This document shows, in pieces, positions 1 to 64,000 of a DNA stretch of 64,000 bases. Made by a program: the position numbers and the translations under genes. The notes under the pieces were generated by a model that was given only the letters and a program-made list of their open reading frames with translations, was not told where the DNA came from and made no database searches. Numbering within the stretch: position 1 is the first letter of the stretch; the number at the start of each line of letters is the position of its first letter. Location: positions 72,865 through 136,864 of IMG/VR virus record IMGVR_UViG_3300026521_000527; one strand, written 5' to 3'. Origin of the DNA: a virus.

Positions 1-22
1 ACTTTTGCATCAATGACCTTTA

Positions 23-667
23 TCAACTACTTCCGTAGGTATATGATTTATTATATAATTCTTTAAATTTTTTAACCTCTTTGGAGTACGTAAAAAATTT
101 ATCCAGATTTACTGTCTTTGTCACTTTATCGAATTCATAATGCCCTAAACAATAATCATTAATATATCTCGGCTCAAAATTAAACCCATAAGTTATTGAA
201 TCTCCTTGAATTGAAATCTCAGGATGAGTCTCTTTTAACTCTTTTAACACTTCTACCGGAATTACCCTAAATTTTACTACAACTTTGGTTTCATCATTAA
301 ATTTAACGATATCTGGATTTAATAAAATATAATAATCTGCTTCAGTTACTGAAAGACCGGATGGTTTTTTCCTTGGGAGATTCCCAATAGAATTATCTTC
401 TTTATATGTCTCAATAAAAATATTCTTAGATACAAAGCTTGATATTTTAATTTCCAATTTTGTATTATCAGATAATTGAACATCGAACTCTGGTGCAAAT
501 CCTAAAGAATAATACTTAGGTTGAATACCATTGTTTAATAATTGGCAAAATTTCTTCGAGACTAAAGTCTCAAAGAAATAATCCAAGTATTCTTTATCAG
601 ATCTTGTCCAATCAGAAAGAGTTCCAATATTTATTTTTTTATCTTGAGTCCAGTAGAACTCTTTCAT
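23..667 (-). CDS. Putative PD-(D/E)XK-fold nuclease-like phage protein
   Basis: FDV...LEIK motif followed by IFIE...KPSGL..TEADYY. The likely start is ATG at 667 (ATGA overlap with the queD stop), not 706. Confidence 0.5.
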   Translation of the reverse strand: MKEFYWTQDKKINIGTLSDWTRSDKEYLDYFFETLVSKKFCQLLNNGIQPKYYSLGFAPEFDVQLSDNTKLEIKISSFVSKNIFIETYKEDNSIGNLPRKKPSGLSVTEADYYILLNPDIVKFNDETKVVVKFRVIPVEVLKELKETHPEISIQGDSITYGFNFEPRYINDYCLGHYEFDKVTKTVNLDKFFTYSKEVKKFKELYNKSYTYGSS

Positions 668-1272
668 TGCGCAAGAACCTTTACATGACTTTTCGGAGTC
701 TCCCATAACTCAACTCCAGTTACTTTGACATGTTCAAGATCTTTTAATTTATTAGTAGCTATTCTTAGTAACCAGCCAGCAATATTTTCAGAAGTTGGTA
801 TAAAATCGACTAATACTATCCCTTCATATTTTTCTTTTACAGCTTTATCTTTTTCTTCATCGGACTGCAAATCAATACCTAATTTATTCAGATCTGGTAT
901 AAAATATTCATCTATTTTAAATACATTTTTTAACTCATTATCCTCAAATAATCTTGGTAATTCATCTTGCAAAAGAGGATCATTTATGTCAAAAAGCATT
1001 TTGTGATCCAATACATCATCTATAAAATCTTTCATGAACCCAATCATTTTAAAGTCTAAAACCATTCCGGTATCTTTTATATTGTCACCTGGAATTGTCT
1101 CCTCGAGTAAAATCTTTGCTCTATAAGAATGCCCATGAAGATGCCTACAAGCACAGCACGAATCTCCTCTATGAGTATATTTTGTATCAAGAGTTTGACT
1201 CCATACCCTATGTCCAGCTTCCCAGTGAAATTCTTTATCGATGATTGTTTTTGTAGTTTGTATTCTTTGCAT
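664..1272 (-). CDS. queD: 6-carboxy-5,6,7,8-tetrahydropterin synthase (QueD)
   Basis: F.WEAGHR, CRHLHGHSY, GMVLDF, PTSENIA and ELWETP motifs of the 6-PTPS/QueD family. Confidence 0.92.
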   Translation of the reverse strand: MQRIQTTKTIIDKEFHWEAGHRVWSQTLDTKYTHRGDSCCACRHLHGHSYRAKILLEETIPGDNIKDTGMVLDFKMIGFMKDFIDDVLDHKMLFDINDPLLQDELPRLFEDNELKNVFKIDEYFIPDLNKLGIDLQSDEEKDKAVKEKYEGIVLVDFIPTSENIAGWLLRIATNKLKDLEHVKVTGVELWETPKSHVKVLAQ

Positions 1273-1324
1273 AATTTTCCTTTAGCTTTAACTATTTGCT
1301 TTAATATTTTTATATACTGTTTAA

Positions 1325-1358
1325 CTTGGACTAGAGTGATTAATCACTCTAGTCCAAG
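1325..1358. repeat. Perfect 34-bp palindrome, intergenic
   Basis: cttggactagagtgattaatcactctagtccaag is its own reverse complement. Confidence 0.95.
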
Positions 1359-1474
1359 GCTAGTTTAAAAATCTTTTATATTGATAAATTTAAAAACATT
1401 ATGTTGGTTTCTGACTGACTCTTTCTTTTTTGATTTAATTTTAATTAATTTAAAAAATATTTTATTTATGAATT

Positions 1475-2350
1475 TCATGTGTCTCCTTGTGTACTATTGA
1501 ATTCATTTCGAAGTCTACCCGAAATATCAACAATTCTCCTAATTAAAGTAGTTGAATTAAGTATGCCCTTAACTGTATTGACATTCTTTTCCCTAAGTAT
1601 TTTTTGCAGTTGATGATTGAATCTAGAAATTCTCGTAAGTCTAGAAACACTTGTAAAAAATTCATGAATCGAAACCCACCAAAGAAATTTTTCATCTTCG
1701 GTAAAATTAGGATTCACATGTGAGTTTTCAATCAAATATCTCGAATTCCTAAGCAAATTTAAAATTCGATTATACATAAAAGACGATATTACTTCAGTAA
1801 TTGCATCAACTGTATTCTCCACATTTTCAATCGGCTCTGTAAATTCTTTAGAAAAAAACTGAGTGAATTCGGCACTAAAAATTGTAATTCTTGCATCTAT
1901 TCGGTTTGTCAAAATTTGCTCTAATGGGTATAATTTACTTGGCCTTTTAAAATTCGGGCTCAGTACTATTAAACCATCTTCTATAAAAGTAACCAACCAC
2001 TTATGATCTAACCTTAGTAAATTTGACTGCAATTTATTTACAGTCATTATTTTCTTGCCATCGAAAAGCTCTTTATGTTGGTATATATTTTCAAAAACAG
2101 AATCCAGAATGAATTTAACATCTGCTTCATTTGGACCTCCGTATTTGATTTTACCACATCTCCAAGGAGTTAAAACATCAGATAGAACTATCTTAAGCAG
2201 TTTTCTAAAAATTTGCGTATTGTATTTAGACTGAGCAGCTGATCTAAAAGCTATTTTTATTTTGAATTCATTATCTGAATAAAGTGCCTCAATAATCATA
2301 TCAATTAGCTTATCTATTTCTACGCCACTTTCAGTTGCTATTCTACTCAT
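1475..2350 (-). CDS. Hypothetical protein, paralog of 2343-3284
   Basis: 291-aa ORF. It shares KELFDGKKI...NLLRLDHKW...DGLIVLS with the neighbour's KHLFDSKKI...NLLIIDNKL...SGLLEIS. Confidence 0.75.
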   Translation of the reverse strand: MSRIATESGVEIDKLIDMIIEALYSDNEFKIKIAFRSAAQSKYNTQIFRKLLKIVLSDVLTPWRCGKIKYGGPNEADVKFILDSVFENIYQHKELFDGKKIMTVNKLQSNLLRLDHKWLVTFIEDGLIVLSPNFKRPSKLYPLEQILTNRIDARITIFSAEFTQFFSKEFTEPIENVENTVDAITEVISSFMYNRILNLLRNSRYLIENSHVNPNFTEDEKFLWWVSIHEFFTSVSRLTRISRFNHQLQKILREKNVNTVKGILNSTTLIRRIVDISGRLRNEFNSTQGDT

Positions 2351-3284
2351 TCATATCCTTTTCTTTAAAACTTTTAAAATTCAAATCTTCTTTTGTATAT
2401 TTTAACATTGATTCAGCAACTAGAGAATTCAATTCTATTAAATTTTCTGTTAATGTTTCCGGGCTGTCTTTTATTGGACTTCGATCAATTAAAAAAGTAG
2501 TTCTAAATAACCGTTGAATTTTTTTATACCCCAAAAAATTATTTAAAAACTTCTGTCGATGTAAAAATATATGAGTACCGGCCTGTTTTTTTTCTAGGAT
2601 CATTATATCTTTTGATAGATATATATCTCTAAAAAGTGATATATTTTCATTAGTATTATTTATAAAATTTAAAATAATATCTTTTACTTCATTGAATGTG
2701 TAAATTGCGTCTCTCCCAGTTGGTCCACCGAAATTAATAAACCCAAAATCATAAAATATTTGATTTAGATTTGCAGCCATACCGCCGGTTGATGTTGCCA
2801 AATCATCTGTCTTTTTTGATCCACCATAAATTGAAAACTTTTGGCTAATTTCGAGCAATCCACTATCAAGCATTTCTCTAAGAAGTTTATTATCAATAAT
2901 CAATAAATTATTTCCTGGAGAGTCGAAAGTTGTAATTTTTTTACTATCGAATAAATGTTTTCTGGAAAGAACTTCTGCAGCAATAGTATTTACAACTAAT
3001 TGCTCATTTTTAAATTTTTCAATAGGCGTCCAAGTATTTGGTAAATTATCAACTTGCGCATTTGAATTTACTACAAACTTTTTAAGAGCTTCTCTAATTG
3101 TCGTTCTTTTTAAAGTCAAAAGTTTAAAAAGTTTTCTAAGGATTTTTGTAGCGTGTTTTGACGAGGTAATCTTTTTAAAAGCCATTTTAATTCCAAGAAC
3201 TTCACCTCTTAATAGTGAAGTTGATACTAAAAGAAGAAGTTCATCTTCAGTTGGCTCCATTGTTGATTGGCTAATTGTACTCAT
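2343..3284 (-). CDS. Hypothetical protein, paralog of 1475-2350
   Basis: 313-aa ORF with an RBS and an overlap with the downstream gene; shared block as described for 1475-2350. Confidence 0.75.
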   Translation of the reverse strand: MSTISQSTMEPTEDELLLLVSTSLLRGEVLGIKMAFKKITSSKHATKILRKLFKLLTLKRTTIREALKKFVVNSNAQVDNLPNTWTPIEKFKNEQLVVNTIAAEVLSRKHLFDSKKITTFDSPGNNLLIIDNKLLREMLDSGLLEISQKFSIYGGSKKTDDLATSTGGMAANLNQIFYDFGFINFGGPTGRDAIYTFNEVKDIILNFINNTNENISLFRDIYLSKDIMILEKKQAGTHIFLHRQKFLNNFLGYKKIQRLFRTTFLIDRSPIKDSPETLTENLIELNSLVAESMLKYTKEDLNFKSFKEKDMNE

Positions 3285-3302
3285 GTTTATCCTTTGATTA
3301 AT

Positions 3303-4526
3303 TTACTCTATAATTCCGTTTTTAATGCCAGATCCATCATAATAAGATGAAATGATTTTTTTAACTTCATTATGAATTTCAAATGTTTCTGTTGCAACAT
3401 CACTCTTTAAAATTTTTAGAAGACGTTTGATTAAAGTTAGATTATTAACCATTTCATTCGCTAGTCGACCTAGATTAAATACTGGACTATATCTTTTAAA
3501 GTCATCAGATGTCCAATTCATTAATTCTTCCAATTCGATATTGTCTACAAGTTCATCTGCGAAATGCATAACACTTTTTATATTCAATGAAATTATTTCG
3601 ACAAATGTTTGATTTGAAACATTTCCTTGAATTAACTCATTCTTGAATTCATTAATTTCGTCTTCTGTTAAACTATCAAACTCACTATGATGTTCAATCA
3701 TTTTTGTCATTTCATTTAAATCATTTATCACATCAAATGACATATCTGTTTTCAATACCATTGGTGTTTTATATTTTATCGGACTAAATCGAATAACCTC
3801 TGAACTATCCATAGTAATTTCTATATCAAAAAGTTTTTCGAGTATTCTTCCAGTAATTAAAGCAACTCTTGAACTCTGACCAAGCATATGTATATGTTTC
3901 GGTTTTATTCCTTTTTTCTGCAAATATGTCATTAACCAGATTGTCATTGGCACGAAATGATTAAAATGAACTCTAGTTTCAGACTTTAATCCAACCAGGC
4001 CGCCGAATGAATACCTATCAAAATATTTATAACATTCGGTTGAATCCATTAATTGAAGCCAATCGTCGAGTAATTCTGGTGTCCTACTCTGAACGACAAA
4101 AATCTGTTTATCTCTAAGTTCAGAATATTTTTTATGCAATAAAATACTTTCAGTTATACTGTACTCATTGTACTTTAAAATTTTTGATTTATTAAACTTA
4201 GGATTATTTATATCCAGAGTAAAAATATAATCAATATTGCCCCTAAATTTTTCAAGAATAAAATGATAAACATCAGTGTATTCTCTTAATCTTCTTTCTG
4301 TTATATGACCAGTAATTATCTGATATCCACCACTATCCAAATATAATTTCATATTCGGTAATCGTTTGACTTCAATTTTATTCATCTGGCGGGCAATATC
4401 TTGTAAACTCCAACCACGAGCTGTGGTTGGTTCGGCTATCGAAACTAGATAATCATCAAAATGATGAACAACTGGTTTTATAGTTGATTCGGAAGGTGCG
4501 ACACCAAGAACTGCAACATATTTCAT
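3303..4526 (-). CDS. dpdA: DpdA-like DNA 7-deazaguanine transglycosylase (TGT fold)
   Basis: LDSGGYQ, TLDI, SFGGLV, HIHMLG and TMDSS motifs of the TGT/DpdA barrel. queC, queD and queE lie in the same window. Confidence 0.8.
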   Translation of the reverse strand: MKYVAVLGVAPSESTIKPVVHHFDDYLVSIAEPTTARGWSLQDIARQMNKIEVKRLPNMKLYLDSGGYQIITGHITERRLREYTDVYHFILEKFRGNIDYIFTLDINNPKFNKSKILKYNEYSITESILLHKKYSELRDKQIFVVQSRTPELLDDWLQLMDSTECYKYFDRYSFGGLVGLKSETRVHFNHFVPMTIWLMTYLQKKGIKPKHIHMLGQSSRVALITGRILEKLFDIEITMDSSEVIRFSPIKYKTPMVLKTDMSFDVINDLNEMTKMIEHHSEFDSLTEDEINEFKNELIQGNVSNQTFVEIISLNIKSVMHFADELVDNIELEELMNWTSDDFKRYSPVFNLGRLANEMVNNLTLIKRLLKILKSDVATETFEIHNEVKKIISSYYDGSGIKNGIIE

Positions 4527-4952
4527 TTAGATCCTTTCATTATCCCAAACTAAAGTTTTAATTTGAAATCTTTTTAAAATATTATTAAAAATATTATAGA
4601 ACTCTCTATCAACACTTATCTCTATTATTTCCTCATCAGAACCTCCGGATAAAATTTTTAAAGTTACTTTGTGTTCAAAAACAACCTTTACCGCAATTGA
4701 TTTAATTATATCAATCGCTTGTTTTATTTCATCATCATTTATAAGTACAGAAATATCTGTTTTTTCCCACGGCCATTTTTCTTCATTAATAAAAATCAAA
4801 CCACCTTTTGAATATCCAAGAAATCCTTTTAATTCCTGAGTTGAATGTCTCTGTAGATTAAAATTTTTATCAACTATAAGAATATCATTAATTATAAAAG
4901 GAACTAGATTATTTTTTATAGTTCCTTGATCGCACTCTTTAAATTCTTGCAA
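4527..4952 (-). CDS. Hypothetical protein
   Basis: 141-aa ORF with a TTG start after AAGGAG, abutting dpdA. Confidence 0.65.
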   Translation of the reverse strand: MQEFKECDQGTIKNNLVPFIINDILIVDKNFNLQRHSTQELKGFLGYSKGGLIFINEEKWPWEKTDISVLINDDEIKQAIDIIKSIAVKVVFEHKVTLKILSGGSDEEIIEISVDREFYNIFNNILKRFQIKTLVWDNERI

Positions 4953-4966
4953 ATATATTCTCCTTT

Positions 4967-6514
4967 TTATTTTACTAATAAACCTTCTTCAAGAGATATC
5001 TGAATACCTTGAACACCTTTTAATGGAATACCACCTTGTGTCATAATCCAAAAACTAAATACATTTTTAAAGATTTCAGCATTATACACCTGTTCGATAT
5101 CACTATAGTTATCACTGAATGATAAATATGTAAATTTTAATTTAGGATGTTTTTCTTTAATATCGAGAATTGCATCAAAAACTTCTTTATGACTTGTACC
5201 TCCACAAGCAATCCTTTTTTGAATAAATTCAGAGATACTTAATTTATCATTCTTTTGGAATCTTTTAATTTCAGCAATTTTATGATCATGAATAATTATA
5301 TCAACGAACACTGTTTTTTCAACAAGTTCATTAATTACGAAATTTATTTTTTTAAGATCAGAATCAGACATTGAGCCACTTTGATCTATCGATATTATCG
5401 CAGCAAGATTATCCTCATAATAAATTCTACCAGGCATTGGTGAAATATGTCTAAATTTAGATTTTAATTTCCCCCAGGTTTGATCACTCTTATTCGTATG
5501 GTGTCTTACTAAAGCCTGCAAGCTTCCTTTTAATAAATGAAACCAGTCAACTGGAACTTCGTAATCAACACCAAGATCTCTAAGGGTTCCAGATGAACTG
5601 GAACCAGGTTCTCTTGTTTTATCTAAAAGATCTTTATATGCCCTCTCAAGCATCTCTTTAGCCTCGTTATCAATGTTCTCACCGTTTGATCCATTTAAAT
5701 CATCTTCATTTTCACCAAAATTCGGTTTTCCTTCAAGTTCAAGAAGGGTTGAAGTATTCCCCATAACTGTAATTTTCGTCATCGTACCTAAACCGTCTAT
5801 TTTGGTACACTCGATTTCAGCATCTTTTAAAATACTTTCAAGAATTTCGACTTGTGATAATTTATTTGGAGATAAATTTTTATCGTAGAGTCCATTGAAG
5901 TTTTCATTATATAATGAAAACATATGACCTTGTCGCGCTTGTTCAATTAAGTAACCATTAATATAATAATCAAAAGCGTAATTAAGAATTTGATGCATGG
6001 CTTTTTCCGGAATATCAGGACGCACTCTTTTTATGACTTTTTTATATTTAATATTTAAATAAAAATCATAATGTCTGTTCATAATATGTAGAGTTTCATG
6101 TAAATATATAAAAGCAACTTGCGCAGTAACTTTTTGACTATATAGCGCAATTTTAAAAAAATCATCCCAGGATTCATCTTCTTTTTTAGATAATGTTATG
6201 TTTACAACTAACTCATTTGATTTATTTTTATCAGTTTCTGCTTTGATAAATCCACCAATCCTAAAATCATCATAATCAAAATTTTTATTTTGAGAAATAT
6301 GTTTTGGGTTTTTTTCAAATGCTTCCTGCATCTGAGCAAGTTCTGCGTTTGAAGTCTCGTGAAATTCAAATTTCACTGGCATCAACATCAATAACTCAAG
6401 CAAATCTGGATTGCTTGAGTATGCTGATTTCATAATAGGGACTGATTTTACCATCAGTCTACTAGTCATTGCGCTATATTTTTTAATTAATTTATATTGG
6501 TCTTCCGATATCAT
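4967..6514 (-). CDS. Metallopeptidase-like (HExxH) plus VWA domain protein (DUF2201-like)
   Basis: YLHETLH in the N-terminal half, MIDAS DQSGSMS and GGT in the C-terminal half; adjacent to a MoxR-type AAA gene. Confidence 0.8.
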   Translation of the reverse strand: MISEDQYKLIKKYSAMTSRLMVKSVPIMKSAYSSNPDLLELLMLMPVKFEFHETSNAELAQMQEAFEKNPKHISQNKNFDYDDFRIGGFIKAETDKNKSNELVVNITLSKKEDESWDDFFKIALYSQKVTAQVAFIYLHETLHIMNRHYDFYLNIKYKKVIKRVRPDIPEKAMHQILNYAFDYYINGYLIEQARQGHMFSLYNENFNGLYDKNLSPNKLSQVEILESILKDAEIECTKIDGLGTMTKITVMGNTSTLLELEGKPNFGENEDDLNGSNGENIDNEAKEMLERAYKDLLDKTREPGSSSSGTLRDLGVDYEVPVDWFHLLKGSLQALVRHHTNKSDQTWGKLKSKFRHISPMPGRIYYEDNLAAIISIDQSGSMSDSDLKKINFVINELVEKTVFVDIIIHDHKIAEIKRFQKNDKLSISEFIQKRIACGGTSHKEVFDAILDIKEKHPKLKFTYLSFSDNYSDIEQVYNAEIFKNVFSFWIMTQGGIPLKGVQGIQISLEEGLLVK

Positions 6515-6524
6515 TTTAAATCCT

Positions 6525-7712
6525 TTACATTAAATCAGTCATTGATGAGCAAATTAAATCAATAAGTTCATTGTCATCAGAATCCATTAATAAGGATGCG
6601 AGTTCCTCAACAGGTTCTTTTATTGGATGATCTTGATTTTTATTAACCATTGTGTTTAAAATATTGTATTCATTAAGAAGAGTAGATACAAATGTTCTTT
6701 TATCTTTATTTGCATTGATTAAATCCAAAATAAATTTTGCATCTTTTTTAGTATTCATATACCTAATTACAAATCCTGTTAAAATTTGCTCTGTTAAATC
6801 ATCACTAACTTCAAATACTTCACCTTTTTTTATCTTAGCGCTAAAATTATATTTTTGAAATAGCTTTGAGTGTTTTATAAACTCTCTTGTTGCTTCATCA
6901 CCCACTCTAGATGCACTTGCAATCCTAGTCATTCTTAAGAACTCATCTTCATCTCTTGCATTTTCTTCAAGAACTTCCAAGAATGTACTTAACTCAGTCC
7001 ACGATCTTGGAGATGGCGAAACGGTATCCATCTCATTTGCACCTAATAATAAATTCATATTTGAATTATCTTTGGTAAATGATGCTATAAGTGGATGCAA
7101 AGTTGCTCCAATTTTATCATACCAATAATCTCTATCAAATTTAGCTGAATAAATACTCATTCTATCAAGGACTGCTTCATTAAATCCTTCAAAGCCAGCA
7201 CTTGAACTTATATTCATAGCCGCAACCAAATAAGCCTTTTCGGGTAATCTAAAATTCTGAAGTGTTTTATTCTGGAAAAATTCAAATAAATACTTTTGAG
7301 TATACGGTTCAACTAGATGTAAATCATCTAAAAGAATTATCAAACCATCTTTTCCATTTGCAAGAGCATGTTCAGTTTTAAGCATTATAATTCTTACAAT
7401 ATCAGACATTGTCCATTCAGTAACTTTGACTTCATCTAATTCAATTAATGAAATATCTTTATTGATTTTAATTTTATTAAAATCAGGAAGACCTGAGAAC
7501 CATTCCATTGGTAGCGCACCAAGTGACATAATTAAACAATCTGTATTCATTTCTTCAGCTAGAGCTTTTATTGAAGCACTTTTACCAATTCCTGGATCAC
7601 CTGCAATTGCTGGTACTAGATTGCTTTTTTTACTAGCTTGCGCAATAATCTCAAAACGCATAAGCTCCATAACTTCTCTTAAAAAATAATTTTGCCCTTT
7701 AAATTGTGCCAT
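6525..7712 (-). CDS. MoxR/dynein-related AAA+ ATPase
   Basis: Walker A GDPGIGKS, Walker B LLDD, AAMN, AVLDR and SPRSW. Confidence 0.85.
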   Translation of the reverse strand: MAQFKGQNYFLREVMELMRFEIIAQASKKSNLVPAIAGDPGIGKSASIKALAEEMNTDCLIMSLGALPMEWFSGLPDFNKIKINKDISLIELDEVKVTEWTMSDIVRIIMLKTEHALANGKDGLIILLDDLHLVEPYTQKYLFEFFQNKTLQNFRLPEKAYLVAAMNISSSAGFEGFNEAVLDRMSIYSAKFDRDYWYDKIGATLHPLIASFTKDNSNMNLLLGANEMDTVSPSPRSWTELSTFLEVLEENARDEDEFLRMTRIASASRVGDEATREFIKHSKLFQKYNFSAKIKKGEVFEVSDDLTEQILTGFVIRYMNTKKDAKFILDLINANKDKRTFVSTLLNEYNILNTMVNKNQDHPIKEPVEELASLLMDSDDNELIDLICSSMTDLM

Positions 7713-7787
7713 TATATATTCCTTTTATTTTTTTGATTTTAATTTTATTATAATAAGTTTATGGGTTGTAGTCTTTTCAAAGAGTTC

Positions 7788-7809
7788 GGAAATGATTAAA
7801 ATCATTTCC
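7788..7809. repeat. Inverted repeat, 10-bp stem, 2-nt loop
   Basis: ggaaatgatt-aa-aatcatttcc. Confidence 0.8.
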
Positions 7810-7836
7810 CTTTATCTAGTCAATTAAAAATTGACT

Positions 7837-7860
7837 AGAGTTATGTTCCAACATAACTCT
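7837..7860. repeat. Inverted repeat, 11-bp stem, 2-nt loop; matches a spacer of the terminal array
   Basis: agagttatgtt-cc-aacataactct; 23 bp are identical to 63853-63875. Confidence 0.9.
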
Positions 7861-7865
7861 TTGAA

Positions 7866-8108
7866 TTAATTTTTATGTAGATCTTTTACAAAGACACCTT
7901 TATTCGATTTCCACCAGACTATTAGTCCAAAAATCATCCCGATTGAAACCGTAATAATTCCAAAATAATCCTCTTGTTTTAATGCCAAAACTAACCACAT
8001 ACAATCAGCTATAAAGTATAAAAAAACTGATTTTAGTAAATCGCCTTTATTTAAAAAATAAGCACCTAGTATTAAAAATATTCCACCTATAGTAGCTGGC
8101 TCAATCAT
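7866..8108 (-). CDS. Small membrane protein (about 3 TM helices)
   Basis: 80 aa with three hydrophobic stretches. Confidence 0.7.
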   Translation of the reverse strand: MIEPATIGGIFLILGAYFLNKGDLLKSVFLYFIADCMWLVLALKQEDYFGIITVSIGMIFGLIVWWKSNKGVFVKDLHKN

Positions 8109-8572
8109 AGTGTTTTTTCCAACTCTAAAGTGTTTAATGACCCTATAATGAAATCTAATTTTTCATCAATTGTTTTTTGACGCTGTTCTATTTTATCAAT
8201 TTTAATATTTATTGATTCGATATCAGTTCTTGTCCTTGATAGATTGCCCATCTGTTCAGTAGCTATGCCTCGTAGATGTGCAATAGACCTATGCAAACTA
8301 TCTAATGAATTATCAATTCTGGCTGGATTTAATTCGGATGTTCGTTGATAATAATCGGCTCTAGCTTGAGCTGATGACATTTCTTCACATAATCCACCCC
8401 ACATATTCATATACCTTCTTGAATTATATTGATTATTTATCATTTCATTGATATTGTCAAGAGTCACACTTGTAGTTTCTTCAGATTGATTATCTTCAGT
8501 TACTTGTGTTTCTTCAGATTGATTATAACCCAAATCATCAAGTGTTATTGTATTGGCTGATAAACCTCTCAT
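8105..8572 (-). CDS. Hypothetical coiled-coil protein
   Basis: Likely start MRGLS at 8572 after AGGAG; NQSEET duplication; heptad-like C-terminus. Confidence 0.65.
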   Translation of the reverse strand: MRGLSANTITLDDLGYNQSEETQVTEDNQSEETTSVTLDNINEMINNQYNSRRYMNMWGGLCEEMSSAQARADYYQRTSELNPARIDNSLDSLHRSIAHLRGIATEQMGNLSRTRTDIESINIKIDKIEQRQKTIDEKLDFIIGSLNTLELEKTL

Positions 8573-8606
8573 ATTTTCTCCTATAAAAATTAAGCACAGA
8601 AGGTGC

Positions 8607-8693
8607 AGGCTATGTTGGTTCAAGATATGTTGGTTTATAAACCAACATATCTTCCGAAGGAATAAAATTCCTTGTTATAAACCAACATAGCCT
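8607..8693. repeat. Nested inverted repeats (multi-branch hairpin)
   Basis: A 14-bp outer stem (aggctatgttggtt/aaccaacatagcct) encloses a 32-bp perfect palindrome (8622-8653) and an aaggaat/attcctt hairpin. Confidence 0.9.
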
Positions 8694-9263
8694 CTAAATT
8701 TTATTATTATTTTCTGCTTTAAATTTCGCTTTCTGTGTTTCATCAGCCAATGTTTTTAATTGACCGGCCAATCCTATCGCATGCCATTTTTCAAGAGCTA
8801 AAGTAATTTTAGCATTACCTTTATATGATAAAAATATTTTAATTTTATTATTATTACCCATTGCTGCGCCGACGGAAACCTGTTTAGTTTGACCTTGGCC
8901 TGCTGCAGTTCCTGCAAATTTTGAACTATCAGTAAATACCATAAAATCACATTTTTGATAAACAGCAGCTTGTATTAGTGCCTCACTAAGCGCATATAAA
9001 TCACGGATACTTATTTTTTGAGTTTCTTTTCTTGATTGATCATAAGTCCTTCCAGATGCTTTTGATTGATCAGGAACTCCAGGTACAAACATTAAAAAAG
9101 CATTCGCTGTAGGAAATTCTTTTGCTTTATCAATAAAACCAGTTGCTTCAAATAATTGAGTTGCTGGAAAATTAACTCTACCAACGACTTCAATTGAAGA
9201 AGCTTGTGGTGCTTGTGGTGCTTGTGGTGCTTGTGGTGCTTGTGGTGCTTGTGGTGTATTCAT
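8694..9263 (-). CDS. Putative Whirly/PC4-like ssDNA-binding protein with N-terminal (PQA)6
   Basis: GRTYDQSRKETQKISIRD, CDFMVFTDSSK, KQVSV, IFLSY and ITLALEKWH resemble the Whirly motif series (by-eye comparison). Confidence 0.4.
   Translation of the reverse strand: MNTPQAPQAPQAPQAPQAPQASSIEVVGRVNFPATQLFEATGFIDKAKEFPTANAFLMFVPGVPDQSKASGRTYDQSRKETQKISIRDLYALSEALIQAAVYQKCDFMVFTDSSKFAGTAAGQGQTKQVSVGAAMGNNNKIKIFLSYKGNAKITLALEKWHAIGLAGQLKTLADETQKAKFKAENNNKI
9202..9255. repeat. 9-bp tandem repeat x6 encoding (PQA)6
   Basis: gcttgtggt x6. Confidence 0.95.
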
Positions 9264-9275
9264 ATTAATCTCCTG

Positions 9276-9707
9276 TTAAAATAAATCATCAGCTGACACA
9301 TCATCATCAACTGATAGTCCAAAATCATCTTGTGATTCATCTTCAAACATTTCGCCAAGAACTGAGTGCCCAGTCACTTTACTCATATAAATTCTTGGCT
9401 TATCATCCTTAAATTTATCTATATATTTTTCTAAATCCTCAAGGAACATTTCTTTTGATTCTTGTATTAATTTATCTCCTTCTATTGTATTTGGGATTGG
9501 TAGTGTTACATATTTATAATCTAATTTATCCGCCATTTTATTGAGTAGACCAAGACTTGGTCTACTCTTTCGACCAAGCATAAAAAATCTATAACCCGAA
9601 TAATTAGAAGGTAACCCAATATCTTTTAAGAATTTGGCACCGACTGGAATCTTTTCGAAAATTTTCTTTAATGAATGAAGAAAATGATCATCTATTATAA
9701 TACTCAT
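9276..9707 (-). CDS. Putative HTH (XRE-like) DNA-binding protein
   Basis: RPSLGLLNKMADKLD resembles the XRE helix 4-5 pattern; acidic tail. Confidence 0.4.
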   Translation of the reverse strand: MSIIIDDHFLHSLKKIFEKIPVGAKFLKDIGLPSNYSGYRFFMLGRKSRPSLGLLNKMADKLDYKYVTLPIPNTIEGDKLIQESKEMFLEDLEKYIDKFKDDKPRIYMSKVTGHSVLGEMFEDESQDDFGLSVDDDVSADDLF

Positions 9708-9724
9708 GTTTAACCTTTTAAAAT

Positions 9725-12346
9725 TTATACTTTATTAAATTCTGGATCTACACCTTTTGCTTGTAGAAATCTATCTAAATCTTTCACATAACTTTTTGCT
9801 CCAGTATAAGAATAATAATGCATATTTGCTCGCATGTTTTTTTCCCGAGATGATGAAACATTACCGTCGTCACTCGATTGTGACGCATGAATTATATCAA
9901 GTGCTCCTTTTGCGCCCTGTTGCCAAGCCATATACACATTTCTTAAATTCGCAGGTAATCCATGATTATTTAGATATTTAATAATGTACTTTTCGCGTTC
10001 AGCGCACATTCTATCCTGATTCTCCGGAGTCCATATTTCAGGACTATTTGGATCCAATCCAATTTTTTTAGCGTACTCGTTTGCAGTACCATCTAAAAAT
10101 TGATACGCTCCTCTAGCACCTGTTGTTGGATTTATCGCTTCGTATCCTTCAGGAACATTACCCGCAAGTCCAGTTGATTCAACTTTAGCAATTTCCGCAC
10201 AATAAACTCCAGCTGATATTTTATCTAGAGTTTTTGATGAACCATTACCTTCAATTCTAAAAGCTCCAGCAAATTGCTTATCCCAATATGCTACACGATT
10301 ACCTCCTTTACCAGTAGTGTATCTTTTTTCAATACTTGCTCCTTTACATGGATTTGATTTGGTACAAGAACTTGCTGGACGATATGGAGTAACTCTAGAA
10401 CTACTTGCCATAACTTCAGTTTGACTTTTAGCAATCCCAACATGATGCACTCGATTAATATCAGCAGTTGTAGATAAAAATATAATATCTCCAGCTTGAA
10501 CTTCATCATAATCTATTGGGGACGCATATCGTCTACACCAATCTGCTTGTGCCTGCGAACCTTTTGGAAAAGCATCTTTTGACATTCTCCCACCATATTT
10601 TTTTAAACCAGTTGCTAAACACACAGAGGTCATTACAAAACCACTACAATCATACCATCCAGATTCAGCACCACCCCAAAGATATCTAAATCCTTTTTTA
10701 ATTAAGGCTTCCGCTGTTTTAGCAATATCATTTGATGTTCCTTTTATATTCAATTGCCCATTATAAGGAGAACCAGCACCATATATAACACCATTTATAG
10801 AAACACTTCCAGTTGATGGATTAATAGTTTCTATTATATTATTCTTTAATTTGGATATCTGTTTAGAAATATCTAGAAGTATATTGGTATCTTGAGGTTC
10901 AACATTCTCAGTCATTAAGAACTCAATCTTAGCTTTACATTTAAATGTTTTTTGATTATCTTCATTATTAGTCTCGCTTTCAAAGAATGAAATAGTTTCG
11001 ACTACAGTTGGTGTGAAAACCCACTCAATTCTATAAGCAGGCCCTTTTCTAGCATTTTCAATAACAGTATTATCTTCACTAATAAATTTATCTTTAAAAA
11101 GGGCTTTTTTTATATCCAAATGTCCCCAGGCAATATTATCCACTTCATAAGTTTCATAATTAGGGTTCATTTCATAATACTTTCTAAAATAACTTAATTG
11201 TTTAATTAAATCATTCTCAGATAAAAAAGAATATATTCTTTTTACTTTTGGGTTAGGAATTTGCTTAACTTGTAGATGATCCCCACATGAAATATACTTT
11301 TCAGTGATTTTATTAATTGATGTTGAATCAATTATGGTTGGTACATTATCCGATGTCTGGACTAATTGAATTAAAGGATCTTTTGAATTAGATTCAAATT
11401 TTAATTTATCAAAATATGGTCTATCCTCTATTTTACTGATTTTAAAATATCTAGCTTCGTCCAAATATGTTTGATGTCTAGGTCTAATCAAAGGTGTAAG
11501 AAATTTATCTTCTTCCCATGACCGAGGAATATAAAAATCAGTTACAATTAGCTCTGTTGAGTTTTTTGAATTTAATGGCAAATCATCTTGAATCCAATTA
11601 AAAGGCGTAAGATATGGAGGGTAATTTTTAAAAAATTCTTCTAGAATTTTAAAATTATTATCTGATTTAAATACATAACCGCTTGTTGGAATAGAGGTTG
11701 ATATTGTTTTTAAATCGGTTGAACTATCATTCATGTAAATAAGATGAGTTGAGTTCGAACTCAACTCATCTGAATTTTCTATATAATCACCATAACCTTC
11801 GGTTCCCATTTTAGGAGATACTTTTGAACCATAATTAGTGTATGTTTCTAAAAATATTTGCTCTATGTGTCCGAGCAAAAATATACGTGGATTTGATTTA
11901 CCATATTTAAGACTGGTTTGACTAGTAAACCCAAAATTATTTTCAAGAAGCATTCTTCCAAGAGTCCAAGATATAAGTCTTAAGTTCACAGAGTATAAAT
12001 TATTTCCACCAATTCTTTTCGTTTCAATTTTTCCCATCTCCTCAATTTTAAAAACATTACTACTTGATGAAAGATTCGTGGTATCTGTATTGTCTTTTTC
12101 ATGAATATAACCAGATGTTATTGTAATTGATATTGAACACCCACCGGATGTAATTATATTTAACTGATCTATAGTTAATAATTTTAATTCTAGATATAGT
12201 TCAGTTTTATGAGATTCATAAGACTTTAAAACTCTAAGTTCATTGATGTTGTAATGAGTTAAATCAAACTCTTTTATTTGGCCATTTTCTTTTGAATCTA
12301 TAACTTCATGAATCTTAATTTTCAGATCATTAAAATAGGCTTGCAT
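9725..12346 (-). CDS. Virion-associated peptidoglycan hydrolase: structural N-terminus, NlpC/P60 domain and lysozyme-like domain
   Basis: YLWGG..DCSGFV..GDIIF..HHVGIA (NlpC/P60) and IAKVES..GARGAYQF..W..QD (lysozyme-like). Confidence 0.8.
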   Translation of the reverse strand: MQAYFNDLKIKIHEVIDSKENGQIKEFDLTHYNINELRVLKSYESHKTELYLELKLLTIDQLNIITSGGCSISITITSGYIHEKDNTDTTNLSSSSNVFKIEEMGKIETKRIGGNNLYSVNLRLISWTLGRMLLENNFGFTSQTSLKYGKSNPRIFLLGHIEQIFLETYTNYGSKVSPKMGTEGYGDYIENSDELSSNSTHLIYMNDSSTDLKTISTSIPTSGYVFKSDNNFKILEEFFKNYPPYLTPFNWIQDDLPLNSKNSTELIVTDFYIPRSWEEDKFLTPLIRPRHQTYLDEARYFKISKIEDRPYFDKLKFESNSKDPLIQLVQTSDNVPTIIDSTSINKITEKYISCGDHLQVKQIPNPKVKRIYSFLSENDLIKQLSYFRKYYEMNPNYETYEVDNIAWGHLDIKKALFKDKFISEDNTVIENARKGPAYRIEWVFTPTVVETISFFESETNNEDNQKTFKCKAKIEFLMTENVEPQDTNILLDISKQISKLKNNIIETINPSTGSVSINGVIYGAGSPYNGQLNIKGTSNDIAKTAEALIKKGFRYLWGGAESGWYDCSGFVMTSVCLATGLKKYGGRMSKDAFPKGSQAQADWCRRYASPIDYDEVQAGDIIFLSTTADINRVHHVGIAKSQTEVMASSSRVTPYRPASSCTKSNPCKGASIEKRYTTGKGGNRVAYWDKQFAGAFRIEGNGSSKTLDKISAGVYCAEIAKVESTGLAGNVPEGYEAINPTTGARGAYQFLDGTANEYAKKIGLDPNSPEIWTPENQDRMCAEREKYIIKYLNNHGLPANLRNVYMAWQQGAKGALDIIHASQSSDDGNVSSSREKNMRANMHYYSYTGAKSYVKDLDRFLQAKGVDPEFNKV

Positions 12347-12358
12347 ATTAATTCACCT

Positions 12359-13189
12359 TTAATCTAATTGTCTATCTATATGAATCCTAGGGCTGTATGT
12401 TATACCAAGTGATAGTGCTTTTCTGCTAGTTGCATCCATTGATTTTTTCCAAACGGTGCTATCTTTATCCAGAGGATCATTTGGTGTAAACGGCATTAAG
12501 ATTATATTTTTTTTTGGAACATTTAATTCCTCAGTCAGATATTTTATAAACATCTGAGTAGTATTAAATGAAATTGATTCATCAGTGTAATCATAAATAA
12601 ATTTATAGAATACATTATATTGACGAAGATATGAGTTTATATTATTAAAAACATTAAAGTACATAGCATTGACTTCAGCTTGAGTTAGTTGATCCTCATA
12701 ACAACTGGTTGCGTTTATTTTTGGAGATATTGTTAAGGTTGGAGTTACTCCTAAATCATGAATAATTTCATTAAATGATTTTATTAAAGCCAAACAATTC
12801 TTTTCATCACTTAAAAGGTTTCCATTTGACTCAATTCCAAGGAATTCAAAATGTTTAAAATTTACCGAGTCTGCAGTTCTAAATATATCTGGAAACCACT
12901 CCATAAAATGTAATGGTTCACCACCAGTGATCGTTAATCTCTCAGGAGATACTTTTTCAAGTTCTTTTGCCATATCGATCATCAATTTACGGTCATCAAA
13001 TGCTTTATATTGAGGAGCATCACCCCATGAGAATTTAGTATCACAGAAAGAACAAGCTGCCGAATAACAACCAGCTAACCTTAAATATAAACTAGGCTCT
13101 CCTATTGAATTTCCTTCACCTTCTAATGAAATAAACCACTGAGATATTTTTGGAGCAATTACTGACTGGTTAAAATTTAATTCTTTCAT
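12359..13189 (-). CDS. queE: 7-carboxy-7-deazaguanine synthase (QueE), radical SAM
   Basis: SLEGEG..G.P..YLRLAGC..C..CDT, TITGGEP, ESNG, ISPK and YSPRIH. Confidence 0.9.
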   Translation of the reverse strand: MKELNFNQSVIAPKISQWFISLEGEGNSIGEPSLYLRLAGCYSAACSFCDTKFSWGDAPQYKAFDDRKLMIDMAKELEKVSPERLTITGGEPLHFMEWFPDIFRTADSVNFKHFEFLGIESNGNLLSDEKNCLALIKSFNEIIHDLGVTPTLTISPKINATSCYEDQLTQAEVNAMYFNVFNNINSYLRQYNVFYKFIYDYTDESISFNTTQMFIKYLTEELNVPKKNIILMPFTPNDPLDKDSTVWKKSMDATSRKALSLGITYSPRIHIDRQLD

Positions 13190-13229
13190 ATTTTTCCTTT
13201 TATATTATTATTTAATTTATTTAAAAAAT

Positions 13230-13263
13230 GATTAATGAGTGAGTCTAGACTCACTCATTAATC
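13230..13263. repeat. Perfect 34-bp palindrome overlapping the stop of the PolB exonuclease gene
   Basis: gattaatgagtgagtct|agactcactcattaatc. Confidence 0.95.
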
Positions 13264-14298
13264 CAATAAAGGAAAGAATATTTCCCTATTGAATTTTTTG
13301 ACACGAGTTATTTTAGACTGTTTTGTATAAATTAAATTATTTCTATAACTATACATTCTGCTTCTTCCAGAGACTGCCGCACTCATTGGACTTGTATTAT
13401 ATTTAGTCAACATCCAAACCTGCTCCATAAATTCTAATTTTTCATCAATTTTAAATGTCAAAATAGTATCTAGAAGGTTGTATGTTAAAAATCGAACTAT
13501 GTTGTTTATGTACTCATAATTCATATCCTCCAAATCCAATTTTGTAATTCCAAGTTCTTGCATTGCTACAGTACCCAATTTATAATTTGGTAATGATGAA
13601 CCGAGACCGCTTCCACCTTGATCAACTGGTTTATATAATTTTAATAGATCAATTAATAGATAATCCGGCCAATCATAATTATTATCTGAGAATTTATGAA
13701 CCTCATTAAATTCAGAAATAAAACTATAAATGCTATCGCCTGCTAATCTATGTCCTCTGTTTACAACATAAGGGTCATCAAAAATACTACTATTAAACCC
13801 AATAAGAAAAAGAGGATTATTACTCCGAGTATCTAAGAAGAACTCTTTTAAGAGTTCTTCTTCACTCTGAAATGTTCTAATTTCTAACTCCATTCCAGGA
13901 ACTTCATAAACCGGATTTTCTTTAATTAATTCATTATATAATTCTTGAACCCCAGTTTTTAATACACTTGCTTCTGTTATATTTGAATTATATGGTGTAC
14001 AATAAATAATAGCTTTATTTAATAAGTTATTATACACTGCAATTGAATTAACAGGATAGTCAACTCTTACCGCATCAGGAAATACCTCAGGATCATAATG
14101 AACCTCAATATCATAATATGACTTATTAAGTGTTTTTTTGACTGGATCGCTCTCCTTAAACTTAGTCATGAAATCTTGAAATTCACTCTCATCTGGGCTC
14201 AATTCTAGATTATAAAACTGGTGAAATTTTAATTCACCAGTTTTAAGTGACTGCATCATCTTATAAAGATCGCCAGAATTTAATTTATATTTATCCAT
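13258..14298 (-). CDS. Family B DNA polymerase, N-terminal 3'-5' exonuclease fragment
   Basis: ExoI YDIE, ExoII GFNS..FD, YKL..VA..ELG..K and ExoIII YN..D; the ORF ends before polymerase motif A. Confidence 0.85.
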   Translation of the reverse strand: MDKYKLNSGDLYKMMQSLKTGELKFHQFYNLELSPDESEFQDFMTKFKESDPVKKTLNKSYYDIEVHYDPEVFPDAVRVDYPVNSIAVYNNLLNKAIIYCTPYNSNITEASVLKTGVQELYNELIKENPVYEVPGMELEIRTFQSEEELLKEFFLDTRSNNPLFLIGFNSSIFDDPYVVNRGHRLAGDSIYSFISEFNEVHKFSDNNYDWPDYLLIDLLKLYKPVDQGGSGLGSSLPNYKLGTVAMQELGITKLDLEDMNYEYINNIVRFLTYNLLDTILTFKIDEKLEFMEQVWMLTKYNTSPMSAAVSGRSRMYSYRNNLIYTKQSKITRVKKFNREIFFPLLD

Positions 14299-14312
14299 TT
14301 ATATAAACTCTT

Positions 14313-15122
14313 CTAGAATAATTTATTTTTTAATTGAGTTATTTTTGACTCAATTGAAGTTATTAAATCATTAATCTCGTCATCTTTCGTATTTTTAAAT
14401 TCGTCCAGAATATTTGGATGAACTTTAAGTATATTTTTTAAGGTTTTGGTGTAGCTGTATGATTTGGGACTCTTTTGAGTGCTTTGTAACTCATCATAAG
14501 AATATTTATCAACCAACTCAATATATAAGTCTGATGGTATTTCAATATCCCCGACAATAATATGAGTAGCCAGTCCTCGTTGACACATTTCATAAGCACC
14601 GAAATATAAATCATTACCCGATAATATATTATTGATCTCATCGGAAGTTAATTGTGGAACCAACTCGTCTATTATATCAAAAGTTAATTTATTATAATAT
14701 TCAGTATATGAAGTAATCACTTGTCCTCTTCCAGATACAGTTGATTTATAATTATGAAACATTAATGTACTTGATTCATATATTACTCTTTTTTCTCCAA
14801 TCATGAAGATATATGCTGCCGCGCTCATCGCCTCCGGATTAATTTTAGTAATTATTCTTGCACCAGTGTTTTGGAACTCATTTATCAATCTATATGCTTC
14901 ATCCATATAACCCCCAGGCGAAGCAAGATTTAACTCAATTATATCTTTAGATTGTATTTCTTTAATATTTTTAATTATATTAAATAAACTAACTCTTGAC
15001 CCCTCAAGCTCATGAATATAAAAGGAGTGAATTTTTACATCATGATTTTGAATTAAGCCAATGTTATTTTGATTATAGCTATGAAAACACTCTTTATCAG
15101 AATATGTATCTTTTCTCGCCAT
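14313..15122 (-). CDS. ClpP-family (S14) serine protease
   Basis: SPGGY, AMSAA (catalytic Ser) and LMFHN (catalytic His). Confidence 0.8.
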   Translation of the reverse strand: MARKDTYSDKECFHSYNQNNIGLIQNHDVKIHSFYIHELEGSRVSLFNIIKNIKEIQSKDIIELNLASPGGYMDEAYRLINEFQNTGARIITKINPEAMSAAAYIFMIGEKRVIYESSTLMFHNYKSTVSGRGQVITSYTEYYNKLTFDIIDELVPQLTSDEINNILSGNDLYFGAYEMCQRGLATHIIVGDIEIPSDLYIELVDKYSYDELQSTQKSPKSYSYTKTLKNILKVHPNILDEFKNTKDDEINDLITSIESKITQLKNKLF

Positions 15123-15126
15123 ATTT

Positions 15127-15597
15127 TTAATCCTTTATTAAATCTTGAATTGCTGACGCCAGATCTCTTATCTCCCATAAAGCATCTTTAGAAGTTCTAA
15201 GCTTAATAAAATTATCTAGTTTGTCGTGACTAATTGTCATAGTTAAAGTTGTTTTGTAACTCTCAGGTAAAGCGTATTTAATTTTATCATTGGATTTATT
15301 TTGAAGAATTAATTTTCTGACATTTTCGAGTGCCGAAATACTGGCTCGATCAATTTCAACATCTCCTGTCATAACTAGATATTTTTCAGCCCTGATAAAA
15401 TCATCTGGTTTCTTTTTTTTAAATTTATCTTCCATCTTCAATTCTTTTAAAGTATATCTGGTTGATTTTACACTGAAGACAGCTTCATGCCTAACTATCT
15501 CTTGCAGACATCCTCTAGAAATACCCTCAATAAAAAAAGTGTAAAATCCAAAATTAGATGAGTCATCACCTATAAAATGTTTTAATGTTATTTTCAT
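15127..15597 (-). CDS. thyX: ThyX-like protein, central/C-terminal part
   Basis: FIEGISRGCLQEIVRH, SVKSTRYTLKELK, LPESYKT and LRTSKDALWEIRDLA closely resemble Campylobacter-type ThyX. Likely start MKITL at 15597. Confidence 0.8.
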   Translation of the reverse strand: MKITLKHFIGDDSSNFGFYTFFIEGISRGCLQEIVRHEAVFSVKSTRYTLKELKMEDKFKKKKPDDFIRAEKYLVMTGDVEIDRASISALENVRKLILQNKSNDKIKYALPESYKTTLTMTISHDKLDNFIKLRTSKDALWEIRDLASAIQDLIKD

Positions 15598-15598
15598 T

Positions 15599-16189
15599 CT
15601 ATTCTCCCTCAAAATATTCTTTATATAATTCATCTATTTTCTTTTCGATTGGAAACACACCAACTTTACCAAATAATATTACAGTACCATCAACAACTTC
15701 TATTTTTTTATCATTTGAGTCAGTAATAACTCCACTTTCATAAAAATTATATTTATTTCCTTCTATGTCAATTATTTTTTTATTTATCAATAATTGAATA
15801 ATTTCAGAATAATCATATAAATCTACAATTAAATCCCCTAAAATTTTTTTATTTTGGTATAATGTTCTTGCATTTATGACACCAACTTTCGTCGATTGAT
15901 TATAAAAACTATACTGATCGGTTTTTAAGAACTCAATTATACTTTTTTGAGCTGCATTAATAGATGGGTTATTATATGAACTATCTATATTTAATTTAAA
16001 AATTATATTCAGATGAGCAAGTATAGAGAAATGTTTAAATTTTTTACCAACTCTTACAATGAGTTTTTTATCACTCTCTCCTATGGTATCACATACAGAA
16101 TCAGATTTTGAAAAACTATCCCAACATGTTCTTGTGGCATTAGCCGCAACAATCAAAGGTGTCTCTTTTAATAGTGTAAAATTTTTCAT
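15599..16189 (-). CDS. ThyX-like protein, N-terminal part plus an unrelated C-terminus
   Basis: TLLKETPL..A.NATRTCW.SF, DKKLI.RVG.KFKH.S.L.HLN and a later INARTL; lacks the RH..S...STRY motif. Confidence 0.7.
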   Translation of the reverse strand: MKNFTLLKETPLIVAANATRTCWDSFSKSDSVCDTIGESDKKLIVRVGKKFKHFSILAHLNIIFKLNIDSSYNNPSINAAQKSIIEFLKTDQYSFYNQSTKVGVINARTLYQNKKILGDLIVDLYDYSEIIQLLINKKIIDIEGNKYNFYESGVITDSNDKKIEVVDGTVILFGKVGVFPIEKKIDELYKEYFEGE

Positions 16190-16209
16190 CTATTTCCTTT
16201 TTATTTTTA

Positions 16210-17190
16210 TTATGAATTACGATGCGACATAAACTCAATATTATTTCGCCTAGTTTCATCAGAAAATATCTTTTGAAACTGATCAATTTTTTTATCAAGA
16301 TTAAATTCTATAATTGACTTTAAATCAAATTTAATATCGATTTCTTTAAAAACCTCGAAAACATTTTTAATTTCATCATCGGTCATATCTACTGGGAATG
16401 AAATTGTTTTTAATTTATGATTAATATCCTCCTTTTGAATTTGGTATTTAGTCTTACTTGGATGTTCGTCATAATACTGCAATAATCTTGATGGGTTTAT
16501 AATTAACTGAACTTGAAATAAACTCTCACCTGGCCGCAAAACATCCCTAAATAAATAATTATAGAGCATCGCACCAATTACTTGTGGAGGTACCTGTTTG
16601 TATTTATTATTAGACCATTTTTTCGGTATACCAAAGTCAGTAAAATGTTTCTGTTGAACTGATTTTATAATTCTATTTAAGTATTTTTTATAAATTCTTC
16701 CATATATCTCTTTATAAAGAGTATCTTCATCCTGAATTGATAAATCAAGGAGTACTTTTTTATAAATTTCAGTCAATAAATCAAAAACTATTCGAGTACT
16801 ATCAGACTTAAGAATTTGACCACCTGTTTTCTTAAGAGCTAAATTTTCAAATAATTTTCCTTCATCATACATCTTTGCCATTCCGTAATTTTTTTTAGTA
16901 TTATACATTGCCCGTGCGGCGATAATCTCACTCTTAAAAAACATATGATTATATTTTGGATTAACATTACCAAATTTTTCGACGGTTTCTGTAAAAATAT
17001 CCCGATATATTTTATTAATATCCTCGGCCATATCCAGACAAAATTTTACGGTCCTATTTAAATCATCCAATTTATTAAATGGTATTTTAGACTGGGAGTA
17101 AGATGAATCTGTATCCCCATATAAAGACCATTCACTGAAGTCAATTGTTTCAATAAACCCAGGTTGTATTAAGTTATTTAAAACATTCAA
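16210..17190 (-). CDS. Family B DNA polymerase, C-terminal fragment (motif C onward)
   Basis: YGDTDS near the N-terminus, then KKNYG and GGQILKSD; no motif A or B. Confidence 0.85.
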   Translation of the reverse strand: MNVLNNLIQPGFIETIDFSEWSLYGDTDSSYSQSKIPFNKLDDLNRTVKFCLDMAEDINKIYRDIFTETVEKFGNVNPKYNHMFFKSEIIAARAMYNTKKNYGMAKMYDEGKLFENLALKKTGGQILKSDSTRIVFDLLTEIYKKVLLDLSIQDEDTLYKEIYGRIYKKYLNRIIKSVQQKHFTDFGIPKKWSNNKYKQVPPQVIGAMLYNYLFRDVLRPGESLFQVQLIINPSRLLQYYDEHPSKTKYQIQKEDINHKLKTISFPVDMTDDEIKNVFEVFKEIDIKFDLKSIIEFNLDKKIDQFQKIFSDETRRNNIEFMSHRNS

Positions 17191-19648
17191 TAATTTCTCC
17201 TCGAATACTATTTTTTAGTATTAATTTAATACCATGAATTAAGTTATTTAATTCATCATTTATATATCCATCTTTAAATGAATCCATATTTTTGATATTT
17301 TTAATAGAATCAACTGGAATCGATCTATTTAATATTCTAATACAGTTTGAAGTATTTACATTATATCTATACTCTTCTAGAATATTTGGGCAGCCGATTG
17401 TTCGAGAGGTTTTAAAGAGATTATCAGATATAAATCTTTTGAATTCATTATCTGGTAGAGTTCTTTGGAACTCAATTAGCCAAAAATCTAAAATTGATTG
17501 ATATACTAAATTATTTAACTTTTCATATAGACTATTATTATCTGTAAATTTCGTAAATTCATTGACCTCCTGTTTTTGGATTAGGTTGAGTTCCGAAGAA
17601 CTCAACCTTAATAAATTTTTTGGAAGAGTTAGCCTATTGCTGTTGGATAATTTTAATAAGTTTTGAATGGTGTTTTCTGGATCGAAAACACCATTCACAT
17701 CATACGATAGTATGAAATCTCTTGCCACTAATATAGACGAATCATAGTCATCTATTATTTCCTTAAATTCATTCTGAATGGATAACGGCAATGTAAAAAA
17801 ATTAAAATTATAAAATATATTGCCTAAAATATTGGATAACTCACAACCATACTTATTTAAAAAATCATAGGATATCAGTTTATTAATAAACTCATCTCGA
17901 TTGGAATTAATAAATTCGTCAAGTAATTGTGGTTTAATTTTCATAGTTCTATAGTCACCAGCATTCAAAAATATAATATTTTTTGAATAGTTGTCCTCAA
18001 TTATTTTTTTAATTAAAGCAAATTCTTTCATAAAATCATCTTGTTTGTATTTTATAGAATTCATTAAATATTTATTATCTGAATACCTAATAACAACCAA
18101 GTCATTGGTATTTATTTTAATTTTATCGTTTTGAACATCATCTATTTTTATTTGACTGACCTGTTTTAAATCATCGTCTAAAATAACATTAAAACCAGAT
18201 TTTTTTAGGAATCTATAGACAAGATGAATCATTAAGTTATTCTTCGAGCTAAAAATAACAACAGCTTCTGAATTCTGATTAGCCAATTTTTTAATATTTT
18301 TTGATACACGATTGAGTTCTTTTTGACTCAAAAGCACAATAATTTTTTGATTTTTAAGATGATGCCATAACATCGTATCAATAAATCGCCCCAAGGTTTC
18401 TACATCATTTGAATATAATTTTATGAATCGATTTCCATTAAGTAAATGCCTGCAATAACTATATTCATCATTGAGCATTTTAGACAAGATTCTAATAAAA
18501 TGATTCTTATTGAATACATTCAATGTGTCTAAAATATTATCCGATAGTTTAGTAATATTTTGCAGGAATGTTCTATCAGATATTTTGGAAAATTTATTAG
18601 AAATGTTCTCATATAAGAAAACAAGTCTATCGAATGATTTTTCATAAGGACATTGAGTCATAAATAAATCAATATTTTCCTTCAAATAATTATCCAATTC
18701 ATCAATATATTCATCAATTCCTTTAGAATAACCATCGTCAGTAAACTCGATTTCTCTGAAATTGAATTTATTGAAAATGTAATTTTCATTTGCCCAGATA
18801 TTATCAAAAAGTTTTATATATTGTGCATCTATTTTATTTTCAATTCTAGAGTTCAAAAAAAACATATTCTCTGATTCTGGTTGGACAAAGACTTCAAATC
18901 TATTTTGCAAGATTGCCCGATGAGTAATCTCTCTAATATTATTATAACCACCACAGAATTGATTTATATTAATTTCGAATTCAATATCTTCCGAATTTAT
19001 AAAATTTAATAACCGATCATAGAATTCATACCCAGATATATCATAAATTTTGAAATTTTCTGGCAATTCAAAATATTCAAAATATGATTTAAATAATAAT
19101 AGATAATATAATTGATTATCTTCAAAATCGTCAAAAAAAGAATCTGAATTTTGAATTATATCCACATGCGTGCGCTGAAACATTTTTGATTCAATGTAAA
19201 GAAAACCAGGACTATGAAAATTATCAGTTATTGTATCACTATTTGATTGAATGAATAAATTAATTTTATTATTCGATATTGAAATTTCAGTGAATTTTTT
19301 TTCTTGCGAATCCATTGCGTAAAAATTAATATTACTTGAATACACCAAAGTATTCAAAAGATCAATTAAATCACTTTCTAATGATTGATCTAATACCTCA
19401 TCAATTAAATTTTGAAGATTAAAATAAAATACGGGTAATTTCAAAATTAACTGATTTTTAGTAATTTTAATTTCTAATTGATCATCTTTGAATATTTTGG
19501 ATGCAATTTTAAATATCCTCATGAATAAAAAATCATTATTTTGGATATATTTTCCAGGCTCAATTGATTTAGAAAAATACCCACAAAACATATTATTATT
19601 ATCAACTTGTGGTTGAAATTTATAAGGGAATGATCCAATTTTTTTCAT
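17174..19648 (-). CDS. Large hypothetical protein
   Basis: 824-aa ORF with no recognised motif. Confidence 0.75.
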   Translation of the reverse strand: MKKIGSFPYKFQPQVDNNNMFCGYFSKSIEPGKYIQNNDFLFMRIFKIASKIFKDDQLEIKITKNQLILKLPVFYFNLQNLIDEVLDQSLESDLIDLLNTLVYSSNINFYAMDSQEKKFTEISISNNKINLFIQSNSDTITDNFHSPGFLYIESKMFQRTHVDIIQNSDSFFDDFEDNQLYYLLLFKSYFEYFELPENFKIYDISGYEFYDRLLNFINSEDIEFEININQFCGGYNNIREITHRAILQNRFEVFVQPESENMFFLNSRIENKIDAQYIKLFDNIWANENYIFNKFNFREIEFTDDGYSKGIDEYIDELDNYLKENIDLFMTQCPYEKSFDRLVFLYENISNKFSKISDRTFLQNITKLSDNILDTLNVFNKNHFIRILSKMLNDEYSYCRHLLNGNRFIKLYSNDVETLGRFIDTMLWHHLKNQKIIVLLSQKELNRVSKNIKKLANQNSEAVVIFSSKNNLMIHLVYRFLKKSGFNVILDDDLKQVSQIKIDDVQNDKIKINTNDLVVIRYSDNKYLMNSIKYKQDDFMKEFALIKKIIEDNYSKNIIFLNAGDYRTMKIKPQLLDEFINSNRDEFINKLISYDFLNKYGCELSNILGNIFYNFNFFTLPLSIQNEFKEIIDDYDSSILVARDFILSYDVNGVFDPENTIQNLLKLSNSNRLTLPKNLLRLSSSELNLIQKQEVNEFTKFTDNNSLYEKLNNLVYQSILDFWLIEFQRTLPDNEFKRFISDNLFKTSRTIGCPNILEEYRYNVNTSNCIRILNRSIPVDSIKNIKNMDSFKDGYINDELNNLIHGIKLILKNSIRGEIIECFK

Positions 19649-19672
19649 TTAAATCCTTTTAATTATTAAACT

Positions 19673-20650
19673 TTAAACGATATTTTGATTATTATATGAA
19701 ATTAAAAAATCATAATCATTTTTGTATAGATTCATATATACATCCAGAGATGTAATCATTTTTTTTGGAATACTAACGCTAAAAATATTTTTAGGATTGC
19801 AATGCATATTATTACTCGAATGATTTTTTGATAAAATTCTAGCTAGCTCATAAGATATGTCATTAAAATTTTTCCAATATTCATGACCACTAGGTGTACT
19901 ACCCCATATCATATAATTATCAACGATTGAATGCATTCTAATTAAAATTAAATCATTTTTAATTTTATGTCTGGCGACTTGATATATAAGAGAATCATCT
20001 CTTATTAAGTTATATTTTTTTTCATAATAAATTACAACCTCATGATAGAATTTATAAGCTGCTTTTTTATAAAAAGAAAATTTTTCCATACTCTCACTAT
20101 CAAATACTTGATCTTTTTTTCCAAGATAATTTAAAATATCCATTACCAATTCTTCTGGTTGTTGGAAGATAGCTAATAATTTTATAAATGGAATTCCAGG
20201 TTTAAGAAACATATTATCAAAATTCATCCTGAGATTATAACAAGAGCTTAATAATTCAATCTTTAATCCATATTCATATAAAATATTAATGGGATTACAT
20301 CTAACTCCAAAAAAACGATATTTTTTTGAATATTCAATGAACTCGAAAAATTTAGACATAATTTCAAACCAAGTGTCAATTTTTGTATCATAATCAATAT
20401 CAGAATTATATATTAATCTGATCTTTATTTTTAAATCATGAGACATCGTATTTTTAAAATCTTGCCATGCATCGATAACACCGTAATATGACATAATTAA
20501 ATCAATAGTTGTGTAATTGAAGTTTTCATTATCATCAGATTCAACTGATAATTGCTGATTTTGCTCAATAGTATGAAATAATAGCTCAAAATTTTTTTGA
20601 CTAATTTCAATATACTTTTCAGAATCTTTATTATTTATAATAGATTTCAT
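19673..20650 (-). CDS. Hypothetical protein
   Basis: 325-aa ORF with an RBS. Confidence 0.7.
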   Translation of the reverse strand: MKSIINNKDSEKYIEISQKNFELLFHTIEQNQQLSVESDDNENFNYTTIDLIMSYYGVIDAWQDFKNTMSHDLKIKIRLIYNSDIDYDTKIDTWFEIMSKFFEFIEYSKKYRFFGVRCNPINILYEYGLKIELLSSCYNLRMNFDNMFLKPGIPFIKLLAIFQQPEELVMDILNYLGKKDQVFDSESMEKFSFYKKAAYKFYHEVVIYYEKKYNLIRDDSLIYQVARHKIKNDLILIRMHSIVDNYMIWGSTPSGHEYWKNFNDISYELARILSKNHSSNNMHCNPKNIFSVSIPKKMITSLDVYMNLYKNDYDFLISYNNQNIV

Positions 20651-20707
20651 TTTTTTCCTTTAATGTTTTTAAAAAATATAGTAATAAAAAATAAGTACAG
20701 AAGGGTC

Positions 20708-20743
20708 TTGCTTCGAGTGATGTTTAAACATCACTCGAAGCAA
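20708..20743. repeat. Perfect 36-bp palindrome overlapping the last codons of gat-queC
   Basis: ttgcttcgagtgatgttt|aaacatcactcgaagcaa. Confidence 0.95.
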
Positions 20744-22067
20744 TTGCTTCTTGTCTTAGTATACATGATCCACATTTGCCACAAGGTTCTCCATTTTTTG
20801 GAAAATAGCAACTAAATGAAATATCGAGGATTTCATTTAGTATCTCATCACCAAATTCTTCTCTAAATGATTTAATCATATTTGTCTTTGTCAATCCAAA
20901 ATAAGGTGAGATAACTCTATATCCTCCTGTAATTTTAAAATCTTTCCCACCAAATTTTACGACGGTTGATATAGCTTCCAACCAACCTTCACTATTATCC
21001 ATAAAAACCATACCCTCGGATAAATTTAATCCAAAAAGAATATCTACATTTTTTAGATTCATTGATTCAGCAAGAGCCGCTAAATCTATAGCAAATTGAC
21101 TATTTCTATATGGAACATAAGCTATTGGTGATTCCGTTTCGGATTTATCACCGATTGCATTTTTATTAGCTATTTTTGGCAACTGAGCATCAGTAATTTT
21201 AAAATAGTGCTTAAAGAATTTTTTAGCATTAATAATATTTACTTCAGCTCCTGGATAAATTCTCCTTTTGAAATCTTCAATTGCTTTGAGTTCTTTTGAA
21301 CTCGCGCGAGTTCCCCAATCAAAATAATTTAAAATTACTCTTCGATAATGAGTTGATAATAATTTATACGTTGATAACGATATATCCATTCCGCCGGAAA
21401 AAGCAACCATTAAAGTTCTTTGATTTGAATCTTTTTGACTTTTCTTTTCAAAGAGTTCAAAAGAACTGGTTCCCAAAATATTTTCAAAAATAACATTATC
21501 GAATTTATCCTTGATTACATTTCTTACCCATACTTTTAGTCCATGTTCAATAAACTTGAACATGTAATCAATTTTATCCAAATATATTATACTGAAGGAA
21601 CCTTCAGCTTCATCTAGATTTGATAACTCTTGTAAGATATCTGTATCTATCTTTATTTTAGTGTTATATTTTTCAGCTAATTTTTCAGCATTATAAACAG
21701 TCCCATGAACTGAAAAAATAATATCATCAAAATTGCAGGAAGTATATGGCTGTAATATATTTGGATATCCAATTTCCATTTCAGGTTCTTGTCGAGAGAA
21801 AATCATAAAATTGTATTTTTTTTCAGGATTGTATCCTTCAACAACTGCTTTTAAATTTTGCTCAAAAGCATATAATACTTCATCAATTGTATTTCCGGTA
21901 AATATAGTGTGCTTTTTATTGTCACTATCCGCGACTAACATTGATGTGTAATCATGTTTCCCATTCTGGGAGCCTTTTATTTTCAAATAGTTTTTTAAAT
22001 ATTTTTTAGCTTCTGGATTGTCAACAACAGTTGACCCTTTTGCAGTAAAAGATATTATTTGACACAT
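20724..22067 (-). CDS. Gat-QueC fusion (class II glutamine amidotransferase plus QueC)
   Basis: N-terminal Met-Cys (Ntn nucleophile) and HGTVYN, then FSGGMD, YFDWG, YVPYRN and the Zn motif CY..CGKCGSC. Confidence 0.85.
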   Translation of the reverse strand: MCQIISFTAKGSTVVDNPEAKKYLKNYLKIKGSQNGKHDYTSMLVADSDNKKHTIFTGNTIDEVLYAFEQNLKAVVEGYNPEKKYNFMIFSRQEPEMEIGYPNILQPYTSCNFDDIIFSVHGTVYNAEKLAEKYNTKIKIDTDILQELSNLDEAEGSFSIIYLDKIDYMFKFIEHGLKVWVRNVIKDKFDNVIFENILGTSSFELFEKKSQKDSNQRTLMVAFSGGMDISLSTYKLLSTHYRRVILNYFDWGTRASSKELKAIEDFKRRIYPGAEVNIINAKKFFKHYFKITDAQLPKIANKNAIGDKSETESPIAYVPYRNSQFAIDLAALAESMNLKNVDILFGLNLSEGMVFMDNSEGWLEAISTVVKFGGKDFKITGGYRVISPYFGLTKTNMIKSFREEFGDEILNEILDISFSCYFPKNGEPCGKCGSCILRQEAIASSDV

Positions 22068-22070
22068 TTT

Positions 22071-23006
22071 TTAGTCCTTTTCCTTTGATTTATTAATATA
22101 ATCAACGATAAAATTTTTAAAATCATTTAGATCATCATAAGAAAATATTTGATTTCTTGGTGAGCCACCGATGGCTAATTTTCCCCCAGCGTCTTTTCCA
22201 AAAAATATATTTAAAGGTTCTATTACTCCTTGCAATCCAAACACGGAAATAGCAATTTCATCATTTCGACAACTTAAAGTTATGGCTCCAGTAGTCTGAT
22301 GTAATTGGATTATTATATCTGCCTTTTTTCCATTAATCTCATATGCTGTTGTAAGTTTAAATGGTGCGGAGTATATAAAAATACCTAAATCCCCAAGAGA
22401 CAATTCATCAATAATATATTTTTCTGCCTGTTCTTGTTGGGCATCAAGCCATTGATAAACTTCCGCCATTTTTTCATCAGGTATTTTTTCAAGTTTAAGA
22501 ATATCAGAAATTCTAAGTAGTAATTTTTTAACTTCCTTGGTAACATCTTTTAAAGAATAACCATTATCGTGTATAATCCATGAGTTTACTAAATACCCAA
22601 GATATAAATATTTATCATGAATATTTGACGGTAATTCTCTTACATAATCTATTGTATTATGGATACCATAATTATCACAATATGCAATAATATTTGCAAT
22701 AAAAAAATTTTCTCGAGTAGGTTTTATCCATTTCCCAGCCCATAACATACCAAAAATAGTATCTAAATCAATATGAGATACAATAAATTTATTATAACTT
22801 TTTTTATTTTTAAAAAGTGTATATGAGGCGGATGGAGGAATATTGTATTGGATTGGAAAATGATGATTTAAACATATTTCAACACCATCATAAGACTCAT
22901 CCAATTTTTTATCACCATACTCTGTTTCAATTGCAACAATATTGCTTTTGAGGGATTTTGATGCTGCTATAGCAGCATCAAAATCCTTAGCCAGTAATAC
23001 TCTCAT
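22071..23006 (-). CDS. Putative DHH-like phosphoesterase
   Basis: ETEYG, LNHH, SHIDLDT and C-terminal GG..AIGGSPR (DHHA1-like). Likely start MRVLL at 23006. Confidence 0.4.
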   Translation of the reverse strand: MRVLLAKDFDAAIAASKSLKSNIVAIETEYGDKKLDESYDGVEICLNHHFPIQYNIPPSASYTLFKNKKSYNKFIVSHIDLDTIFGMLWAGKWIKPTRENFFIANIIAYCDNYGIHNTIDYVRELPSNIHDKYLYLGYLVNSWIIHDNGYSLKDVTKEVKKLLLRISDILKLEKIPDEKMAEVYQWLDAQQEQAEKYIIDELSLGDLGIFIYSAPFKLTTAYEINGKKADIIIQLHQTTGAITLSCRNDEIAISVFGLQGVIEPLNIFFGKDAGGKLAIGGSPRNQIFSYDDLNDFKNFIVDYINKSKEKD

Positions 23007-24384
23007 CTTGAAACTCTTGCTGTTGAGTGAGGATTTGAGCGGCCTCCTCAATTTTTAATACAGCTTTTGCAATTGCCTCCAAAAGAGGATGTTCAAATCC
23101 TTCTTGATTTGCAATGTACTGGATGTATTTCATCACACTATACCAATTTGGATTTAGCTCAAGAAGTAAATCTTCAGTTGGGATATCCGAAGTTATTCTT
23201 TTGCATGTTCTTGTAGTAGTTTGCAACCCACCATTTTTAAGTTCTTCCCAATTTATGGTGGTATTTTCAAATACTGTTGCCATATCCATTTCAACATCTG
23301 ATTCAATGACATTACAATCATCAAAATGATTAAACTTAACCAGATTTTCTTCTGGATAAGTTTCTGTATCACTTGAATGCACCACATAGAAATATGGCCA
23401 AGTTATGTAAACGGCTGTCAAAGTTACATTGTCATTTGAAATGACATATGCTTTTTCTGGTTGTAGTTCGATATTTGAAGTTGAACTTAATAGTTCAACT
23501 TTATCGGACAATGTTTTAATAAGTATCGTTAGATTTAAATCGACTACAACTTTATGACCATGCTCATCAACAGCATTTTGAATATATTTTGATACAACCT
23601 CAGTAAAACCAGTACTAAAAAGAGTCTCAATAACTTCTCTGGTCACTTGATTATTTGGAATCGCTAAATAATTTGATAGATTATTATCATTAAGATTTTC
23701 ATCTGTCGATGTTTCAACTATATGTTGAAACATCGAAGTTGTTATTTCACGAACTGGTGTTGGGACACCGATTGTATCTGCAGCTGGTGTATCTGCAGCT
23801 TGTGTTTGTACCTCAGCTTGTGTTTCTGCATCTTGTGTTTGTACCTCAGCTGGTGTATCTGCAGCTTGTGTTTGTACCTCAGCTGGTGTATCTGCAGCTT
23901 GTGTTTGTACCTCAGCTGGTGTATCTGCAGCTTGTGTTTGTACCTCAGCTGGTGCTTCTTCAACAGCTTGAACCCTCTGCTGAGGCAAGTGATGTCTAAT
24001 AATATTATCTAACGAGTTAATAATATTATCAAAAGAAGTGTCACCAGTAATTTGAGCTGCAGCAATATCTTGTGGTGATACATCAGCAACCAAGCTCTCT
24101 TCGAATTCACGAATTCTCGCAGCTATTGTCCCAGGAGCAAGCAATTCAAAAACTTGAATTGTACTCAATGCTTGTATAGGTATCGCTACTACCGGAGCCA
24201 ATTCAGGGATTGTCATTTCCCCATCTATATATTGAATTTTCTGTGAAAATTCAATCATCTGGTCTGTAAAACGTGTACAGACCCCATCAAAGTTTACAAA
24301 AGTTTGAGTGCCATTCGGCATTCTAAATGAACCTTCTATAGAAACCTCTGAATTTATGTCCAACGTTAATTGTTGCTGTTGCAT
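22987..24384 (-). CDS. Acidic hypothetical protein with an EVQTQAADTPA repeat linker
   Basis: 465-aa ORF with an RBS and an internal 11-aa repeat. Confidence 0.75.
   Translation of the reverse strand: MQQQQLTLDINSEVSIEGSFRMPNGTQTFVNFDGVCTRFTDQMIEFSQKIQYIDGEMTIPELAPVVAIPIQALSTIQVFELLAPGTIAARIREFEESLVADVSPQDIAAAQITGDTSFDNIINSLDNIIRHHLPQQRVQAVEEAPAEVQTQAADTPAEVQTQAADTPAEVQTQAADTPAEVQTQDAETQAEVQTQAADTPAADTIGVPTPVREITTSMFQHIVETSTDENLNDNNLSNYLAIPNNQVTREVIETLFSTGFTEVVSKYIQNAVDEHGHKVVVDLNLTILIKTLSDKVELLSSTSNIELQPEKAYVISNDNVTLTAVYITWPYFYVVHSSDTETYPEENLVKFNHFDDCNVIESDVEMDMATVFENTTINWEELKNGGLQTTTRTCKRITSDIPTEDLLLELNPNWYSVMKYIQYIANQEGFEHPLLEAIAKAVLKIEEAAQILTQQQEFQDESITG
23775..23953. repeat. 33-bp coding tandem repeat
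   Basis: The unit tgcagcttgtgtttgtacctcagctggtgtatc occurs about three times intact plus degenerate copies. Confidence 0.9.
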
Positions 24385-24452
24385 GAAATCTCCTTTAATT
24401 TTTTTGATTCTTTTTATTCTAATTATTTGAATATTTCAAATAAAATAAAAAG

Positions 24453-24486
24453 ATAGTGAGAGCAATCATGCTTGTGCTCTCACTAT
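24453..24486. repeat. Hairpin, 12-bp stem, 10-nt loop, just downstream of a promoter-like motif
   Basis: atagtgagagca / tgctctcactat. Confidence 0.85.
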
Positions 24487-24489
24487 AAT

Positions 24490-24518
24490 TATTTATATAC
24501 TTAATTGATTTATTCTAA
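24490..24518 (-). promoter_or_regulatory. Candidate phage promoter TTAGAATAA-N8-AGTATATAAATA
   Basis: The same bipartite motif occurs at 36555 and 44891; it contains the T4-late-like TATAAATA. Confidence 0.55.
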
Positions 24519-24536
24519 ACTTAGATTTAAAATATA

Positions 24537-26510
24537 TTAATCATTAAACTCCATACCAATTAATTTTAATGCAGTGTTCACAGCACGTTTTGTCAGTGAA
24601 CTATATTTTGGATTTAAATCATATCCACCGTCGGTTACATATCTAAGAATAAATGTTTCTTTTTCTGTTACAGTGCTATCTGACTTAATTGTATACAACT
24701 CTTTTAACATACCATTCTTCTCTTTATGAGCTAAAAGCGCAGCTAGTGTTTGCCAACTGATATGTTGCCCACCTTGCTTTTTTCTACCTCTTGCCGGCTG
24801 CCCAGTGATTTTACTATAGCTATTTGCAAAAGATACTGAAGTGTATTTGCTATAACTAGTATGATGTAATTTTAACCAGTAGTTTGATCCAATAAATCCT
24901 TTAATAGTTTTCGAGTACACCTGATCACCAAATACTCTATTTTTATAATGCCATTTATCTCTCAACCATTTTATTAAATCTTCTGAAATTTCAACTTCTT
25001 CTTTGCCCATAAATATACCGAAATACGAACCATATTTATCAAGAAATTCATCAAAAAATTCTTTATATTTTAATTTATTAAAATTACTAGAATATAAAAA
25101 GAAACCATTCTTTTTAACATCCTCTAAAAAATCTTCAAAGAGTTCTTTTTGACTCAAAAGCTCTTGAACTTTTTTGTAATAATCCTCATCTATTTTTTTA
25201 ATGTAATGTTCATTTATAAACATTACTCTTTCTCTAATAGCTTCTTGATCTTCTACTTTAGATTCAACATCTTCTATGATCTTGCTCAATCCAAGTTCAA
25301 AAACACTCCCCCAATTATTTCTACCAAATATACCAAGAGGATTAAAAATTGCATCAACACCAGCAGGCATTAATTCATCCGGAATAATCATAGAAATTAC
25401 ACCTTTACCTGCATATAAATTAGTGAATTTATCACCTCGAGTACTTCCAACGGTAATTGCTATATCGACTTCCAGTAAAAAATCAACTTCAGTAGGATCC
25501 AAACCGAATTCGTCTTTCAATTTAGTATCAAAAGACTTTGGAAATTTATCAACACCATAATAACTAGAATATATTTCTTCTGTTAATTTTAAATTTTCTT
25601 CATCACTTAATCCTATCGATTTAAACGTCTCTTGTAATTGATTTTTAAATACGATATTATTATTATAAAAAGTCTCAATCTCTCGAATAAGTCCTGGTGT
25701 ATAAATATATTCTTGATCGAGTTCTACAAAACTCTTCTTATTATTTTTATGAACTTTGACTGATTGTATATTACCACCAAGAATACCTTTTATATTTTTG
25801 GTAAAAAATAAAGATTCTTGTGAACTTAAGTTTTGTATTTCAGACACAAAGTGTTCACTGGTATCTATATTAAAAAATTTTATATATTCTTCAATATCCA
25901 TCACTTGTCCAGGCGAGAAGAAATATTGATCCATCCCGTTCCTTAGATATTTCCATTTCTTAGTCACCGGAATAAATAATTTTTGAGAGTATGAAATTTG
26001 AGCTCGTCTAGCAAATGATTCAGATACGACTAAAGCATCATCCGAAGTATATCCAAAAAAGCTACTAAATAATATTTTGGTCCTGTATCCTATTCTAGGC
26101 ATCTTTGATTCCGGATTCATATTAGTATAATCAAAAAGAAGTTCTCCTTTTTTAATTGGCCCAACTGGTGCGATATATTTTACACCGAGTGAAAGGTTAA
26201 CCATTTTTTTAAATTTCGGGACATGTTTAGATACCAGTTTTTTTAAACTGGTATAATAAATAATAATAGTCTCTCTGCTTGAAAGAATTACATAACCATC
26301 ATCTTGGGCAATTTGACTAAAAGGAGAATCAACTTCAGATATACCTAAATAATTTTTGTCAATTATAAATGGTGTTTCTGTTAAATTACTAACACATGCT
26401 TGCGTCTGCTGTTTACTTGACATATTTAACCTTGACGCTTCCACCGAGTTCGCAAACGATGTAAATGTTTCAATTTGAGGACTAAATAAAACTAAATTCT
26501 TTTTTTCCAT
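24537..26510 (-). CDS. Phage multi-subunit RNAP set A, beta subunit C-terminal part
   Basis: SRLNMSSKQQTQA, GYTSDDAL, GDKF...GKGVIS, FNPLG..GR.N.G, LKLHH and RGR..QGGQ. Confidence 0.9.
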   Translation of the reverse strand: MEKKNLVLFSPQIETFTSFANSVEASRLNMSSKQQTQACVSNLTETPFIIDKNYLGISEVDSPFSQIAQDDGYVILSSRETIIIYYTSLKKLVSKHVPKFKKMVNLSLGVKYIAPVGPIKKGELLFDYTNMNPESKMPRIGYRTKILFSSFFGYTSDDALVVSESFARRAQISYSQKLFIPVTKKWKYLRNGMDQYFFSPGQVMDIEEYIKFFNIDTSEHFVSEIQNLSSQESLFFTKNIKGILGGNIQSVKVHKNNKKSFVELDQEYIYTPGLIREIETFYNNNIVFKNQLQETFKSIGLSDEENLKLTEEIYSSYYGVDKFPKSFDTKLKDEFGLDPTEVDFLLEVDIAITVGSTRGDKFTNLYAGKGVISMIIPDELMPAGVDAIFNPLGIFGRNNWGSVFELGLSKIIEDVESKVEDQEAIRERVMFINEHYIKKIDEDYYKKVQELLSQKELFEDFLEDVKKNGFFLYSSNFNKLKYKEFFDEFLDKYGSYFGIFMGKEEVEISEDLIKWLRDKWHYKNRVFGDQVYSKTIKGFIGSNYWLKLHHTSYSKYTSVSFANSYSKITGQPARGRKKQGGQHISWQTLAALLAHKEKNGMLKELYTIKSDSTVTEKETFILRYVTDGGYDLNPKYSSLTKRAVNTALKLIGMEFND

Positions 26511-26520
26511 TGTGTTCCTT

Positions 26521-28011
26521 TTATTCTAAAGTGGTTTTCAACGCACCAGCATCAATTTCAAGAATTTCCTTAAAACTATTCGCTTCGGTTTTATCATAGC
26601 GAATACCATCAAATCTTGGATGCAATAAACTTGGATACCCATCCTTATTATAGCTAATACCATTGCATACAACCGAAATTATTTGCCCTAATCTTTCTTC
26701 TTTATGTGTCCAACCATATTCTCTTTCTTTTTCATCAAGACCAGGAGCTTTCGTTTTTATTTTTGAACAACTTGATTCAACAATATATGCACCCAAAGTA
26801 TTCTCATATTTAGTACCAGGATCACCTTGTCTAAAACCAGTTATTTTTAACTCAACTGATATCTCATGTTTGAGTTTAATTTGATATACTGGTTTGCCAG
26901 ATTTCCATTGACCCGTTCTTGATTTAACTATAGTTCCTTCACCACCTCTTTTTTTAATCTCAATAAAATGCTTTTTCGCTTCTTCAATTGATGTAATTAT
27001 TTTAGTATGGACTGGTTTAAAAAAAGAGTTGTTTTTCAATAGCCGTCTAACTAACTGGAATCTTTTTTTATACGGACTATCCGAAAACCCATTACGAAAT
27101 TCGTCTTTATTTATCACATCCCAACACACAAAGTAAATTCTAGACTTTAAGTCAAAATAATCATATTCCTCGGAGATCCTTTTAAACTCTCTAATTTTTT
27201 GATATTTTTGACCTTCTGCAACCTTTTTCTCAATTTTTGAAATACTATTCAAAAGACCATTTGATGTGTATCTATCAATTCCAGAAATTAATACTTCCGA
27301 ATTAAATACAACATCATCGAGTCCAAAAGCACTCATCTTCTTTAAAATTTTATTTATATTTTTATATTGATCTGCTGTCAAAGAACCTAGATAAATAGGC
27401 TTCATATCCCTAGTCAATAATCTTAAGGTTCTGCCTTTAACATCAAGAAAACCATTTGAATACATTCCATCCATTTTTTCTTGACTATAAAGAATATTAT
27501 TTTCTTTTTTAAAAAGATTATCTAATTTTTTAACACTGTATGGAATTGCTCCCATATAATGTTTATCCAAAACCAGATTTGGTACAGCTGCATTTATTTT
27601 CTTATACTGCATGCCAATTTTTAAATCCTTTTTAAGAAGATCTATGATTAAATATCTATGTTTATTTGGGACTCGAGATAACAACTCTTCGAGAAAATAT
27701 TTTGCTGCATGTCCGCGCAGCTTTTTATGGATTAAATTGAGTTCTAAATCACTCAAAGCTTCATATAAAGATAAGCTCTCTTTAGAATTAAAATCTTGAA
27801 TTTCAAGGGTATCTAAAGTTTTTTGACCAAGATTAAAAATAACATCTGGATTATAAACCATTTGAAAATATTTTTGAAATACTATTTTTTTATCAGTGGT
27901 TTTATCAGTGGTCGAGATATCTTTAAAAAATTCAGATAATATATTTATCTTTTTAAGAGTACTTGATTCATTTTTTAACTCAGTTATTAAATAATCTAAT
28001 TCGGTATACAT
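26521..28011 (-). CDS. ATP-dependent DNA ligase
   Basis: EKMDG (KxDG), NSEV, CWDV, EGTIVK, IKLK and an OB-fold LHPRF..IRYDK. Confidence 0.92.
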   Translation of the reverse strand: MYTELDYLITELKNESSTLKKINILSEFFKDISTTDKTTDKKIVFQKYFQMVYNPDVIFNLGQKTLDTLEIQDFNSKESLSLYEALSDLELNLIHKKLRGHAAKYFLEELLSRVPNKHRYLIIDLLKKDLKIGMQYKKINAAVPNLVLDKHYMGAIPYSVKKLDNLFKKENNILYSQEKMDGMYSNGFLDVKGRTLRLLTRDMKPIYLGSLTADQYKNINKILKKMSAFGLDDVVFNSEVLISGIDRYTSNGLLNSISKIEKKVAEGQKYQKIREFKRISEEYDYFDLKSRIYFVCWDVINKDEFRNGFSDSPYKKRFQLVRRLLKNNSFFKPVHTKIITSIEEAKKHFIEIKKRGGEGTIVKSRTGQWKSGKPVYQIKLKHEISVELKITGFRQGDPGTKYENTLGAYIVESSCSKIKTKAPGLDEKEREYGWTHKEERLGQIISVVCNGISYNKDGYPSLLHPRFDGIRYDKTEANSFKEILEIDAGALKTTLE

Positions 28012-28026
28012 TAGTCTCCTTTAAAA

Positions 28027-28512
28027 TTAATATCCAAAATCTAATTCATTATATGAATAATCCTCAGAATTCCACAAAGAAGATTCAAAATCGCCTTCAA
28101 ATACATTACCATCAGGATCATAATAATATAAACCAACTGGAATAAATTTTTCAACATCTCCATATTTATCATCAAAAAAATAATGTTCTAATATTAAAGT
28201 ATTTGCTCTACCAAATATAATATATGAATCAGTCGTCCAATCATCAACTATATCAAAATATTCGGCCGCCTGCCCAATATTGAAAACAAGATTATTTTCA
28301 ATAACATCCTTCGCATTGAAGATCTTCTCCTCAATAAAAACATCACCAGATGTGTTCAGAATTGCAAATCTTACTAAAATTTCATCACAATATGGTTCGG
28401 AAATGAGGTAGGCATCCGGATCATTTTTTAATGGAATAAAATTCCAACTACTATCCCTAATTGATTCTTGTAAAATTTCTAAATTATTTAATGATTGCAT
28501 CTTTTTACTCAT
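28027..28512 (-). CDS. Hypothetical protein
   Basis: 161-aa acidic ORF overlapping the upstream stop. Confidence 0.7.
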   Translation of the reverse strand: MSKKMQSLNNLEILQESIRDSSWNFIPLKNDPDAYLISEPYCDEILVRFAILNTSGDVFIEEKIFNAKDVIENNLVFNIGQAAEYFDIVDDWTTDSYIIFGRANTLILEHYFFDDKYGDVEKFIPVGLYYYDPDGNVFEGDFESSLWNSEDYSYNELDFGY

Positions 28513-29807
28513 TTTAACTCCTCAGTATATTTATTAATTATGTATTCAATTGATTCATCGTTTAATAAATCAGATTGGATATCTGATGGAACCACTTTTG
28601 ATTTCATTTTTCTTTGACTCAAATCAATCTCTTGTCCTGTAAACTTATAAACCATTTTCTCTAAACCTTCTTTAACCATATAACCTATTTCGATTTTTAA
28701 ATCAATTCGTCCTTTTCTCAAAAGCGCGTCATCCAACTCATCTAAGTTATTGGTAGTCGTAATTAATACACGCCCATGTGGACTTTTAACACCATCCATA
28801 ATTTTTAATAATTCTGAAAGTGTACTAAGACTCGAACCACCAGCCGCATCTTTTTGAATACCAGTTAACTCTTGCCCTTCATTAACTTTAAGTTCATTAA
28901 GTGCCGGTTCTTGATTTTCATTATTTTTAAACTTTTGGAAATCAAGTTGACGTTTCTTAGCACCAAGTGTATCAATTTCCTCTAATAATATTACACCATC
29001 ACTTGTATCTACATTCAAATGATGAGCAAAATTTGCTAAATAAAAATCTCTATTTAAATAACTCGCAATTGTTTTCGCTATTGAGGTTTTCCCAGTTCCC
29101 GGAGGCCCATAAAGCAATATTCCAAAGTGGTATGGAATATCTAAATCAATATACCTTTCTTCCTGTTCTATGAAACCATCAAGAGCATTTTTTATAAGAT
29201 CAATTTTTTCCTGTTCAATATAAATTGTATCAAAAGACCTCTTATATATTTGCCCAATAATCCTACTAGCATTACTTTCTATTTCATGGACCCATATTTT
29301 ATTTGGATCAGTGTGTTCGTTAATTGCTTCATGAAGTAGATTATCAAAAAATTTATGACTTCTTCCGAGGATAGTCAGACGCATCTCTTTTAAAATACCT
29401 GTCTGGATTTTTTCAGATTTTACATTTATCAGACAGAATTTCTTATTCAATTTAAATATCTGTGTACCATTCCCTATTGATTTTCCACCCTGAATGTTCG
29501 ATTTCCAAAAACCACTATTAAAATTTATTATTCTTGATTTTTTATCTAGATTATTTCCATCTTTATTTAAAATTTTTTCAACTTGATAATAAATACGATT
29601 ATCATCTGTGATAATTAAAGTAGTCGTTAAATGTTTTTTTAAAAATCTAATAAATCTTCCTGGAAGTTCTCTAGCTAAATAAAGACCGGTACTTCCAACG
29701 CCAGTTAAAATTAGACCGGTCGCAAATTCATTCCCACCTGTAATTAAATCTATATAGTTATTCACTGATTGGAATATACTCGTTAAAAACCCAACTTCAT
29801 CTTGCAT
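28509..29807 (-). CDS. BCS1-like membrane-anchored AAA+ ATPase
   Basis: N-terminal hydrophobic helix, GILLYGPPGTGKTS, ILLEEID and TTTN..LD.ALLR.GRID. Confidence 0.8.
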   Translation of the reverse strand: MQDEVGFLTSIFQSVNNYIDLITGGNEFATGLILTGVGSTGLYLARELPGRFIRFLKKHLTTTLIITDDNRIYYQVEKILNKDGNNLDKKSRIINFNSGFWKSNIQGGKSIGNGTQIFKLNKKFCLINVKSEKIQTGILKEMRLTILGRSHKFFDNLLHEAINEHTDPNKIWVHEIESNASRIIGQIYKRSFDTIYIEQEKIDLIKNALDGFIEQEERYIDLDIPYHFGILLYGPPGTGKTSIAKTIASYLNRDFYLANFAHHLNVDTSDGVILLEEIDTLGAKKRQLDFQKFKNNENQEPALNELKVNEGQELTGIQKDAAGGSSLSTLSELLKIMDGVKSPHGRVLITTTNNLDELDDALLRKGRIDLKIEIGYMVKEGLEKMVYKFTGQEIDLSQRKMKSKVVPSDIQSDLLNDESIEYIINKYTEELK

Positions 29808-29831
29808 TTTTTTCCTTTAATGTTTTTAATC

Positions 29832-29867
29832 TGGAGTTCAGAGGCACTCCAGTGCCTCTGAACTCCA
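29832..29867. repeat. Inverted repeat, 17-bp stem, 2-nt loop
   Basis: tggagttcagaggcact-cc-agtgcctctgaactcca. Confidence 0.95.
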
Positions 29868-29872
29868 CAATC

Positions 29873-31045
29873 TTAGAATTTTATTTTACCGTACTTATTA
29901 ATTAAAGTGGTAGAAGTAAAAACTAAATTTGACCCCATATTTTGAGGGGAAACTGTAATTGGACAAATTCTTCCAAAACTTGATTTATCATTTCTTTGCC
30001 AACTTTTTGGCAATCTCCCTTGCTTAATAATTTGAATATCTTGGGATACCTTATTTATCAAAGGAAGTGCGAAAGGTAAACTTATATCATAAAGTTGCCC
30101 TCGATGTAATAATTTATTAAATCCAGTTGTCATGACGGCATATTCATTTAACGTCGGTAAAAAGTTCTGACCTTTTTTATCAACGATTCCATAAAGTAAT
30201 CTAATATACATTTCAAGTAAAGGTCTAATTAAATATTCAGTTAATACAACACGACGATTATGCAAATCAGCCATATCAATAATAGTCTTATCAACATAAT
30301 ACTCTATTACCTTTTTAATAATATCAAAAAGATTGTCGACACTATAATAATCGTTGAAGATTTCACGATAGTAATCCAATAATAAATATCTATCCATCCA
30401 AGCAGGAACATCAATGTCATTAAAATTTTCCCATTTATAAAAATCAAGAAACCCTTTGACAAATTTTCTTTGATCTTCCCTAGTAAATTTAAGCTTGCTG
30501 ATTAACCCAAGTTCTTTTAACTCATGAAGATAATCTGGATCATTTTGAAAAAATACTCTAAAAAATACATCCATACTTACCTGTTTTGATCTAAAATGAA
30601 CTGAACCTTTTTGAAAATCAAAAGTAAAATTATAAACAGCATTCAAATTAATAAAAATTTTATCTTTACCATCATCCTCATTAAATATCCTATCGATTGG
30701 CGCTTTTTCCAGGAATAGTAATGGAACATAAGTACTACCATTTAAGATGAAATAATTATTATCAATAAGCGCCGGGATTAAAGCCGTGGTTTCATTTGAG
30801 AAATCTCCATGCTTCTGTTTAATAATAACTCGATCATAATAATTAGCTGAGTCGGCTAAGTATTGACTTGTAGATCTTTCCCAATCTATTGAATATTCAA
30901 AAGACTCATCAATTTCTTTAATATTACTGTACATATTCGCTAATAAAGATCTAGATTTCATTAAGTCAACTTTTCTAAAATCTTTAATATGCATATAATT
31001 ATCCGTCGTTAAGTCTCGTGAAGAGAAATGTATAGAATTCATCAA
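29873..31045 (-). CDS. Phage RNAP set A, beta subunit N-terminal part
   Basis: YFILNG..YVP, D.ADL.NRRV and SFGRICPITVS.QNMG (equivalent of the rifampicin region). Confidence 0.85.
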   Translation of the reverse strand: MMNSIHFSSRDLTTDNYMHIKDFRKVDLMKSRSLLANMYSNIKEIDESFEYSIDWERSTSQYLADSANYYDRVIIKQKHGDFSNETTALIPALIDNNYFILNGSTYVPLLFLEKAPIDRIFNEDDGKDKIFINLNAVYNFTFDFQKGSVHFRSKQVSMDVFFRVFFQNDPDYLHELKELGLISKLKFTREDQRKFVKGFLDFYKWENFNDIDVPAWMDRYLLLDYYREIFNDYYSVDNLFDIIKKVIEYYVDKTIIDMADLHNRRVVLTEYLIRPLLEMYIRLLYGIVDKKGQNFLPTLNEYAVMTTGFNKLLHRGQLYDISLPFALPLINKVSQDIQIIKQGRLPKSWQRNDKSSFGRICPITVSPQNMGSNLVFTSTTLINKYGKIKF

Positions 31046-31517
31046 TATCCTTTATTAAAAAGTCGGCTCCAGCTTGAGCTGCAAATAATTTCAATTTTAT
31101 AAAGTATTCTTTACCAAACGCTGTATATTCTTTCAATATATCTTCCGAAGACATCTTCCTTTCAGAGTCTAAACTACTATCAACTGATTTAATAAAATCT
31201 TTAATAGTTATTACTGTAAAAATATCTTTATTTTTAAATTCTTTTGGAATATTATAAAGTTCTAAAAAATCATCAGAAAAATCACCATTGATTTTTTCAG
31301 GATTATCTACAATTATTTTTAAATTCTTTTTCCGGAATTTTAAAAAATTATACAGTTTTAAAATAATTTCGCGATCACAAACAATCTTTGTCATTGTCCC
31401 AATATTAAACGTATTTTCGTAATCCCCATCAAGTTCATCCACATCCATAACGGATCTCGAATTGATAAATAGACGGAGAGTATTGGAACTATTTATTTCA
31501 ATCGAATTCTTAATCAT
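30999..31517 (-). CDS. Hypothetical protein within the RNAP set A cluster
   Basis: 172-aa ORF overlapping both neighbours. Confidence 0.6.
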   Translation of the reverse strand: MIKNSIEINSSNTLRLFINSRSVMDVDELDGDYENTFNIGTMTKIVCDREIILKLYNFLKFRKKNLKIIVDNPEKINGDFSDDFLELYNIPKEFKNKDIFTVITIKDFIKSVDSSLDSERKMSSEDILKEYTAFGKEYFIKLKLFAAQAGADFLIKDIDEFYTFLFTRLNDG

Positions 31518-31773
31518 CCAAAGTCTCCGAATTTGGTAATGACTTTTTCAGAATATACTGATAGAATTCATCAATTTCTGATTGAAGAAAATTAACCCTC
31601 GCTCTTTTTATAATAGTAGTTTTATTCCAATGAAGTTTAATTATATTCTCTGGATAAAGCTTAGATATTTTAGTGGGTATTTTAGATTGATCAACATATT
31701 CAATATCTACTTGATAAATTGAATCATTTATAAATTTCGAGTAGATCATGATACATGTGCTCCACTGATACAT
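31510..31773 (-). CDS. Possible small hypothetical protein
   Basis: Fills the gap between the beta-prime C gene and 30999-31517; start uncertain. Confidence 0.4.
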   Translation of the reverse strand: MYQWSTCIMIYSKFINDSIYQVDIEYVDQSKIPTKISKLYPENIIKLHWNKTTIIKRARVNFLQSEIDEFYQYILKKSLPNSETLDD

Positions 31774-33697
31774 CAGTTGATTTTGTATAAATTTTACTAA
31801 TAGCTCTATTACTAAAATTATAAAAAATACTTAATTTTGGATCTAGCATTTCTATAATATTTTTTAAAGCGATTTGTCTAGTCGGTTCCTTATCACTATA
31901 TCTATAAAGAACATCATCTTCATCATAATATAAAAGACTTATAATAAGTTCTAGATAAACACTTAAAATATCATTTTGCTCTATAACAACTGATAATTTA
32001 TCATATAAAACAGAAGGGTCTATTAAAGCAGCTCCATCTCTATTTTTATCAATTAAAGATGTAATTGAGTTTAATGTTTTAACTGAATCATCATTAAAAG
32101 GTTGATTAATTACATTAAATATTAGAGTTATTTTGGACTCTTCTTTAGAAATATCTATTTCAATATCATCATCTGTATAAATATTTTTTAAATAATTTAA
32201 TATATATTCTAATTGATCTTCAAGAGTTCCAATTGACTCATTTTCTTTTTCCAAAATAATTTCTTTCTCTGAAAATTTAGCTTCTCTTAAAATACTTAGA
32301 AGTTTTTTATCCTCAGTTGCAATAAAAGCTCCACCAAAATGGTGAGTCCTAAGAACGGATTGTATAATACCCTCAGATAATCCTGATCCAATAATTGCCC
32401 CTAAGTTTACACTATCCGGTATCTTTGAACCAAAACATTTTTTACAGATTTTATATCCACTATGTTTACATGTAATTGGACTCCTTATTAAGATATCTAG
32501 ACCAATCAGAGATTCATCATTAATATCTATTTTTTCTTCCTGTCCAGTAGAGTCATTAAACCACCATCTATGATTTAAAAGCTCAAGGATTGTTTTATTC
32601 TTAATATTTATTTTAAAATACTTATCAGTTCCGCAATCTTCAAGATCTTTATCCAGTTTTAAAATACCCGTGGTGAAGAAGAATTTTCTTTGTAGTTCGC
32701 CTCCTTTTGGAATTGCTTCCTGTCTTTGAGCCAGCGCCAATCTAGCGCTATCTCCTGTCATAAAATACTCTTCTTCCGTTAAACCATCAAGTAAAGAATT
32801 TTCAATATTTGCTTTAAACGCTTTTCCATAGATATCCGTAGGAATACCAGTATTCGATGCAGCCTTCAGTAATTGAACCGATTTTAATCTTGCCCCACTA
32901 TTGAATACAAGATTCAATATATTATTGGGATCTTCTTCCACTGTATTTTTAACCTTTTCAAAAAGTATTAAATTTTGATGAAACGCTAAAAATGGTTCTT
33001 CTTTAAATAAACTACTTCGTATATCATCTATTTCTTTATTACCAACTGCAAAATCTTTCAAATCGAAAGAAGGATTGCAGTGTGTTATAACTGTACTGCA
33101 TTCTAAAAGAAATTTATCAAACTCATGTATATTCAACCAGAAGTCAAACTCAATGCCTCTTGAATTTAAATCTTGAACTATAGCCCAAAATCTCTCAGTT
33201 AACTTTAAAAGATTTTTTTTATTTAGAACGCCATCTTTTTCAATTTCGTAGAATGGCTCACCGAGCAATTCCACAGAATTTTCCAATTCACCGAATAAAG
33301 AAATATGGATTAACCATTCAATATAAGAAAGAGTTCTATTGAACTCTTTGATGTGAAATTGTCTACCAGGTTCTGATTCAACCAAATTAATATCAGCAAC
33401 TAGTTCATCTAATGTATTTAATTCAACTATTTCTCTATCTGGGAATTGAGCTAGATTTTCTTTTGCTCGCAAAGTTAACATAAAAGCACTATAAATTGAT
33501 TCATGTTCATAGTCAATTAATAATTTATCCATGTGCTCAAATTCAATAAGATTTTTCACAAAGGCGTACTTAAAATCAGCTCGTGCTTGTTTTGAATGCA
33601 TAGCGGCTGCAATAACATTATCACCATCATGATCACTATTATCAAATTGTGACATTAAATTTGATTTCTCAATTACTTGATTGCTTCCTATAATCAT
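31724..33697 (-). CDS. Phage RNAP set A, beta-prime C-terminal part with the catalytic loop
   Basis: NSDHDGD (NADFDGD variant), bridge-helix-like EYF...SARLALA...GGELQRKF, DCGT, RSPITC..C..C and trigger-loop-like SE...QSVLRTHH.GG. Confidence 0.9.
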   Translation of the reverse strand: MIIGSNQVIEKSNLMSQFDNSDHDGDNVIAAAMHSKQARADFKYAFVKNLIEFEHMDKLLIDYEHESIYSAFMLTLRAKENLAQFPDREIVELNTLDELVADINLVESEPGRQFHIKEFNRTLSYIEWLIHISLFGELENSVELLGEPFYEIEKDGVLNKKNLLKLTERFWAIVQDLNSRGIEFDFWLNIHEFDKFLLECSTVITHCNPSFDLKDFAVGNKEIDDIRSSLFKEEPFLAFHQNLILFEKVKNTVEEDPNNILNLVFNSGARLKSVQLLKAASNTGIPTDIYGKAFKANIENSLLDGLTEEEYFMTGDSARLALAQRQEAIPKGGELQRKFFFTTGILKLDKDLEDCGTDKYFKINIKNKTILELLNHRWWFNDSTGQEEKIDINDESLIGLDILIRSPITCKHSGYKICKKCFGSKIPDSVNLGAIIGSGLSEGIIQSVLRTHHFGGAFIATEDKKLLSILREAKFSEKEIILEKENESIGTLEDQLEYILNYLKNIYTDDDIEIDISKEESKITLIFNVINQPFNDDSVKTLNSITSLIDKNRDGAALIDPSVLYDKLSVVIEQNDILSVYLELIISLLYYDEDDVLYRYSDKEPTRQIALKNIIEMLDPKLSIFYNFSNRAISKIYTKSTDVSVEHMYHDLLEIYK

Positions 33698-33747
33698 ACA
33701 TTTCCTTTTATTTTTTTAATAAATTATAATGATCTACAATTAAGTAT

Positions 33748-34305
33748 TTAATGAGCAAAAAGCTCATTAAATACTTCAATATTATATTTCTTTTGAATAT
33801 CAAGAACCACATTTGGAATAACTGTCGTAACATTATTTATCTTTTTATTGGATTCAATATATATATTAATATGCTCCATCAATGTTGATAAATTATAAAG
33901 ACTATTGAATATTGGATTCCTATTATTTAAAAATGCAGCAAATCCTACAAAAGCTTGCAAGCCAGCATAATTAAAATCAGCCGGCTTTAATTCAAAATCA
34001 GGAAAATATTCAAAGAAAGGTAATTTTATATCTCCTACAAAATCTTCAATATCTGCATTTGAAACACCGATATAAAAAGGTATTAAAAACAATCTATATT
34101 TTTTTCTCTTTAATTCAGTCTGCATTTTAAATTCTTCAATTAGTCTATCAACATTCTGATAAGTTTCTTTATCTATATATACAAAAGCTAAATCTGATAT
34201 TGTGACCACTTTAGAATCTATATCTGATTCAACTTCGAGTGCTTTTGAAACATTTTCAGTAATATCTAAAAAATCATTATAAGTCATATTTCTCCTTAAA
34301 TCCAC
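33748..34305 (-). CDS. Hypothetical protein between the beta-prime halves
   Basis: 185-aa ORF; the likely start is the second Met (MTYND) after AAGGAG. Confidence 0.65.
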   Translation of the reverse strand: MDLRRNMTYNDFLDITENVSKALEVESDIDSKVVTISDLAFVYIDKETYQNVDRLIEEFKMQTELKRKKYRLFLIPFYIGVSNADIEDFVGDIKLPFFEYFPDFELKPADFNYAGLQAFVGFAAFLNNRNPIFNSLYNLSTLMEHINIYIESNKKINNVTTVIPNVVLDIQKKYNIEVFNELFAH

Positions 34306-34307
34306 AG

Positions 34308-34589
34308 TTATAGAACTATTTTTAAAATGCGCCTATTAAAATCATTATAAGCATAATCTAATTTTGGGTTAATTTCATATAGTAAATCAAAAAGATGTTT
34401 TGTGGCAATAACATTATTATAAATTACTTTCCCATCTGTACCACTAATTAAAGGAACAGATCTATTTAGATTAATAACTCGTTTGTCACCGATCTTTAAA
34501 AAAGACCCTGTGGATGTATTCTCAAATTCAGTTGGGTATTTTTCACTAGGTAAATGAAATCCACCTCCTCCATAAAAAACTATATGCAT
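34308..34589 (-). CDS. Hypothetical protein between the beta-prime halves
   Basis: 93-aa ORF abutting both neighbours. Confidence 0.6.
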   Translation of the reverse strand: MHIVFYGGGGFHLPSEKYPTEFENTSTGSFLKIGDKRVINLNRSVPLISGTDGKVIYNNVIATKHLFDLLYEINPKLDYAYNDFNRRILKIVL

Positions 34590-34591
34590 TT

Positions 34592-35923
34592 CTATTCCTC
34601 CAAATCATTTAAAAAATCATCAATTATTTCTTCATCATTTACTTCTGGATTCAGTTCTATATTGCCATCATCCTCCTCATAATTTAATTTATCGTCAATT
34701 AATTTTAAAATATCATTATCATCAAAAACATTGGCTAAAACATATCCTCCTATATTATATCGCCATAATGTTGGTTGCCTCTCAACTAAGAGTTTAAATT
34801 CACTGATGTGTTTTTCTAAAAACTCTTGGAAATCTTCATCACGAATATTTATTTGGAAATCTTTATCGAATGATTTATAAATATATTGAATAAAATCAAC
34901 TATTGAGATATTATTATCATTTATCGGATTATCTTGATATTTAGTATATAAATAATGCAATAATTCCGGAAGAAATAATTTTTTTACTGACGAAACATGA
35001 AGCCCGATTTGATATGGCCTGAGAGCTGGATTAGGCACTAAAACCGATCTTTGTGAAAACTCTACTGTTTTTCCAGTCAAGGCTTCTCGAATATAACTCT
35101 CTTTTTTTTGAAAATTAAATTCAAGTATTACTTCATAAATTTCATCAACAGTCTGTTGGTATTTATAAACGGTATACCCGAAAAAATCTGGGTTTGCTTT
35201 AAATAATTGATCGGACATATTTATATTTTTAGCCTTATTTTTAAGAATTTGGCTATAACTTTTGGTAATTGGATGGGGTAAAATTTTGGTAGGAGAGATT
35301 TTTATAATTTGACGACTACTTGGTGGAACCACCAAAACATAATCTAAAAATATATAATCCAAGAATTTTGGATTTACAACTAAAGTTTCAAATGAAGCCT
35401 GATAGCTTGGATGGGTTCTTAGGAACTCAAAGAGTGATTTTAAACTAACTATATCATAAACTGGTTGCTCAATTCTTCTTTCATTTGCTTTCATTCTAGA
35501 TTCTTTTACCAATCTATGTTTTTCAAGACTAAAGAAATAAGGAGCCTCTTTATTATTCTGGTAATCTTTTTTATTTAGTAGACTTTTTATAGCGACTTGT
35601 CCAAAAAACTGTTGCAAAACATTTTTGAAATTTGGGTTAACTACATAAATTCCATCTGGAAATTCTATTTTTGCAAATGTTGTTGTCCTATTATCTGTGG
35701 TACCGCAAAGAACATGACACTCTTCACAATACAATCCAGCGTTTTTCTTTCCAAATAGTTTATTGCATTGGCACCTAAATTTCTTAATTGGGCCAAATAT
35801 TTGCTCAGAATATAAACCATCCGGATGAAAAACCTCTTGTTTCACACTGGTATATATTTTTGGACTAGTTATGTCAACTAACTGATCTGAATTTTCATAA
35901 ATTTTAAAATTTAAATCTAACAT
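34592..35923 (-). CDS. Phage RNAP set A, beta-prime N-terminal part
   Basis: GLYSEQIFGP, Zn ribbon CQC..CEEC, VPP..R, GKTVEFSQRSV and RQPTLW (NRAPTLH equivalent); acidic tail. Confidence 0.9.
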   Translation of the reverse strand: MLDLNFKIYENSDQLVDITSPKIYTSVKQEVFHPDGLYSEQIFGPIKKFRCQCNKLFGKKNAGLYCEECHVLCGTTDNRTTTFAKIEFPDGIYVVNPNFKNVLQQFFGQVAIKSLLNKKDYQNNKEAPYFFSLEKHRLVKESRMKANERRIEQPVYDIVSLKSLFEFLRTHPSYQASFETLVVNPKFLDYIFLDYVLVVPPSSRQIIKISPTKILPHPITKSYSQILKNKAKNINMSDQLFKANPDFFGYTVYKYQQTVDEIYEVILEFNFQKKESYIREALTGKTVEFSQRSVLVPNPALRPYQIGLHVSSVKKLFLPELLHYLYTKYQDNPINDNNISIVDFIQYIYKSFDKDFQINIRDEDFQEFLEKHISEFKLLVERQPTLWRYNIGGYVLANVFDDNDILKLIDDKLNYEEDDGNIELNPEVNDEEIIDDFLNDLEE

Positions 35924-36309
35924 TAGATTCCTTTCTCAATAGCATATCTAAGGCAAACATTTATATGCTTACAGCTTCTAACAGTGCATGTTGGGTTAGT
36001 CTCCTTCGGAGGTTCTAATACAAAATCAGGTTGTGTCAAAAGGGCACCGTGTTGATCGAAGCAATATGCTAATCTGTACCTAAAGTCTAAACAACTACAA
36101 TAAACCTTAATTTTACTACTTGGTGTAATTTTTGGCGTATTTGATTCGATCTTTACGACATACATGCTTGGTTGTATATCTGTAGTCGATTTTTTACTAA
36201 TTAAACTGAATTGTTTTATATAAGGGCGATTTATAACTTTTATAACTTTTATAGTATTATCTTGTGATCTAAGTATACTACTTACTGTAATTGATGATTG
36301 GGTTGCCAT
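35923..36309 (-). CDS. SWIM zinc-finger protein
   Basis: CSCLDF...CKH. Likely start MATQ at 36309 after AAAGGA. Confidence 0.7.
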   Translation of the reverse strand: MATQSSITVSSILRSQDNTIKVIKVINRPYIKQFSLISKKSTTDIQPSMYVVKIESNTPKITPSSKIKVYCSCLDFRYRLAYCFDQHGALLTQPDFVLEPPKETNPTCTVRSCKHINVCLRYAIEKGI

Positions 36310-36346
36310 TTTTGTCCTTTGAAAAAAATAAAATAAAATAAAAAAA

Positions 36347-36546
36347 TTGGACAATAGGAACCCCGTCCCTCTCAGGCCAGTGAACTATCCAAGTACTACC
36401 GATTTCAGTTTATCCTGAACCATTTCCATATTTCTTATACTTCTTTTGATTCAGGGACCTACTCACGATAGGACCCGATACCACACCACCATCCAGATGA
36501 CGAGGATCCGTCCACGATTAGTACCCTCCGATATCTAACCGCTTCT
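36347..36546 (-). ncRNA. Candidate structured non-coding RNA (~200 nt)
   Basis: GC-rich island with nested stems (CCUGAAUC/GGUUCAGG, GUACUA/UAGUAC), a promoter-like motif upstream, and a GGAC..GUCC hairpin plus long U-tract downstream. Confidence 0.5.
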
Positions 36547-36554
36547 AATAATAG

Positions 36555-36583
36555 TATTTATATACTTCGAGAAGTTATTCTAA
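36555..36583 (-). promoter_or_regulatory. Candidate phage promoter TTAGAATAA-N8-AGTATATAAATA
   Basis: Second copy of the motif; it overlaps the clamp-loader stop codon. Confidence 0.55.
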
Positions 36584-37591
36584 ACTATAAATTCCACCCC
36601 CTTTCGCTTCAAATATATTTTCAAGTATCTGAGCAAACATTGTTAAAAAATGCAAAGTCTTAAATCTTTTTAACTCCAAATCTTGATAAAATTCTTGAAT
36701 TGTTTTTTGATGTAATAGATTCAAATCCGAATCAATCAATCCTTTAAATATATAATCAAAATTTAAATGCAGATCTGATTTAAAAACTTTTAAAATGTAC
36801 TCATAATAAGTGAAAAAATGCTGATCATTTTTTGCATCCTTAATAATATCAAGTTCTAATCCGACACCCAATGTCTCAAAATATTTTATCAGGTACACAG
36901 CATAATTTATTACGTTATCCTCAGTATCAGATACACCAATAAAACTGTTAATTATACTTGGATCAAATATTCCAGATACTGATGCAAGTTCCAAATTATT
37001 TATAATATCTCGAAGACCTTTAGTTTTAAAAGAACTTACGAATTTTTTAAGATCTTCTAGATGGTATTTTATTTTTTCAGAATCTAGAATAAATTTTACT
37101 CTTTCGAATATCTTATTTTCATCAAGATCTGTAAAATGTATTTTGGTATTAAATCTAGTCAGGAGGGCCGAATCCATTTTTTCAGGATTATTCGTCGTTG
37201 CTAAAAAAGCAGTCGTCGCTTGATATTTTTCTAATAACCCATCTTTCAAGACAACTTGAGCCTGAGCACTTAGTCTATCAATTTCTTCGATTTTAACTAT
37301 TTTCTGTTTACTACTTGCTGCACGCTGCTGCAACCATCTAGCTAATTCATCAACGGAATCAATTTTTCGATCCAAGATAAAGATATCTACTCTATTTTTT
37401 ACAATGCGATTAATTAGAACTTCATTAATGGTTGTCTTTCCAAGTCCAGCAGCACCATAACTTAAAATATTACCATTAATAAATTCATTATTATAAAAAG
37501 TTCTAATAACTTTTTCTATATTTTCATTTGGAAAAATAACTTCATCAATTGATCTGGGGCGATATTTTTCAAACCACGCTTTAAACATCAT
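36575..37591 (-). CDS. Clamp loader AAA+ subunit (RFC/T4 gp44-like)
   Basis: WFEKYRP..IDEV, GAAGLGKTT, IEEIDRL..AQ and TTN...ALLTRF. Confidence 0.9.
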   Translation of the reverse strand: MMFKAWFEKYRPRSIDEVIFPNENIEKVIRTFYNNEFINGNILSYGAAGLGKTTINEVLINRIVKNRVDIFILDRKIDSVDELARWLQQRAASSKQKIVKIEEIDRLSAQAQVVLKDGLLEKYQATTAFLATTNNPEKMDSALLTRFNTKIHFTDLDENKIFERVKFILDSEKIKYHLEDLKKFVSSFKTKGLRDIINNLELASVSGIFDPSIINSFIGVSDTEDNVINYAVYLIKYFETLGVGLELDIIKDAKNDQHFFTYYEYILKVFKSDLHLNFDYIFKGLIDSDLNLLHQKTIQEFYQDLELKRFKTLHFLTMFAQILENIFEAKGGGIYSLE

Positions 37592-38340
37592 AAAAATCCA
37601 ATATCTTTAGATAGTATATTCATAATATTATTATTGGCTAATATACAGACACCTTGCACGATATCTTTATTTTTCCTTAAAATATCCATCATTTTTCTTA
37701 ATTCACTTCTGTTAGTGTTTAAGCTTTTAAAATATAATTCGGCATTATGATAATCATAATAACCTTCATTAAATATATTTTTTATCCAAGCTTTTTGTAG
37801 ATAATGTATTGAGATACGATGATAATTGTCATTTGATTGAGAATTATTAATCAAAAAATCCCGAGTTCTTTTGGTTGATTCTCCCAAATGTGTAACAACT
37901 TTAAAAATTTTTAAATTAGATACATCTTTTGCGGCAAATATAAATTCAAAATCAATTTTAATTTCTCCAGGATATTCCCTTTCAAAAGATATTCTAAGTT
38001 TATAATCATTATTAAAATGATTTTTTTCTTGGCGTGTCGTTTTAACTACATCGAAAGAAATTTTTCTTTCAAATTCGCTTTTTTTCATATCATAAACCAT
38101 CTGTTCAAATAGAGGATTATCAATATATCCATTTTCTAAAATCTCAGAAATTATCCATTCGAATTTTAATATATGATCAGGTTGTCTAATGTTGCAACTT
38201 ATATTTTTTTGAATACCTTTTGTAAATAAGATTGTCGATAGAAAATTAAGAGCATCATTTTGAATACAATTATCTCCATTTATATGACGAAAAACCAGAT
38301 TATACTGAGTCAATTTTCCACGAAATAATGATTTAGCCAT
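37588..38340 (-). CDS. Hypothetical protein
   Basis: 250-aa ORF with an ATGA overlap with the clamp loader gene. Confidence 0.7.
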   Translation of the reverse strand: MAKSLFRGKLTQYNLVFRHINGDNCIQNDALNFLSTILFTKGIQKNISCNIRQPDHILKFEWIISEILENGYIDNPLFEQMVYDMKKSEFERKISFDVVKTTRQEKNHFNNDYKLRISFEREYPGEIKIDFEFIFAAKDVSNLKIFKVVTHLGESTKRTRDFLINNSQSNDNYHRISIHYLQKAWIKNIFNEGYYDYHNAELYFKSLNTNRSELRKMMDILRKNKDIVQGVCILANNNIMNILSKDIGFL

Positions 38341-38350
38341 TAAAAGATCC

Positions 38351-39067
38351 TTATATTTTAAATTGATAATTATTTATTTTATTTTCGAGAAGTGTACCTT
38401 CCGCAGCTTTTTTGCGTTCAAGACATGCCTCGCATTTTAAACAAGGCGCAAATAAATTATCTTTCTGGTTGGGATTATAACATGTCCATGTTTTCTGCCA
38501 AGGCACTTTTAACTCAATACCAACCTCAACAATTTCTTTTTTATAATTATCGACAAATGGTGTATATAATTCAATAGATTTGCAATCATTTAATTCAAGA
38601 AGACTATTTAATCTCTTGACGAATTCTGGAGAAATATCCCAATAATCCCTATCATATATTGAGTGCTTATGAACCCCAAGTCCAATTTTAATTTCATCCA
38701 CATTCATATAGAAAGAGGTAATTTCTCCAACGACACCAGAAATTATCGAAAATAATAAATTTCTTGACGGTGTATAATATTCCATCGAAGTTTCTTTATT
38801 TATAATACCAGAGTCTCTCAATGATGAATATATTAATCCATTTTGATTATAAATTGCATTAGTATCAATTTCAATAAAATCCAGAACTCTATTACCGAAG
38901 GTGTTTTTCATTTCCGTGAAAATGTTTCTAAAACACTCTTTTTCAATAATGTTTAATTGTCCATAATCTATATTTATTGGTAAAATTGTAAATCCATCTT
39001 CAATTGCTTTATATGCAAGTGTTGTTGAATCCAAACCTCCACTCATTGAAACTACACATAATTTCAT
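38351..39067 (-). CDS. queC: 7-cyano-7-deazaguanine synthase (QueC)
   Basis: SMSGGLDST, DYGQ, YTPSRN, YWD.SPEF and TWTCY..C..C..C.ER. Confidence 0.92.
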   Translation of the reverse strand: MKLCVVSMSGGLDSTTLAYKAIEDGFTILPINIDYGQLNIIEKECFRNIFTEMKNTFGNRVLDFIEIDTNAIYNQNGLIYSSLRDSGIINKETSMEYYTPSRNLLFSIISGVVGEITSFYMNVDEIKIGLGVHKHSIYDRDYWDISPEFVKRLNSLLELNDCKSIELYTPFVDNYKKEIVEVGIELKVPWQKTWTCYNPNQKDNLFAPCLKCEACLERKKAAEGTLLENKINNYQFKI

Positions 39068-39100
39068 ATATTTCCTTTATTATTTTGATTGGGCACGGAA

Positions 39101-39131
39101 GGGGATAGGGTGCATAGTGCACCCTATCCCC
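39101..39131. repeat. Inverted repeat, 14-bp stem, 3-nt loop
   Basis: ggggatagggtgca-tag-tgcaccctatcccc. Confidence 0.95.
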
Positions 39132-39136
39132 TAATA

Positions 39137-40009
39137 TTATAAACTAAATGTATCGAAATCACCCATAGGTGATATCTTTTCACTGTATTCTATACTCGCT
39201 ATCCCAACCATAGATACAGTTTTTATCCAAAATTCATTGGACTCATTTTTCCAAAGCTCAAAAGAAAGTTCTTCGATTTTAGCAATTGGAAATGGATTAA
39301 ATACTTTATATTGAGTAACCTCACCTTCGAAAGAATTAAAAGTATGTTTAAAAGTTTCTTTATCAGTACTTATTGAATTAATTTTAAAAGCCCCTTCATT
39401 TTCAACTATATCTAGAATAAAGAATTGACTTTCTGCATTTTTTTCAGATGTTTGAATGACCGCAACAACCTCTGGATGTACCTCAAAGCTATATATTTTT
39501 TGACCAAGATTAGGACGAGTAATTCTTGGCGCTGTTGTTTGATCAGGTTGAGGTAAAGCAACAGTATCCTTTGGAACCCCATCAACTAAACTTGAAATCA
39601 AATATCTATGTTGAGTATTATCTTGCACAAAGACAACTTCATCACCACCAGTCACAAGTCTAAGCATCTTAATATTAAATTTTGGATCTATTATATCAAA
39701 ATTATTTTCACCAAATAGTGTACTCATATCTGAGTATAAAAAACCACCACCAGATATTGAACTCAGTTTCCCATTTTCAATTGAAATTATATCAGTCTTT
39801 GCCATATTTGCTGAAAGTGTTGCAAGAATTTTTGTAAATCCACCATAGGCCGATGATTTAATCCTACCTATAATTCTTTGATTTTCAGCATCCTGTACTT
39901 CAAAATCATCTTTAAGTTCTTCCCTTTCAGCAACTGTTACTGGAGCAGGCTCTATTTCATGAACCTGTCCTATGCCATCAAAATTTTCAATATCTGTTGT
40001 CATTTCCAT
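39137..40009 (-). CDS. Putative sliding clamp (T4 gp45-like)
   Basis: FDIIDPKFNIKMLRLV and VALPQPDQTTAP resemble gp45 segments; the size and proximity to the clamp loader fit. Confidence 0.5.
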   Translation of the reverse strand: MEMTTDIENFDGIGQVHEIEPAPVTVAEREELKDDFEVQDAENQRIIGRIKSSAYGGFTKILATLSANMAKTDIISIENGKLSSISGGGFLYSDMSTLFGENNFDIIDPKFNIKMLRLVTGGDEVVFVQDNTQHRYLISSLVDGVPKDTVALPQPDQTTAPRITRPNLGQKIYSFEVHPEVVAVIQTSEKNAESQFFILDIVENEGAFKINSISTDKETFKHTFNSFEGEVTQYKVFNPFPIAKIEELSFELWKNESNEFWIKTVSMVGIASIEYSEKISPMGDFDTFSL

Positions 40010-40050
40010 ATTAATCCTTTATATTTTATTTTTCGCACAATTATATAATA

Positions 40051-40440
40051 TTATTTTTCAGAAGCATCGGCTGCCTCTATTTCGGCAGCCTTGCGTTTAA
40101 GTTGCTCTTCAACACTTTCATATTCTTCTAATCTTTTTACAGTATCATCTAAATAATCAAAATAGGCTTCTATGATTTCACGAGGAGGATATTCATGAAT
40201 AACAACAACATGATTTTCTTTAAAATCAATCTCTGGTAAAAAATTCATGGTGTATACAAAATCAAAAGGCATTAATCCAATACTCCCAGACTCCGGATTT
40301 AAAGTCATTAACGCAGGTAACGACATATTATAGCTACCATCTTCCCTTTGAAAGACTTCACCAATAACCATTTCACCAGTCACGAGTTTTAAAATTTTTA
40401 ATATTGCTTCATTTTCATCATGTGTTTTAATTTCTTGCAT
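40051..40440 (-). CDS. Hypothetical protein, possible Sm-like beta fold
   Basis: KILKLVTGEMVIGEV...LP..M pattern seen in small myophage proteins. Confidence 0.55.
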   Translation of the reverse strand: MQEIKTHDENEAILKILKLVTGEMVIGEVFQREDGSYNMSLPALMTLNPESGSIGLMPFDFVYTMNFLPEIDFKENHVVVIHEYPPREIIEAYFDYLDDTVKRLEEYESVEEQLKRKAAEIEAADASEK

Positions 40441-40469
40441 TATTTTCCTTCATTTTTATAAAATATATT

Positions 40470-40784
40470 TTAGTAATTCATATGAATTACATTATTATTG
40501 ATGGTAAAAGAAACTGTTGGGATATTCGCGATTGGATCTTTTACCCTCTCTCTAATTATCACAGGCATTGCTCTAAAATACAATTGTCTCACAAATGAAA
40601 GTATATTTGAGTCCTGAATTGGATAATTATTTTTAATTTCATCTATTGATATTTTTTCATTGATAAAAATATTCTCAGCGTCCGAAGCAGTGACCAATTG
40701 TTTATTATTTATTTTAACTGATTGTAAATTTTTACCAAACTGAATAATCATTTCAATAGTTTCGTCTTTTGAAAGATTCCTCAA
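40470..40784 (-). CDS. Hypothetical protein
   Basis: 104-aa ORF with a TTG start after AAGGAG. Confidence 0.6.
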   Translation of the reverse strand: MRNLSKDETIEMIIQFGKNLQSVKINNKQLVTASDAENIFINEKISIDEIKNNYPIQDSNILSFVRQLYFRAMPVIIRERVKDPIANIPTVSFTINNNVIHMNY

Positions 40785-40802
40785 GAACTTCTCCTTTATA
40801 AC

Positions 40803-41285
40803 TTATATTGTGCGTGTAATAGTAAAACTATTTTTAACTGTTGGTTTAATGCCAGCAATAATATCATTTTCCAACTTGCGAATGAAAGCATAAATTAAAT
40901 CATCTGTCTTTATTCGAATATTTTTAATTTCTTTAGTTTCTGAGTTCATAATATCAAGAGATATTTCAGAACTTGATGCATGAACATCAGTCATTCTAAT
41001 AATAAAATATTTTTCAAATGCATTTGATTTTGGTGCTTTATTTGAATTTACTAAAGCAATTACTGGCTTCATCCCAATGGATTCATCCAATTTTTCAATA
41101 AAATTTGATGAATAAATTAATTTTAATATCTCATCATCAACTGAATACCAATCAATGGTTTCGTAACAATTTTCTGTCTTTTTAATTTTGAATGTCCAAG
41201 TCTTTTGCTCGACACGGCATTTAAGATACTTTCTCAGTGATTTGAATAGTTTCTTATCAGCTTTTGTAAGTTTAATGTTTTTCAT
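40803..41285 (-). CDS. Paralog family member 1 (single domain)
   Basis: Shares identical KLTKADKKLFKSLRKYLKCRVEQ and AFIRKLENDIIAGIKPTVKNSF with 41352-41837. Confidence 0.8.
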   Translation of the reverse strand: MKNIKLTKADKKLFKSLRKYLKCRVEQKTWTFKIKKTENCYETIDWYSVDDEILKLIYSSNFIEKLDESIGMKPVIALVNSNKAPKSNAFEKYFIIRMTDVHASSSEISLDIMNSETKEIKNIRIKTDDLIYAFIRKLENDIIAGIKPTVKNSFTITRTI

Positions 41286-41328
41286 AATCTTCCTTTAAAA
41301 ATAAAATAAAATAAAAATAAAATAAAAA

Positions 41329-41350
41329 TAAAACCCCAAGAGGGGTTTTA
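41329..41350 (-). terminator. Rho-independent terminator-like hairpin
   Basis: aaaacccc-aaga-ggggtttt followed on the minus strand by a long U-rich tract. Confidence 0.7.
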
Positions 41351-41351
41351 T

Positions 41352-41837
41352 TTATTGTGGTAGTGCAAAGACAATAGCAAAACTATTTTTAACTGTTGGT
41401 TTAATGCCAGCAATAATATCATTTTCCAACTTACGAATGAAAGCATAAGCTAGATTTTCAATCGGAATTTTAATTTTGAATGGTTTATCATTGCTATCCT
41501 TTCCGGATGATACAATTATAGATAACTGTTTTGATTTTTTATGTATTTTTACAACTTCTAAAATCAATACTTTCTTAAATACATTTGGCTCCTTTTGTGA
41601 TTTTAATACAATATAAGGTTTGGGGAAATTTGCATCAAATAAATTCTCTTTAATAAAAGAAGATTCATAGATGCAATTGATAACTTCATTATCAATTGCA
41701 GAGTCTTCAACTATTTTTCCATCTTTTAATTTAAAAGAGACTATACCCTGCTCGACACGGCATTTAAGATACTTTCTCAGTGATTTGAATAGTTTCTTAT
41801 CAGCTTTTGTAAGTTTAATAAAATCATTGTTTTTCAT
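41352..41837 (-). CDS. Paralog family member 2 (single domain)
   Basis: Shares terminal blocks with 40803-41285. Confidence 0.8.
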   Translation of the reverse strand: MKNNDFIKLTKADKKLFKSLRKYLKCRVEQGIVSFKLKDGKIVEDSAIDNEVINCIYESSFIKENLFDANFPKPYIVLKSQKEPNVFKKVLILEVVKIHKKSKQLSIIVSSGKDSNDKPFKIKIPIENLAYAFIRKLENDIIAGIKPTVKNSFAIVFALPQ

Positions 41838-41855
41838 AATCTTCCTTTAAAGTTT

Positions 41856-43169
41856 TTATTTAATTATATTTTTTAATCCGTCCATTATGTCATTAACAAC
41901 TTCAGTTAAAACATCTTCAGTTTCCTTTTTTTTTACGATGAACATTGGATTATCTGATTCTCCAGTAATGAGTTCCATTTCGACAAATCTTATAACATCC
42001 AGCGCGAATTCTTTAGGAGTTAATCTAAATTTTTCAACACCTCTTTTTGATGTTTCAATAGAACCAACCATTGTTCCAGTTGATTGATCTAGATCAACAT
42101 CAATAATTTTTGCACGAAGGAAAACTTCTACACCTTCATCAGTTTTATGTTTTTTAGCGATCAATCCGACGAAATTATTGCTATGTTTATAAGATGTATG
42201 TATCGCACTACAAATTTTTGCAAATAATGTCTGGTCAAATTCAATTCCGGTATCTTTTATTTTTCCTTTTTTAGAAATTTTAAAAGTCCCTTTTTTATTA
42301 TCAACCATTTTTTTGATTTCTGGGACTATTTCAGACATAACCTCTTTGACAAAAACTGAAACAGCCATATCATCTTTAATCGTATCTGGCTCTGGCATTT
42401 TACCTAAATCTTTTTTAAGATTTGGGATAAGTTTATCAGATATAGTTTTTATCATTTGCTCATGATTATTATCCGGCTCGATGATATTTTTAACAACACA
42501 ATGAATTTTTAATGCTTTTGCGTGCATAAATTCATCGTTGGTCATAACTATAATCCTACCTTCAGTTGGGCAGAAGATCTCAACTCTATTTTCATCTACA
42601 CTGTAATCTACAATAATCATTGTGGAAACTGCAACTTGGTCATTTTTTATTTCAACTGCAAGTTTTAATGAGTCACCAACTTTAACCTGACTTGAGGTAA
42701 GTTCTTTTGTAACTTCAACTAACTCTTTTGGTAAATCAGTTGGATCTTTTGGAAAATTTTCCCAAAAATCTTCTGGATTATCAAGGACTAAGAGTTTAAA
42801 ATCATCTTTAAATTCAGTTGTTCTGAAATATTCAGTCCACTTCATGATATGTGCATAGACTGCATGTGATATTTTATCTTTCATCCCAATTAACTTTTCC
42901 TTCACATTGGCTGACATTTTAACATTACCTTTTTTAGTAAGTTTAAATGTTGTTTTACAGATAAATACTGGAATCATATCTGGTATATCAATTTCACTCG
43001 TATGTAATGGAAAAACTGTTTCTACAGTTAGTGAACCACCAGCAGCAACTAAAGCTTTCTTTAGATTTTTGAATCTTTTTTTAGCTTTATTTATATTCAC
43101 ATCATCTGGTGAAAATGTAAGTCCTAATCTTTCAGCGTCGTGTCTTTTAATAGTTATAATCTTATCCAT
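41856..43169 (-). CDS. Paralog family member 3 (two-domain)
   Basis: Shares FKNLKK, EIFCPT, FKISKKGKIK and IRFVEME-type blocks with 43254-44444. Confidence 0.8.
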   Translation of the reverse strand: MDKIITIKRHDAERLGLTFSPDDVNINKAKKRFKNLKKALVAAGGSLTVETVFPLHTSEIDIPDMIPVFICKTTFKLTKKGNVKMSANVKEKLIGMKDKISHAVYAHIMKWTEYFRTTEFKDDFKLLVLDNPEDFWENFPKDPTDLPKELVEVTKELTSSQVKVGDSLKLAVEIKNDQVAVSTMIIVDYSVDENRVEIFCPTEGRIIVMTNDEFMHAKALKIHCVVKNIIEPDNNHEQMIKTISDKLIPNLKKDLGKMPEPDTIKDDMAVSVFVKEVMSEIVPEIKKMVDNKKGTFKISKKGKIKDTGIEFDQTLFAKICSAIHTSYKHSNNFVGLIAKKHKTDEGVEVFLRAKIIDVDLDQSTGTMVGSIETSKRGVEKFRLTPKEFALDVIRFVEMELITGESDNPMFIVKKKETEDVLTEVVNDIMDGLKNIIK

Positions 43170-43220
43170 TTTTTGCTCCTTTTAATGTCTAAAGTTTATT
43201 AAAAATTTAAAATAATTTTT

Positions 43221-43251
43221 GGATGGCTCTTCAGACTCTGAAGAGCCATCC
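43221..43251. repeat. Inverted repeat, 15-bp stem, 1-nt loop
   Basis: ggatggctcttcaga-c-tctgaagagccatcc. Confidence 0.95.
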
Positions 43252-43253
43252 AC

Positions 43254-44444
43254 CTAAACTAGAGAATATTCGATAAATCTAATATCTTTAACCTTTGATA
43301 AAAACTCCATCTCAATATATCTTACGAGAGACATTACAAAATCATTATTTGTCATCACAAAGGACTCATTGTTATTTTTAATACCAGACACAGCATTATT
43401 TTCAAAAGATAATTTTGATAGTTTTACACAATTAAATGTTTTATTATCCTTTGATTTTTCAGCGATAAATACACTAGCTCCAACAACATCACTGCTTGTT
43501 TTGGCAATTGAAAAAACACTTGCCAAAAGATTGGTATTTGGCTCCCATATGTATTTTATTTTTCCTTTTTTAGAAATTTTAAAAGTTGGGTTTTTGTCAA
43601 TAACTCTTACAACCTCTGATATAACCTCAGATTCGATTTTTTTTAGGCTTGGGATTTTATCAGCCTGTGTTGCATCTGGCGACAATTTTGAATCTTTAGT
43701 TAGGTTAAAGCCTAATTTTTTTATGATAGATTTCAAAGCTTCGTCAGAATCTGACGAAGCTTTAACCAAATCGTTAACCATTAAATGTTTATTTAATAGG
43801 ACTGCATGGATGAACTCATTTTTATCGAACTTGATTATTGTCGCATCTGTCGGACAGAATACTTCAATCTGATTTTTTTTATCTTTGATTTTATATATAA
43901 TAACATCAAAAGAAACTAAAATCCCATTTCCAATATCCGCTGCAATTTTTATCCGGTTTCCTATATCATCCGATGTGTATTTTTTAAGTTCAATCATTTT
44001 TAATTCCTCTGGAATATCTTCAACTCTCTTTGGAAAGTTGTCATATAATTCATTGTATAACTCATTACTCACTTCAATTTTTTTGAAAGTGTTTTCTAAA
44101 TAACCAGTTCTTAGAAAAGTCGTCCAGCTGATCAAATTGCCAAAAAGTTGCTCGGTTAACACACCTACACTAAGTTCTGAATCATTAGCATAAATCTCAT
44201 AAATTAATTCATCTTTTTTTTTGGTAATTGTCATCTTACCTAAAATAACAGTTACCATTTCTTCAGATTCTTTATAAAATGGCAGGCAAATTTCAATATC
44301 TAAGATATTGTCCTTAACTCTTTTAAGAATTTTTTTTAGGTTTTTAAAACCATCTCTTGATTCTTGATTACATTCGAATTGAATAGTAGTTGGGCTCAAA
44401 CCATTTTGAATTGCTACATCAAGAGGTATTTTAATTACTTGCAT
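43254..44444 (-). CDS. Paralog family member 4 (two-domain)
   Basis: Shares blocks with 41856-43169. Confidence 0.8.
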   Translation of the reverse strand: MQVIKIPLDVAIQNGLSPTTIQFECNQESRDGFKNLKKILKRVKDNILDIEICLPFYKESEEMVTVILGKMTITKKKDELIYEIYANDSELSVGVLTEQLFGNLISWTTFLRTGYLENTFKKIEVSNELYNELYDNFPKRVEDIPEELKMIELKKYTSDDIGNRIKIAADIGNGILVSFDVIIYKIKDKKNQIEVFCPTDATIIKFDKNEFIHAVLLNKHLMVNDLVKASSDSDEALKSIIKKLGFNLTKDSKLSPDATQADKIPSLKKIESEVISEVVRVIDKNPTFKISKKGKIKYIWEPNTNLLASVFSIAKTSSDVVGASVFIAEKSKDNKTFNCVKLSKLSFENNAVSGIKNNNESFVMTNNDFVMSLVRYIEMEFLSKVKDIRFIEYSLV

Positions 44445-44528
44445 CTTTTTCCTTTAATTTTTTTAATCTTATTTTATTTAATCATATACTACATATTACC
44501 TTATTTTTTTAATAAATAAAAAAAATTT

Positions 44529-44566
44529 GGGGATGTCTACATGAAACTAAGTTCATGCAAATCCCC
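44529..44566 (-). terminator. Terminator-like imperfect hairpin
   Basis: ggggat..catgaa/ttcatg..atcccc followed by a U-tract on the minus strand. Confidence 0.55.
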
Positions 44567-44624
44567 GGATATTAATGTAATGTATGTGTGTATGTATGTG
44601 TCGAAATTAGAATTCTAGTCTAGA

Positions 44625-44807
44625 TTAGAATCCTGATTTCGCTCTCCCTTGAATGCTTTGGCCGCTTTGGCGTGTAATCGTTACACCACCAGCTGATGGT
44701 GCTGAAGCTTGAGCTCCACTACCAGTTGGTGCACCAGATGTTGCTGCTTGTGCTCCTGTAGCTGCTGTTGCTGCCGCGATCATATCTTGCATATTTACAC
44801 TTGCCAT
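44625..44807 (-). CDS. Small Ala/Gly/Thr/Ser-rich protein (60 aa)
   Basis: Start MASVN after AAGGA; GCT/GCA/GGT-biased codons; has its own promoter motif and terminator. Confidence 0.7.
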   Translation of the reverse strand: MASVNMQDMIAAATAATGAQAATSGAPTGSGAQASAPSAGGVTITRQSGQSIQGRAKSGF

Positions 44808-44826
44808 GTAATATCCTTTAAAAAAA

Positions 44827-44885
44827 ATTAGACGGAAGAGTTGATTTCTTAGCAAAAAAATCAACAGATAACTCTTCCGTCTAAT
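44827..44885. repeat. Hairpin, 16-bp outer stem, just downstream of a promoter-like motif
   Basis: attagacggaagagtt / aactcttccgtctaat. Confidence 0.9.
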
Positions 44886-44890
44886 AATAT

Positions 44891-44920
44891 TATTTATATA
44901 CTATCCGAAAGTTATTCTAA
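44891..44920 (-). promoter_or_regulatory. Candidate phage promoter TTAGAATAA-N9-AGTATATAAATA
   Basis: Third copy of the bipartite motif. Confidence 0.55.
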
Positions 44921-44937
44921 AATATATTTTGATAGTT

Positions 44938-46575
44938 TTATTCGATTGAAACTATATTAAGCATTAATTTTCTACTGGATCCAAAAGTATCTTCACCTAG
45001 CTTAAAATATATAGAATATTCTTTATTAATCTCAGGTACTTCCGATGTAAAAAACTTCATCGCTTTGAACTTAATTAATTTATTTTTATCGGATAACTCC
45101 AAACTAAGATGATTTTTACCTTTACCTATTAATTTGGCTTTTGTAATTATTGCTTCTGTTCTGAAAATTGGTCTCTCATAATCTTTTCCAAAAGGTTCAA
45201 ACATTTTCAATGAATCATACAATGAAATATCTAGATAATTGAACGGAATAAACCCTATTGATTTTATATCGGATTTAAACATTTCCTTGGGAATTCTTGC
45301 GCTTTTATCTAGTAATTCTTTATAAAAATTATCAAAATTTTCTAAAGTTACCGTTATCCCCAAAGCCTGTTTATGTCCACCAACTTGCTTAACGTATTTA
45401 TTATCTCTAAGAATTTCAAGTATATTGATTTTTCCAGCGGTTCGTCCACTACCAGAATACTCTTGGGTATCCGGATTAAAATTAAAAACTATTGCTGGCT
45501 TATTATATTTCTCTACAAGTTTTGATGCAACAATTCCTGCTACACTTTTATATTCTTTATGAAATCTTCCAGGAATAATTATAAAATCTTTATCAAAATA
45601 TTGTCTGTAATGTTTTTCAACGTATTCAAATAAATCATTTTGAATTTTTTTGCGTGTATCATTGACCTGTTTTAAATAATTGAACCACTCTAAACTTTTT
45701 TCCTCAGTTTCTTGAATCATAAATAGGGCACCGTGATCTGCCTTTGTAATTCTTTGAGTAGCATTTATCATCGGAGTTAGATTAAAAGCAATGTCCTCGG
45801 CCGTTGGGGAATCGGATACAAACTTTCTAAATGTTTTAAAATAAATTCTTTCAATTGAGTTCTTTTGAACTCCAGTGGTTAAACTTTTTACCACAAATCT
45901 ATTTAGATGTCTATCAATAGGCATCACATCACTTATTGTAGTTAATCCTAATTCAGGTAAGAATTCATTAAATAAATTAACATTTAATCCAAGACGTTCA
46001 CAAATTGCCTTTAAAAAAAACCACAATACAAACGTTCCACTAATATCTTTATATTTAAAATTGTCTCCAGGTATGTGTGGATCGACTATTGCTGGTGTAT
46101 CAGGTAACCCCAATTCTAAATCTGGTTGATGGTGATCTGTAATTATAACATTCGCTCCCATTTCACGAGCTTTCCTAGTTGCATCAACACTTGTAATTCC
46201 ATTATCTGCAGTTATGTATAAACTAACATCTTCAGTTACATGCGATGGTAAAAATCCATAACCTTGCTTTCTATCAGTTATTATAAACTCAACATATTGA
46301 TACTTAAAATGTTTTAAAAAGAAATTCCAAAAAAGTGTATAAGTTCCTAATCCATCACAATCACTATCACATATGCATTTTATTTTCTTATTATTACTAA
46401 TTGCTTCGACAAAATAATCAACAGCTATTTGCATATTCTTTAAATCAAAAGGATCTGGGAATTGATCCAATGATTCAATCTGATCTGGGTGTAATTTATT
46501 TTTTAAAATTTCTTCAATATCATCAATTGAATTAATTATTATTTCTTTTTCTTTTTGCGTAGTATTATTGTCCAT
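44938..46575 (-). CDS. recJ: RecJ ssDNA 5'-3' exonuclease
   Basis: DSDCDG, TADNG, TDHH, ISDVMP, GSGR and GGH..A.G. Confidence 0.92.
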   Translation of the reverse strand: MDNNTTQKEKEIIINSIDDIEEILKNKLHPDQIESLDQFPDPFDLKNMQIAVDYFVEAISNNKKIKCICDSDCDGLGTYTLFWNFFLKHFKYQYVEFIITDRKQGYGFLPSHVTEDVSLYITADNGITSVDATRKAREMGANVIITDHHQPDLELGLPDTPAIVDPHIPGDNFKYKDISGTFVLWFFLKAICERLGLNVNLFNEFLPELGLTTISDVMPIDRHLNRFVVKSLTTGVQKNSIERIYFKTFRKFVSDSPTAEDIAFNLTPMINATQRITKADHGALFMIQETEEKSLEWFNYLKQVNDTRKKIQNDLFEYVEKHYRQYFDKDFIIIPGRFHKEYKSVAGIVASKLVEKYNKPAIVFNFNPDTQEYSGSGRTAGKINILEILRDNKYVKQVGGHKQALGITVTLENFDNFYKELLDKSARIPKEMFKSDIKSIGFIPFNYLDISLYDSLKMFEPFGKDYERPIFRTEAIITKAKLIGKGKNHLSLELSDKNKLIKFKAMKFFTSEVPEINKEYSIYFKLGEDTFGSSRKLMLNIVSIE

Positions 46576-46618
46576 CTTTATTATTTTCCTTAATGATAAA
46601 TTTTAAGCACAGGAGGGT

Positions 46619-46649
46619 TAGAGTGTTGTGGCTTAGCCACAACACTCTA
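46619..46649. repeat. Inverted repeat, 15-bp stem, 1-nt loop, overlapping a stop codon
   Basis: tagagtgttgtggct-t-agccacaacactcta. Confidence 0.95.
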
Positions 46650-47153
46650 TTCAAATAAATTACTTACCGGATGGAAACTATGATAATTTTTACAATTAAC
46701 ACAATAAGTTAATCCATCTTTATAATACTGTTCAGATTCTGAAATCCCATGTCTAGGATTATCTGGAATTTTATTACCATCATCGTCTTCAGTATATCTT
46801 TGACTTTCTTCAAGCTCTTCAGTTTTTCCTTCAATTACTTCCTGATAACTAAATTTATTTCTTAAAGGATATGGTGAATTAATATCGATTATGTATCCAC
46901 ATTTACCATAATATAAATTCTCAATCCCGTCTATAGAATCATTATCTAATAATTTAATAGGGAACCTTTCATTATAAATTCTATTTTCTGGTAAAGTAAC
47001 GGTGATATTCATATCTGATGTTTTAAAATCAATAAGCGCAACTCTTTTATTAGCAACTGCTTTATATTTATAAAGAACTTGTTGATTAAGTTTTTCTTTA
47101 TTTAAACCTAATGTTTCTAATATTGAATCCAAATCTTTAAATACTGCTGTCAA
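46647..47153 (-). CDS. Hypothetical protein
   Basis: 168 aa with a C-terminal CVNC..H. Confidence 0.65.
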   Translation of the reverse strand: MTAVFKDLDSILETLGLNKEKLNQQVLYKYKAVANKRVALIDFKTSDMNITVTLPENRIYNERFPIKLLDNDSIDGIENLYYGKCGYIIDINSPYPLRNKFSYQEVIEGKTEELEESQRYTEDDDGNKIPDNPRHGISESEQYYKDGLTYCVNCKNYHSFHPVSNLFE

Positions 47154-47162
47154 TTTAACTCC

Positions 47163-47846
47163 TTATATATTTTCTGGGTCGACTTCGTTATATTTTTCCA
47201 ATAATGCTAAGAATTTTTCCATATCTGTATTTGATATAATTTCTTTAAAAATGCCAAGAAAATAATTTCTTTTCTTTATATGATCATCTAGTAAATTTAC
47301 ACTTGATTCAACTAATGTTTTCTTTGCGACTTTTTCAAAAGCAGCCAATGTTGTCACAAAATTATCAACTCTATTTATCTCATCATCAATTATATCTAAA
47401 ATATCTATCCGTAGTTGAATTAACCCGTTAATATTATCATCTTTTAATTCTAATAAATAATCGTTAAGATCATCATACCCCTTATTTTTCAAAAATTGTT
47501 TAAGTATCTGAAATGGAAAAAAGAACATGATAAAATTTATAAATTTTTTTAAAAAAAGAATTTTCTCATCTGGGTTTGCAAAATATCTGACCAAATCATC
47601 ATATTCGATATCAATATAATATTCATCCAAATTCTGAAGCCAAGGTTCAAATGCTGCTTTATACCACCATTCAAACTCACCTTGGGTCATATTATCAATA
47701 TCATCTTCGAATAGATAATAATTAAAATTTTTAATATCAAAATCTCTAAGATATTTTAATTCATGAACCATTAAAATTGCTTCATCTTCAGTTGGTTTTT
47801 CCAAACCAACTGAATTAATTCCCTCATTATCCATATAAAAAACCAT
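47163..47846 (-). CDS. Hypothetical acidic protein
   Basis: 227-aa ORF with an RBS. Confidence 0.7.
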   Translation of the reverse strand: MVFYMDNEGINSVGLEKPTEDEAILMVHELKYLRDFDIKNFNYYLFEDDIDNMTQGEFEWWYKAAFEPWLQNLDEYYIDIEYDDLVRYFANPDEKILFLKKFINFIMFFFPFQILKQFLKNKGYDDLNDYLLELKDDNINGLIQLRIDILDIIDDEINRVDNFVTTLAAFEKVAKKTLVESSVNLLDDHIKKRNYFLGIFKEIISNTDMEKFLALLEKYNEVDPENI

Positions 47847-47899
47847 CTTTATCCTTTTTAGTATTATTTATATAGAAGTCTAAACCAACTCTATATTAA

Positions 47900-48391
47900 T
47901 TATTTCATCTCTTTCTTAAGAATTTTTATCCAAGTATCATATGCTTGATATTTTTTAAAGAAATTATAAAAAGCTTTCGCGTTAAATTCTTTTTCTGTCT
48001 TATTAAAATAATGTTCCTCGATAAAATCAAAATAAACTTCACATAAATCCTCAACATATAAAGAAGATTCATTATCTGGTCCATAAATTAAATTATACAA
48101 TTTAGGATAATCTTTATATTTATTTTTTAAATGCATGAGATTTTTCTTGAGTCCTAAAATACTCTTTTGACTAATAAGGCCTTCAAGAAGCATGAATTCA
48201 AAACAGAATCCAGCAGCAATTGTATCCCAAATTACATCATCTGGTTGTTTTTTTGAGTCAGGTCTAAACGATGTCTTGCAATCATCATCAGACGTTTCGG
48301 CAATCATTTTTTTCTCATTTACCTTAAGCTTAATATTATTTCTTCTTTTTTCTATAATATCATCTATCTTTTTAATTAAACCTTTTAACAT
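47900..48391 (-). CDS. Hypothetical protein
   Basis: 163-aa ORF after GGAGG. Confidence 0.7.
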   Translation of the reverse strand: MLKGLIKKIDDIIEKRRNNIKLKVNEKKMIAETSDDDCKTSFRPDSKKQPDDVIWDTIAAGFCFEFMLLEGLISQKSILGLKKNLMHLKNKYKDYPKLYNLIYGPDNESSLYVEDLCEVYFDFIEEHYFNKTEKEFNAKAFYNFFKKYQAYDTWIKILKKEMK

Positions 48392-49278
48392 AATTCCTCC
48401 AAATTTATTAATTTATCTTTTTTATTATTATCTGTAATATATTTATTTACTTCTCGACAGAGTTCTAAAACACTCTCCGAGATGAACCTCGGTCGTTTTG
48501 GTAATTTCTTTCGTCCAGGATATATTTTAAAATAAAATTTTATAATCTTATTCCAATCACGAGTGCCCAGTTTTTTCTTTTTTGGCAACTCAGTGCTATG
48601 AATAATTCTAGTTTGATTTTCAAGATGGTTAGCCATTCTTCGTAAAACATCAGGCAACTCTTCATTCGAAATTCCATGACGACCAGCATTATTTTCTGAT
48701 CTGGCTATAAATGTATTGCATTGAGAACAACATACATTTCTAATAAATCCAGTACCTTTAACTTTTTTAGTATGCATGTGGTCTAATACTGGTTGTTTTA
48801 TAATGTTATTACATATTGGACACCTTGGATTTAATTCCATAAAACTATCCCTTAGTGTAGATATTGCTTTTGTCTTCGCACCCCAAATATGCTCCCAATG
48901 ATACAATTCCCCTTTAAAAGAAAATCCACTAACACCTCCAAATTTAGCCAATTTTTTATTATAGAATCTATAACTATCTTCATTAATATATGTATCAATT
49001 AAATAAATATGAAACTCTTTTAAATACTTTTTTACATAAGGTATGAGTTCTTTTGAACTCATACCTATGAAATTTACGAAATGTATCTCAGTTAATTTAT
49101 GTATTAATAATAATTCAACATTTCTTTTGCTAAAATCCATTGAGTTTAATATATCCATTGATGATAGATTAATATACGAACAATAATGACATTTAGAATA
49201 TTCATCTTGGTTTGGTGATATATAGAAATCTCCGTGAATTTCACACGTCCGTTGTTCGAAAGCCCAACTGTTATTCAT
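48385..49278 (-). CDS. Endonuclease VII-family (His-Me finger) nuclease
   Basis: CPIC...VLDHMH...GFIRNVCCSQCN plus an N-terminal CEIHG..C..C ribbon. Confidence 0.75.
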   Translation of the reverse strand: MNNSWAFEQRTCEIHGDFYISPNQDEYSKCHYCSYINLSSMDILNSMDFSKRNVELLLIHKLTEIHFVNFIGMSSKELIPYVKKYLKEFHIYLIDTYINEDSYRFYNKKLAKFGGVSGFSFKGELYHWEHIWGAKTKAISTLRDSFMELNPRCPICNNIIKQPVLDHMHTKKVKGTGFIRNVCCSQCNTFIARSENNAGRHGISNEELPDVLRRMANHLENQTRIIHSTELPKKKKLGTRDWNKIIKFYFKIYPGRKKLPKRPRFISESVLELCREVNKYITDNNKKDKLINLEELC

Positions 49279-49768
49279 GATTATTTTCCTTAAAATATGG
49301 TTTCATATCAAGGTCAACAATTACTTCCTTTGAGTTCCAAATGAACCAAACAACTTTTTTATTTTTTTTATCAACAAGAGCTAAATTCTTATTGTGTTTA
49401 AAAAATGGAGTGTATCTATCTAAAATATTTTTAATATCTTTATCAGAAATAATTCTCTCTTTCTTTAATGCGTCAAGATATGTTTTAAAATGATCAAGAT
49501 AATTTTTAAGATTCAATATAGTATTCTTTTCTGACTCAAGGAAAGTTGGATTATATTTTTTTAAAAATTCTTTGACATTTGAATTGCTTTGTAATAAATC
49601 ATATTCGAGTTCTAAATGACTCTTTACTTTATGAGGAGCCGATTTTTTCTTCGGCTCCTCCTTAAAAAATACTTTTATATTCTTCTGCATATTCGAAGTA
49701 TATTTCTTTAAAAGATCTAATATTTTACCTTCCGTTAGTATTTCAATTCTATGATAATCTAGGCTCAA
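49271..49768 (-). CDS. Hypothetical basic protein
   Basis: 165-aa ORF overlapping both neighbours. Confidence 0.65.
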   Translation of the reverse strand: MSLDYHRIEILTEGKILDLLKKYTSNMQKNIKVFFKEEPKKKSAPHKVKSHLELEYDLLQSNSNVKEFLKKYNPTFLESEKNTILNLKNYLDHFKTYLDALKKERIISDKDIKNILDRYTPFFKHNKNLALVDKKNKKVVWFIWNSKEVIVDLDMKPYFKENNHE

Positions 49769-52700
49769 TTATTGCTCCTATAAAATAAGCTTCAATCAAT
49801 TGTTTAGTTTTTGATTGTTGCGAATCAACTTTAATATCACTTGTTACCGGCATCTGTCCTGTCTTAAGAATTGAATTCATTAGTTTTCTAGAACTTTCTT
49901 GATTATCTGATCTCATACCATGAAGCTCTTTAATCAAATGTCCTGGTTTTCTTGTACTCAAAGAGAATAAATCATATATTCCTATCTTAATTGCACCATT
50001 ACCAACTTTGGTACCACTTCTTCCTTGACCTGTAGTAAATTGTCTTTTTACCTTTAAGCTACCTCTAGTTGAACTCATAATTTTTGGAAAGTGCTCCAAA
50101 TAATAAATTTGAAGGATTCCTACCGGGACTGGTCTGTCAGTATAAATATCTTCTTCAGGAATATAAACTTTCTCATCAAGTGGGATTCCTAATATTTTGG
50201 CAGCCTCTTCGATATTTTTAATTGTCATTTTATTCTTATGAGGAGGAACCAGTAATGGAAATGCAGGTCTATTTAAAGGATCCGATTGATTAACATATTT
50301 TATAATTTCTGGTGTACTTTTACTGTCGAAGAAACCCATAACTTCATTAATTAAAAATTGGTCCGGACTTGCATCCATTGCACCAAATACACTTAAAATT
50401 AAACTTCTAGCTTTATCAATTTGCTTGGTTCCGATTAACTCTTTTACTTTTTTATTTAGATAATATACAACCTTACCACTATATAAATTTAAAATAATAC
50501 TTGGGTTTTTTCTCGAAATAATTGAAACTGGAGTTGGAATGAACTCAATATCCAATTTAGTGTCTAAAGATTTTGGATCCTTTCCCTTTGGAATCATATA
50601 TTGGATTGTACCTTTTCCTCCGGTTCCACCTAGAGTAAATTTACTACCTGATCTAATTTCATTTCGTCCTTCTATATAAACCTCAATTACAGCACCCTCA
50701 AATTCATGTCCATTAACCTTATGTCCACCGACAACCAACATCTGAGAATTCTCAACATTAGATGTACAATCTGCATATCGTTTATGATTATGTTTATATA
50801 ATTCACATTCTTTTAACTTCTCACGAATGTTTTTTGTAATTGAGTTCCATTTCTCGAGCACTTTCTTATCGATATTTTTATCATTTACTCTAATAATAAT
50901 ATCTTTAATTACACCACCCATTGAACGATAAATAACATTATTTCCAGAGAACTCGACTCCAGTTAATACAGTTTCACCTGAATCTGAATCATCGTTATAA
51001 TCTTCAAGATTGAAATTACTATCTTTATAATACGAACATAATATATCTCCTGGCTTCGTGTTTCGCCCAACGGTTAAAAAATCTTCTTTTATTTTGGCAC
51101 CAGTTGGAATAAGAATTGTAATTTTTTCGTGAATTTTATTAGTAAATTTATCTGTTAACTTACTAGAAACAACCCAACCATCTTCATAATTCATTCCACG
51201 ATATGACATTAAAGCAACAACTAGGTTCTTCCCTGGAGACATCTTTCCTGTTTTTAAACTATTGGTTGCAGCCAATACATCACCTTTAAAAACTTTCTGC
51301 CCTTCTTTAACCATAACATTATACTTAAGAGGCATGTAAATTCCACGCTTGGTCCTTGACCTCTTCTCTTTAATATTGTATCTGATTAATTCTCCGTCTT
51401 TCCCAATAATATTAATGTACTCTTTATCAATTGATTTTACTCGACCGTCCATTTTCGCTTTGATTGCGAATCGATCAGATACTAAATGAGGAACTATTGA
51501 TTCAAATCCAGTTTGCACAAGAGGTTCATCTGGATTATCTAATTGGACAAATTGGCTAAATTGTTGGTTACCCATAACTCTACGAGTTGTATCATCGTAC
51601 TCATAAAAAGGCAATAGACTCTCAGTCGCAGATAAATTTTCGAATGGATTTCTATCATTAGTAAAAGATTTAATTTGAATTGACCCAAATCTATCTTTAA
51701 TTGTTGCTTTATTAGTCAGTGTTTGGTTTAATCCAATTCCACCATATTCATTGGTGGTTGTCGCAGCCACCGTTCCGAAATATGATCTATTTAAATCTCT
51801 CTTTGGTAAAGTGACCTGTTCCTTTTTCATATTACCAATACCAGTTTTTGTAATCTTAGATGAAAGTAATAGTTCTTCAAGTGGATTTGTCGATTGTGTA
51901 AATTGAAACATACCACTACTCATCATCTCCTGAGTAATAAAATATGGATGAAGTTCTAACATGGCGTCGTAACCACTTCCACTATTCTTAACTCTTTTTA
52001 ATTTAGCTAAAGCTTTCTGAAGCATTTTATAACCAGCGTGAGAAATAGCCTCGGACATACGAATTCTTTGGGTACTTAAATCTTCGATTATTTCAACATC
52101 GGAGTTCAATAATAATTTTGGAACGTATTTTCCAAAAAGATCATAAATATCTGTTGGTATATTATACGTTTTTAAAATTTTTGAAGTGGTGTTATCAATA
52201 AAACTCTCAGTTGCTTCTCTTGTCTTTTTAACATATCGCCCATCACTACCTTTTAATTCAAAAAATGGATTATAAAGATCAGGATCATTTAGTTTTTTCT
52301 TAGTGGTTGGAAAAACCATAGATGCCCCAATACGAAGACCATTGATAAAATATTCCTCAGTTAAAGACGTTGAAAAAATTGCAAGATATTTTATTTTGGT
52401 ATCATCTATTTTTAAATTTAAAGCAGCGTCTTTATTTCTAACTTTGGCATATTGATATTTAATTCCAAGAAAATCTAGAGTATTAAGTAACCCTTTATTC
52501 ATTATAAAAAAATGAATCAGTGCTATTTCTTTAGCTTGCATTCTTAGGCCAAAATAAGGTTTAGAAGATTTTGATTTCAAATCAATTCTTGAATTTATAT
52601 GCTCCTTCGCGAAATTATTCCAAAGGTTCATTATGAACTCAGTTATATGCTCTTTTGGAAAATGATTCTCATCTCCCTCTTTGGTTTTATAATGAACATC

Positions 52701-54548
52701 TTCTGATGTTGGTGAAATATAAGCATATTCAATTAATTCCCTATTTTTATATAATTTATAAAACTTGAATTTTTTAGGACCATCTTCAAAAGGATTCTTT
52801 TCAACAGCATCCTTATAATTTAATTCATATATAAGTCCATCAGAGACCATCTCAACATCAAAAAATATATCATTAGGTACTGATTTTGGAATATTATATT
52901 TTTCTTTAAAGAAGTCAATTTCATCTTTCGTATAATTATTAGATGATTTAATTTTTTTCAAACCCTCGAGTTTCTTTTTGAAATTTATAAGAATATCACC
53001 TTGATTTTTTTGCTCTGTAATCCCATGACTTTTCAATGTTATAGCTGATGTTGAATAGTGAGTATACACACGAACTATATTCGGTTTAACCTTAATAACT
53101 GGTTTTGGGAAAAATTGATTTGTCATAATATAATTTCCAGAATTCAGTTTTAAATATTTACCTTGAGCTGGATAAGGAATATGGAACTTTACAGTATAAG
53201 GTTTAGTGTTGCCGAACTCTTTATGTTGAATTTTTATTTTGAATGTTTTAAAACGATCTTTATAATTATCAGTGATTTCAGAACTTATTCCAAGAATTTT
53301 TATTTTTAAATCAGGATCGGATTCTAATGATTTAATTAAATCATACATTGCTTCATCTAGGTTTTGGTCAAACTCTGAACTTTGTCTACCATACGCGTGA
53401 AAATCATTAAATCCTATTATTTTTAATGGATCAAAATATGTATTTGTGGCTGATGCCACTGATTTTGGATTAACTGTAATAACACCATTGTACTTTTTAT
53501 TTAATTCTTTTATTTCACTTGAAATTTCTTCTATTGATTTTGAGTTCTTTTGAACTGTTTTATCAATCTTTTCTTTCACTTTATTATCTTTAGAATCTGA
53601 TTGCTCTTTAGTAATAATTGAACTATGTTTATTATATACATATTTCAATTTTTCCTCAATAGTTTTACCTTTAACAACTTTTGAAGTATTTAAAATATGC
53701 TTAATTGCTTCAATGGGATGTTCATTTAACTCATCTGATTGAACTTTGCTTGACGTTTCCGCACGAAGAGACTTTTTGCGCAACGAGTTTAAATTATGTA
53801 AAATATCAATATCATTTTTTATATTTAATATTTCTTCATCTGGATTAACTTCTTCTTGTGTTATATTTTGATTATGAACCTCTTTAAAAAATCTAGTAAT
53901 AATATTCATATTTATTTTTAAATACGGTCCATCTTTATCTTCTTCGATTGTAGTGATTGGCCAATATCTTCCTGAACCTATGAACACAACACCGTCTATA
54001 TTTTTTAAGCGAATTTTATTTTGTATCATTCGGCTATAATATAAAAAAGTTTCTGCAAAAGTGTCAGTTTGAACATCATTATTATCAATTATCAAATACA
54101 CTTCTTTATCGGGTGATGTTGTTTTACTATCTTTTGCGAAAGAATCAACTAGTGTTAAAAATGACTCCATTGTTTGTCTTTTTGATCTGGTTTTAATCAA
54201 ATTTGAAAATAATTCTGAAAGTGGAGTCAAGTCAACAATAACACTTTGCTGTTCTTTCTGGGCACGCATAAATTTTTTCTGAATTCTTATCTGTGGTATG
54301 AATTTTTTTGCGTCTTTGAAGTAAACATTAGTGAATACTTTTTTCCCCAAGAAATTAAAAGCAGGGGGTATTAGAATATAATCCCAGAAATTTTTTTTCC
54401 TATATTTCTGAATAAATTGAATACCTTTATCATCGATAGAGTACTCTGGGAAATATATTAAATTCGCCCCGATATTTTTATCGTTTCTAAACATAATGTT
54501 TGATGTAGGTATTTTATTTTTTATAACAGTAGATATCTTTAACATCAT
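49749..54548 (-). CDS. Phage RNAP set B, unsplit beta subunit with an N-terminal extension
   Basis: YFGTV...TNEYGGIG, SATESLLPF.E.DD..R..MGNQQ..Q, GKNL.VA.M...GMNYEDG, GSKF...GGKGTI, P.SIISR.N and LEH. Confidence 0.92.
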   Translation of the reverse strand: MMLKISTVIKNKIPTSNIMFRNDKNIGANLIYFPEYSIDDKGIQFIQKYRKKNFWDYILIPPAFNFLGKKVFTNVYFKDAKKFIPQIRIQKKFMRAQKEQQSVIVDLTPLSELFSNLIKTRSKRQTMESFLTLVDSFAKDSKTTSPDKEVYLIIDNNDVQTDTFAETFLYYSRMIQNKIRLKNIDGVVFIGSGRYWPITTIEEDKDGPYLKINMNIITRFFKEVHNQNITQEEVNPDEEILNIKNDIDILHNLNSLRKKSLRAETSSKVQSDELNEHPIEAIKHILNTSKVVKGKTIEEKLKYVYNKHSSIITKEQSDSKDNKVKEKIDKTVQKNSKSIEEISSEIKELNKKYNGVITVNPKSVASATNTYFDPLKIIGFNDFHAYGRQSSEFDQNLDEAMYDLIKSLESDPDLKIKILGISSEITDNYKDRFKTFKIKIQHKEFGNTKPYTVKFHIPYPAQGKYLKLNSGNYIMTNQFFPKPVIKVKPNIVRVYTHYSTSAITLKSHGITEQKNQGDILINFKKKLEGLKKIKSSNNYTKDEIDFFKEKYNIPKSVPNDIFFDVEMVSDGLIYELNYKDAVEKNPFEDGPKKFKFYKLYKNRELIEYAYISPTSEDVHYKTKEGDENHFPKEHITEFIMNLWNNFAKEHINSRIDLKSKSSKPYFGLRMQAKEIALIHFFIMNKGLLNTLDFLGIKYQYAKVRNKDAALNLKIDDTKIKYLAIFSTSLTEEYFINGLRIGASMVFPTTKKKLNDPDLYNPFFELKGSDGRYVKKTREATESFIDNTTSKILKTYNIPTDIYDLFGKYVPKLLLNSDVEIIEDLSTQRIRMSEAISHAGYKMLQKALAKLKRVKNSGSGYDAMLELHPYFITQEMMSSGMFQFTQSTNPLEELLLSSKITKTGIGNMKKEQVTLPKRDLNRSYFGTVAATTTNEYGGIGLNQTLTNKATIKDRFGSIQIKSFTNDRNPFENLSATESLLPFYEYDDTTRRVMGNQQFSQFVQLDNPDEPLVQTGFESIVPHLVSDRFAIKAKMDGRVKSIDKEYINIIGKDGELIRYNIKEKRSRTKRGIYMPLKYNVMVKEGQKVFKGDVLAATNSLKTGKMSPGKNLVVALMSYRGMNYEDGWVVSSKLTDKFTNKIHEKITILIPTGAKIKEDFLTVGRNTKPGDILCSYYKDSNFNLEDYNDDSDSGETVLTGVEFSGNNVIYRSMGGVIKDIIIRVNDKNIDKKVLEKWNSITKNIREKLKECELYKHNHKRYADCTSNVENSQMLVVGGHKVNGHEFEGAVIEVYIEGRNEIRSGSKFTLGGTGGKGTIQYMIPKGKDPKSLDTKLDIEFIPTPVSIISRKNPSIILNLYSGKVVYYLNKKVKELIGTKQIDKARSLILSVFGAMDASPDQFLINEVMGFFDSKSTPEIIKYVNQSDPLNRPAFPLLVPPHKNKMTIKNIEEAAKILGIPLDEKVYIPEEDIYTDRPVPVGILQIYYLEHFPKIMSSTRGSLKVKRQFTTGQGRSGTKVGNGAIKIGIYDLFSLSTRKPGHLIKELHGMRSDNQESSRKLMNSILKTGQMPVTSDIKVDSQQSKTKQLIEAYFIGAIIEPRLS

Positions 54549-54560
54549 TATCCTTTATAT

Positions 54561-55280
54561 TTAATTAATCCAGAATATCATATCTTCTGGTGGAATTTCT
54601 TTTAAATTCTGAAGAACTTCCTGTTTGAGTTGTTTCCCCTCTTGTAATATATCATCAGCGTTTAAATCGACCTGCCCATAGGGTGTACTAAACTGTCTAA
54701 ACTTAGTACGCATTCTGCCGATGAAAATCATAATATCAGCTAAAGCCAAATCCAATAAATGTTGATACATATCCGGATTAACTTCAGATGGATCCTTATG
54801 AACACATGCTAATTCCGCGATAAAATCTTTTGAAAGGATATGCGATTCAGGTGAAAATATTACTTCAACTTTATCCGGAGCAAAGAATCTCCAAGTATTT
54901 GGTGCCAATGACGTTCTAGCCATATGTTCCATATTGGTACGCATCAAAAAATCTGTTATATCCCCAGCAGATTGTGCATAATTATAAGTCTGATATAAAT
55001 CAGACAAAGTATCTCTATTAATGAGTTTATTTATTTTCATAATACTATAATCAAAATCTTTAAATTGATATATCCATGTTGGCCTTGTTTGAATCGCATC
55101 TTCTTCTCTCATTGCATAATATCTTATTAGTGGTGAATATCTACTAAAAAGAGGCAATGAATGCATCTTAATTTTCTGCATAATTTCATCATCGGTGAAT
55201 TCAAAATTCTTAGTTGATGCACCAATATTTGATTTAATATAATCTATAATATTATCCCAATTTTGCCAAGTACAAACCAT
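54561..55280 (-). CDS. Neck/head-completion protein (T4 gp13-like)
   Basis: C-terminal LALA.I...GR...KF....TP.G...LN.D.I..EG..L...L...PP..IFW pattern. Confidence 0.65.
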   Translation of the reverse strand: MVCTWQNWDNIIDYIKSNIGASTKNFEFTDDEIMQKIKMHSLPLFSRYSPLIRYYAMREEDAIQTRPTWIYQFKDFDYSIMKINKLINRDTLSDLYQTYNYAQSAGDITDFLMRTNMEHMARTSLAPNTWRFFAPDKVEVIFSPESHILSKDFIAELACVHKDPSEVNPDMYQHLLDLALADIMIFIGRMRTKFRQFSTPYGQVDLNADDILQEGKQLKQEVLQNLKEIPPEDMIFWIN

Positions 55281-55315
55281 TTTATTCCTTTGTGTTAAAT
55301 TTCGGAGACAGGAAA

Positions 55316-55366
55316 ATGGAGTTGGATTTCGACCTAGTCTTAAAACTAAGCGAAATCCAACTCCAT
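55316..55366. repeat. Hairpin, 16-bp stem
   Basis: atggagttggatttcg / cgaaatccaactccat. Confidence 0.9.
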
Positions 55367-55369
55367 ATA

Positions 55370-55765
55370 CTATCTAAAAAAAATTCCGAATGTGCCTTGA
55401 GGCTTAGCATTCAATTTTCTATTATCAGAAATAAGCTCTTGTTCAGCTACTACTTTTTTAGCTTTTAGCTTTTCTTTTTTCTGAATATCTTCAAAAGTTT
55501 TTTTCTCTTTTGATTCAATATCTTTTATTTCAGAATCAATTTTTTTGATTTCTTCAATAGCCTCTATTTTTGCTCCAGTTTCTAAATCTGCTTCGACCTC
55601 TGTTTTAGTTATTTCTTCAATCCCAGATTCGATTTCTTTATCAGAAACTATTGCAACTGAATCAGTTACATCAACTAAATCAGTTATATCAATTGAATCT
55701 TTATTTTCAATTTCTGGTTTAACTTCCGCTTCATTTTTTGCCCGTGTTGATCTTCTTTTTGCCAT
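55370..55765 (-). CDS. Hypothetical highly charged protein
   Basis: 131 aa, E/K/D-rich, after AGGAG. Confidence 0.7.
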   Translation of the reverse strand: MAKRRSTRAKNEAEVKPEIENKDSIDITDLVDVTDSVAIVSDKEIESGIEEITKTEVEADLETGAKIEAIEEIKKIDSEIKDIESKEKKTFEDIQKKEKLKAKKVVAEQELISDNRKLNAKPQGTFGIFFR

Positions 55766-55811
55766 TACGACTCCTATTAATTAATTTTAATAGAAGTTTG
55801 TTTTTTTTAAA

Positions 55812-56972
55812 TTATTCGCAGTATTGAAAAATATCTTTAGTTAAATCAATTTTTGCTTTATTTAATGATAATCCAGTATGTGCTGCTTTTAATGTAAGTG
55901 ATGTAAGCATATTCGCTTGTGAAGTACTGGCTAATAAACCGATATTATCTCCAGGACCGATATTCATTTTCTTAGCAAAATCCGGATTATAACACGTCAT
56001 ACATACACCATCTTCCGCAGTACAATATAACGGACTCCTAAGATTTATATCTGTATTAATTAAATCAGTATCTTTTTCAGTAATTTGCTTTAATCTGCCA
56101 ACTGAAACATAATTTCGCCCAATAAATGAATTAAAATTATCTTCAGTAATTCTAATCTTTAGAGTTCTTTTAGTACCACAATCATATGTTTTTGATAATG
56201 TAACTCCACTCATTAATGTATTTAATTTACGAATAAGATATCCAGGAATTGCTGTTTCAACTGATTTTTTATATTGAGATACCATCGCTTGTGAACTATA
56301 ATTAAAAAATTGGGTTTGTGTTAAACCTTCAGTATGACTTCTAGTAATTACATCATTAATATCACCTGAACTATTAATACTTAAACCGATACTAATTAGA
56401 AGTTTACGAATATCACCAGTCCCTCCTTTAGCTCCACTATCAATTAAATCAACAACTGGATATAAATCATGATGTTTTCTAAAGTATTCGAGCACTTCAT
56501 CTGCCAATTTATCAAAAGCTTTATCTGCGTTAATTAATGCTTCCTCATAATTTTTTTCTTTATTTTTATTAAATTCATCAAGAATCTTTTGCTTCTTGGG
56601 GATAAATTCTTCGGGTAAAGTTAATGATGCAGTGCTAAATGAACTTGGTTGAAAACTACTTAAAAAGAACCCAGCTCTTGTAAACATTACATATCGGTGC
56701 TGAAATTCATCAGCACCAAATACTTTATACATTTCATCAAGAACTTTTTTAATTCCCTTTTTATTTAGCACAATATCTATATTTATTTTATTATTAAATA
56801 TATATTTTTTAAGAAGTAATTTTACTAAATTTGAATTCAGTACTCGATTGCGTCTATAATCTTCTTTTATTTTAGAACTAAATTCTTCAAAATCCTTCTT
56901 TACGAAACCAGGTTCTTTAAATTTATCGGGAATTATTAAACCCTCCGATAAAATTTCAGCGTTTTGAAACAT
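55812..56972 (-). CDS. Phage RNAP set B, beta-prime C-terminal fragment (bridge helix to trigger loop)
   Basis: SGAKG, EGLT..QFF...S....Y.KS.ETA.PGYL.RKL, DCGT, RSPLYC..C..CY and SQA...SLTLK..HTG. Confidence 0.9.
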   Translation of the reverse strand: MFQNAEILSEGLIIPDKFKEPGFVKKDFEEFSSKIKEDYRRNRVLNSNLVKLLLKKYIFNNKINIDIVLNKKGIKKVLDEMYKVFGADEFQHRYVMFTRAGFFLSSFQPSSFSTASLTLPEEFIPKKQKILDEFNKNKEKNYEEALINADKAFDKLADEVLEYFRKHHDLYPVVDLIDSGAKGGTGDIRKLLISIGLSINSSGDINDVITRSHTEGLTQTQFFNYSSQAMVSQYKKSVETAIPGYLIRKLNTLMSGVTLSKTYDCGTKRTLKIRITEDNFNSFIGRNYVSVGRLKQITEKDTDLINTDINLRSPLYCTAEDGVCMTCYNPDFAKKMNIGPGDNIGLLASTSQANMLTSLTLKAAHTGLSLNKAKIDLTKDIFQYCE

Positions 56973-57105
56973 CTAAACTCCTTTTATAAATCGAATCCAT
57001 CGTTTTTATCACTAATTTATTTTTAGGTATATTTATTATATAATCATTATCTTCGTAAAGTTTATTCGAATCTTCTTTAACTGGAATAAAATTTGAATTA
57101 AAACT
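56956..57105 (-). mobile_element. Split intein N-fragment (IntN, 49 aa)
   Basis: Begins S-F immediately after GGD, where the DxDGD motif breaks off; SFNSNFIPV...VIKTMDSIY resembles intein block A. Confidence 0.7.
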
Positions 57106-58227
57106 ATCTCCACCAAGTGGTGAATAATAAATACTATTAATAATAATTTCATAAGATATTCCTGTTCGAATGATCGGTTTTAAACAGTGAAATGAATCAG
57201 CATTCCAACCTGGATCCCGTTTTAGGAGAACTCTTAAATGTGGATTTAAATTAAATACATCAATCAAGACTTGAATCCAAATATTTGATTTTTCTTTATG
57301 GTGTTCTAAATAAACATCAACATTCCTATAAATAAAATCAAATATTTCACCGAACTCTTCTGAGTACATTTCCTGAACACCTAATTTTTTAGCGTATTCT
57401 TGATTTTCATCCTGCTGTAAAAAACCAACAACATAAACATCGAAAACATTTAAAAGAATATGCCAAGGGATTGCTACACAATCAACTGGAATATCAGGTC
57501 TAGCATTCGCAACCATTCTTGCAACATTATCCAGACGCTTTCCAGCTAATGCGTTTCTAAAGAAACCTCTTTTCGATTCAAGATTTTTTATAAAATATTG
57601 ATATAATTGATTTACTTGTTTTTGAATATTCTCTTTCTTGGTGCTTCCAGAGGCCTCTAAAAAAGAACTACTAAAACTATTCCCTGATTCTGTTCCAGTT
57701 AATATTTTTTTATAAATTTCATCTATCTCATTATCTTTAATGATTTTACCTGTAGTGTCCGCCTCACGATACACTACAGGTATTACTGGAACTTTATCAA
57801 TAATTAATAAATTCTTTTGACTTCTTTTTATAAAGTCAATAAATAATTTATTCTTTTCTGTCTTGTATTTATTAAAATTTATACTATCCCAGTTTTCAAT
57901 CAACCAAGATAATCCAGTATTGCCATTTTCGTTAGGAATTAATACTCCATCTTCTATAGCGAATTTTGCTTTTTTATTAAGTACCTTATTAAAAACTGTA
58001 TTTACTTTACTTAGATTTTTATAAATTAATGGATGTAATATAACATTTTTTAAATCAATGTATCCATAATTTTGAAACTTATCTTTAGTTGAAATTCCAA
58101 ATATAGTTTTTGATTGGAGTCCATCGGGTGTTGGTTCGAAATCCCTATCAAAAGATATTGGATTAGATACTCGTTCGGCATGTTTCTCTTTAATGAATTT
58201 ATCAACATCTAGTATTTTAAACGCCAC
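56956..58227 (-). CDS. Phage RNAP set B, beta-prime N-terminal fragment fused to a split-intein N part
   Basis: DGL.S..IFG, YGYIDL, VPVIP..YR, G.FR.AL.GKR.D..AR, LLKRDP and III....YSPLGGD, followed by a 49-aa tail that begins with Ser. Confidence 0.88.
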   Translation of the reverse strand: MAFKILDVDKFIKEKHAERVSNPISFDRDFEPTPDGLQSKTIFGISTKDKFQNYGYIDLKNVILHPLIYKNLSKVNTVFNKVLNKKAKFAIEDGVLIPNENGNTGLSWLIENWDSINFNKYKTEKNKLFIDFIKRSQKNLLIIDKVPVIPVVYREADTTGKIIKDNEIDEIYKKILTGTESGNSFSSSFLEASGSTKKENIQKQVNQLYQYFIKNLESKRGFFRNALAGKRLDNVARMVANARPDIPVDCVAIPWHILLNVFDVYVVGFLQQDENQEYAKKLGVQEMYSEEFGEIFDFIYRNVDVYLEHHKEKSNIWIQVLIDVFNLNPHLRVLLKRDPGWNADSFHCLKPIIRTGISYEIIINSIYYSPLGGDSFNSNFIPVKEDSNKLYEDNDYIINIPKNKLVIKTMDSIYKRSLDVSKR

Positions 58228-58240
58228 TATTAACTCCTAT

Positions 58241-61090
58241 TTATATTTTCTTTAATTCTGGGGCAACTAACCCACTTGTTTCTGTATGAACAACCGCTGT
58301 ATTTTCTTCAACTTCAGCTTCAAGACTACTTTCTTCAACATGTTTATTAATCTCAGGGAATTTTTTAAGAAGAATATTTTCAACACTAACCGCATTTTTT
58401 ACTTTTTCTTTATTTATAACTATAAATACATCTTCTTCTGTTACTTGAATGCTGATACCAAATTCATCCAAATGATTGACTTGAATATAATGTTGAATTG
58501 AGGTTTTAACTTTATAATTCATTGATTGCAAATATCTATTGATTAAAGTCAATGATAATTTTCCGCTTGATCTAAATTGATTCTGAATAATATTTAATAA
58601 TTCAAGATTCGAAGTCAATATGCTTGGATCACTGACATTCTCATTCAATTGTAACGCAATGTCTTCCCACTCTCTATTAATTAATTTCATTACTAGATTT
58701 CCAAAAGGGTGCATTTTCATTATCTGTTCCCAGAATTGACCATTTTTATTATTAGCCATTGTCATATCTTTAGATAATTCTGTTTTATAAACAATTGCCC
58801 AGAAATCAGCTAATTCAGTTTTAACTAACTCAATAAATTGATCTATCGTTAATCCCCAAGTTGAACATGCTCTGAGTAAAGAGATTTCATTTTTAAAGTA
58901 TGTAATTCTTCTATCCATCGCTGGGTGTCTAACCGGAACATCACCATTTGAAAAGAATAAAAAGTTAAAATGTCTATCTTTATTTGAAGCATCAACGCCT
59001 TTTTTCTCAATAAGAATTTTTGAGTTTCCTGTTAATAATTTTAACTGATCGACTTCTTTTCCTGAACTAAAATCACCTTCATCAAGCACAATGAGATTTG
59101 CGGTCTCAAGGACCGAGTTAAAATTATTCATGATTCTATCACCGTTTAGAATTTTAACGTACTCATTATTTAAATAATAATCCATAATAGTAGATACAAA
59201 AAGGTTTTTTCCAGCACCTTGTACCCCAAATATAACTGGCACTGTTGGCATAACTTTAAATTTACTAACTGCACTTAACCAGTTAATAAACCATTCAATA
59301 TCGCCTTTTTGAACCAGTTGTAAAATATAATTATAAGTCCAAGGGCATCTGTCTTGAATCATTTCGATTGATTCAGTTAAATTATAATTTTCAGTGTATT
59401 CTTCTTCCACTAATTTATGAACTCTTTTATATCTTTCATTCGGTACCCAGAGGTTTACGAATTTTATAAATTGCTTTTGGAAGAGAGTTGGTTTACCTGG
59501 TCGGAACTCTTCAAAAGCTTCAATTAGTATGCTTTGCTGGAAACTTTCAATGAACATTTCAATTAGCTGTTTATCAGCGTCATAAACATTAAGTTGATTT
59601 GTCAACACATGTGTAGCTAACATTTTCGGGCCATCGAAAATGAAAGACTCTCCTGAATCGATATGTCTTACAATACATGTTCTATTTTTATTAGCCAGTC
59701 TATAATAAACATAATTTTCGGTATCAACTCTTTTTATTAATTCTTCTATAATTTCTTGAACTTCGAGGTTCTGGAAATTCTTTCTTTCTGTCTTCCCTAG
59801 TTTAATTTTAGATTTTTCCGATATTTGACTCAACGCTGTTGATTTTGGAATGTCGAAAAGTTTCATCCAAAATGATACTAAATTATAAGTCTTATCATCA
59901 TGAAAATCTTTAAAAACATCAATTAGATCATTTTCGTAGAAAGCCATGCTTGGATTCTGTTCCTCATGGAAAGGACAATATAATTTAGTGAGGTTTCCTG
60001 TTGTCGCCCCAATTTTAACTTCACCTGCTAATAAATCAAGAGCTCTTATTCCAACTTCTTTCATTTTTGTCAAAAGGTCGTACTCAACAGACTGAAGTTC
60101 CGATGGTTTTATAATAGTACGACTTGCTTGCATTTTAGCTGTCATTAAATTATTTTGAACTTCGATTGTATCCAGAGCTTTATTTCTACTAATTAAAAAA
60201 TCATCTTGTATTTTTCTAAGTTCATTTGCGTAGAGTTTTTTACGATCTTCGATATGCAATGATTCATTCATTCGATTGATATTTGACTGAATTAGATTTA
60301 CTATATCTGAATCACTTAAATTAAAAATATCTATAAATTTTGCTCTAGTCCCGTACTTTTGATTTATTACCCCAGCTACTCTTTGAACATGAGATATATC
60401 CGAAAATGTTGGATCTATATCAAATTCAACTGTTTGATAATCATCTACACCAAGAATTACTGTCTTCCAATCAAGTTTTCCTATTACATTTTTCAAAAGA
60501 CCAAATAATTTATCAGCCTCTGATTTATTTAACTCTTTATCAAAATCAAATATTAATTGAAGTCCTCCTCCAGTTAACATTGCACCAACTGGTTTTACTG
60601 GGTCAATCCCATGCTGTATAAATTTTTTATTTATTTGATTCCAGGCTTGCATTATTGAAATCTGGATTTGGTCTTCACTGATAAATGGATTACCAAGTTC
60701 AAAACGATTTTTAGTACGGTTGATATGTGTATCAATATCAACAGCAATTCTTTTGGTTCTTTTAAAAGTTTTTATACTCGGGCGTGTATCTTTTTCGTAT
60801 TGAAAAATTGCAGCCGAGATAGAAATACCAACGTCAAGATTTTTATTTCTACTTTGGAGATTATTAATGTACTCAGCTAATTGAATAACATTATTTATTT
60901 GAAGTGTCTCTGTAATGTATCCGAATTTTCCGTACTCACCATTCGCTTCTTTTATTTGGCGTACTATTCTGATTGTTTCGTCAGAACCAACACCATTCGG
61001 GTATAATGTATTCCAATAATCTATTAATTCATTAGTGTATATATCAACACCTTTTGGTGTTTTAACTGGAGCAGGTAGTTGTATTTGCAT
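58241..61090 (-). CDS. AEP-type primase, Zn-finger-like domain and D5/SF3 helicase fusion
   Basis: VDID, TGGGLQ, CPFH.E..PS, GVQGAGKN, VLDEG and FFSN. Confidence 0.85.
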   Translation of the reverse strand: MQIQLPAPVKTPKGVDIYTNELIDYWNTLYPNGVGSDETIRIVRQIKEANGEYGKFGYITETLQINNVIQLAEYINNLQSRNKNLDVGISISAAIFQYEKDTRPSIKTFKRTKRIAVDIDTHINRTKNRFELGNPFISEDQIQISIMQAWNQINKKFIQHGIDPVKPVGAMLTGGGLQLIFDFDKELNKSEADKLFGLLKNVIGKLDWKTVILGVDDYQTVEFDIDPTFSDISHVQRVAGVINQKYGTRAKFIDIFNLSDSDIVNLIQSNINRMNESLHIEDRKKLYANELRKIQDDFLISRNKALDTIEVQNNLMTAKMQASRTIIKPSELQSVEYDLLTKMKEVGIRALDLLAGEVKIGATTGNLTKLYCPFHEEQNPSMAFYENDLIDVFKDFHDDKTYNLVSFWMKLFDIPKSTALSQISEKSKIKLGKTERKNFQNLEVQEIIEELIKRVDTENYVYYRLANKNRTCIVRHIDSGESFIFDGPKMLATHVLTNQLNVYDADKQLIEMFIESFQQSILIEAFEEFRPGKPTLFQKQFIKFVNLWVPNERYKRVHKLVEEEYTENYNLTESIEMIQDRCPWTYNYILQLVQKGDIEWFINWLSAVSKFKVMPTVPVIFGVQGAGKNLFVSTIMDYYLNNEYVKILNGDRIMNNFNSVLETANLIVLDEGDFSSGKEVDQLKLLTGNSKILIEKKGVDASNKDRHFNFLFFSNGDVPVRHPAMDRRITYFKNEISLLRACSTWGLTIDQFIELVKTELADFWAIVYKTELSKDMTMANNKNGQFWEQIMKMHPFGNLVMKLINREWEDIALQLNENVSDPSILTSNLELLNIIQNQFRSSGKLSLTLINRYLQSMNYKVKTSIQHYIQVNHLDEFGISIQVTEEDVFIVINKEKVKNAVSVENILLKKFPEINKHVEESSLEAEVEENTAVVHTETSGLVAPELKKI

Positions 61091-61126
61091 AATTTTCCTT
61101 TGTATTAATGTATGTTAATTTATAAA

Positions 61127-62473
61127 TTATATTGTGTTTATCGAAAGCTGTAGTTTATCTTTTACTCTTTTGATTCTATCTTGGAGTTCTTTTCTTCTGA
61201 GTTCTTCGTGTTGTTGTCTAATTAATCCTAATATTTTAACTTTAAAACTTCTAGAAGTTGAATAAGAATCGTAACCATAACGTTCTCTACATGTAGCTTT
61301 AGATTTCTCTTGGAACTCTGGTGTTTGCATAAACCAGTCGGCTCCATACCATTCGCGATTTGTGGCTTTAGATTTCTCTTGAAATTCTGGTAGCCTACTT
61401 TTATATTCATCCGATTGAGAATAATGTTCGGCACCATAACGTTCTCTACATGTAGCTTTAGATTTCTCTTGAAATTCTGGCAACCTACTTTTGTATTCTG
61501 ATGTTTGCGCAAACCAGTCGGCTCCATACCGCTCGCGATTGGTCTTAATTGTTTTAATTCGGTATTCTGGTAATTTGGATTCGTATTCATCCGATTGAGG
61601 ATACCAGTCAACATTATAACGCTCTTGGTTAGTAGCTTTAATTTTATTAATTATTTCTGACATTTGACTTTGAATACGTTCTTTATATTCTGGCGTTTGC
61701 GCAAACCAGTCGACACCATATCGCTCATGATTTGTGGCTTTTATTTTTTCATTATAAAACTGCTGATGTTTCTTACGGTGCTCTGAATTTAAATAATTCA
61801 TCGAACCGTAATTTTTAAGAGAGGTTTGCTTTTTCTTTTCTTTTATAAAATCAGCTTTTGAAATATTATCAACCCCATATTTTTGAATAAAAGTTTGCTT
61901 TTTCTTTTCTTGGAGTTCAGCTGAATCATTCGGATTCCTGACTCCGTAATTTTTATAAAGAGTTTCTTCTTTTTGCTTCTTTATTTCATCAAGCATAGAA
62001 ATATTTCTAACGCCGTATTTTTCTTCTATTGATTGCTCAAGAGTTCTTGTTAACTCTTTATCTTTAAACTCTTTATGGATTTTTTTATCAGCAGTATTTA
62101 ATTGCTTTATATCACAATATTTTGAAAAGCCGTAGTCTTTATTTAAAAAAGTTCTTGGGTGATCACATCCGGGTACCAAACATTTGAAATCATCTTTAGT
62201 GATATTAAACTCAATAAATTTTCTTCGAACACTTAGCTTAGTATCTGTTGGAAGATAATTGGTCCGTTTGATCAATAAATCAGCTAGAAAAATAAATAGT
62301 TTTTGCTTATCTTTTCTCCAACTTTTTGAAAGAGTTCCACGAAATAAACCAGTCGTTGAGCTAATAAAACCAGCTTTCGTTAATTCATCAATTATGTCAA
62401 TACTCTCAGAACCCATCTTTTCGACGGATTCTTTTAGTTTATTTAGTTGCGTTGTATAATCCAAGGGCTGCAT
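61127..62473 (-). CDS. Homing-endonuclease-associated repeat protein (ERYG repeats), no nuclease domain recognised
   Basis: C..PGC...YC ribbon followed by many K.TN.ERYG.DW..Q..E repeats. Confidence 0.7.
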   Translation of the reverse strand: MQPLDYTTQLNKLKESVEKMGSESIDIIDELTKAGFISSTTGLFRGTLSKSWRKDKQKLFIFLADLLIKRTNYLPTDTKLSVRRKFIEFNITKDDFKCLVPGCDHPRTFLNKDYGFSKYCDIKQLNTADKKIHKEFKDKELTRTLEQSIEEKYGVRNISMLDEIKKQKEETLYKNYGVRNPNDSAELQEKKKQTFIQKYGVDNISKADFIKEKKKQTSLKNYGSMNYLNSEHRKKHQQFYNEKIKATNHERYGVDWFAQTPEYKERIQSQMSEIINKIKATNQERYNVDWYPQSDEYESKLPEYRIKTIKTNRERYGADWFAQTSEYKSRLPEFQEKSKATCRERYGAEHYSQSDEYKSRLPEFQEKSKATNREWYGADWFMQTPEFQEKSKATCRERYGYDSYSTSRSFKVKILGLIRQQHEELRRKELQDRIKRVKDKLQLSINTI

Positions 62474-63686
62474 CTAATTTTATCCCCCAGTTTTGAACAC
62501 TAGCATCGTTTAAACTTAAGAATTTTTCTTTGGACTCAGGACCGAACTTTTGACTACACTCGGATGCCGCAGATAGAGTTAAAAGTCCTACTACTCCAAG
62601 TACGTCACCATCCGAATTAGCATTTAACGGAGTAATCGGGAGCATATAGTTATTCGCTGTCGGATCTTGCATCGTCAAATCATACATTATTGTATTATTA
62701 ACTTCAATAAATACTAAGTCTATCACTGGGATTAATTCAAGATTCTCATGATTTACATTTGAATAAAAATCATCAGCCTCTGTTGACGAATAAAGAATTT
62801 CTTCTACTTCTTCTGAAGTTGTACTTAACTTTTTGACAGTAATTTTACCTTCGTCTTCACAGAAATACCAACGATATTCTTTAAAAAATTTAGGATGTAA
62901 ACTAGAAATTCTTTTAAATTTTATCGGTAATTTAAACCGAATATGCTTGTATTCATTGACATTTCTGATACTATATTGTGCACCCAATATATTTAAAATA
63001 TATGTAAAGTTATATAGGTTTATATAATTTTTTATATATAAACGATTGGCTTTTTTAATTAATCCATCAAGAATTCCTACTAAAAATTCAGGATTTGAAT
63101 TCAAAAGAATGTCTTTATTTATATTAATTCTACCAGCTTCATCCTGCCGAACGATTAATTTTAATTCTTCGAAGAAATCAGGATACTCTAATTTTTTAAT
63201 TCTGTAGCTCTTTTGATTCGGGCCTGTCTGAACCAAATCAATTTTATTTATGAAATCCCCGATATCATAACCAAATTCATAATTTAATTTAATTGTAATT
63301 TCTTTTTCTATATCCTCATGGCTAGTCGAACCTTTTTTAATTACATTTATTTCAGTATTATCTGATACTTGATTTAAATTATAAATTAAAAATTTATTTG
63401 AATTATTATTAGCGACTTCAGAAATATTCAGTGGTTTTATTGTATCTGTATTCGGGCAATAAAACATTAAGCTATTTTTTTCACCAACGATAAAATTTGT
63501 CTTTTTATTAAAATAACCAACATTACATCTATTATTTTTACCGAAATCATTCTTCGAAAGAATCTGGTAACCTTTTTGAACATTGTGCTTAAAAATAGTA
63601 GTTGATTCCTGATTAATAACTACTGGTAGTCTATCTTGTCTTATACTTCTGCTCTCTATTTTTGCCGGTCTAGAATCTAATTTCAT
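62439..63686 (-). CDS. Split intein C-fragment (357 aa, LAGLIDADG remnant) fused to a 58-aa RNAP beta-prime catalytic C-extein
   Basis: Block F YDLTM..NNY and block G LNAN|S. The extein SDGDVLGV..LLTLSAASE...DAALGLYNAT parallels the bacterial DGDQMAV..LTLEAQ.E...DVVLGLYY.T. Confidence 0.85.
   Translation of the reverse strand: MKLDSRPAKIESRSIRQDRLPVVINQESTTIFKHNVQKGYQILSKNDFGKNNRCNVGYFNKKTNFIVGEKNSLMFYCPNTDTIKPLNISEVANNNSNKFLIYNLNQVSDNTEINVIKKGSTSHEDIEKEITIKLNYEFGYDIGDFINKIDLVQTGPNQKSYRIKKLEYPDFFEELKLIVRQDEAGRININKDILLNSNPEFLVGILDGLIKKANRLYIKNYINLYNFTYILNILGAQYSIRNVNEYKHIRFKLPIKFKRISSLHPKFFKEYRWYFCEDEGKITVKKLSTTSEEVEEILYSSTEADDFYSNVNHENLELIPVIDLVFIEVNNTIMYDLTMQDPTANNYMLPITPLNANSDGDVLGVVGLLTLSAASECSQKFGPESKEKFLSLNDASVQNWGIKLDAALGLYNATK
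62616..63686 (-). mobile_element. Split intein C-fragment (IntC) with a degenerate LAGLIDADG domain
   Basis: YEFGYDIGD (block C-like), FLVGILDG (block E-like) and ILNILG..YSI (block H-like); terminal Asn followed by +1 Ser. Confidence 0.8.
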
Positions 63687-63802
63687 ATAACTTCCTTTGT
63701 GTATTTTTGCTTGTTTTGCTTATGTAGTATATTTATATTGGAGCTCTAATAAACTCTAATTTATTCTTGTTTGATTAAAATTAATCGGTAGTCTGAATTC
63801 GA

Positions 63803-64000
63803 CCGATGTAAACATTTGGCTTTTGTAAAATATACTCTATTAAAAATTACAAAGAGTTATGTTCCAACATAACTCAAGCCGATGTAAACATTTGGCTTTT
63901 GTAAAATATACTCTATTAAAAATTTATTTGAGTGCGAGTTAACTCGCACTCAAGCCGATGTAAACATTTGGCTTTTGTAAAATATACTCTATTAAAAATT
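63803..64000. repeat. Direct-repeat array: 46-bp repeat x3 with 30-nt hairpin spacers (truncated by the window end)
   Basis: ccgatgtaaacatttggcttttgtaaaatatactctattaaaaatt at 63803, 63879 and 63955. Confidence 0.95.

Follow-up and report, generated by a model that had tools for sequence, protein, structure and literature searches.

Cyanobacterial DnaE (Ssp/Npu), the catalytic subunit of a polymerase that is essential, is encoded by two separated genes, and protein trans-splicing joins the two parts. The DnaE intein is split at the canonical site, with a long IntN and an IntC of ~36 aa, uses Cys1 and Cys+1, has no endonuclease domain and resides in a cellular DNA polymerase. Other inteins, including PolB16 OarG, AceL/GOS TerL and VidaL, have an atypical split close to the N-terminus and ahead of block B, which leaves a short IntN and a long IntC. 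PolB16 OarG (15 + 168 aa) has Ser1 and Ser+1, and only two cysteine-less, atypically split inteins have been characterised (Pasch et al. 2023, PMC10189870). In environmental phages, split inteins interrupt fractured genes (gp41-1, NrdJ-1, IMPDH-1 and others), where the N half precedes the C half and a free-standing endonuclease gene separates them; no RNA polymerase is listed among the hosts (Dassa et al. 2009, PMC2677866).

Here, we analyzed a broken RNA polymerase gene of an uncultured hydrothermal-vent jumbo phage that has two multisubunit RNA polymerases, sets A and B. The source contig of 136.9 kb starts inside an ORF and represents about half a genome (~49% complete by CheckV); coordinates refer to the window, i.e., the whole stretch of 64,000 nucleotides that was analyzed. 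Set B, encoded on the minus strand, includes a beta subunit of 1599 aa (49749..54548; PHROG 3148, E 2e-57; Pfam Rpb2_6) and a beta-prime C-terminal subunit (55812..56972; Pfam Rpb1_5, E 5e-7; PHROG 3015 and 2962), the gene of which shares a 17-nt overlap with the beta-prime N gene (ORF 56956-58227, minus strand). The latter codes for an N-extein of 374 aa (residues 1-374; 57106..58227) that ends in YYSPLGGD, with the first Asp of the DxDGD motif as its last residue, followed by a 49-aa tail that begins with Ser375 (SFNSNF...; 56959..57105, stop codon 56956-56958). The N-extein matches PHROG 2986 'RNA polymerase beta subunit' (E 3e-39), and Pfam Rpb1_1 is matched by 28 of the 98 beta-prime N family members. 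Its best isolate match is g145 of phage AR9, annotated as the virion RNAP beta-prime N-terminus, and judged by sequence similarity set B is the polymerase closest to this AR9 subunit.

A search of the ORFs of the polymerase set detected no contiguous DxDGD in any single set B polypeptide, and the only RNAP-type site in the contig besides the split one is the DHDGD of set A, near window position 33634. The remainder of the set B motif is found in ORF 62439-63686 (minus strand, 415 aa; ...YDLTMQDPTANNYMLPITPLNAN|SDGDVLGV...LGLYNATK), which comprises a 357-aa intein part ending in LNAN, with Asn357 as its last residue (IntC; 62616..63686), and a C-extein of 58 aa (SDGDVLGV...LGLYNATK; 62442..62615, stop codon 62439-62441). 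The C-extein completes the loop and provides the C-terminal end of beta-prime N, and the set B DxDGD is present only in the 432-aa product of in-silico splicing, as GGD-SDGD. The anatomy of both ORFs and the lack of an intact motif in set B thus agree with the preliminary description, which had proposed a naturally split intein that must act in trans to complete DxDGD. This proposal is supported by a Hint fold, co-folding of the halves, invariant junctions, colinearity with intein-free homologs, synteny and the lack of an intact copy in a complete relative. We consider it likely that a reverse-ordered split intein completes the set B motif by trans-splicing, where association of the halves is predicted and the splicing chemistry is what we infer.

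In the proposed mechanism, the intein would interrupt beta-prime N inside the Mg-binding loop, between GGD and SDGD, one gene yielding extein(1-374)-IntN(49 aa) and the upstream gene IntC(357 aa)-extein(58 aa). The 49-aa tail would provide the N-terminal strands missing from the Hint fold of IntC. Ser375 would then undergo an N-O acyl shift, Ser358 (+1) would attack in the transesterification step, and cyclisation of Asn357 would release a 432-aa subunit reading ...PLGGD-SDGD.... As with cyanobacterial DnaE, an essential polymerase would thus obtain its catalytic subunit from the products of two separated genes, whereas the split site, the nucleophiles, the endonuclease-like domain and the host protein all differ from those of DnaE. 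PolB16, TerL and VidaL share with this element a split upstream of block B, and PolB16 also the absence of Cys and the Ser1/Ser+1 pair. Unlike them, the present element resides in an RNAP beta-prime subunit, at the catalytic DxDGD loop.

The gene order on the minus strand is IntC gene, 448-aa repeat protein, 949-aa primase-helicase, beta-prime N with IntN, and beta-prime C, which places the IntC gene 4.2 kb upstream of the IntN gene on the same strand. Since one or two genes with real stop codons separate them in this order, there is no cis route to a single polypeptide, and the ORF order and stops bear out the earlier argument to that effect. In the fractured phage genes the order is N-then-C, and C-then-N order with a primase-helicase between the halves also sets the element apart from PolB16, TerL and VidaL. 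The primase-helicase (58241..61090, minus strand; Pfam DUF5906 and Zn_ribbon_DnaG; PHROG DNA primase) occupies the same position in 13 of 13 related loci. Eleven of the 13 keep the order IntC, primase-helicase, beta-prime N-IntN, beta-prime C, down to 32% identity, and in the other two, which are one and the same contig, IntN lies 13 kb downstream. The repeat protein (61127..62473, minus strand), a free-standing homing-endonuclease-like protein (Pfam DUF7487, E 6e-30; PHROG 3339 'homing endonuclease', E 7e-28), is a variable insert outside the intein: its gene is present at the position between IntC and primase genes in locus L001 and absent from it in L006 and L010, and in L016 a copy lies between the beta-prime N and beta-prime C genes. 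The fractured genes likewise belong to metagenomic phages and combine a break at a split intein with homing-endonuclease genes nearby; here, the endonuclease-like domain lies within IntC, and the free-standing gene is added only occasionally.

A distance of 314 bp separates the IntC gene from a contig end located in a high-copy repeat, which might suggest that misassembly created the permuted order and that the true gene is contiguous. This is almost certainly not so: the same order occurs in independent assemblies from NCBI, ENA, JGI and IMG/VR, overlapping unitigs of even depth bridge every gene boundary (those of the source run cover the entire region at a uniform depth of ~105x), and genuine stop codons directly follow the IntN tail and the C-extein. 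No terminators were predicted between the genes of the cluster that holds both halves, and as these genes are tightly packed on one strand, the two halves are probably expressed together. The suggestion that splicing serves as a timing or assembly switch found no support.

At the exact point where the split family reads GGD|S..., distant homologs without an intein have GGDYDGD, GMDYDGD or GADFDGD, and GGD|YDGD is unbroken in P0179, P0181, P0182 and P0185. The spliced product aligns through the junction to the C-termini of such homologs (residues 363-432, E 1e-4 to 1e-3), while the unspliced ORF gives no such alignment across the junction; AR9 g145 also has a C-terminal end like that of the C-extein. 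The spliced product is thus colinear with intein-free enzymes, as anticipated. An intact set B beta-prime N gene might nonetheless lie in the missing half of the genome, with the split pair as a redundant relic, because the contig is only ~49% complete and begins within an ORF. For that reason, the absence of an intact copy was checked on a complete relative, G001 (281 kb, CheckV 100%), in which the only two RNAP DxDGD sites are the DYDGD of set A and N|SDGD. G001 and the 97%-complete G002 each contain one beta-prime N profile match and no extra DxDGD, so that no intact copy was found in either, as the preliminary description would have it. The split pair is moreover conserved in about 100 related metagenomic phage genomes, and comparison with a 93%-identical relative gave a dN/dS of 0.034 for the extein, i.e., strong purifying selection, and of 0.26 for the IntN tail. 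A redundant relic is thus very unlikely.

We modelled the IntC protein with AF2 (pLDDT 82) and compared it with known structures. In a Foldseek search of the PDB (E <= 1e-3), 13 of 13 matches were intein-homing endonucleases (PhoVMA at 4.6e-9, PI-PfuI, PI-SceI), and the best 50 VIA entries were all inteins or related Hint-fold domains, among them one Hedgehog and two BIL domains. VIA aligned 265 residues with PI-SceI (Z 13.9, rmsd 4.2), and the Npu and Ssp DnaE structures gave Z 9-9.6; VidaL, AceL NrdHF and the engineered 'Cat' intein were also among the structural matches. Model residues 1-357 pair with the targets from residue ~18-41 to the last intein residue, indicating that IntC lacks the first strands of the Hint fold (the first ~20-40 residues). 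IntN modelled alone forms four short strands and one helix (pLDDT ~78). By contrast, sequence profiles are blind to this intein: a Pfam search of the IntC protein gave no match, PF14890 was matched by 1 of 71 family members (E 6e-4), and a PDB sequence profile search found no intein. The fold assignment therefore rests on predicted structure, according to which the IntC protein is an intein with a Hint fold; to judge from its sequences, the family is too divergent for current curated intein models.

The model also contains an embedded domain with a fold resembling those of PI-SceI, PI-PfuI and I-DmoI. One LAGLIDADG motif is visible in IntC (NPEFLVGILDG), with an acidic position that is variable among family members (D/E/S/F/A/R/N); neither the family sequences nor the model show an evident second motif. 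The LAGLIDADG-type domain is thus probably degenerate and inactive as an endonuclease. Its presence in a 357-aa IntC, together with an IntN of 49 aa (34-87 aa across the family), distinguishes the element from PolB16, TerL and VidaL.

Co-folding of IntC with beta-prime N residues 340-423 gave an ipSAE of 0.73 (median of three runs), with 0.00 for the best control, in line with the association proposed earlier. Of 80 solved complexes, 58 attained the ipSAE mark used, as did 2 of 110 mismatched pairs. At least 63% of contacts were common to the runs, with a partner pLDDT of at least 60. Partner residues 373-384 are placed against IntC residues 31-34, 70-73, 332-336 and 355-357. The IntN tail is thus predicted to bind the IntC protein and to complete its Hint fold, although the result may partly reflect likeness to solved split-intein structures.

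The residues at the junction are strictly conserved. Ser375, intein position 1, is unchanged in 98 of 98 aligned beta-prime N homologs, with Ser1 at every GGD|S... junction counted, and N357-S358-D359-G360-D361 (N|SDGD) is kept in 70 of 70 full-length IntC homologs, among which D336 (block F, YDLTM) and H34 are also invariant. Identical junction residues in 70 of 70 IntC and ~100 beta-prime N homologs are far beyond chance. One might still argue, from the broken motif itself and nothing beyond it, that set B is decaying and that the intein halves are functionless remnants. This is highly improbable, as every set B subunit has an open, conserved reading frame, dN/dS is low, and the residues of the junction and the Hint fold stay unchanged down to 32-35% identity. 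The element is a real, conserved, atypically split, cysteine-less intein, with Ser1 and Ser+1 at the positions of the nucleophiles.

Its other catalytic residues are unusual. No invariant His occurs among IntC homologs at the position expected for TxxH of block B. The only invariant His, H34, usually follows a Lys and is located 38 residues ahead of the candidate block B position; in sequence context it appears to fit better the K/R-His 'motif NX' of the Ser1 inteins of Pasch et al. (PMC10189870) than block B. Because the alignment with Npu DnaE is free of target gaps from residue 22 onwards, block B falls at model residue 54 or later; by spacing and this structural alignment, the position of the block B His is most plausibly held by the invariant Ser72. 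This apparent replacement is a further difference from PolB16, TerL and VidaL, and in the Ser1 inteins examined by Pasch et al. 2023 (PMC10189870) the block B His was conserved in all and dispensable in PolB16. The penultimate intein residue is Lys in most IntC homologs, His in 1 of 70 and Ala in the source phage (...AN|S), the last as is possible in DnaE. A penultimate His is also missing from known active inteins. These departures at the two His positions, the LAGLIDADG-type domain of IntC and the atypical split site near the N-terminus all go beyond the preliminary description.

The apparent lack of the canonical block B His, together with the missing penultimate His, raises the alternative that the halves associate without ligation, the exteins being held non-covalently or merely cleaved, and that the polymerase works with a nick in its DxDGD loop. 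The co-fold speaks for binding and not for chemistry, and jumbo-phage RNAP subunits tolerate many natural breaks; the set A beta-prime of the source phage itself is broken just upstream of DHDGD. However, Ser+1 in 70 of 70 homologs stands where intein-free enzymes have Y, F or H, a substitution that the need for a +1 nucleophile would predict, and cleavage alone would need none. From established RNAP structure, an intein of ~400 aa left at the catalytic loop should also not fit the active-site cleft.

Unsplit inteins at the identical site of other phage beta-prime N proteins (P0244, P0246, P0247 and P0249) also argue against association without ligation, as they have the same unusual SExxS where TxxH is expected and their hosts depend on splicing for function. 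We thus regard this alternative as distinctly unlikely, and it is most likely that the DxDGD loop forms only once the two proteins have been joined by splicing. The unsplit inteins share with the split family the insertion point (GGD|...N|SDGD) and have a similar block F (YDxT) and block A (C/S-hydrophobic-x-G/S-N-I/F). They differ in being single polypeptides, mostly with Cys1, of 179-488 aa, and P0244 matches Rpb1_2 and LAGLIDADG_3. Similarity between the two groups outside the extein is weak, and common descent, as far as sequence can tell, is likely rather than proven. The homologous AR9 g145 is broken two codons from the intein site (GGDYD|GDTVSL) by a group I intron with a homing endonuclease, which, unlike the split intein, is removed at the RNA level inside a single gene.

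We found no paper describing such a split intein in the DxDGD loop of a phage RNAP. Should splicing be confirmed, the phage would have, to judge from our search, the first multisubunit RNAP with a catalytic metal loop built by protein trans-splicing, and the same would apply to a deep clade of uncultured jumbo phages rather than to one genome. The DxDGD-coding DNA of jumbo phages would then be a recurrent landing site of mobile elements (split inteins, unsplit inteins and the AR9 group I intron), and ~100 natural variants would be added to the cysteine-less, atypically split inteins. A broader reading is tentative and, taken whole, rather doubtful: that split and unsplit forms constitute an undescribed large intein lineage, with Ser1/Ser+1 and without both His, using the Lys-His of NX and an invariant Ser, and that the conserved C-before-N order around the primase-helicase gene makes virion RNAP maturation a post-translational checkpoint, dependent on an encounter of two separately translated proteins. 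The unusual set of catalytic residues is open to direct testing by mutagenesis. For annotation, this matters because motif-based pipelines see such polymerases as 'inactive' and Pfam does not recognise the intein. Shorter stand-alone IntC variants of 249-347 aa also exist (P0220, P0229 and P0239).

The Mg-binding loop of the set B RNA polymerase, the intein-bearing one of the phage's two multisubunit polymerases, is encoded in two pieces, and everything that the preliminary description had stated about the sequence of the ORFs at 56956-58227 and 62439-63686 was correct. The former, a β′ N ORF of 423 codons, reads ...YYSPLGGD and then continues into a 49-aa tail beginning SFNSNF (IntN). The latter, of 415 codons, reads ...YDLTMQDPTANNYMLPITPLNAN, followed by 58 residues, SDGDVLGV...LGLYNATK; the portion preceding these is termed IntC. 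Over the whole contig, the only DxDGD-like strings in an RNAP context are DHDGD in set A and the N|SDGD junction. Four unbroken, distant β′ N homologs (P0179, P0181, P0182 and P0185) carry GMDYDGD, GGDYDGD or GADFDGD exactly opposite GGD|S, and they end approximately 65 residues past DxDGD with LY.xTK-like C-termini. Scripted splicing of residues 1-374 to the 58-aa piece yielded a 432-aa product with the predicted junction ...SPLGGDSDGDVLG..., in which residues 363-432 match the C-terminal ends of the unbroken homologs (E 1e-4 to 1e-3). The unspliced ORF gave no such alignment to these ends. The comparison with AR9 proposed earlier gave a concordant picture, as AR9 g145, annotated as the virion RNAP β′ N-terminus and the nearest isolate homolog of set B β′ N (31% identity, E 3e-25), has the same kind of C-terminal end. 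Thus, the 58-aa piece represents the missing end of the subunit, and its boundary with β′ C is the usual one.

The window makes up the final 64 kb of one virus contig of 136,864 bp, which starts within an ORF and is 49% complete (CheckV). It is AT-rich (about 29% GC), carries almost all its genes on the minus strand, and its DNA is best represented in a hydrothermal-vent metagenome. As this genome is incomplete, we searched two related phage genomes, G001 (281 kb, CheckV 100%) and G002 (97%), for an intact copy. The β′ N profile had one match in each. A six-frame scan of all of G001 revealed no intact DxDGD β′ N copy, only DYDGD of set A and the N|SDGD junction. Hence an intact set B β′ gene elsewhere, named in the preliminary description as the contrary observation, was not found in a complete relative. 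Set B comprises genes for β (49749-54548), β′ C (55812-56972) and β′ N (56956-58227, minus strand). Set A, with β′ N at 34592-35923 and a 657-aa β′ C at 31724-33697 (both minus strand), has its intact DHDGD near the start of β′ C. The set A break differs in place from that of set B, the C piece beginning approximately 20 residues before DHDGD, and the N and C pieces (31724-35923, minus strand) are separated by a 185-aa ORF of unknown function (33748-34305). The β subunit of G001 (G001:C1:16747-22934) matches the window β in two blocks, query residues 1-567 and 587-1598, approximately 1.5 kb apart, which suggests an insertion, e.g., an intron, intein or HEG, absent from the single 1599-aa β ORF of the window.

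Both halves are conserved. Homologs of the 415-aa protein, 71 by word index and 75 cluster representatives by exhaustive profile search, are nearly all stand-alone proteins, 350-466 aa in length, and each of the 70 full-length members has the N|SDGD junction. His34, Asp336, Asn357, Ser358, Asp359, Gly360 and Asp361 are invariant. Of 114 homologs of β′ N, about 100 show P[LI]GGD|S..., their tails being 34-87 aa long, and all 98 that were aligned have Ser375. The +1 position is an invariant Ser in the split family and Tyr, Phe or His in intein-free enzymes, as a need for a +1 nucleophile would predict. Comparison with a 93%-identical relative gave a dN/dS of 0.034 in the extein and of 0.26 in the IntN tail, whose changes fall mostly in its last residues.

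Intein HMMs, to which the preliminary description had looked for confirmation, did not provide it. The 415-aa protein returned nothing useful from Pfam and PHROG, without any Pfam match, and PF14890 was touched by only one of the 71 family members (E 6e-4). The family profile matched no intein among PDB sequences, its sole hit being a spurious ITPase, and a tblastn search of 50,697 phage records with the 415-aa protein returned no match. Structure prediction was more informative. An AF2 model of the 415-aa protein, built from an alignment of 71 homologs, had a mean pLDDT of 82. With Foldseek, all 13 matches at E ≤ 1e-3 were intein-homing endonucleases (PhoVMA, 4.6e-9; PI-PfuI; TliVMA; PI-SceI). 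With VIA, the best 50 entries were all inteins apart from three related Hint-fold domains (one Hedgehog, two BIL), PI-SceI ranking first (Z 13.9, rmsd 4.2 Å, 265 residues). The aligned stretches stop at model residue ~357, which is the Asn preceding SDGD, and start from residue ~18-41 of the target inteins, indicating that the 415-aa protein lacks the first strands of the Hint fold; the 49-aa tail would be their obvious source. The middle of the modeled protein is similar to LAGLIDADG endonuclease domains. Only one recognizable motif is present there, with a variable acidic position, and no second motif is evident; judging from these residues, the domain is probably inactive.

Co-folding of the two halves, also proposed earlier, predicted their association. 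The 415-aa protein with β′ N residues 340-423 gave an ipSAE of 0.73 (median of three runs) versus 0.00 for the best of three controls. Of 80 solved complexes, 58 attain this mark, compared with 2 of 110 mismatched pairs. At least 63% of contacts were common to the runs, and the partner pLDDT was at least 60. The predicted interface places residues 373-384 (Gly-Asp-Ser375...) against IntC residues 31-34, 70-73, 332-336 and 355-357. These four segments hold, respectively, the invariant His34, Ser72, the YDLTM of block F and the terminal Asn. The prediction supports, but does not prove, binding of the tail to IntC; as split inteins have solved structures, the result may partly mirror likeness to them.

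The residues present, Ser1, the block F Asp, the terminal Asn and Ser+1, would fit a class 1 intein with oxyester chemistry. Of the canonical histidines, the penultimate one is missing and that of block B appears to be. Most members have Lys as the penultimate residue, and the window protein has Ala; active inteins without a penultimate His are known. No invariant His is seen where block B would be expected. Mapping of block B from sequence was ambiguous: MAFFT placed the WSIH of cis-inteins opposite family residues 43-49, with the His opposite Asp47. This residue lies outside the predicted interface, and the structural alignment with Npu DnaE, which has no target-side gaps from residue 22, places the counterpart of Npu His72 no earlier than model residue 54, which excludes Asp47. 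In the model, this counterpart would most plausibly be the invariant Ser72 in ...GEKNSL.... The one invariant His, His34, usually follows a Lys and is located 38 residues ahead of Ser72. Ser1 inteins have a specific K/R-His "motif NX," found 41 residues before block B in PolB16, whose block B His is dispensable (Pasch et al. 2023, PMC10189870); Lys-His34 appears to resemble this motif. Altogether, we regard functional trans-splicing as quite likely.

Downstream of the 415-aa gene, in transcription order, come genes for a 448-aa repeat protein (DUF7487; PHROG "homing endonuclease") and a 949-aa primase-helicase. Among 13 related loci, drawn from independent assemblies of NCBI, ENA, JGI and IMG/VR, 11 keep the order IntC gene, primase-helicase, β′ N-IntN, β′ C, down to 32-35% identity; the remaining two are on one contig, with the β′ N gene 13 kb further downstream on the same strand. 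An assembly error might have produced the permuted order. However, the unitigs from the source run cover the locus at a uniform depth of ~105x and cross each of its gene boundaries, which rules this out, and together with the independent assemblies indicates that the order is genuine and old. Joints in sequencing run X3 (e.g., 57719 to 63490) have 21-nt sides with 90% likeness and were taken as cross-matches from other organisms.

The suggestion that trans-splicing serves as a timing or assembly switch found no supporting feature, the genes being packed closely on the same strand and overlapping by 35 and 17 nt. No terminators were predicted between genes of the cluster, and the one site predicted between the intein halves is weak and lies inside the β′ N ORF. 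A sigma-70 promoter scan was at background (54 found versus 55.9 expected), which is uninformative because the phage has its own polymerases. The biofilm metatranscriptome run X5 contained a few short, identical contigs at 56459-56644 and 59818-61008, parts of the β′ C and primase-helicase genes only; they are too few for a claim on expression, or for anything on the IntC gene.

There is a good probability that the element works like known naturally split inteins. The closest in architecture is the PolB16 OarG intein, atypically split and cysteine-less, and the closest in biological role is that of DnaE, which also completes an essential polymerase. The window element differs in its host and site, the RNAP Mg loop; in its division into 49 + 357 aa, IntC retaining an endonuclease-like domain; in its conserved C-before-N gene order around a replication gene; and in its non-canonical catalytic residues. 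RNA polymerase is absent among the hosts listed by Dassa et al. 2009 (PMC2677866). The literature covered, including PMC2677866 and PMC7824862, yielded no description of an intein within the β′ of a phage multisubunit RNAP; as most subscription journals were outside this scope, novelty is unproven.

A word-index search for longer, fused forms gave none, in itself weak evidence, but the exhaustive profile search did retrieve unsplit inteins at this site. Unsplit inteins of 179-488 aa, mostly Cys1, occupy the identical GGD|xDGD site in other phage β′ N proteins (P0244, P0246, P0247, P0249 and P0250). P0244 (915 aa; GGD|CVKGN...QCN|SDGD) has Pfam Rpb1_2 at 226-357 and LAGLIDADG_3 at 639-711, whereas P0246, P0247 and P0249 contain mini-inteins of 179-205 aa. 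These unsplit inteins and the split family have in common the block A pattern, the SExxS motif and a block F of the form YDxT, but similarity outside the extein is weak. Shorter stand-alone IntC forms also exist: P0239 (249 aa, Thr+1), P0220 and P0229. In AR9 (KU878088.1, 117800-123300), virion RNAP β′ N g145 has exons near 2442-2645 and 415-585 of that locus, and a group I intron with a Hef-like homing endonuclease lies between GGDYD and GDTVSL, within the same loop and two codons from the intein site. Split inteins, unsplit inteins and this intron indicate that DxDGD-coding DNA is a recurrent target of mobile elements.

The HEG-like 448-aa gene (61127-62473, minus strand) encodes a protein built of DUF7487 repeats, and 90-bp repeats occur within its DNA at 61317-61528; phage group II intron homing endonucleases built of three to five ~60-aa repeated domains have been described (PMC12350094). 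It is an occasional insert, present at this place in related locus L001, absent from L006 and L010 and located elsewhere in L016, as expected of a free-standing mobile gene. A tandem array of 2.6 copies of a 76-bp unit occupies the contig end (63803-64000), immediately upstream of the IntC gene. Each unit comprises a 48-nt conserved core and a GC-rich hairpin that has a T-run on the minus strand. The unitig depth of the array is ~1000x versus ~105x in the flanks, so that the array must be much longer than assembled or common to other phages, and it probably caused the contig to break.

Follow-up and report, generated by a model that had tools for sequence, protein, structure and literature searches.

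What role could be played by identical direct repeats that alternate with hairpin-forming segments at the head of a long phage gene block, and is the arrangement the CRISPR array that its regular spacing suggests? The locus that raises this question (63803-64000) closes a 64,000-nucleotide stretch of DNA, hereafter the window, which corresponds to positions 72,865 to 136,864 of IMG/VR virus record IMGVR_UViG_3300026521_000527. The complete record is a 136,864-bp contig with 29.7% G+C and an estimated completeness of ~49%. It derives from a jumbo phage and carries split multisubunit RNA polymerase genes; immediately to the left of the array are genes for a primase-helicase and a homing endonuclease.

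Three tandem hairpin-plus-repeat units precede the IntC gene

A direct reading of the sequence and two repeat finders confirmed the layout given in a preliminary description of this DNA, namely three identical 46-bp copies of a repeat (here R) with 30-nt spacers and a 76-bp period; Tandem Repeats Finder placed the array at 63803-64000 (period 76, 2.6 copies, score 285). The first copy (R1, CCGATG...AAAAATT) occupies 63803-63848 and is followed by variable segment 1 (63849-63878), R2 (63879-63924), variable segment 2 (63925-63954) and R3 (63955-64000), all given here without a strand. The array had been said to run to the edge of the window, and the last base of R3 is indeed the end of both window and contig.

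Both variable segments are self-complementary, as had also been noted for the spacers. Sequence reading, folding and a hairpin scan located in segment 1 a hairpin (HP1, GAGTTATGTT-cc-AACATAACTC, 63854-63875, -8.9 kcal/mol) whose 10-bp arms are separated by 2 nt, and in segment 2 a perfect 26-bp palindrome with a GAGTG core (HP2, 63928-63953, -17.2 kcal/mol). Because each segment terminates in CTCAAG, the identity between copies 2 and 3 extends over 53 bp. R by itself folds into almost no structure (-0.5 to -1.9 kcal/mol). In composition-matched random 30-mers the frequency of stems of at least 10 bp is 1.6e-4, and in 30-mers taken from the contig it is 4.3e-3, a rarity which argues that hairpins in two of two segments are not a product of chance.

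To the left of R1, reading of the sequence and an alignment of six R copies revealed a degenerate zeroth unit (63784-63807, no strand assigned), in which a remnant of the repeat tail, ATTAAAATT, precedes a weak hairpin (ATCGGT-N12-ACCGAT, -6.9 kcal/mol) whose 3' arm overlaps the start of R1. The six aligned copies, which include those of a related contig described below (L004), share an invariant 13-nt core, TTTGGCTTTTGTA. Neither a Shine-Dalgarno (SD) sequence nor an ATG follows the internal units. The array is a real, unusual-looking feature that consists of three tandem, gene-less hairpin-plus-R cassettes. One further exact copy of TTTGGCTTTTGTA is present at 45133-45145 of the window, within a predicted gene, where by our estimate ~0.01 copies would be expected by chance, and a 19/23 near-copy is found at 63036-63058, within the reading frame of IntC.

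The array lies upstream of the IntC gene (62439-63686, minus strand), in agreement with the preliminary description. This gene is the first of 57 minus-strand genes that form an uninterrupted block of 62 kb, and its product belongs to a conserved family with 71 homologs; one other contig encodes an IntC protein that is 95% identical.

A second phage carries the segment at a different junction

Exact searches of IMG/VR with the R 46-mer, an R 23-mer and HP2 returned no match, the 23-mer had no match in 185,579 species genomes, and Rfam yielded no match for the array. A 16-mer core gave more than 116 single matches in IMG/VR among those listed, which a BLAST screen identified as chance matches, while an R 21-mer was found in five metagenome-assembled genome (MAG) contigs within repeated coding sequence that shared no flanking similarity, and was judged coincidental. 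The only match in GenBank phages was a 30-bp chance match outside the array. At the protein level, an alignment-based search with the IntC gene product retrieved seven distant IMG/VR loci, none of the seven with an array and none with a significant DNA match, and a single-protein IMG/VR search with the same product gave no match.

The one relative found to carry the segment is L004, a 107-kb metagenome contig in which an array-like segment is located internally at ~42 kb. Its elements follow the same order as ours (HP1-R-HP2-R), with 83% identity over 162 bp by BLAST. The preliminary description had called for a comparison of spacers with related phages; in L004 both hairpins are retained in order and their cores are identical to ours, over ~21 nt for HP1 and ~26 nt for HP2 (a 24-nt exact BLAST match for the latter). 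The repeats have diverged: L004 copy c is 87% identical to our R, copy b is less similar, b and c differ from one another, and a third copy (a), further left, is degenerate. Between the two phages R is conserved only over a core of 13-29 nt, and the stretch from the leftmost R to the first gene is likewise conserved only at the core. A packaging or terminal role, which had been proposed for the array, is unlikely given this internal position of the homologous segment in a 107-kb contig.

In L004 the segment resides in a spacer of ~600 bp with eight hairpins, between diverging blocks of ~10 and ~7 genes, and the putative promoter element P (see below) is situated immediately to the right of R copy c. 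The flanking genes encode MYG1-like, PNK/RNA-ligase, HNH, ResIII-helicase and ParM-like proteins; none of the L004 protein-coding genes has a homolog in our contig, and no cas genes were detected among the ten flanking genes scanned.

A complete 281-kb relative, G001, provides a map on which both loci can be placed. Homologs of 67 of the 131 contig genes are present in G001 in collinear order, with identities of 24-81%, and the end of our contig falls precisely on the IntC junction of G001 (32.7 kb). In G001, too, IntC is the first gene of a block, here of 42 genes; the junction is divergent and its spacer measures only 82 bp. No comparable tandem array was found anywhere in the complete G001 genome, and other relatives also have short spacers upstream of IntC. 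In G001 the counterparts of the helicase, ParM-like and MYG1-like genes of L004 lie at 110-117 kb, beside another divergent junction, and this interval falls in the half that is missing from our contig (approximately G001 32.8-161 kb). Since the genes that flank the L004 segment lack homologs in our contig and are placed at another junction of G001, the cassette occurs in unrelated contexts, and near-copies of the segment sit at two distinct block-head junctions of this lineage.

As far as can be told, both ends of our contig are assembly breaks and not genome ends. Were the missing half of the genome to contain the segment a second time, this would explain why assembly stopped at the final base of a 53-bp exact repeat. 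This also bears on the suggestion that the array is an assembly artefact or a physical genome terminus, which we regard as very unlikely. It is true that the array sits at the very end of a ~49%-complete contig, and that the 53-bp identity of copies 2 and 3 is of a kind that makes de Bruijn graph assemblies branch, but the independent 107-kb contig has HP1-R-HP2-R internally at ~42 kb, the left boundary of our array grades into unique sequence through the degenerate unit, and a second segment copy would account better for the contig break.

The array hairpins belong to a genome-wide family of gene-end palindromes

Perfect palindromes with arms of at least 10 bp number 72 in the contig compared with 2-10 in Markov shuffles, and those with arms of at least 12 bp number 41 compared with 0-1. 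These long palindromes are placed between co-directional genes at -5 to +13 nt from stop codons, and GAGT is carried by 25 of the 72; both HP1 and HP2 bear this GAGT core. HP1 itself recurs twice, at window 7837-7860 directly after a minus-strand gene and in the same orientation as in the array, and in inverted orientation between convergent genes at contig 21852-21873. The earlier suggestion that the array is a source of dispersed hairpins is therefore correct in the link that it drew, as shown by HP1 at 7837 and 21852 and by the GAGT cores, but nothing points to the array as their source.

The similarity extends beyond the hairpins. The 3' end of R, ATTAAAAATT, also flanks HP1 at window 7837-7860; the hairpin-plus-AATTTTTAAT part is dispersed over three loci, and the AATTTTTAAT flank is common to the array and to the HP1 site behind the minus-strand gene. 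That site forms a solitary relative of the array unit, a three-hairpin cluster (7775-7860, no strand assigned) at the 3' end of the minus-strand gene that ends in ATTAAAAATT-N5-HP1. Within it, ~71 bp (window 7775-7845) are 94% identical to L004 7532-7603, another module of the hairpin-rich L004 spacer, although the neighbouring genes are unrelated, and this cluster suggests that short intergenic modules are shuffled between contexts.

On the minus strand, each array hairpin is followed by a T-run, and a consensus scan scored two terminator-like sites where shuffled sequences led us to expect 0.1. HP1 and HP2 would thus qualify as intrinsic terminators on that strand, with a predicted stable, G+C-containing stem and then a T-run. 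Elsewhere in the contig, a pyrimidine tract and TGTGC come directly after palindromes at gene ends (for example, window 46619-46649, 29832-29867 and 39100-39132). In G001, A/T-clamped hairpins followed immediately by (T)CCTGT[G/C] are ubiquitous, and the composite of hairpin and (T)CCTGT[G/C] is also present upstream of IntC in more distant relatives. The combination of a hairpin with a conserved motif is the normal intergenic signal across the clade, putatively either as a terminator tail or as a terminator-promoter unit. Conserved hairpin-plus-motif terminators have been documented experimentally in the jumbo phage 201phi2-1 (PMC11512511).

G001 also features a 12-bp palindrome, GAGCAATTGCTC, in ~20 upstream regions, often doubled into longer hairpins (for example, G001 62259-62291, 71375-71407 and 234712-234747). 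This palindrome resembles an operator and may correspond to GAGTTC...GAACTC, an apical motif that is frequent in the hairpins of our phage.

A candidate early promoter and the question of a promoter in R

The element adjacent to the L004 segment, P (TTAGAATwACT-N9-AGTATATAAATA; L004 ~7290-7330), is followed in that contig by a leader hairpin, an SD sequence and an ATG. In our contig P, as TTAGAATwA-N~10-AGTATATAAATAAT, is present at seven intergenic sites, among them window 44891-44920, 36555-36584 and 24490-24519 (all minus strand) and, outside the window, contig 61782, 33016 and 24668. It is always located 27-201 nt upstream of a gene and points at that gene, and in many cases a leader hairpin whose loop is ATCGG comes after it. 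P is a candidate early promoter of the phage: early promoters of jumbo phages feature a highly conserved AT-rich motif of ~10 nt near -10 (PMC7598289), a description that P fits. An analogous motif, ACTATAAATATATTAAC, is present in 9-10 upstream regions of G001, while a scan of IMG/VR with the P pattern gave no match. Between the IntC gene and the array, reading of the sequence identified TTAGAG-N16-TATAAATATAC (63727-63759, minus strand), which resembles both P and the G001 motif and is a weak candidate for the proximal promoter of the IntC gene.

R itself is less easily read as a promoter. Its sigma-70-like match (TAAACA-16-TATACT, plus strand) is at chance level only. The -10-like AGTATAT on the minus strand is common to R and P and is not conserved in the L004 copies of R. 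Sigma-54 and Bacteroidetes-type promoter readings of R do not fit by eye, and R as a dispersed promoter consensus was rejected, as the contig holds no further copies.

The direction in which the array might be transcribed is ambiguous, because T-runs follow the hairpins on the minus strand whereas on the plus strand a small hairpin followed by TTTTGTA resembles the clade's terminator tail of hairpin, pyrimidines and TGT. A minus-strand reading appears mildly favoured on the basis of the T-runs, the matching orientation of HP1 behind the minus-strand gene at 7837 and the adjoining head of the minus-strand block.

A proposed duplicated transcription-punctuation cassette

Our leading explanation, to which we assign roughly even chances, is that a gene-less cassette comprising a terminator hairpin and R has been amplified in tandem specifically in this lineage, and that the resulting array probably serves as transcription punctuation. 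Each 76-bp unit joins one GAGT-core hairpin to the unstructured, AT-rich 46 bp of R, and the array stands just ahead of the long leftward block whose first gene is IntC-RNA polymerase. The hairpins and their T-runs would stop leftward transcripts, while R could be a promoter or operator, or else a conserved tail of the terminator. Should R initiate transcription, a transcript would start and immediately stop in each unit, releasing an RNA of ~60 nt. Recombination or slippage among the dispersed hairpin cassettes is the best explanation for the tandem layout and for finding this segment at a second junction in a relative. Terminator activity, a promoter in R, the direction of transcription and the recombinational origin of the array are what we infer from these sequence patterns. 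Several points count against punctuation: the promoter-like signals in R are at chance level or not conserved in L004, the direction of transcription is ambiguous, terminators have no obvious purpose in a non-transcribed spacer between diverging blocks, most of the dispersed palindromes are without U-tracts, and R is found in the array alone.

The array is akin to known clusters of phage regulatory cassettes and is not a new system. T4-like phages carry composite terminator/promoter cassettes (PMC4122927), the PeSL (promoter-early stem-loop) cassettes treated by Arbiol et al. 2010 (PMC2839356). PeSLs are common to unrelated flanks and cluster in plastic regions, and their degraded or multiplied copies have been ascribed to recombinational slippage (Comeau et al. 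2014, PMC4122927). Our array resembles them as a small non-coding cassette in which a stem-loop terminator (putative in our case) adjoins a conserved AT-rich element, in its clustering in a plastic region, and in the occurrence of the same cassette beside unrelated genes in related phages, as found for our contig and L004. It differs in that there is no sequence homology, the candidate promoter in R is not above chance in a sigma-70 scan, and our phage carries its own multisubunit RNA polymerases. Furthermore, PeSL copies are many and dispersed, each followed by an SD sequence and a start codon, whereas the array units are gene-less and R is confined to the array in the known half of the genome, which counts against a PeSL-like reading.

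A second parallel comes from 201phi2-1, in which short RNAs arise from a start site directly followed by a terminator (PMC11512511); conserved terminator motifs and start-then-stop RNAs are likewise attributed to phiKZ in work cited by that paper. These nucleus-forming phages are also jumbo phages with their own RNA polymerases, in which a hairpin and a conserved sequence together act as a terminator signal. Their elements are single and were mapped experimentally, whereas ours are tandem, are known from sequence alone and belong to a lineage that is unrelated at the DNA level.

The REP/BIME elements of enterobacteria are dispersed extragenic palindromes at gene ends that share a short conserved motif and form clusters with conserved linkers. 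The gene-end palindromes of our phage are comparable in their short motif, their clustering and the conserved linkers between them, but REP stems share a consensus where ours share only GAGT, and the setting is a phage rather than a bacterial chromosome. A further difference is that no match to the Y1 (RAYT) transposase family (PF01797) was obtained in the 137-kb contig, which represents half of the genome.

If this explanation holds, genome punctuation in an uncultured vent jumbo-phage lineage relies on palindromes that vary in sequence but carry a motif, and that are linked to short conserved elements. These modules would be exchanged between unrelated intergenic contexts and pile up, gene-less and in tandem, where long gene blocks begin. 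Transcription of the units would make them a compact case of start-then-stop RNAs in a phage that encodes its own RNA polymerases, and binding of a protein to R would mark R as a regulatory or replication node. The R repeat probably explains why assembly stopped, which is of practical use for completing the genome.

Alternative explanations

An iteron-type replication origin, which the preliminary description had put forward, or a partition/centromere site, is a weaker alternative to punctuation that we consider unlikely. According to this reading, the R copies bind an initiator, their AT-rich tails unwind and the palindromes aid melting. Three identical direct repeats at a strand-switch point are consistent with such a function, as is the primase/D5-type helicase gene 2.7 kb from the array, and the R core is conserved outside any obvious promoter hexamer. 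In L004, moreover, the segment separates diverging blocks, and genes for a helicase and a ParM-like protein are close by. A check of GC skew, suggested at the outset as a test for an origin, gave a divided answer: skew is uniformly negative over the 62-kb block, and the array lies where this block ends and cumulative skew is at its minimum, but around the array skew simply tracks gene orientation. Moreover, the 46-bp repeats with a period of 76 bp (7.2 helical turns) contrast with typical phased iterons of 17-22 bp, and no initiator was recognised. The comparison of genomes weakens the reading further, since the same junction in G001 has a spacer of only 82 bp with no comparable array anywhere in that genome, and the segment occupies two different map positions in the lineage.

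A dedicated small-RNA array seems to us rather improbable, although the idea overlaps with punctuation. Here, every unit would act as a gene in its own right and encode an RNA of ~60 nt with a constant part and a variable hairpin, the latter copying the phage's own terminator hairpins, and the RNA would act as a decoy or regulator. In both orientations the units do form two neighbouring hairpins (-17.7 to -23.8 kcal/mol), and the array fold has a z-score of approximately -5 on both strands, but these z-scores stem from DNA palindromes, which fold equally well on either strand, and the small constant hairpin is not kept in L004 copy b. The terminator-like T-runs on the minus strand and the perfect conservation of the hairpin cores in L004 are compatible with RNA genes, and jumbo phages do make short start-then-stop RNAs (PMC11512511). 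Set against this, the candidate promoter in R is not above chance, Rfam gave no match, and two sequences, ours and that of L004, are too few for covariation.

More speculatively, and with a probability that we put somewhat lower still, the units could be mini transcription units with a start followed by a terminator that yield RNAs of ~60 nt, or the empty slots of a cassette-exchange platform. The variable part of the RNAs from such mini-units, in copying gene-end hairpins, may for instance provide decoys that titrate a hairpin-recognising factor, such as a terminator, nuclease or regulator. In the cassette-exchange version, genes may move between block-head junctions by means of gene-less slots. 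Integron attC sites were also considered and rejected, given a misfit to the core-site consensus by eye and the failure of a domain search to find a tyrosine recombinase.

The weakest reading is a true CRISPR array, phage-borne or host-derived, with cas genes beyond the contig end. The locus shares with CRISPR arrays the regular alternation of identical direct repeats (23-50 bp class) with equal-sized variable segments, the contig breaks within the array, and a 46-bp repeat with 30-nt spacers matches the dimensions of some long-repeat type II-C arrays. This lead is largely refuted and the likeness is superficial, because the spacers are conserved and self-matching (both are palindromic, and spacer 1 matches its own genome at two sites) while L004 has the same spacers in the same order between repeats that have diverged from ours and from each other, conserved hairpins with diverging repeats being the reverse of CRISPR behaviour. 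The absence of cas genes from the window, as originally described, extends to the whole 137-kb contig for the two families searched (Cas1, PF01867, and Cas12f/TnpB, PF07282), and the repeat matched no Rfam family. With a CRISPR identity reduced to a barely credible option, a false lead is removed.

Other repeats in the contig

Two further repeated regions were noted. A 90-bp tandem repeat (2.4 copies, 69% match) at window 61317-61528 lies within the DUF7487 homing-endonuclease gene and agrees with three repeated DUF7487 stretches in Pfam. Outside the window, contig 24591-30109 appears as intergenic on a crude gene map, yet it features repeated coding-like segments with a recurring GGxCC...TCGATG pattern, and is probably a family of repeat-containing genes missed by that map.
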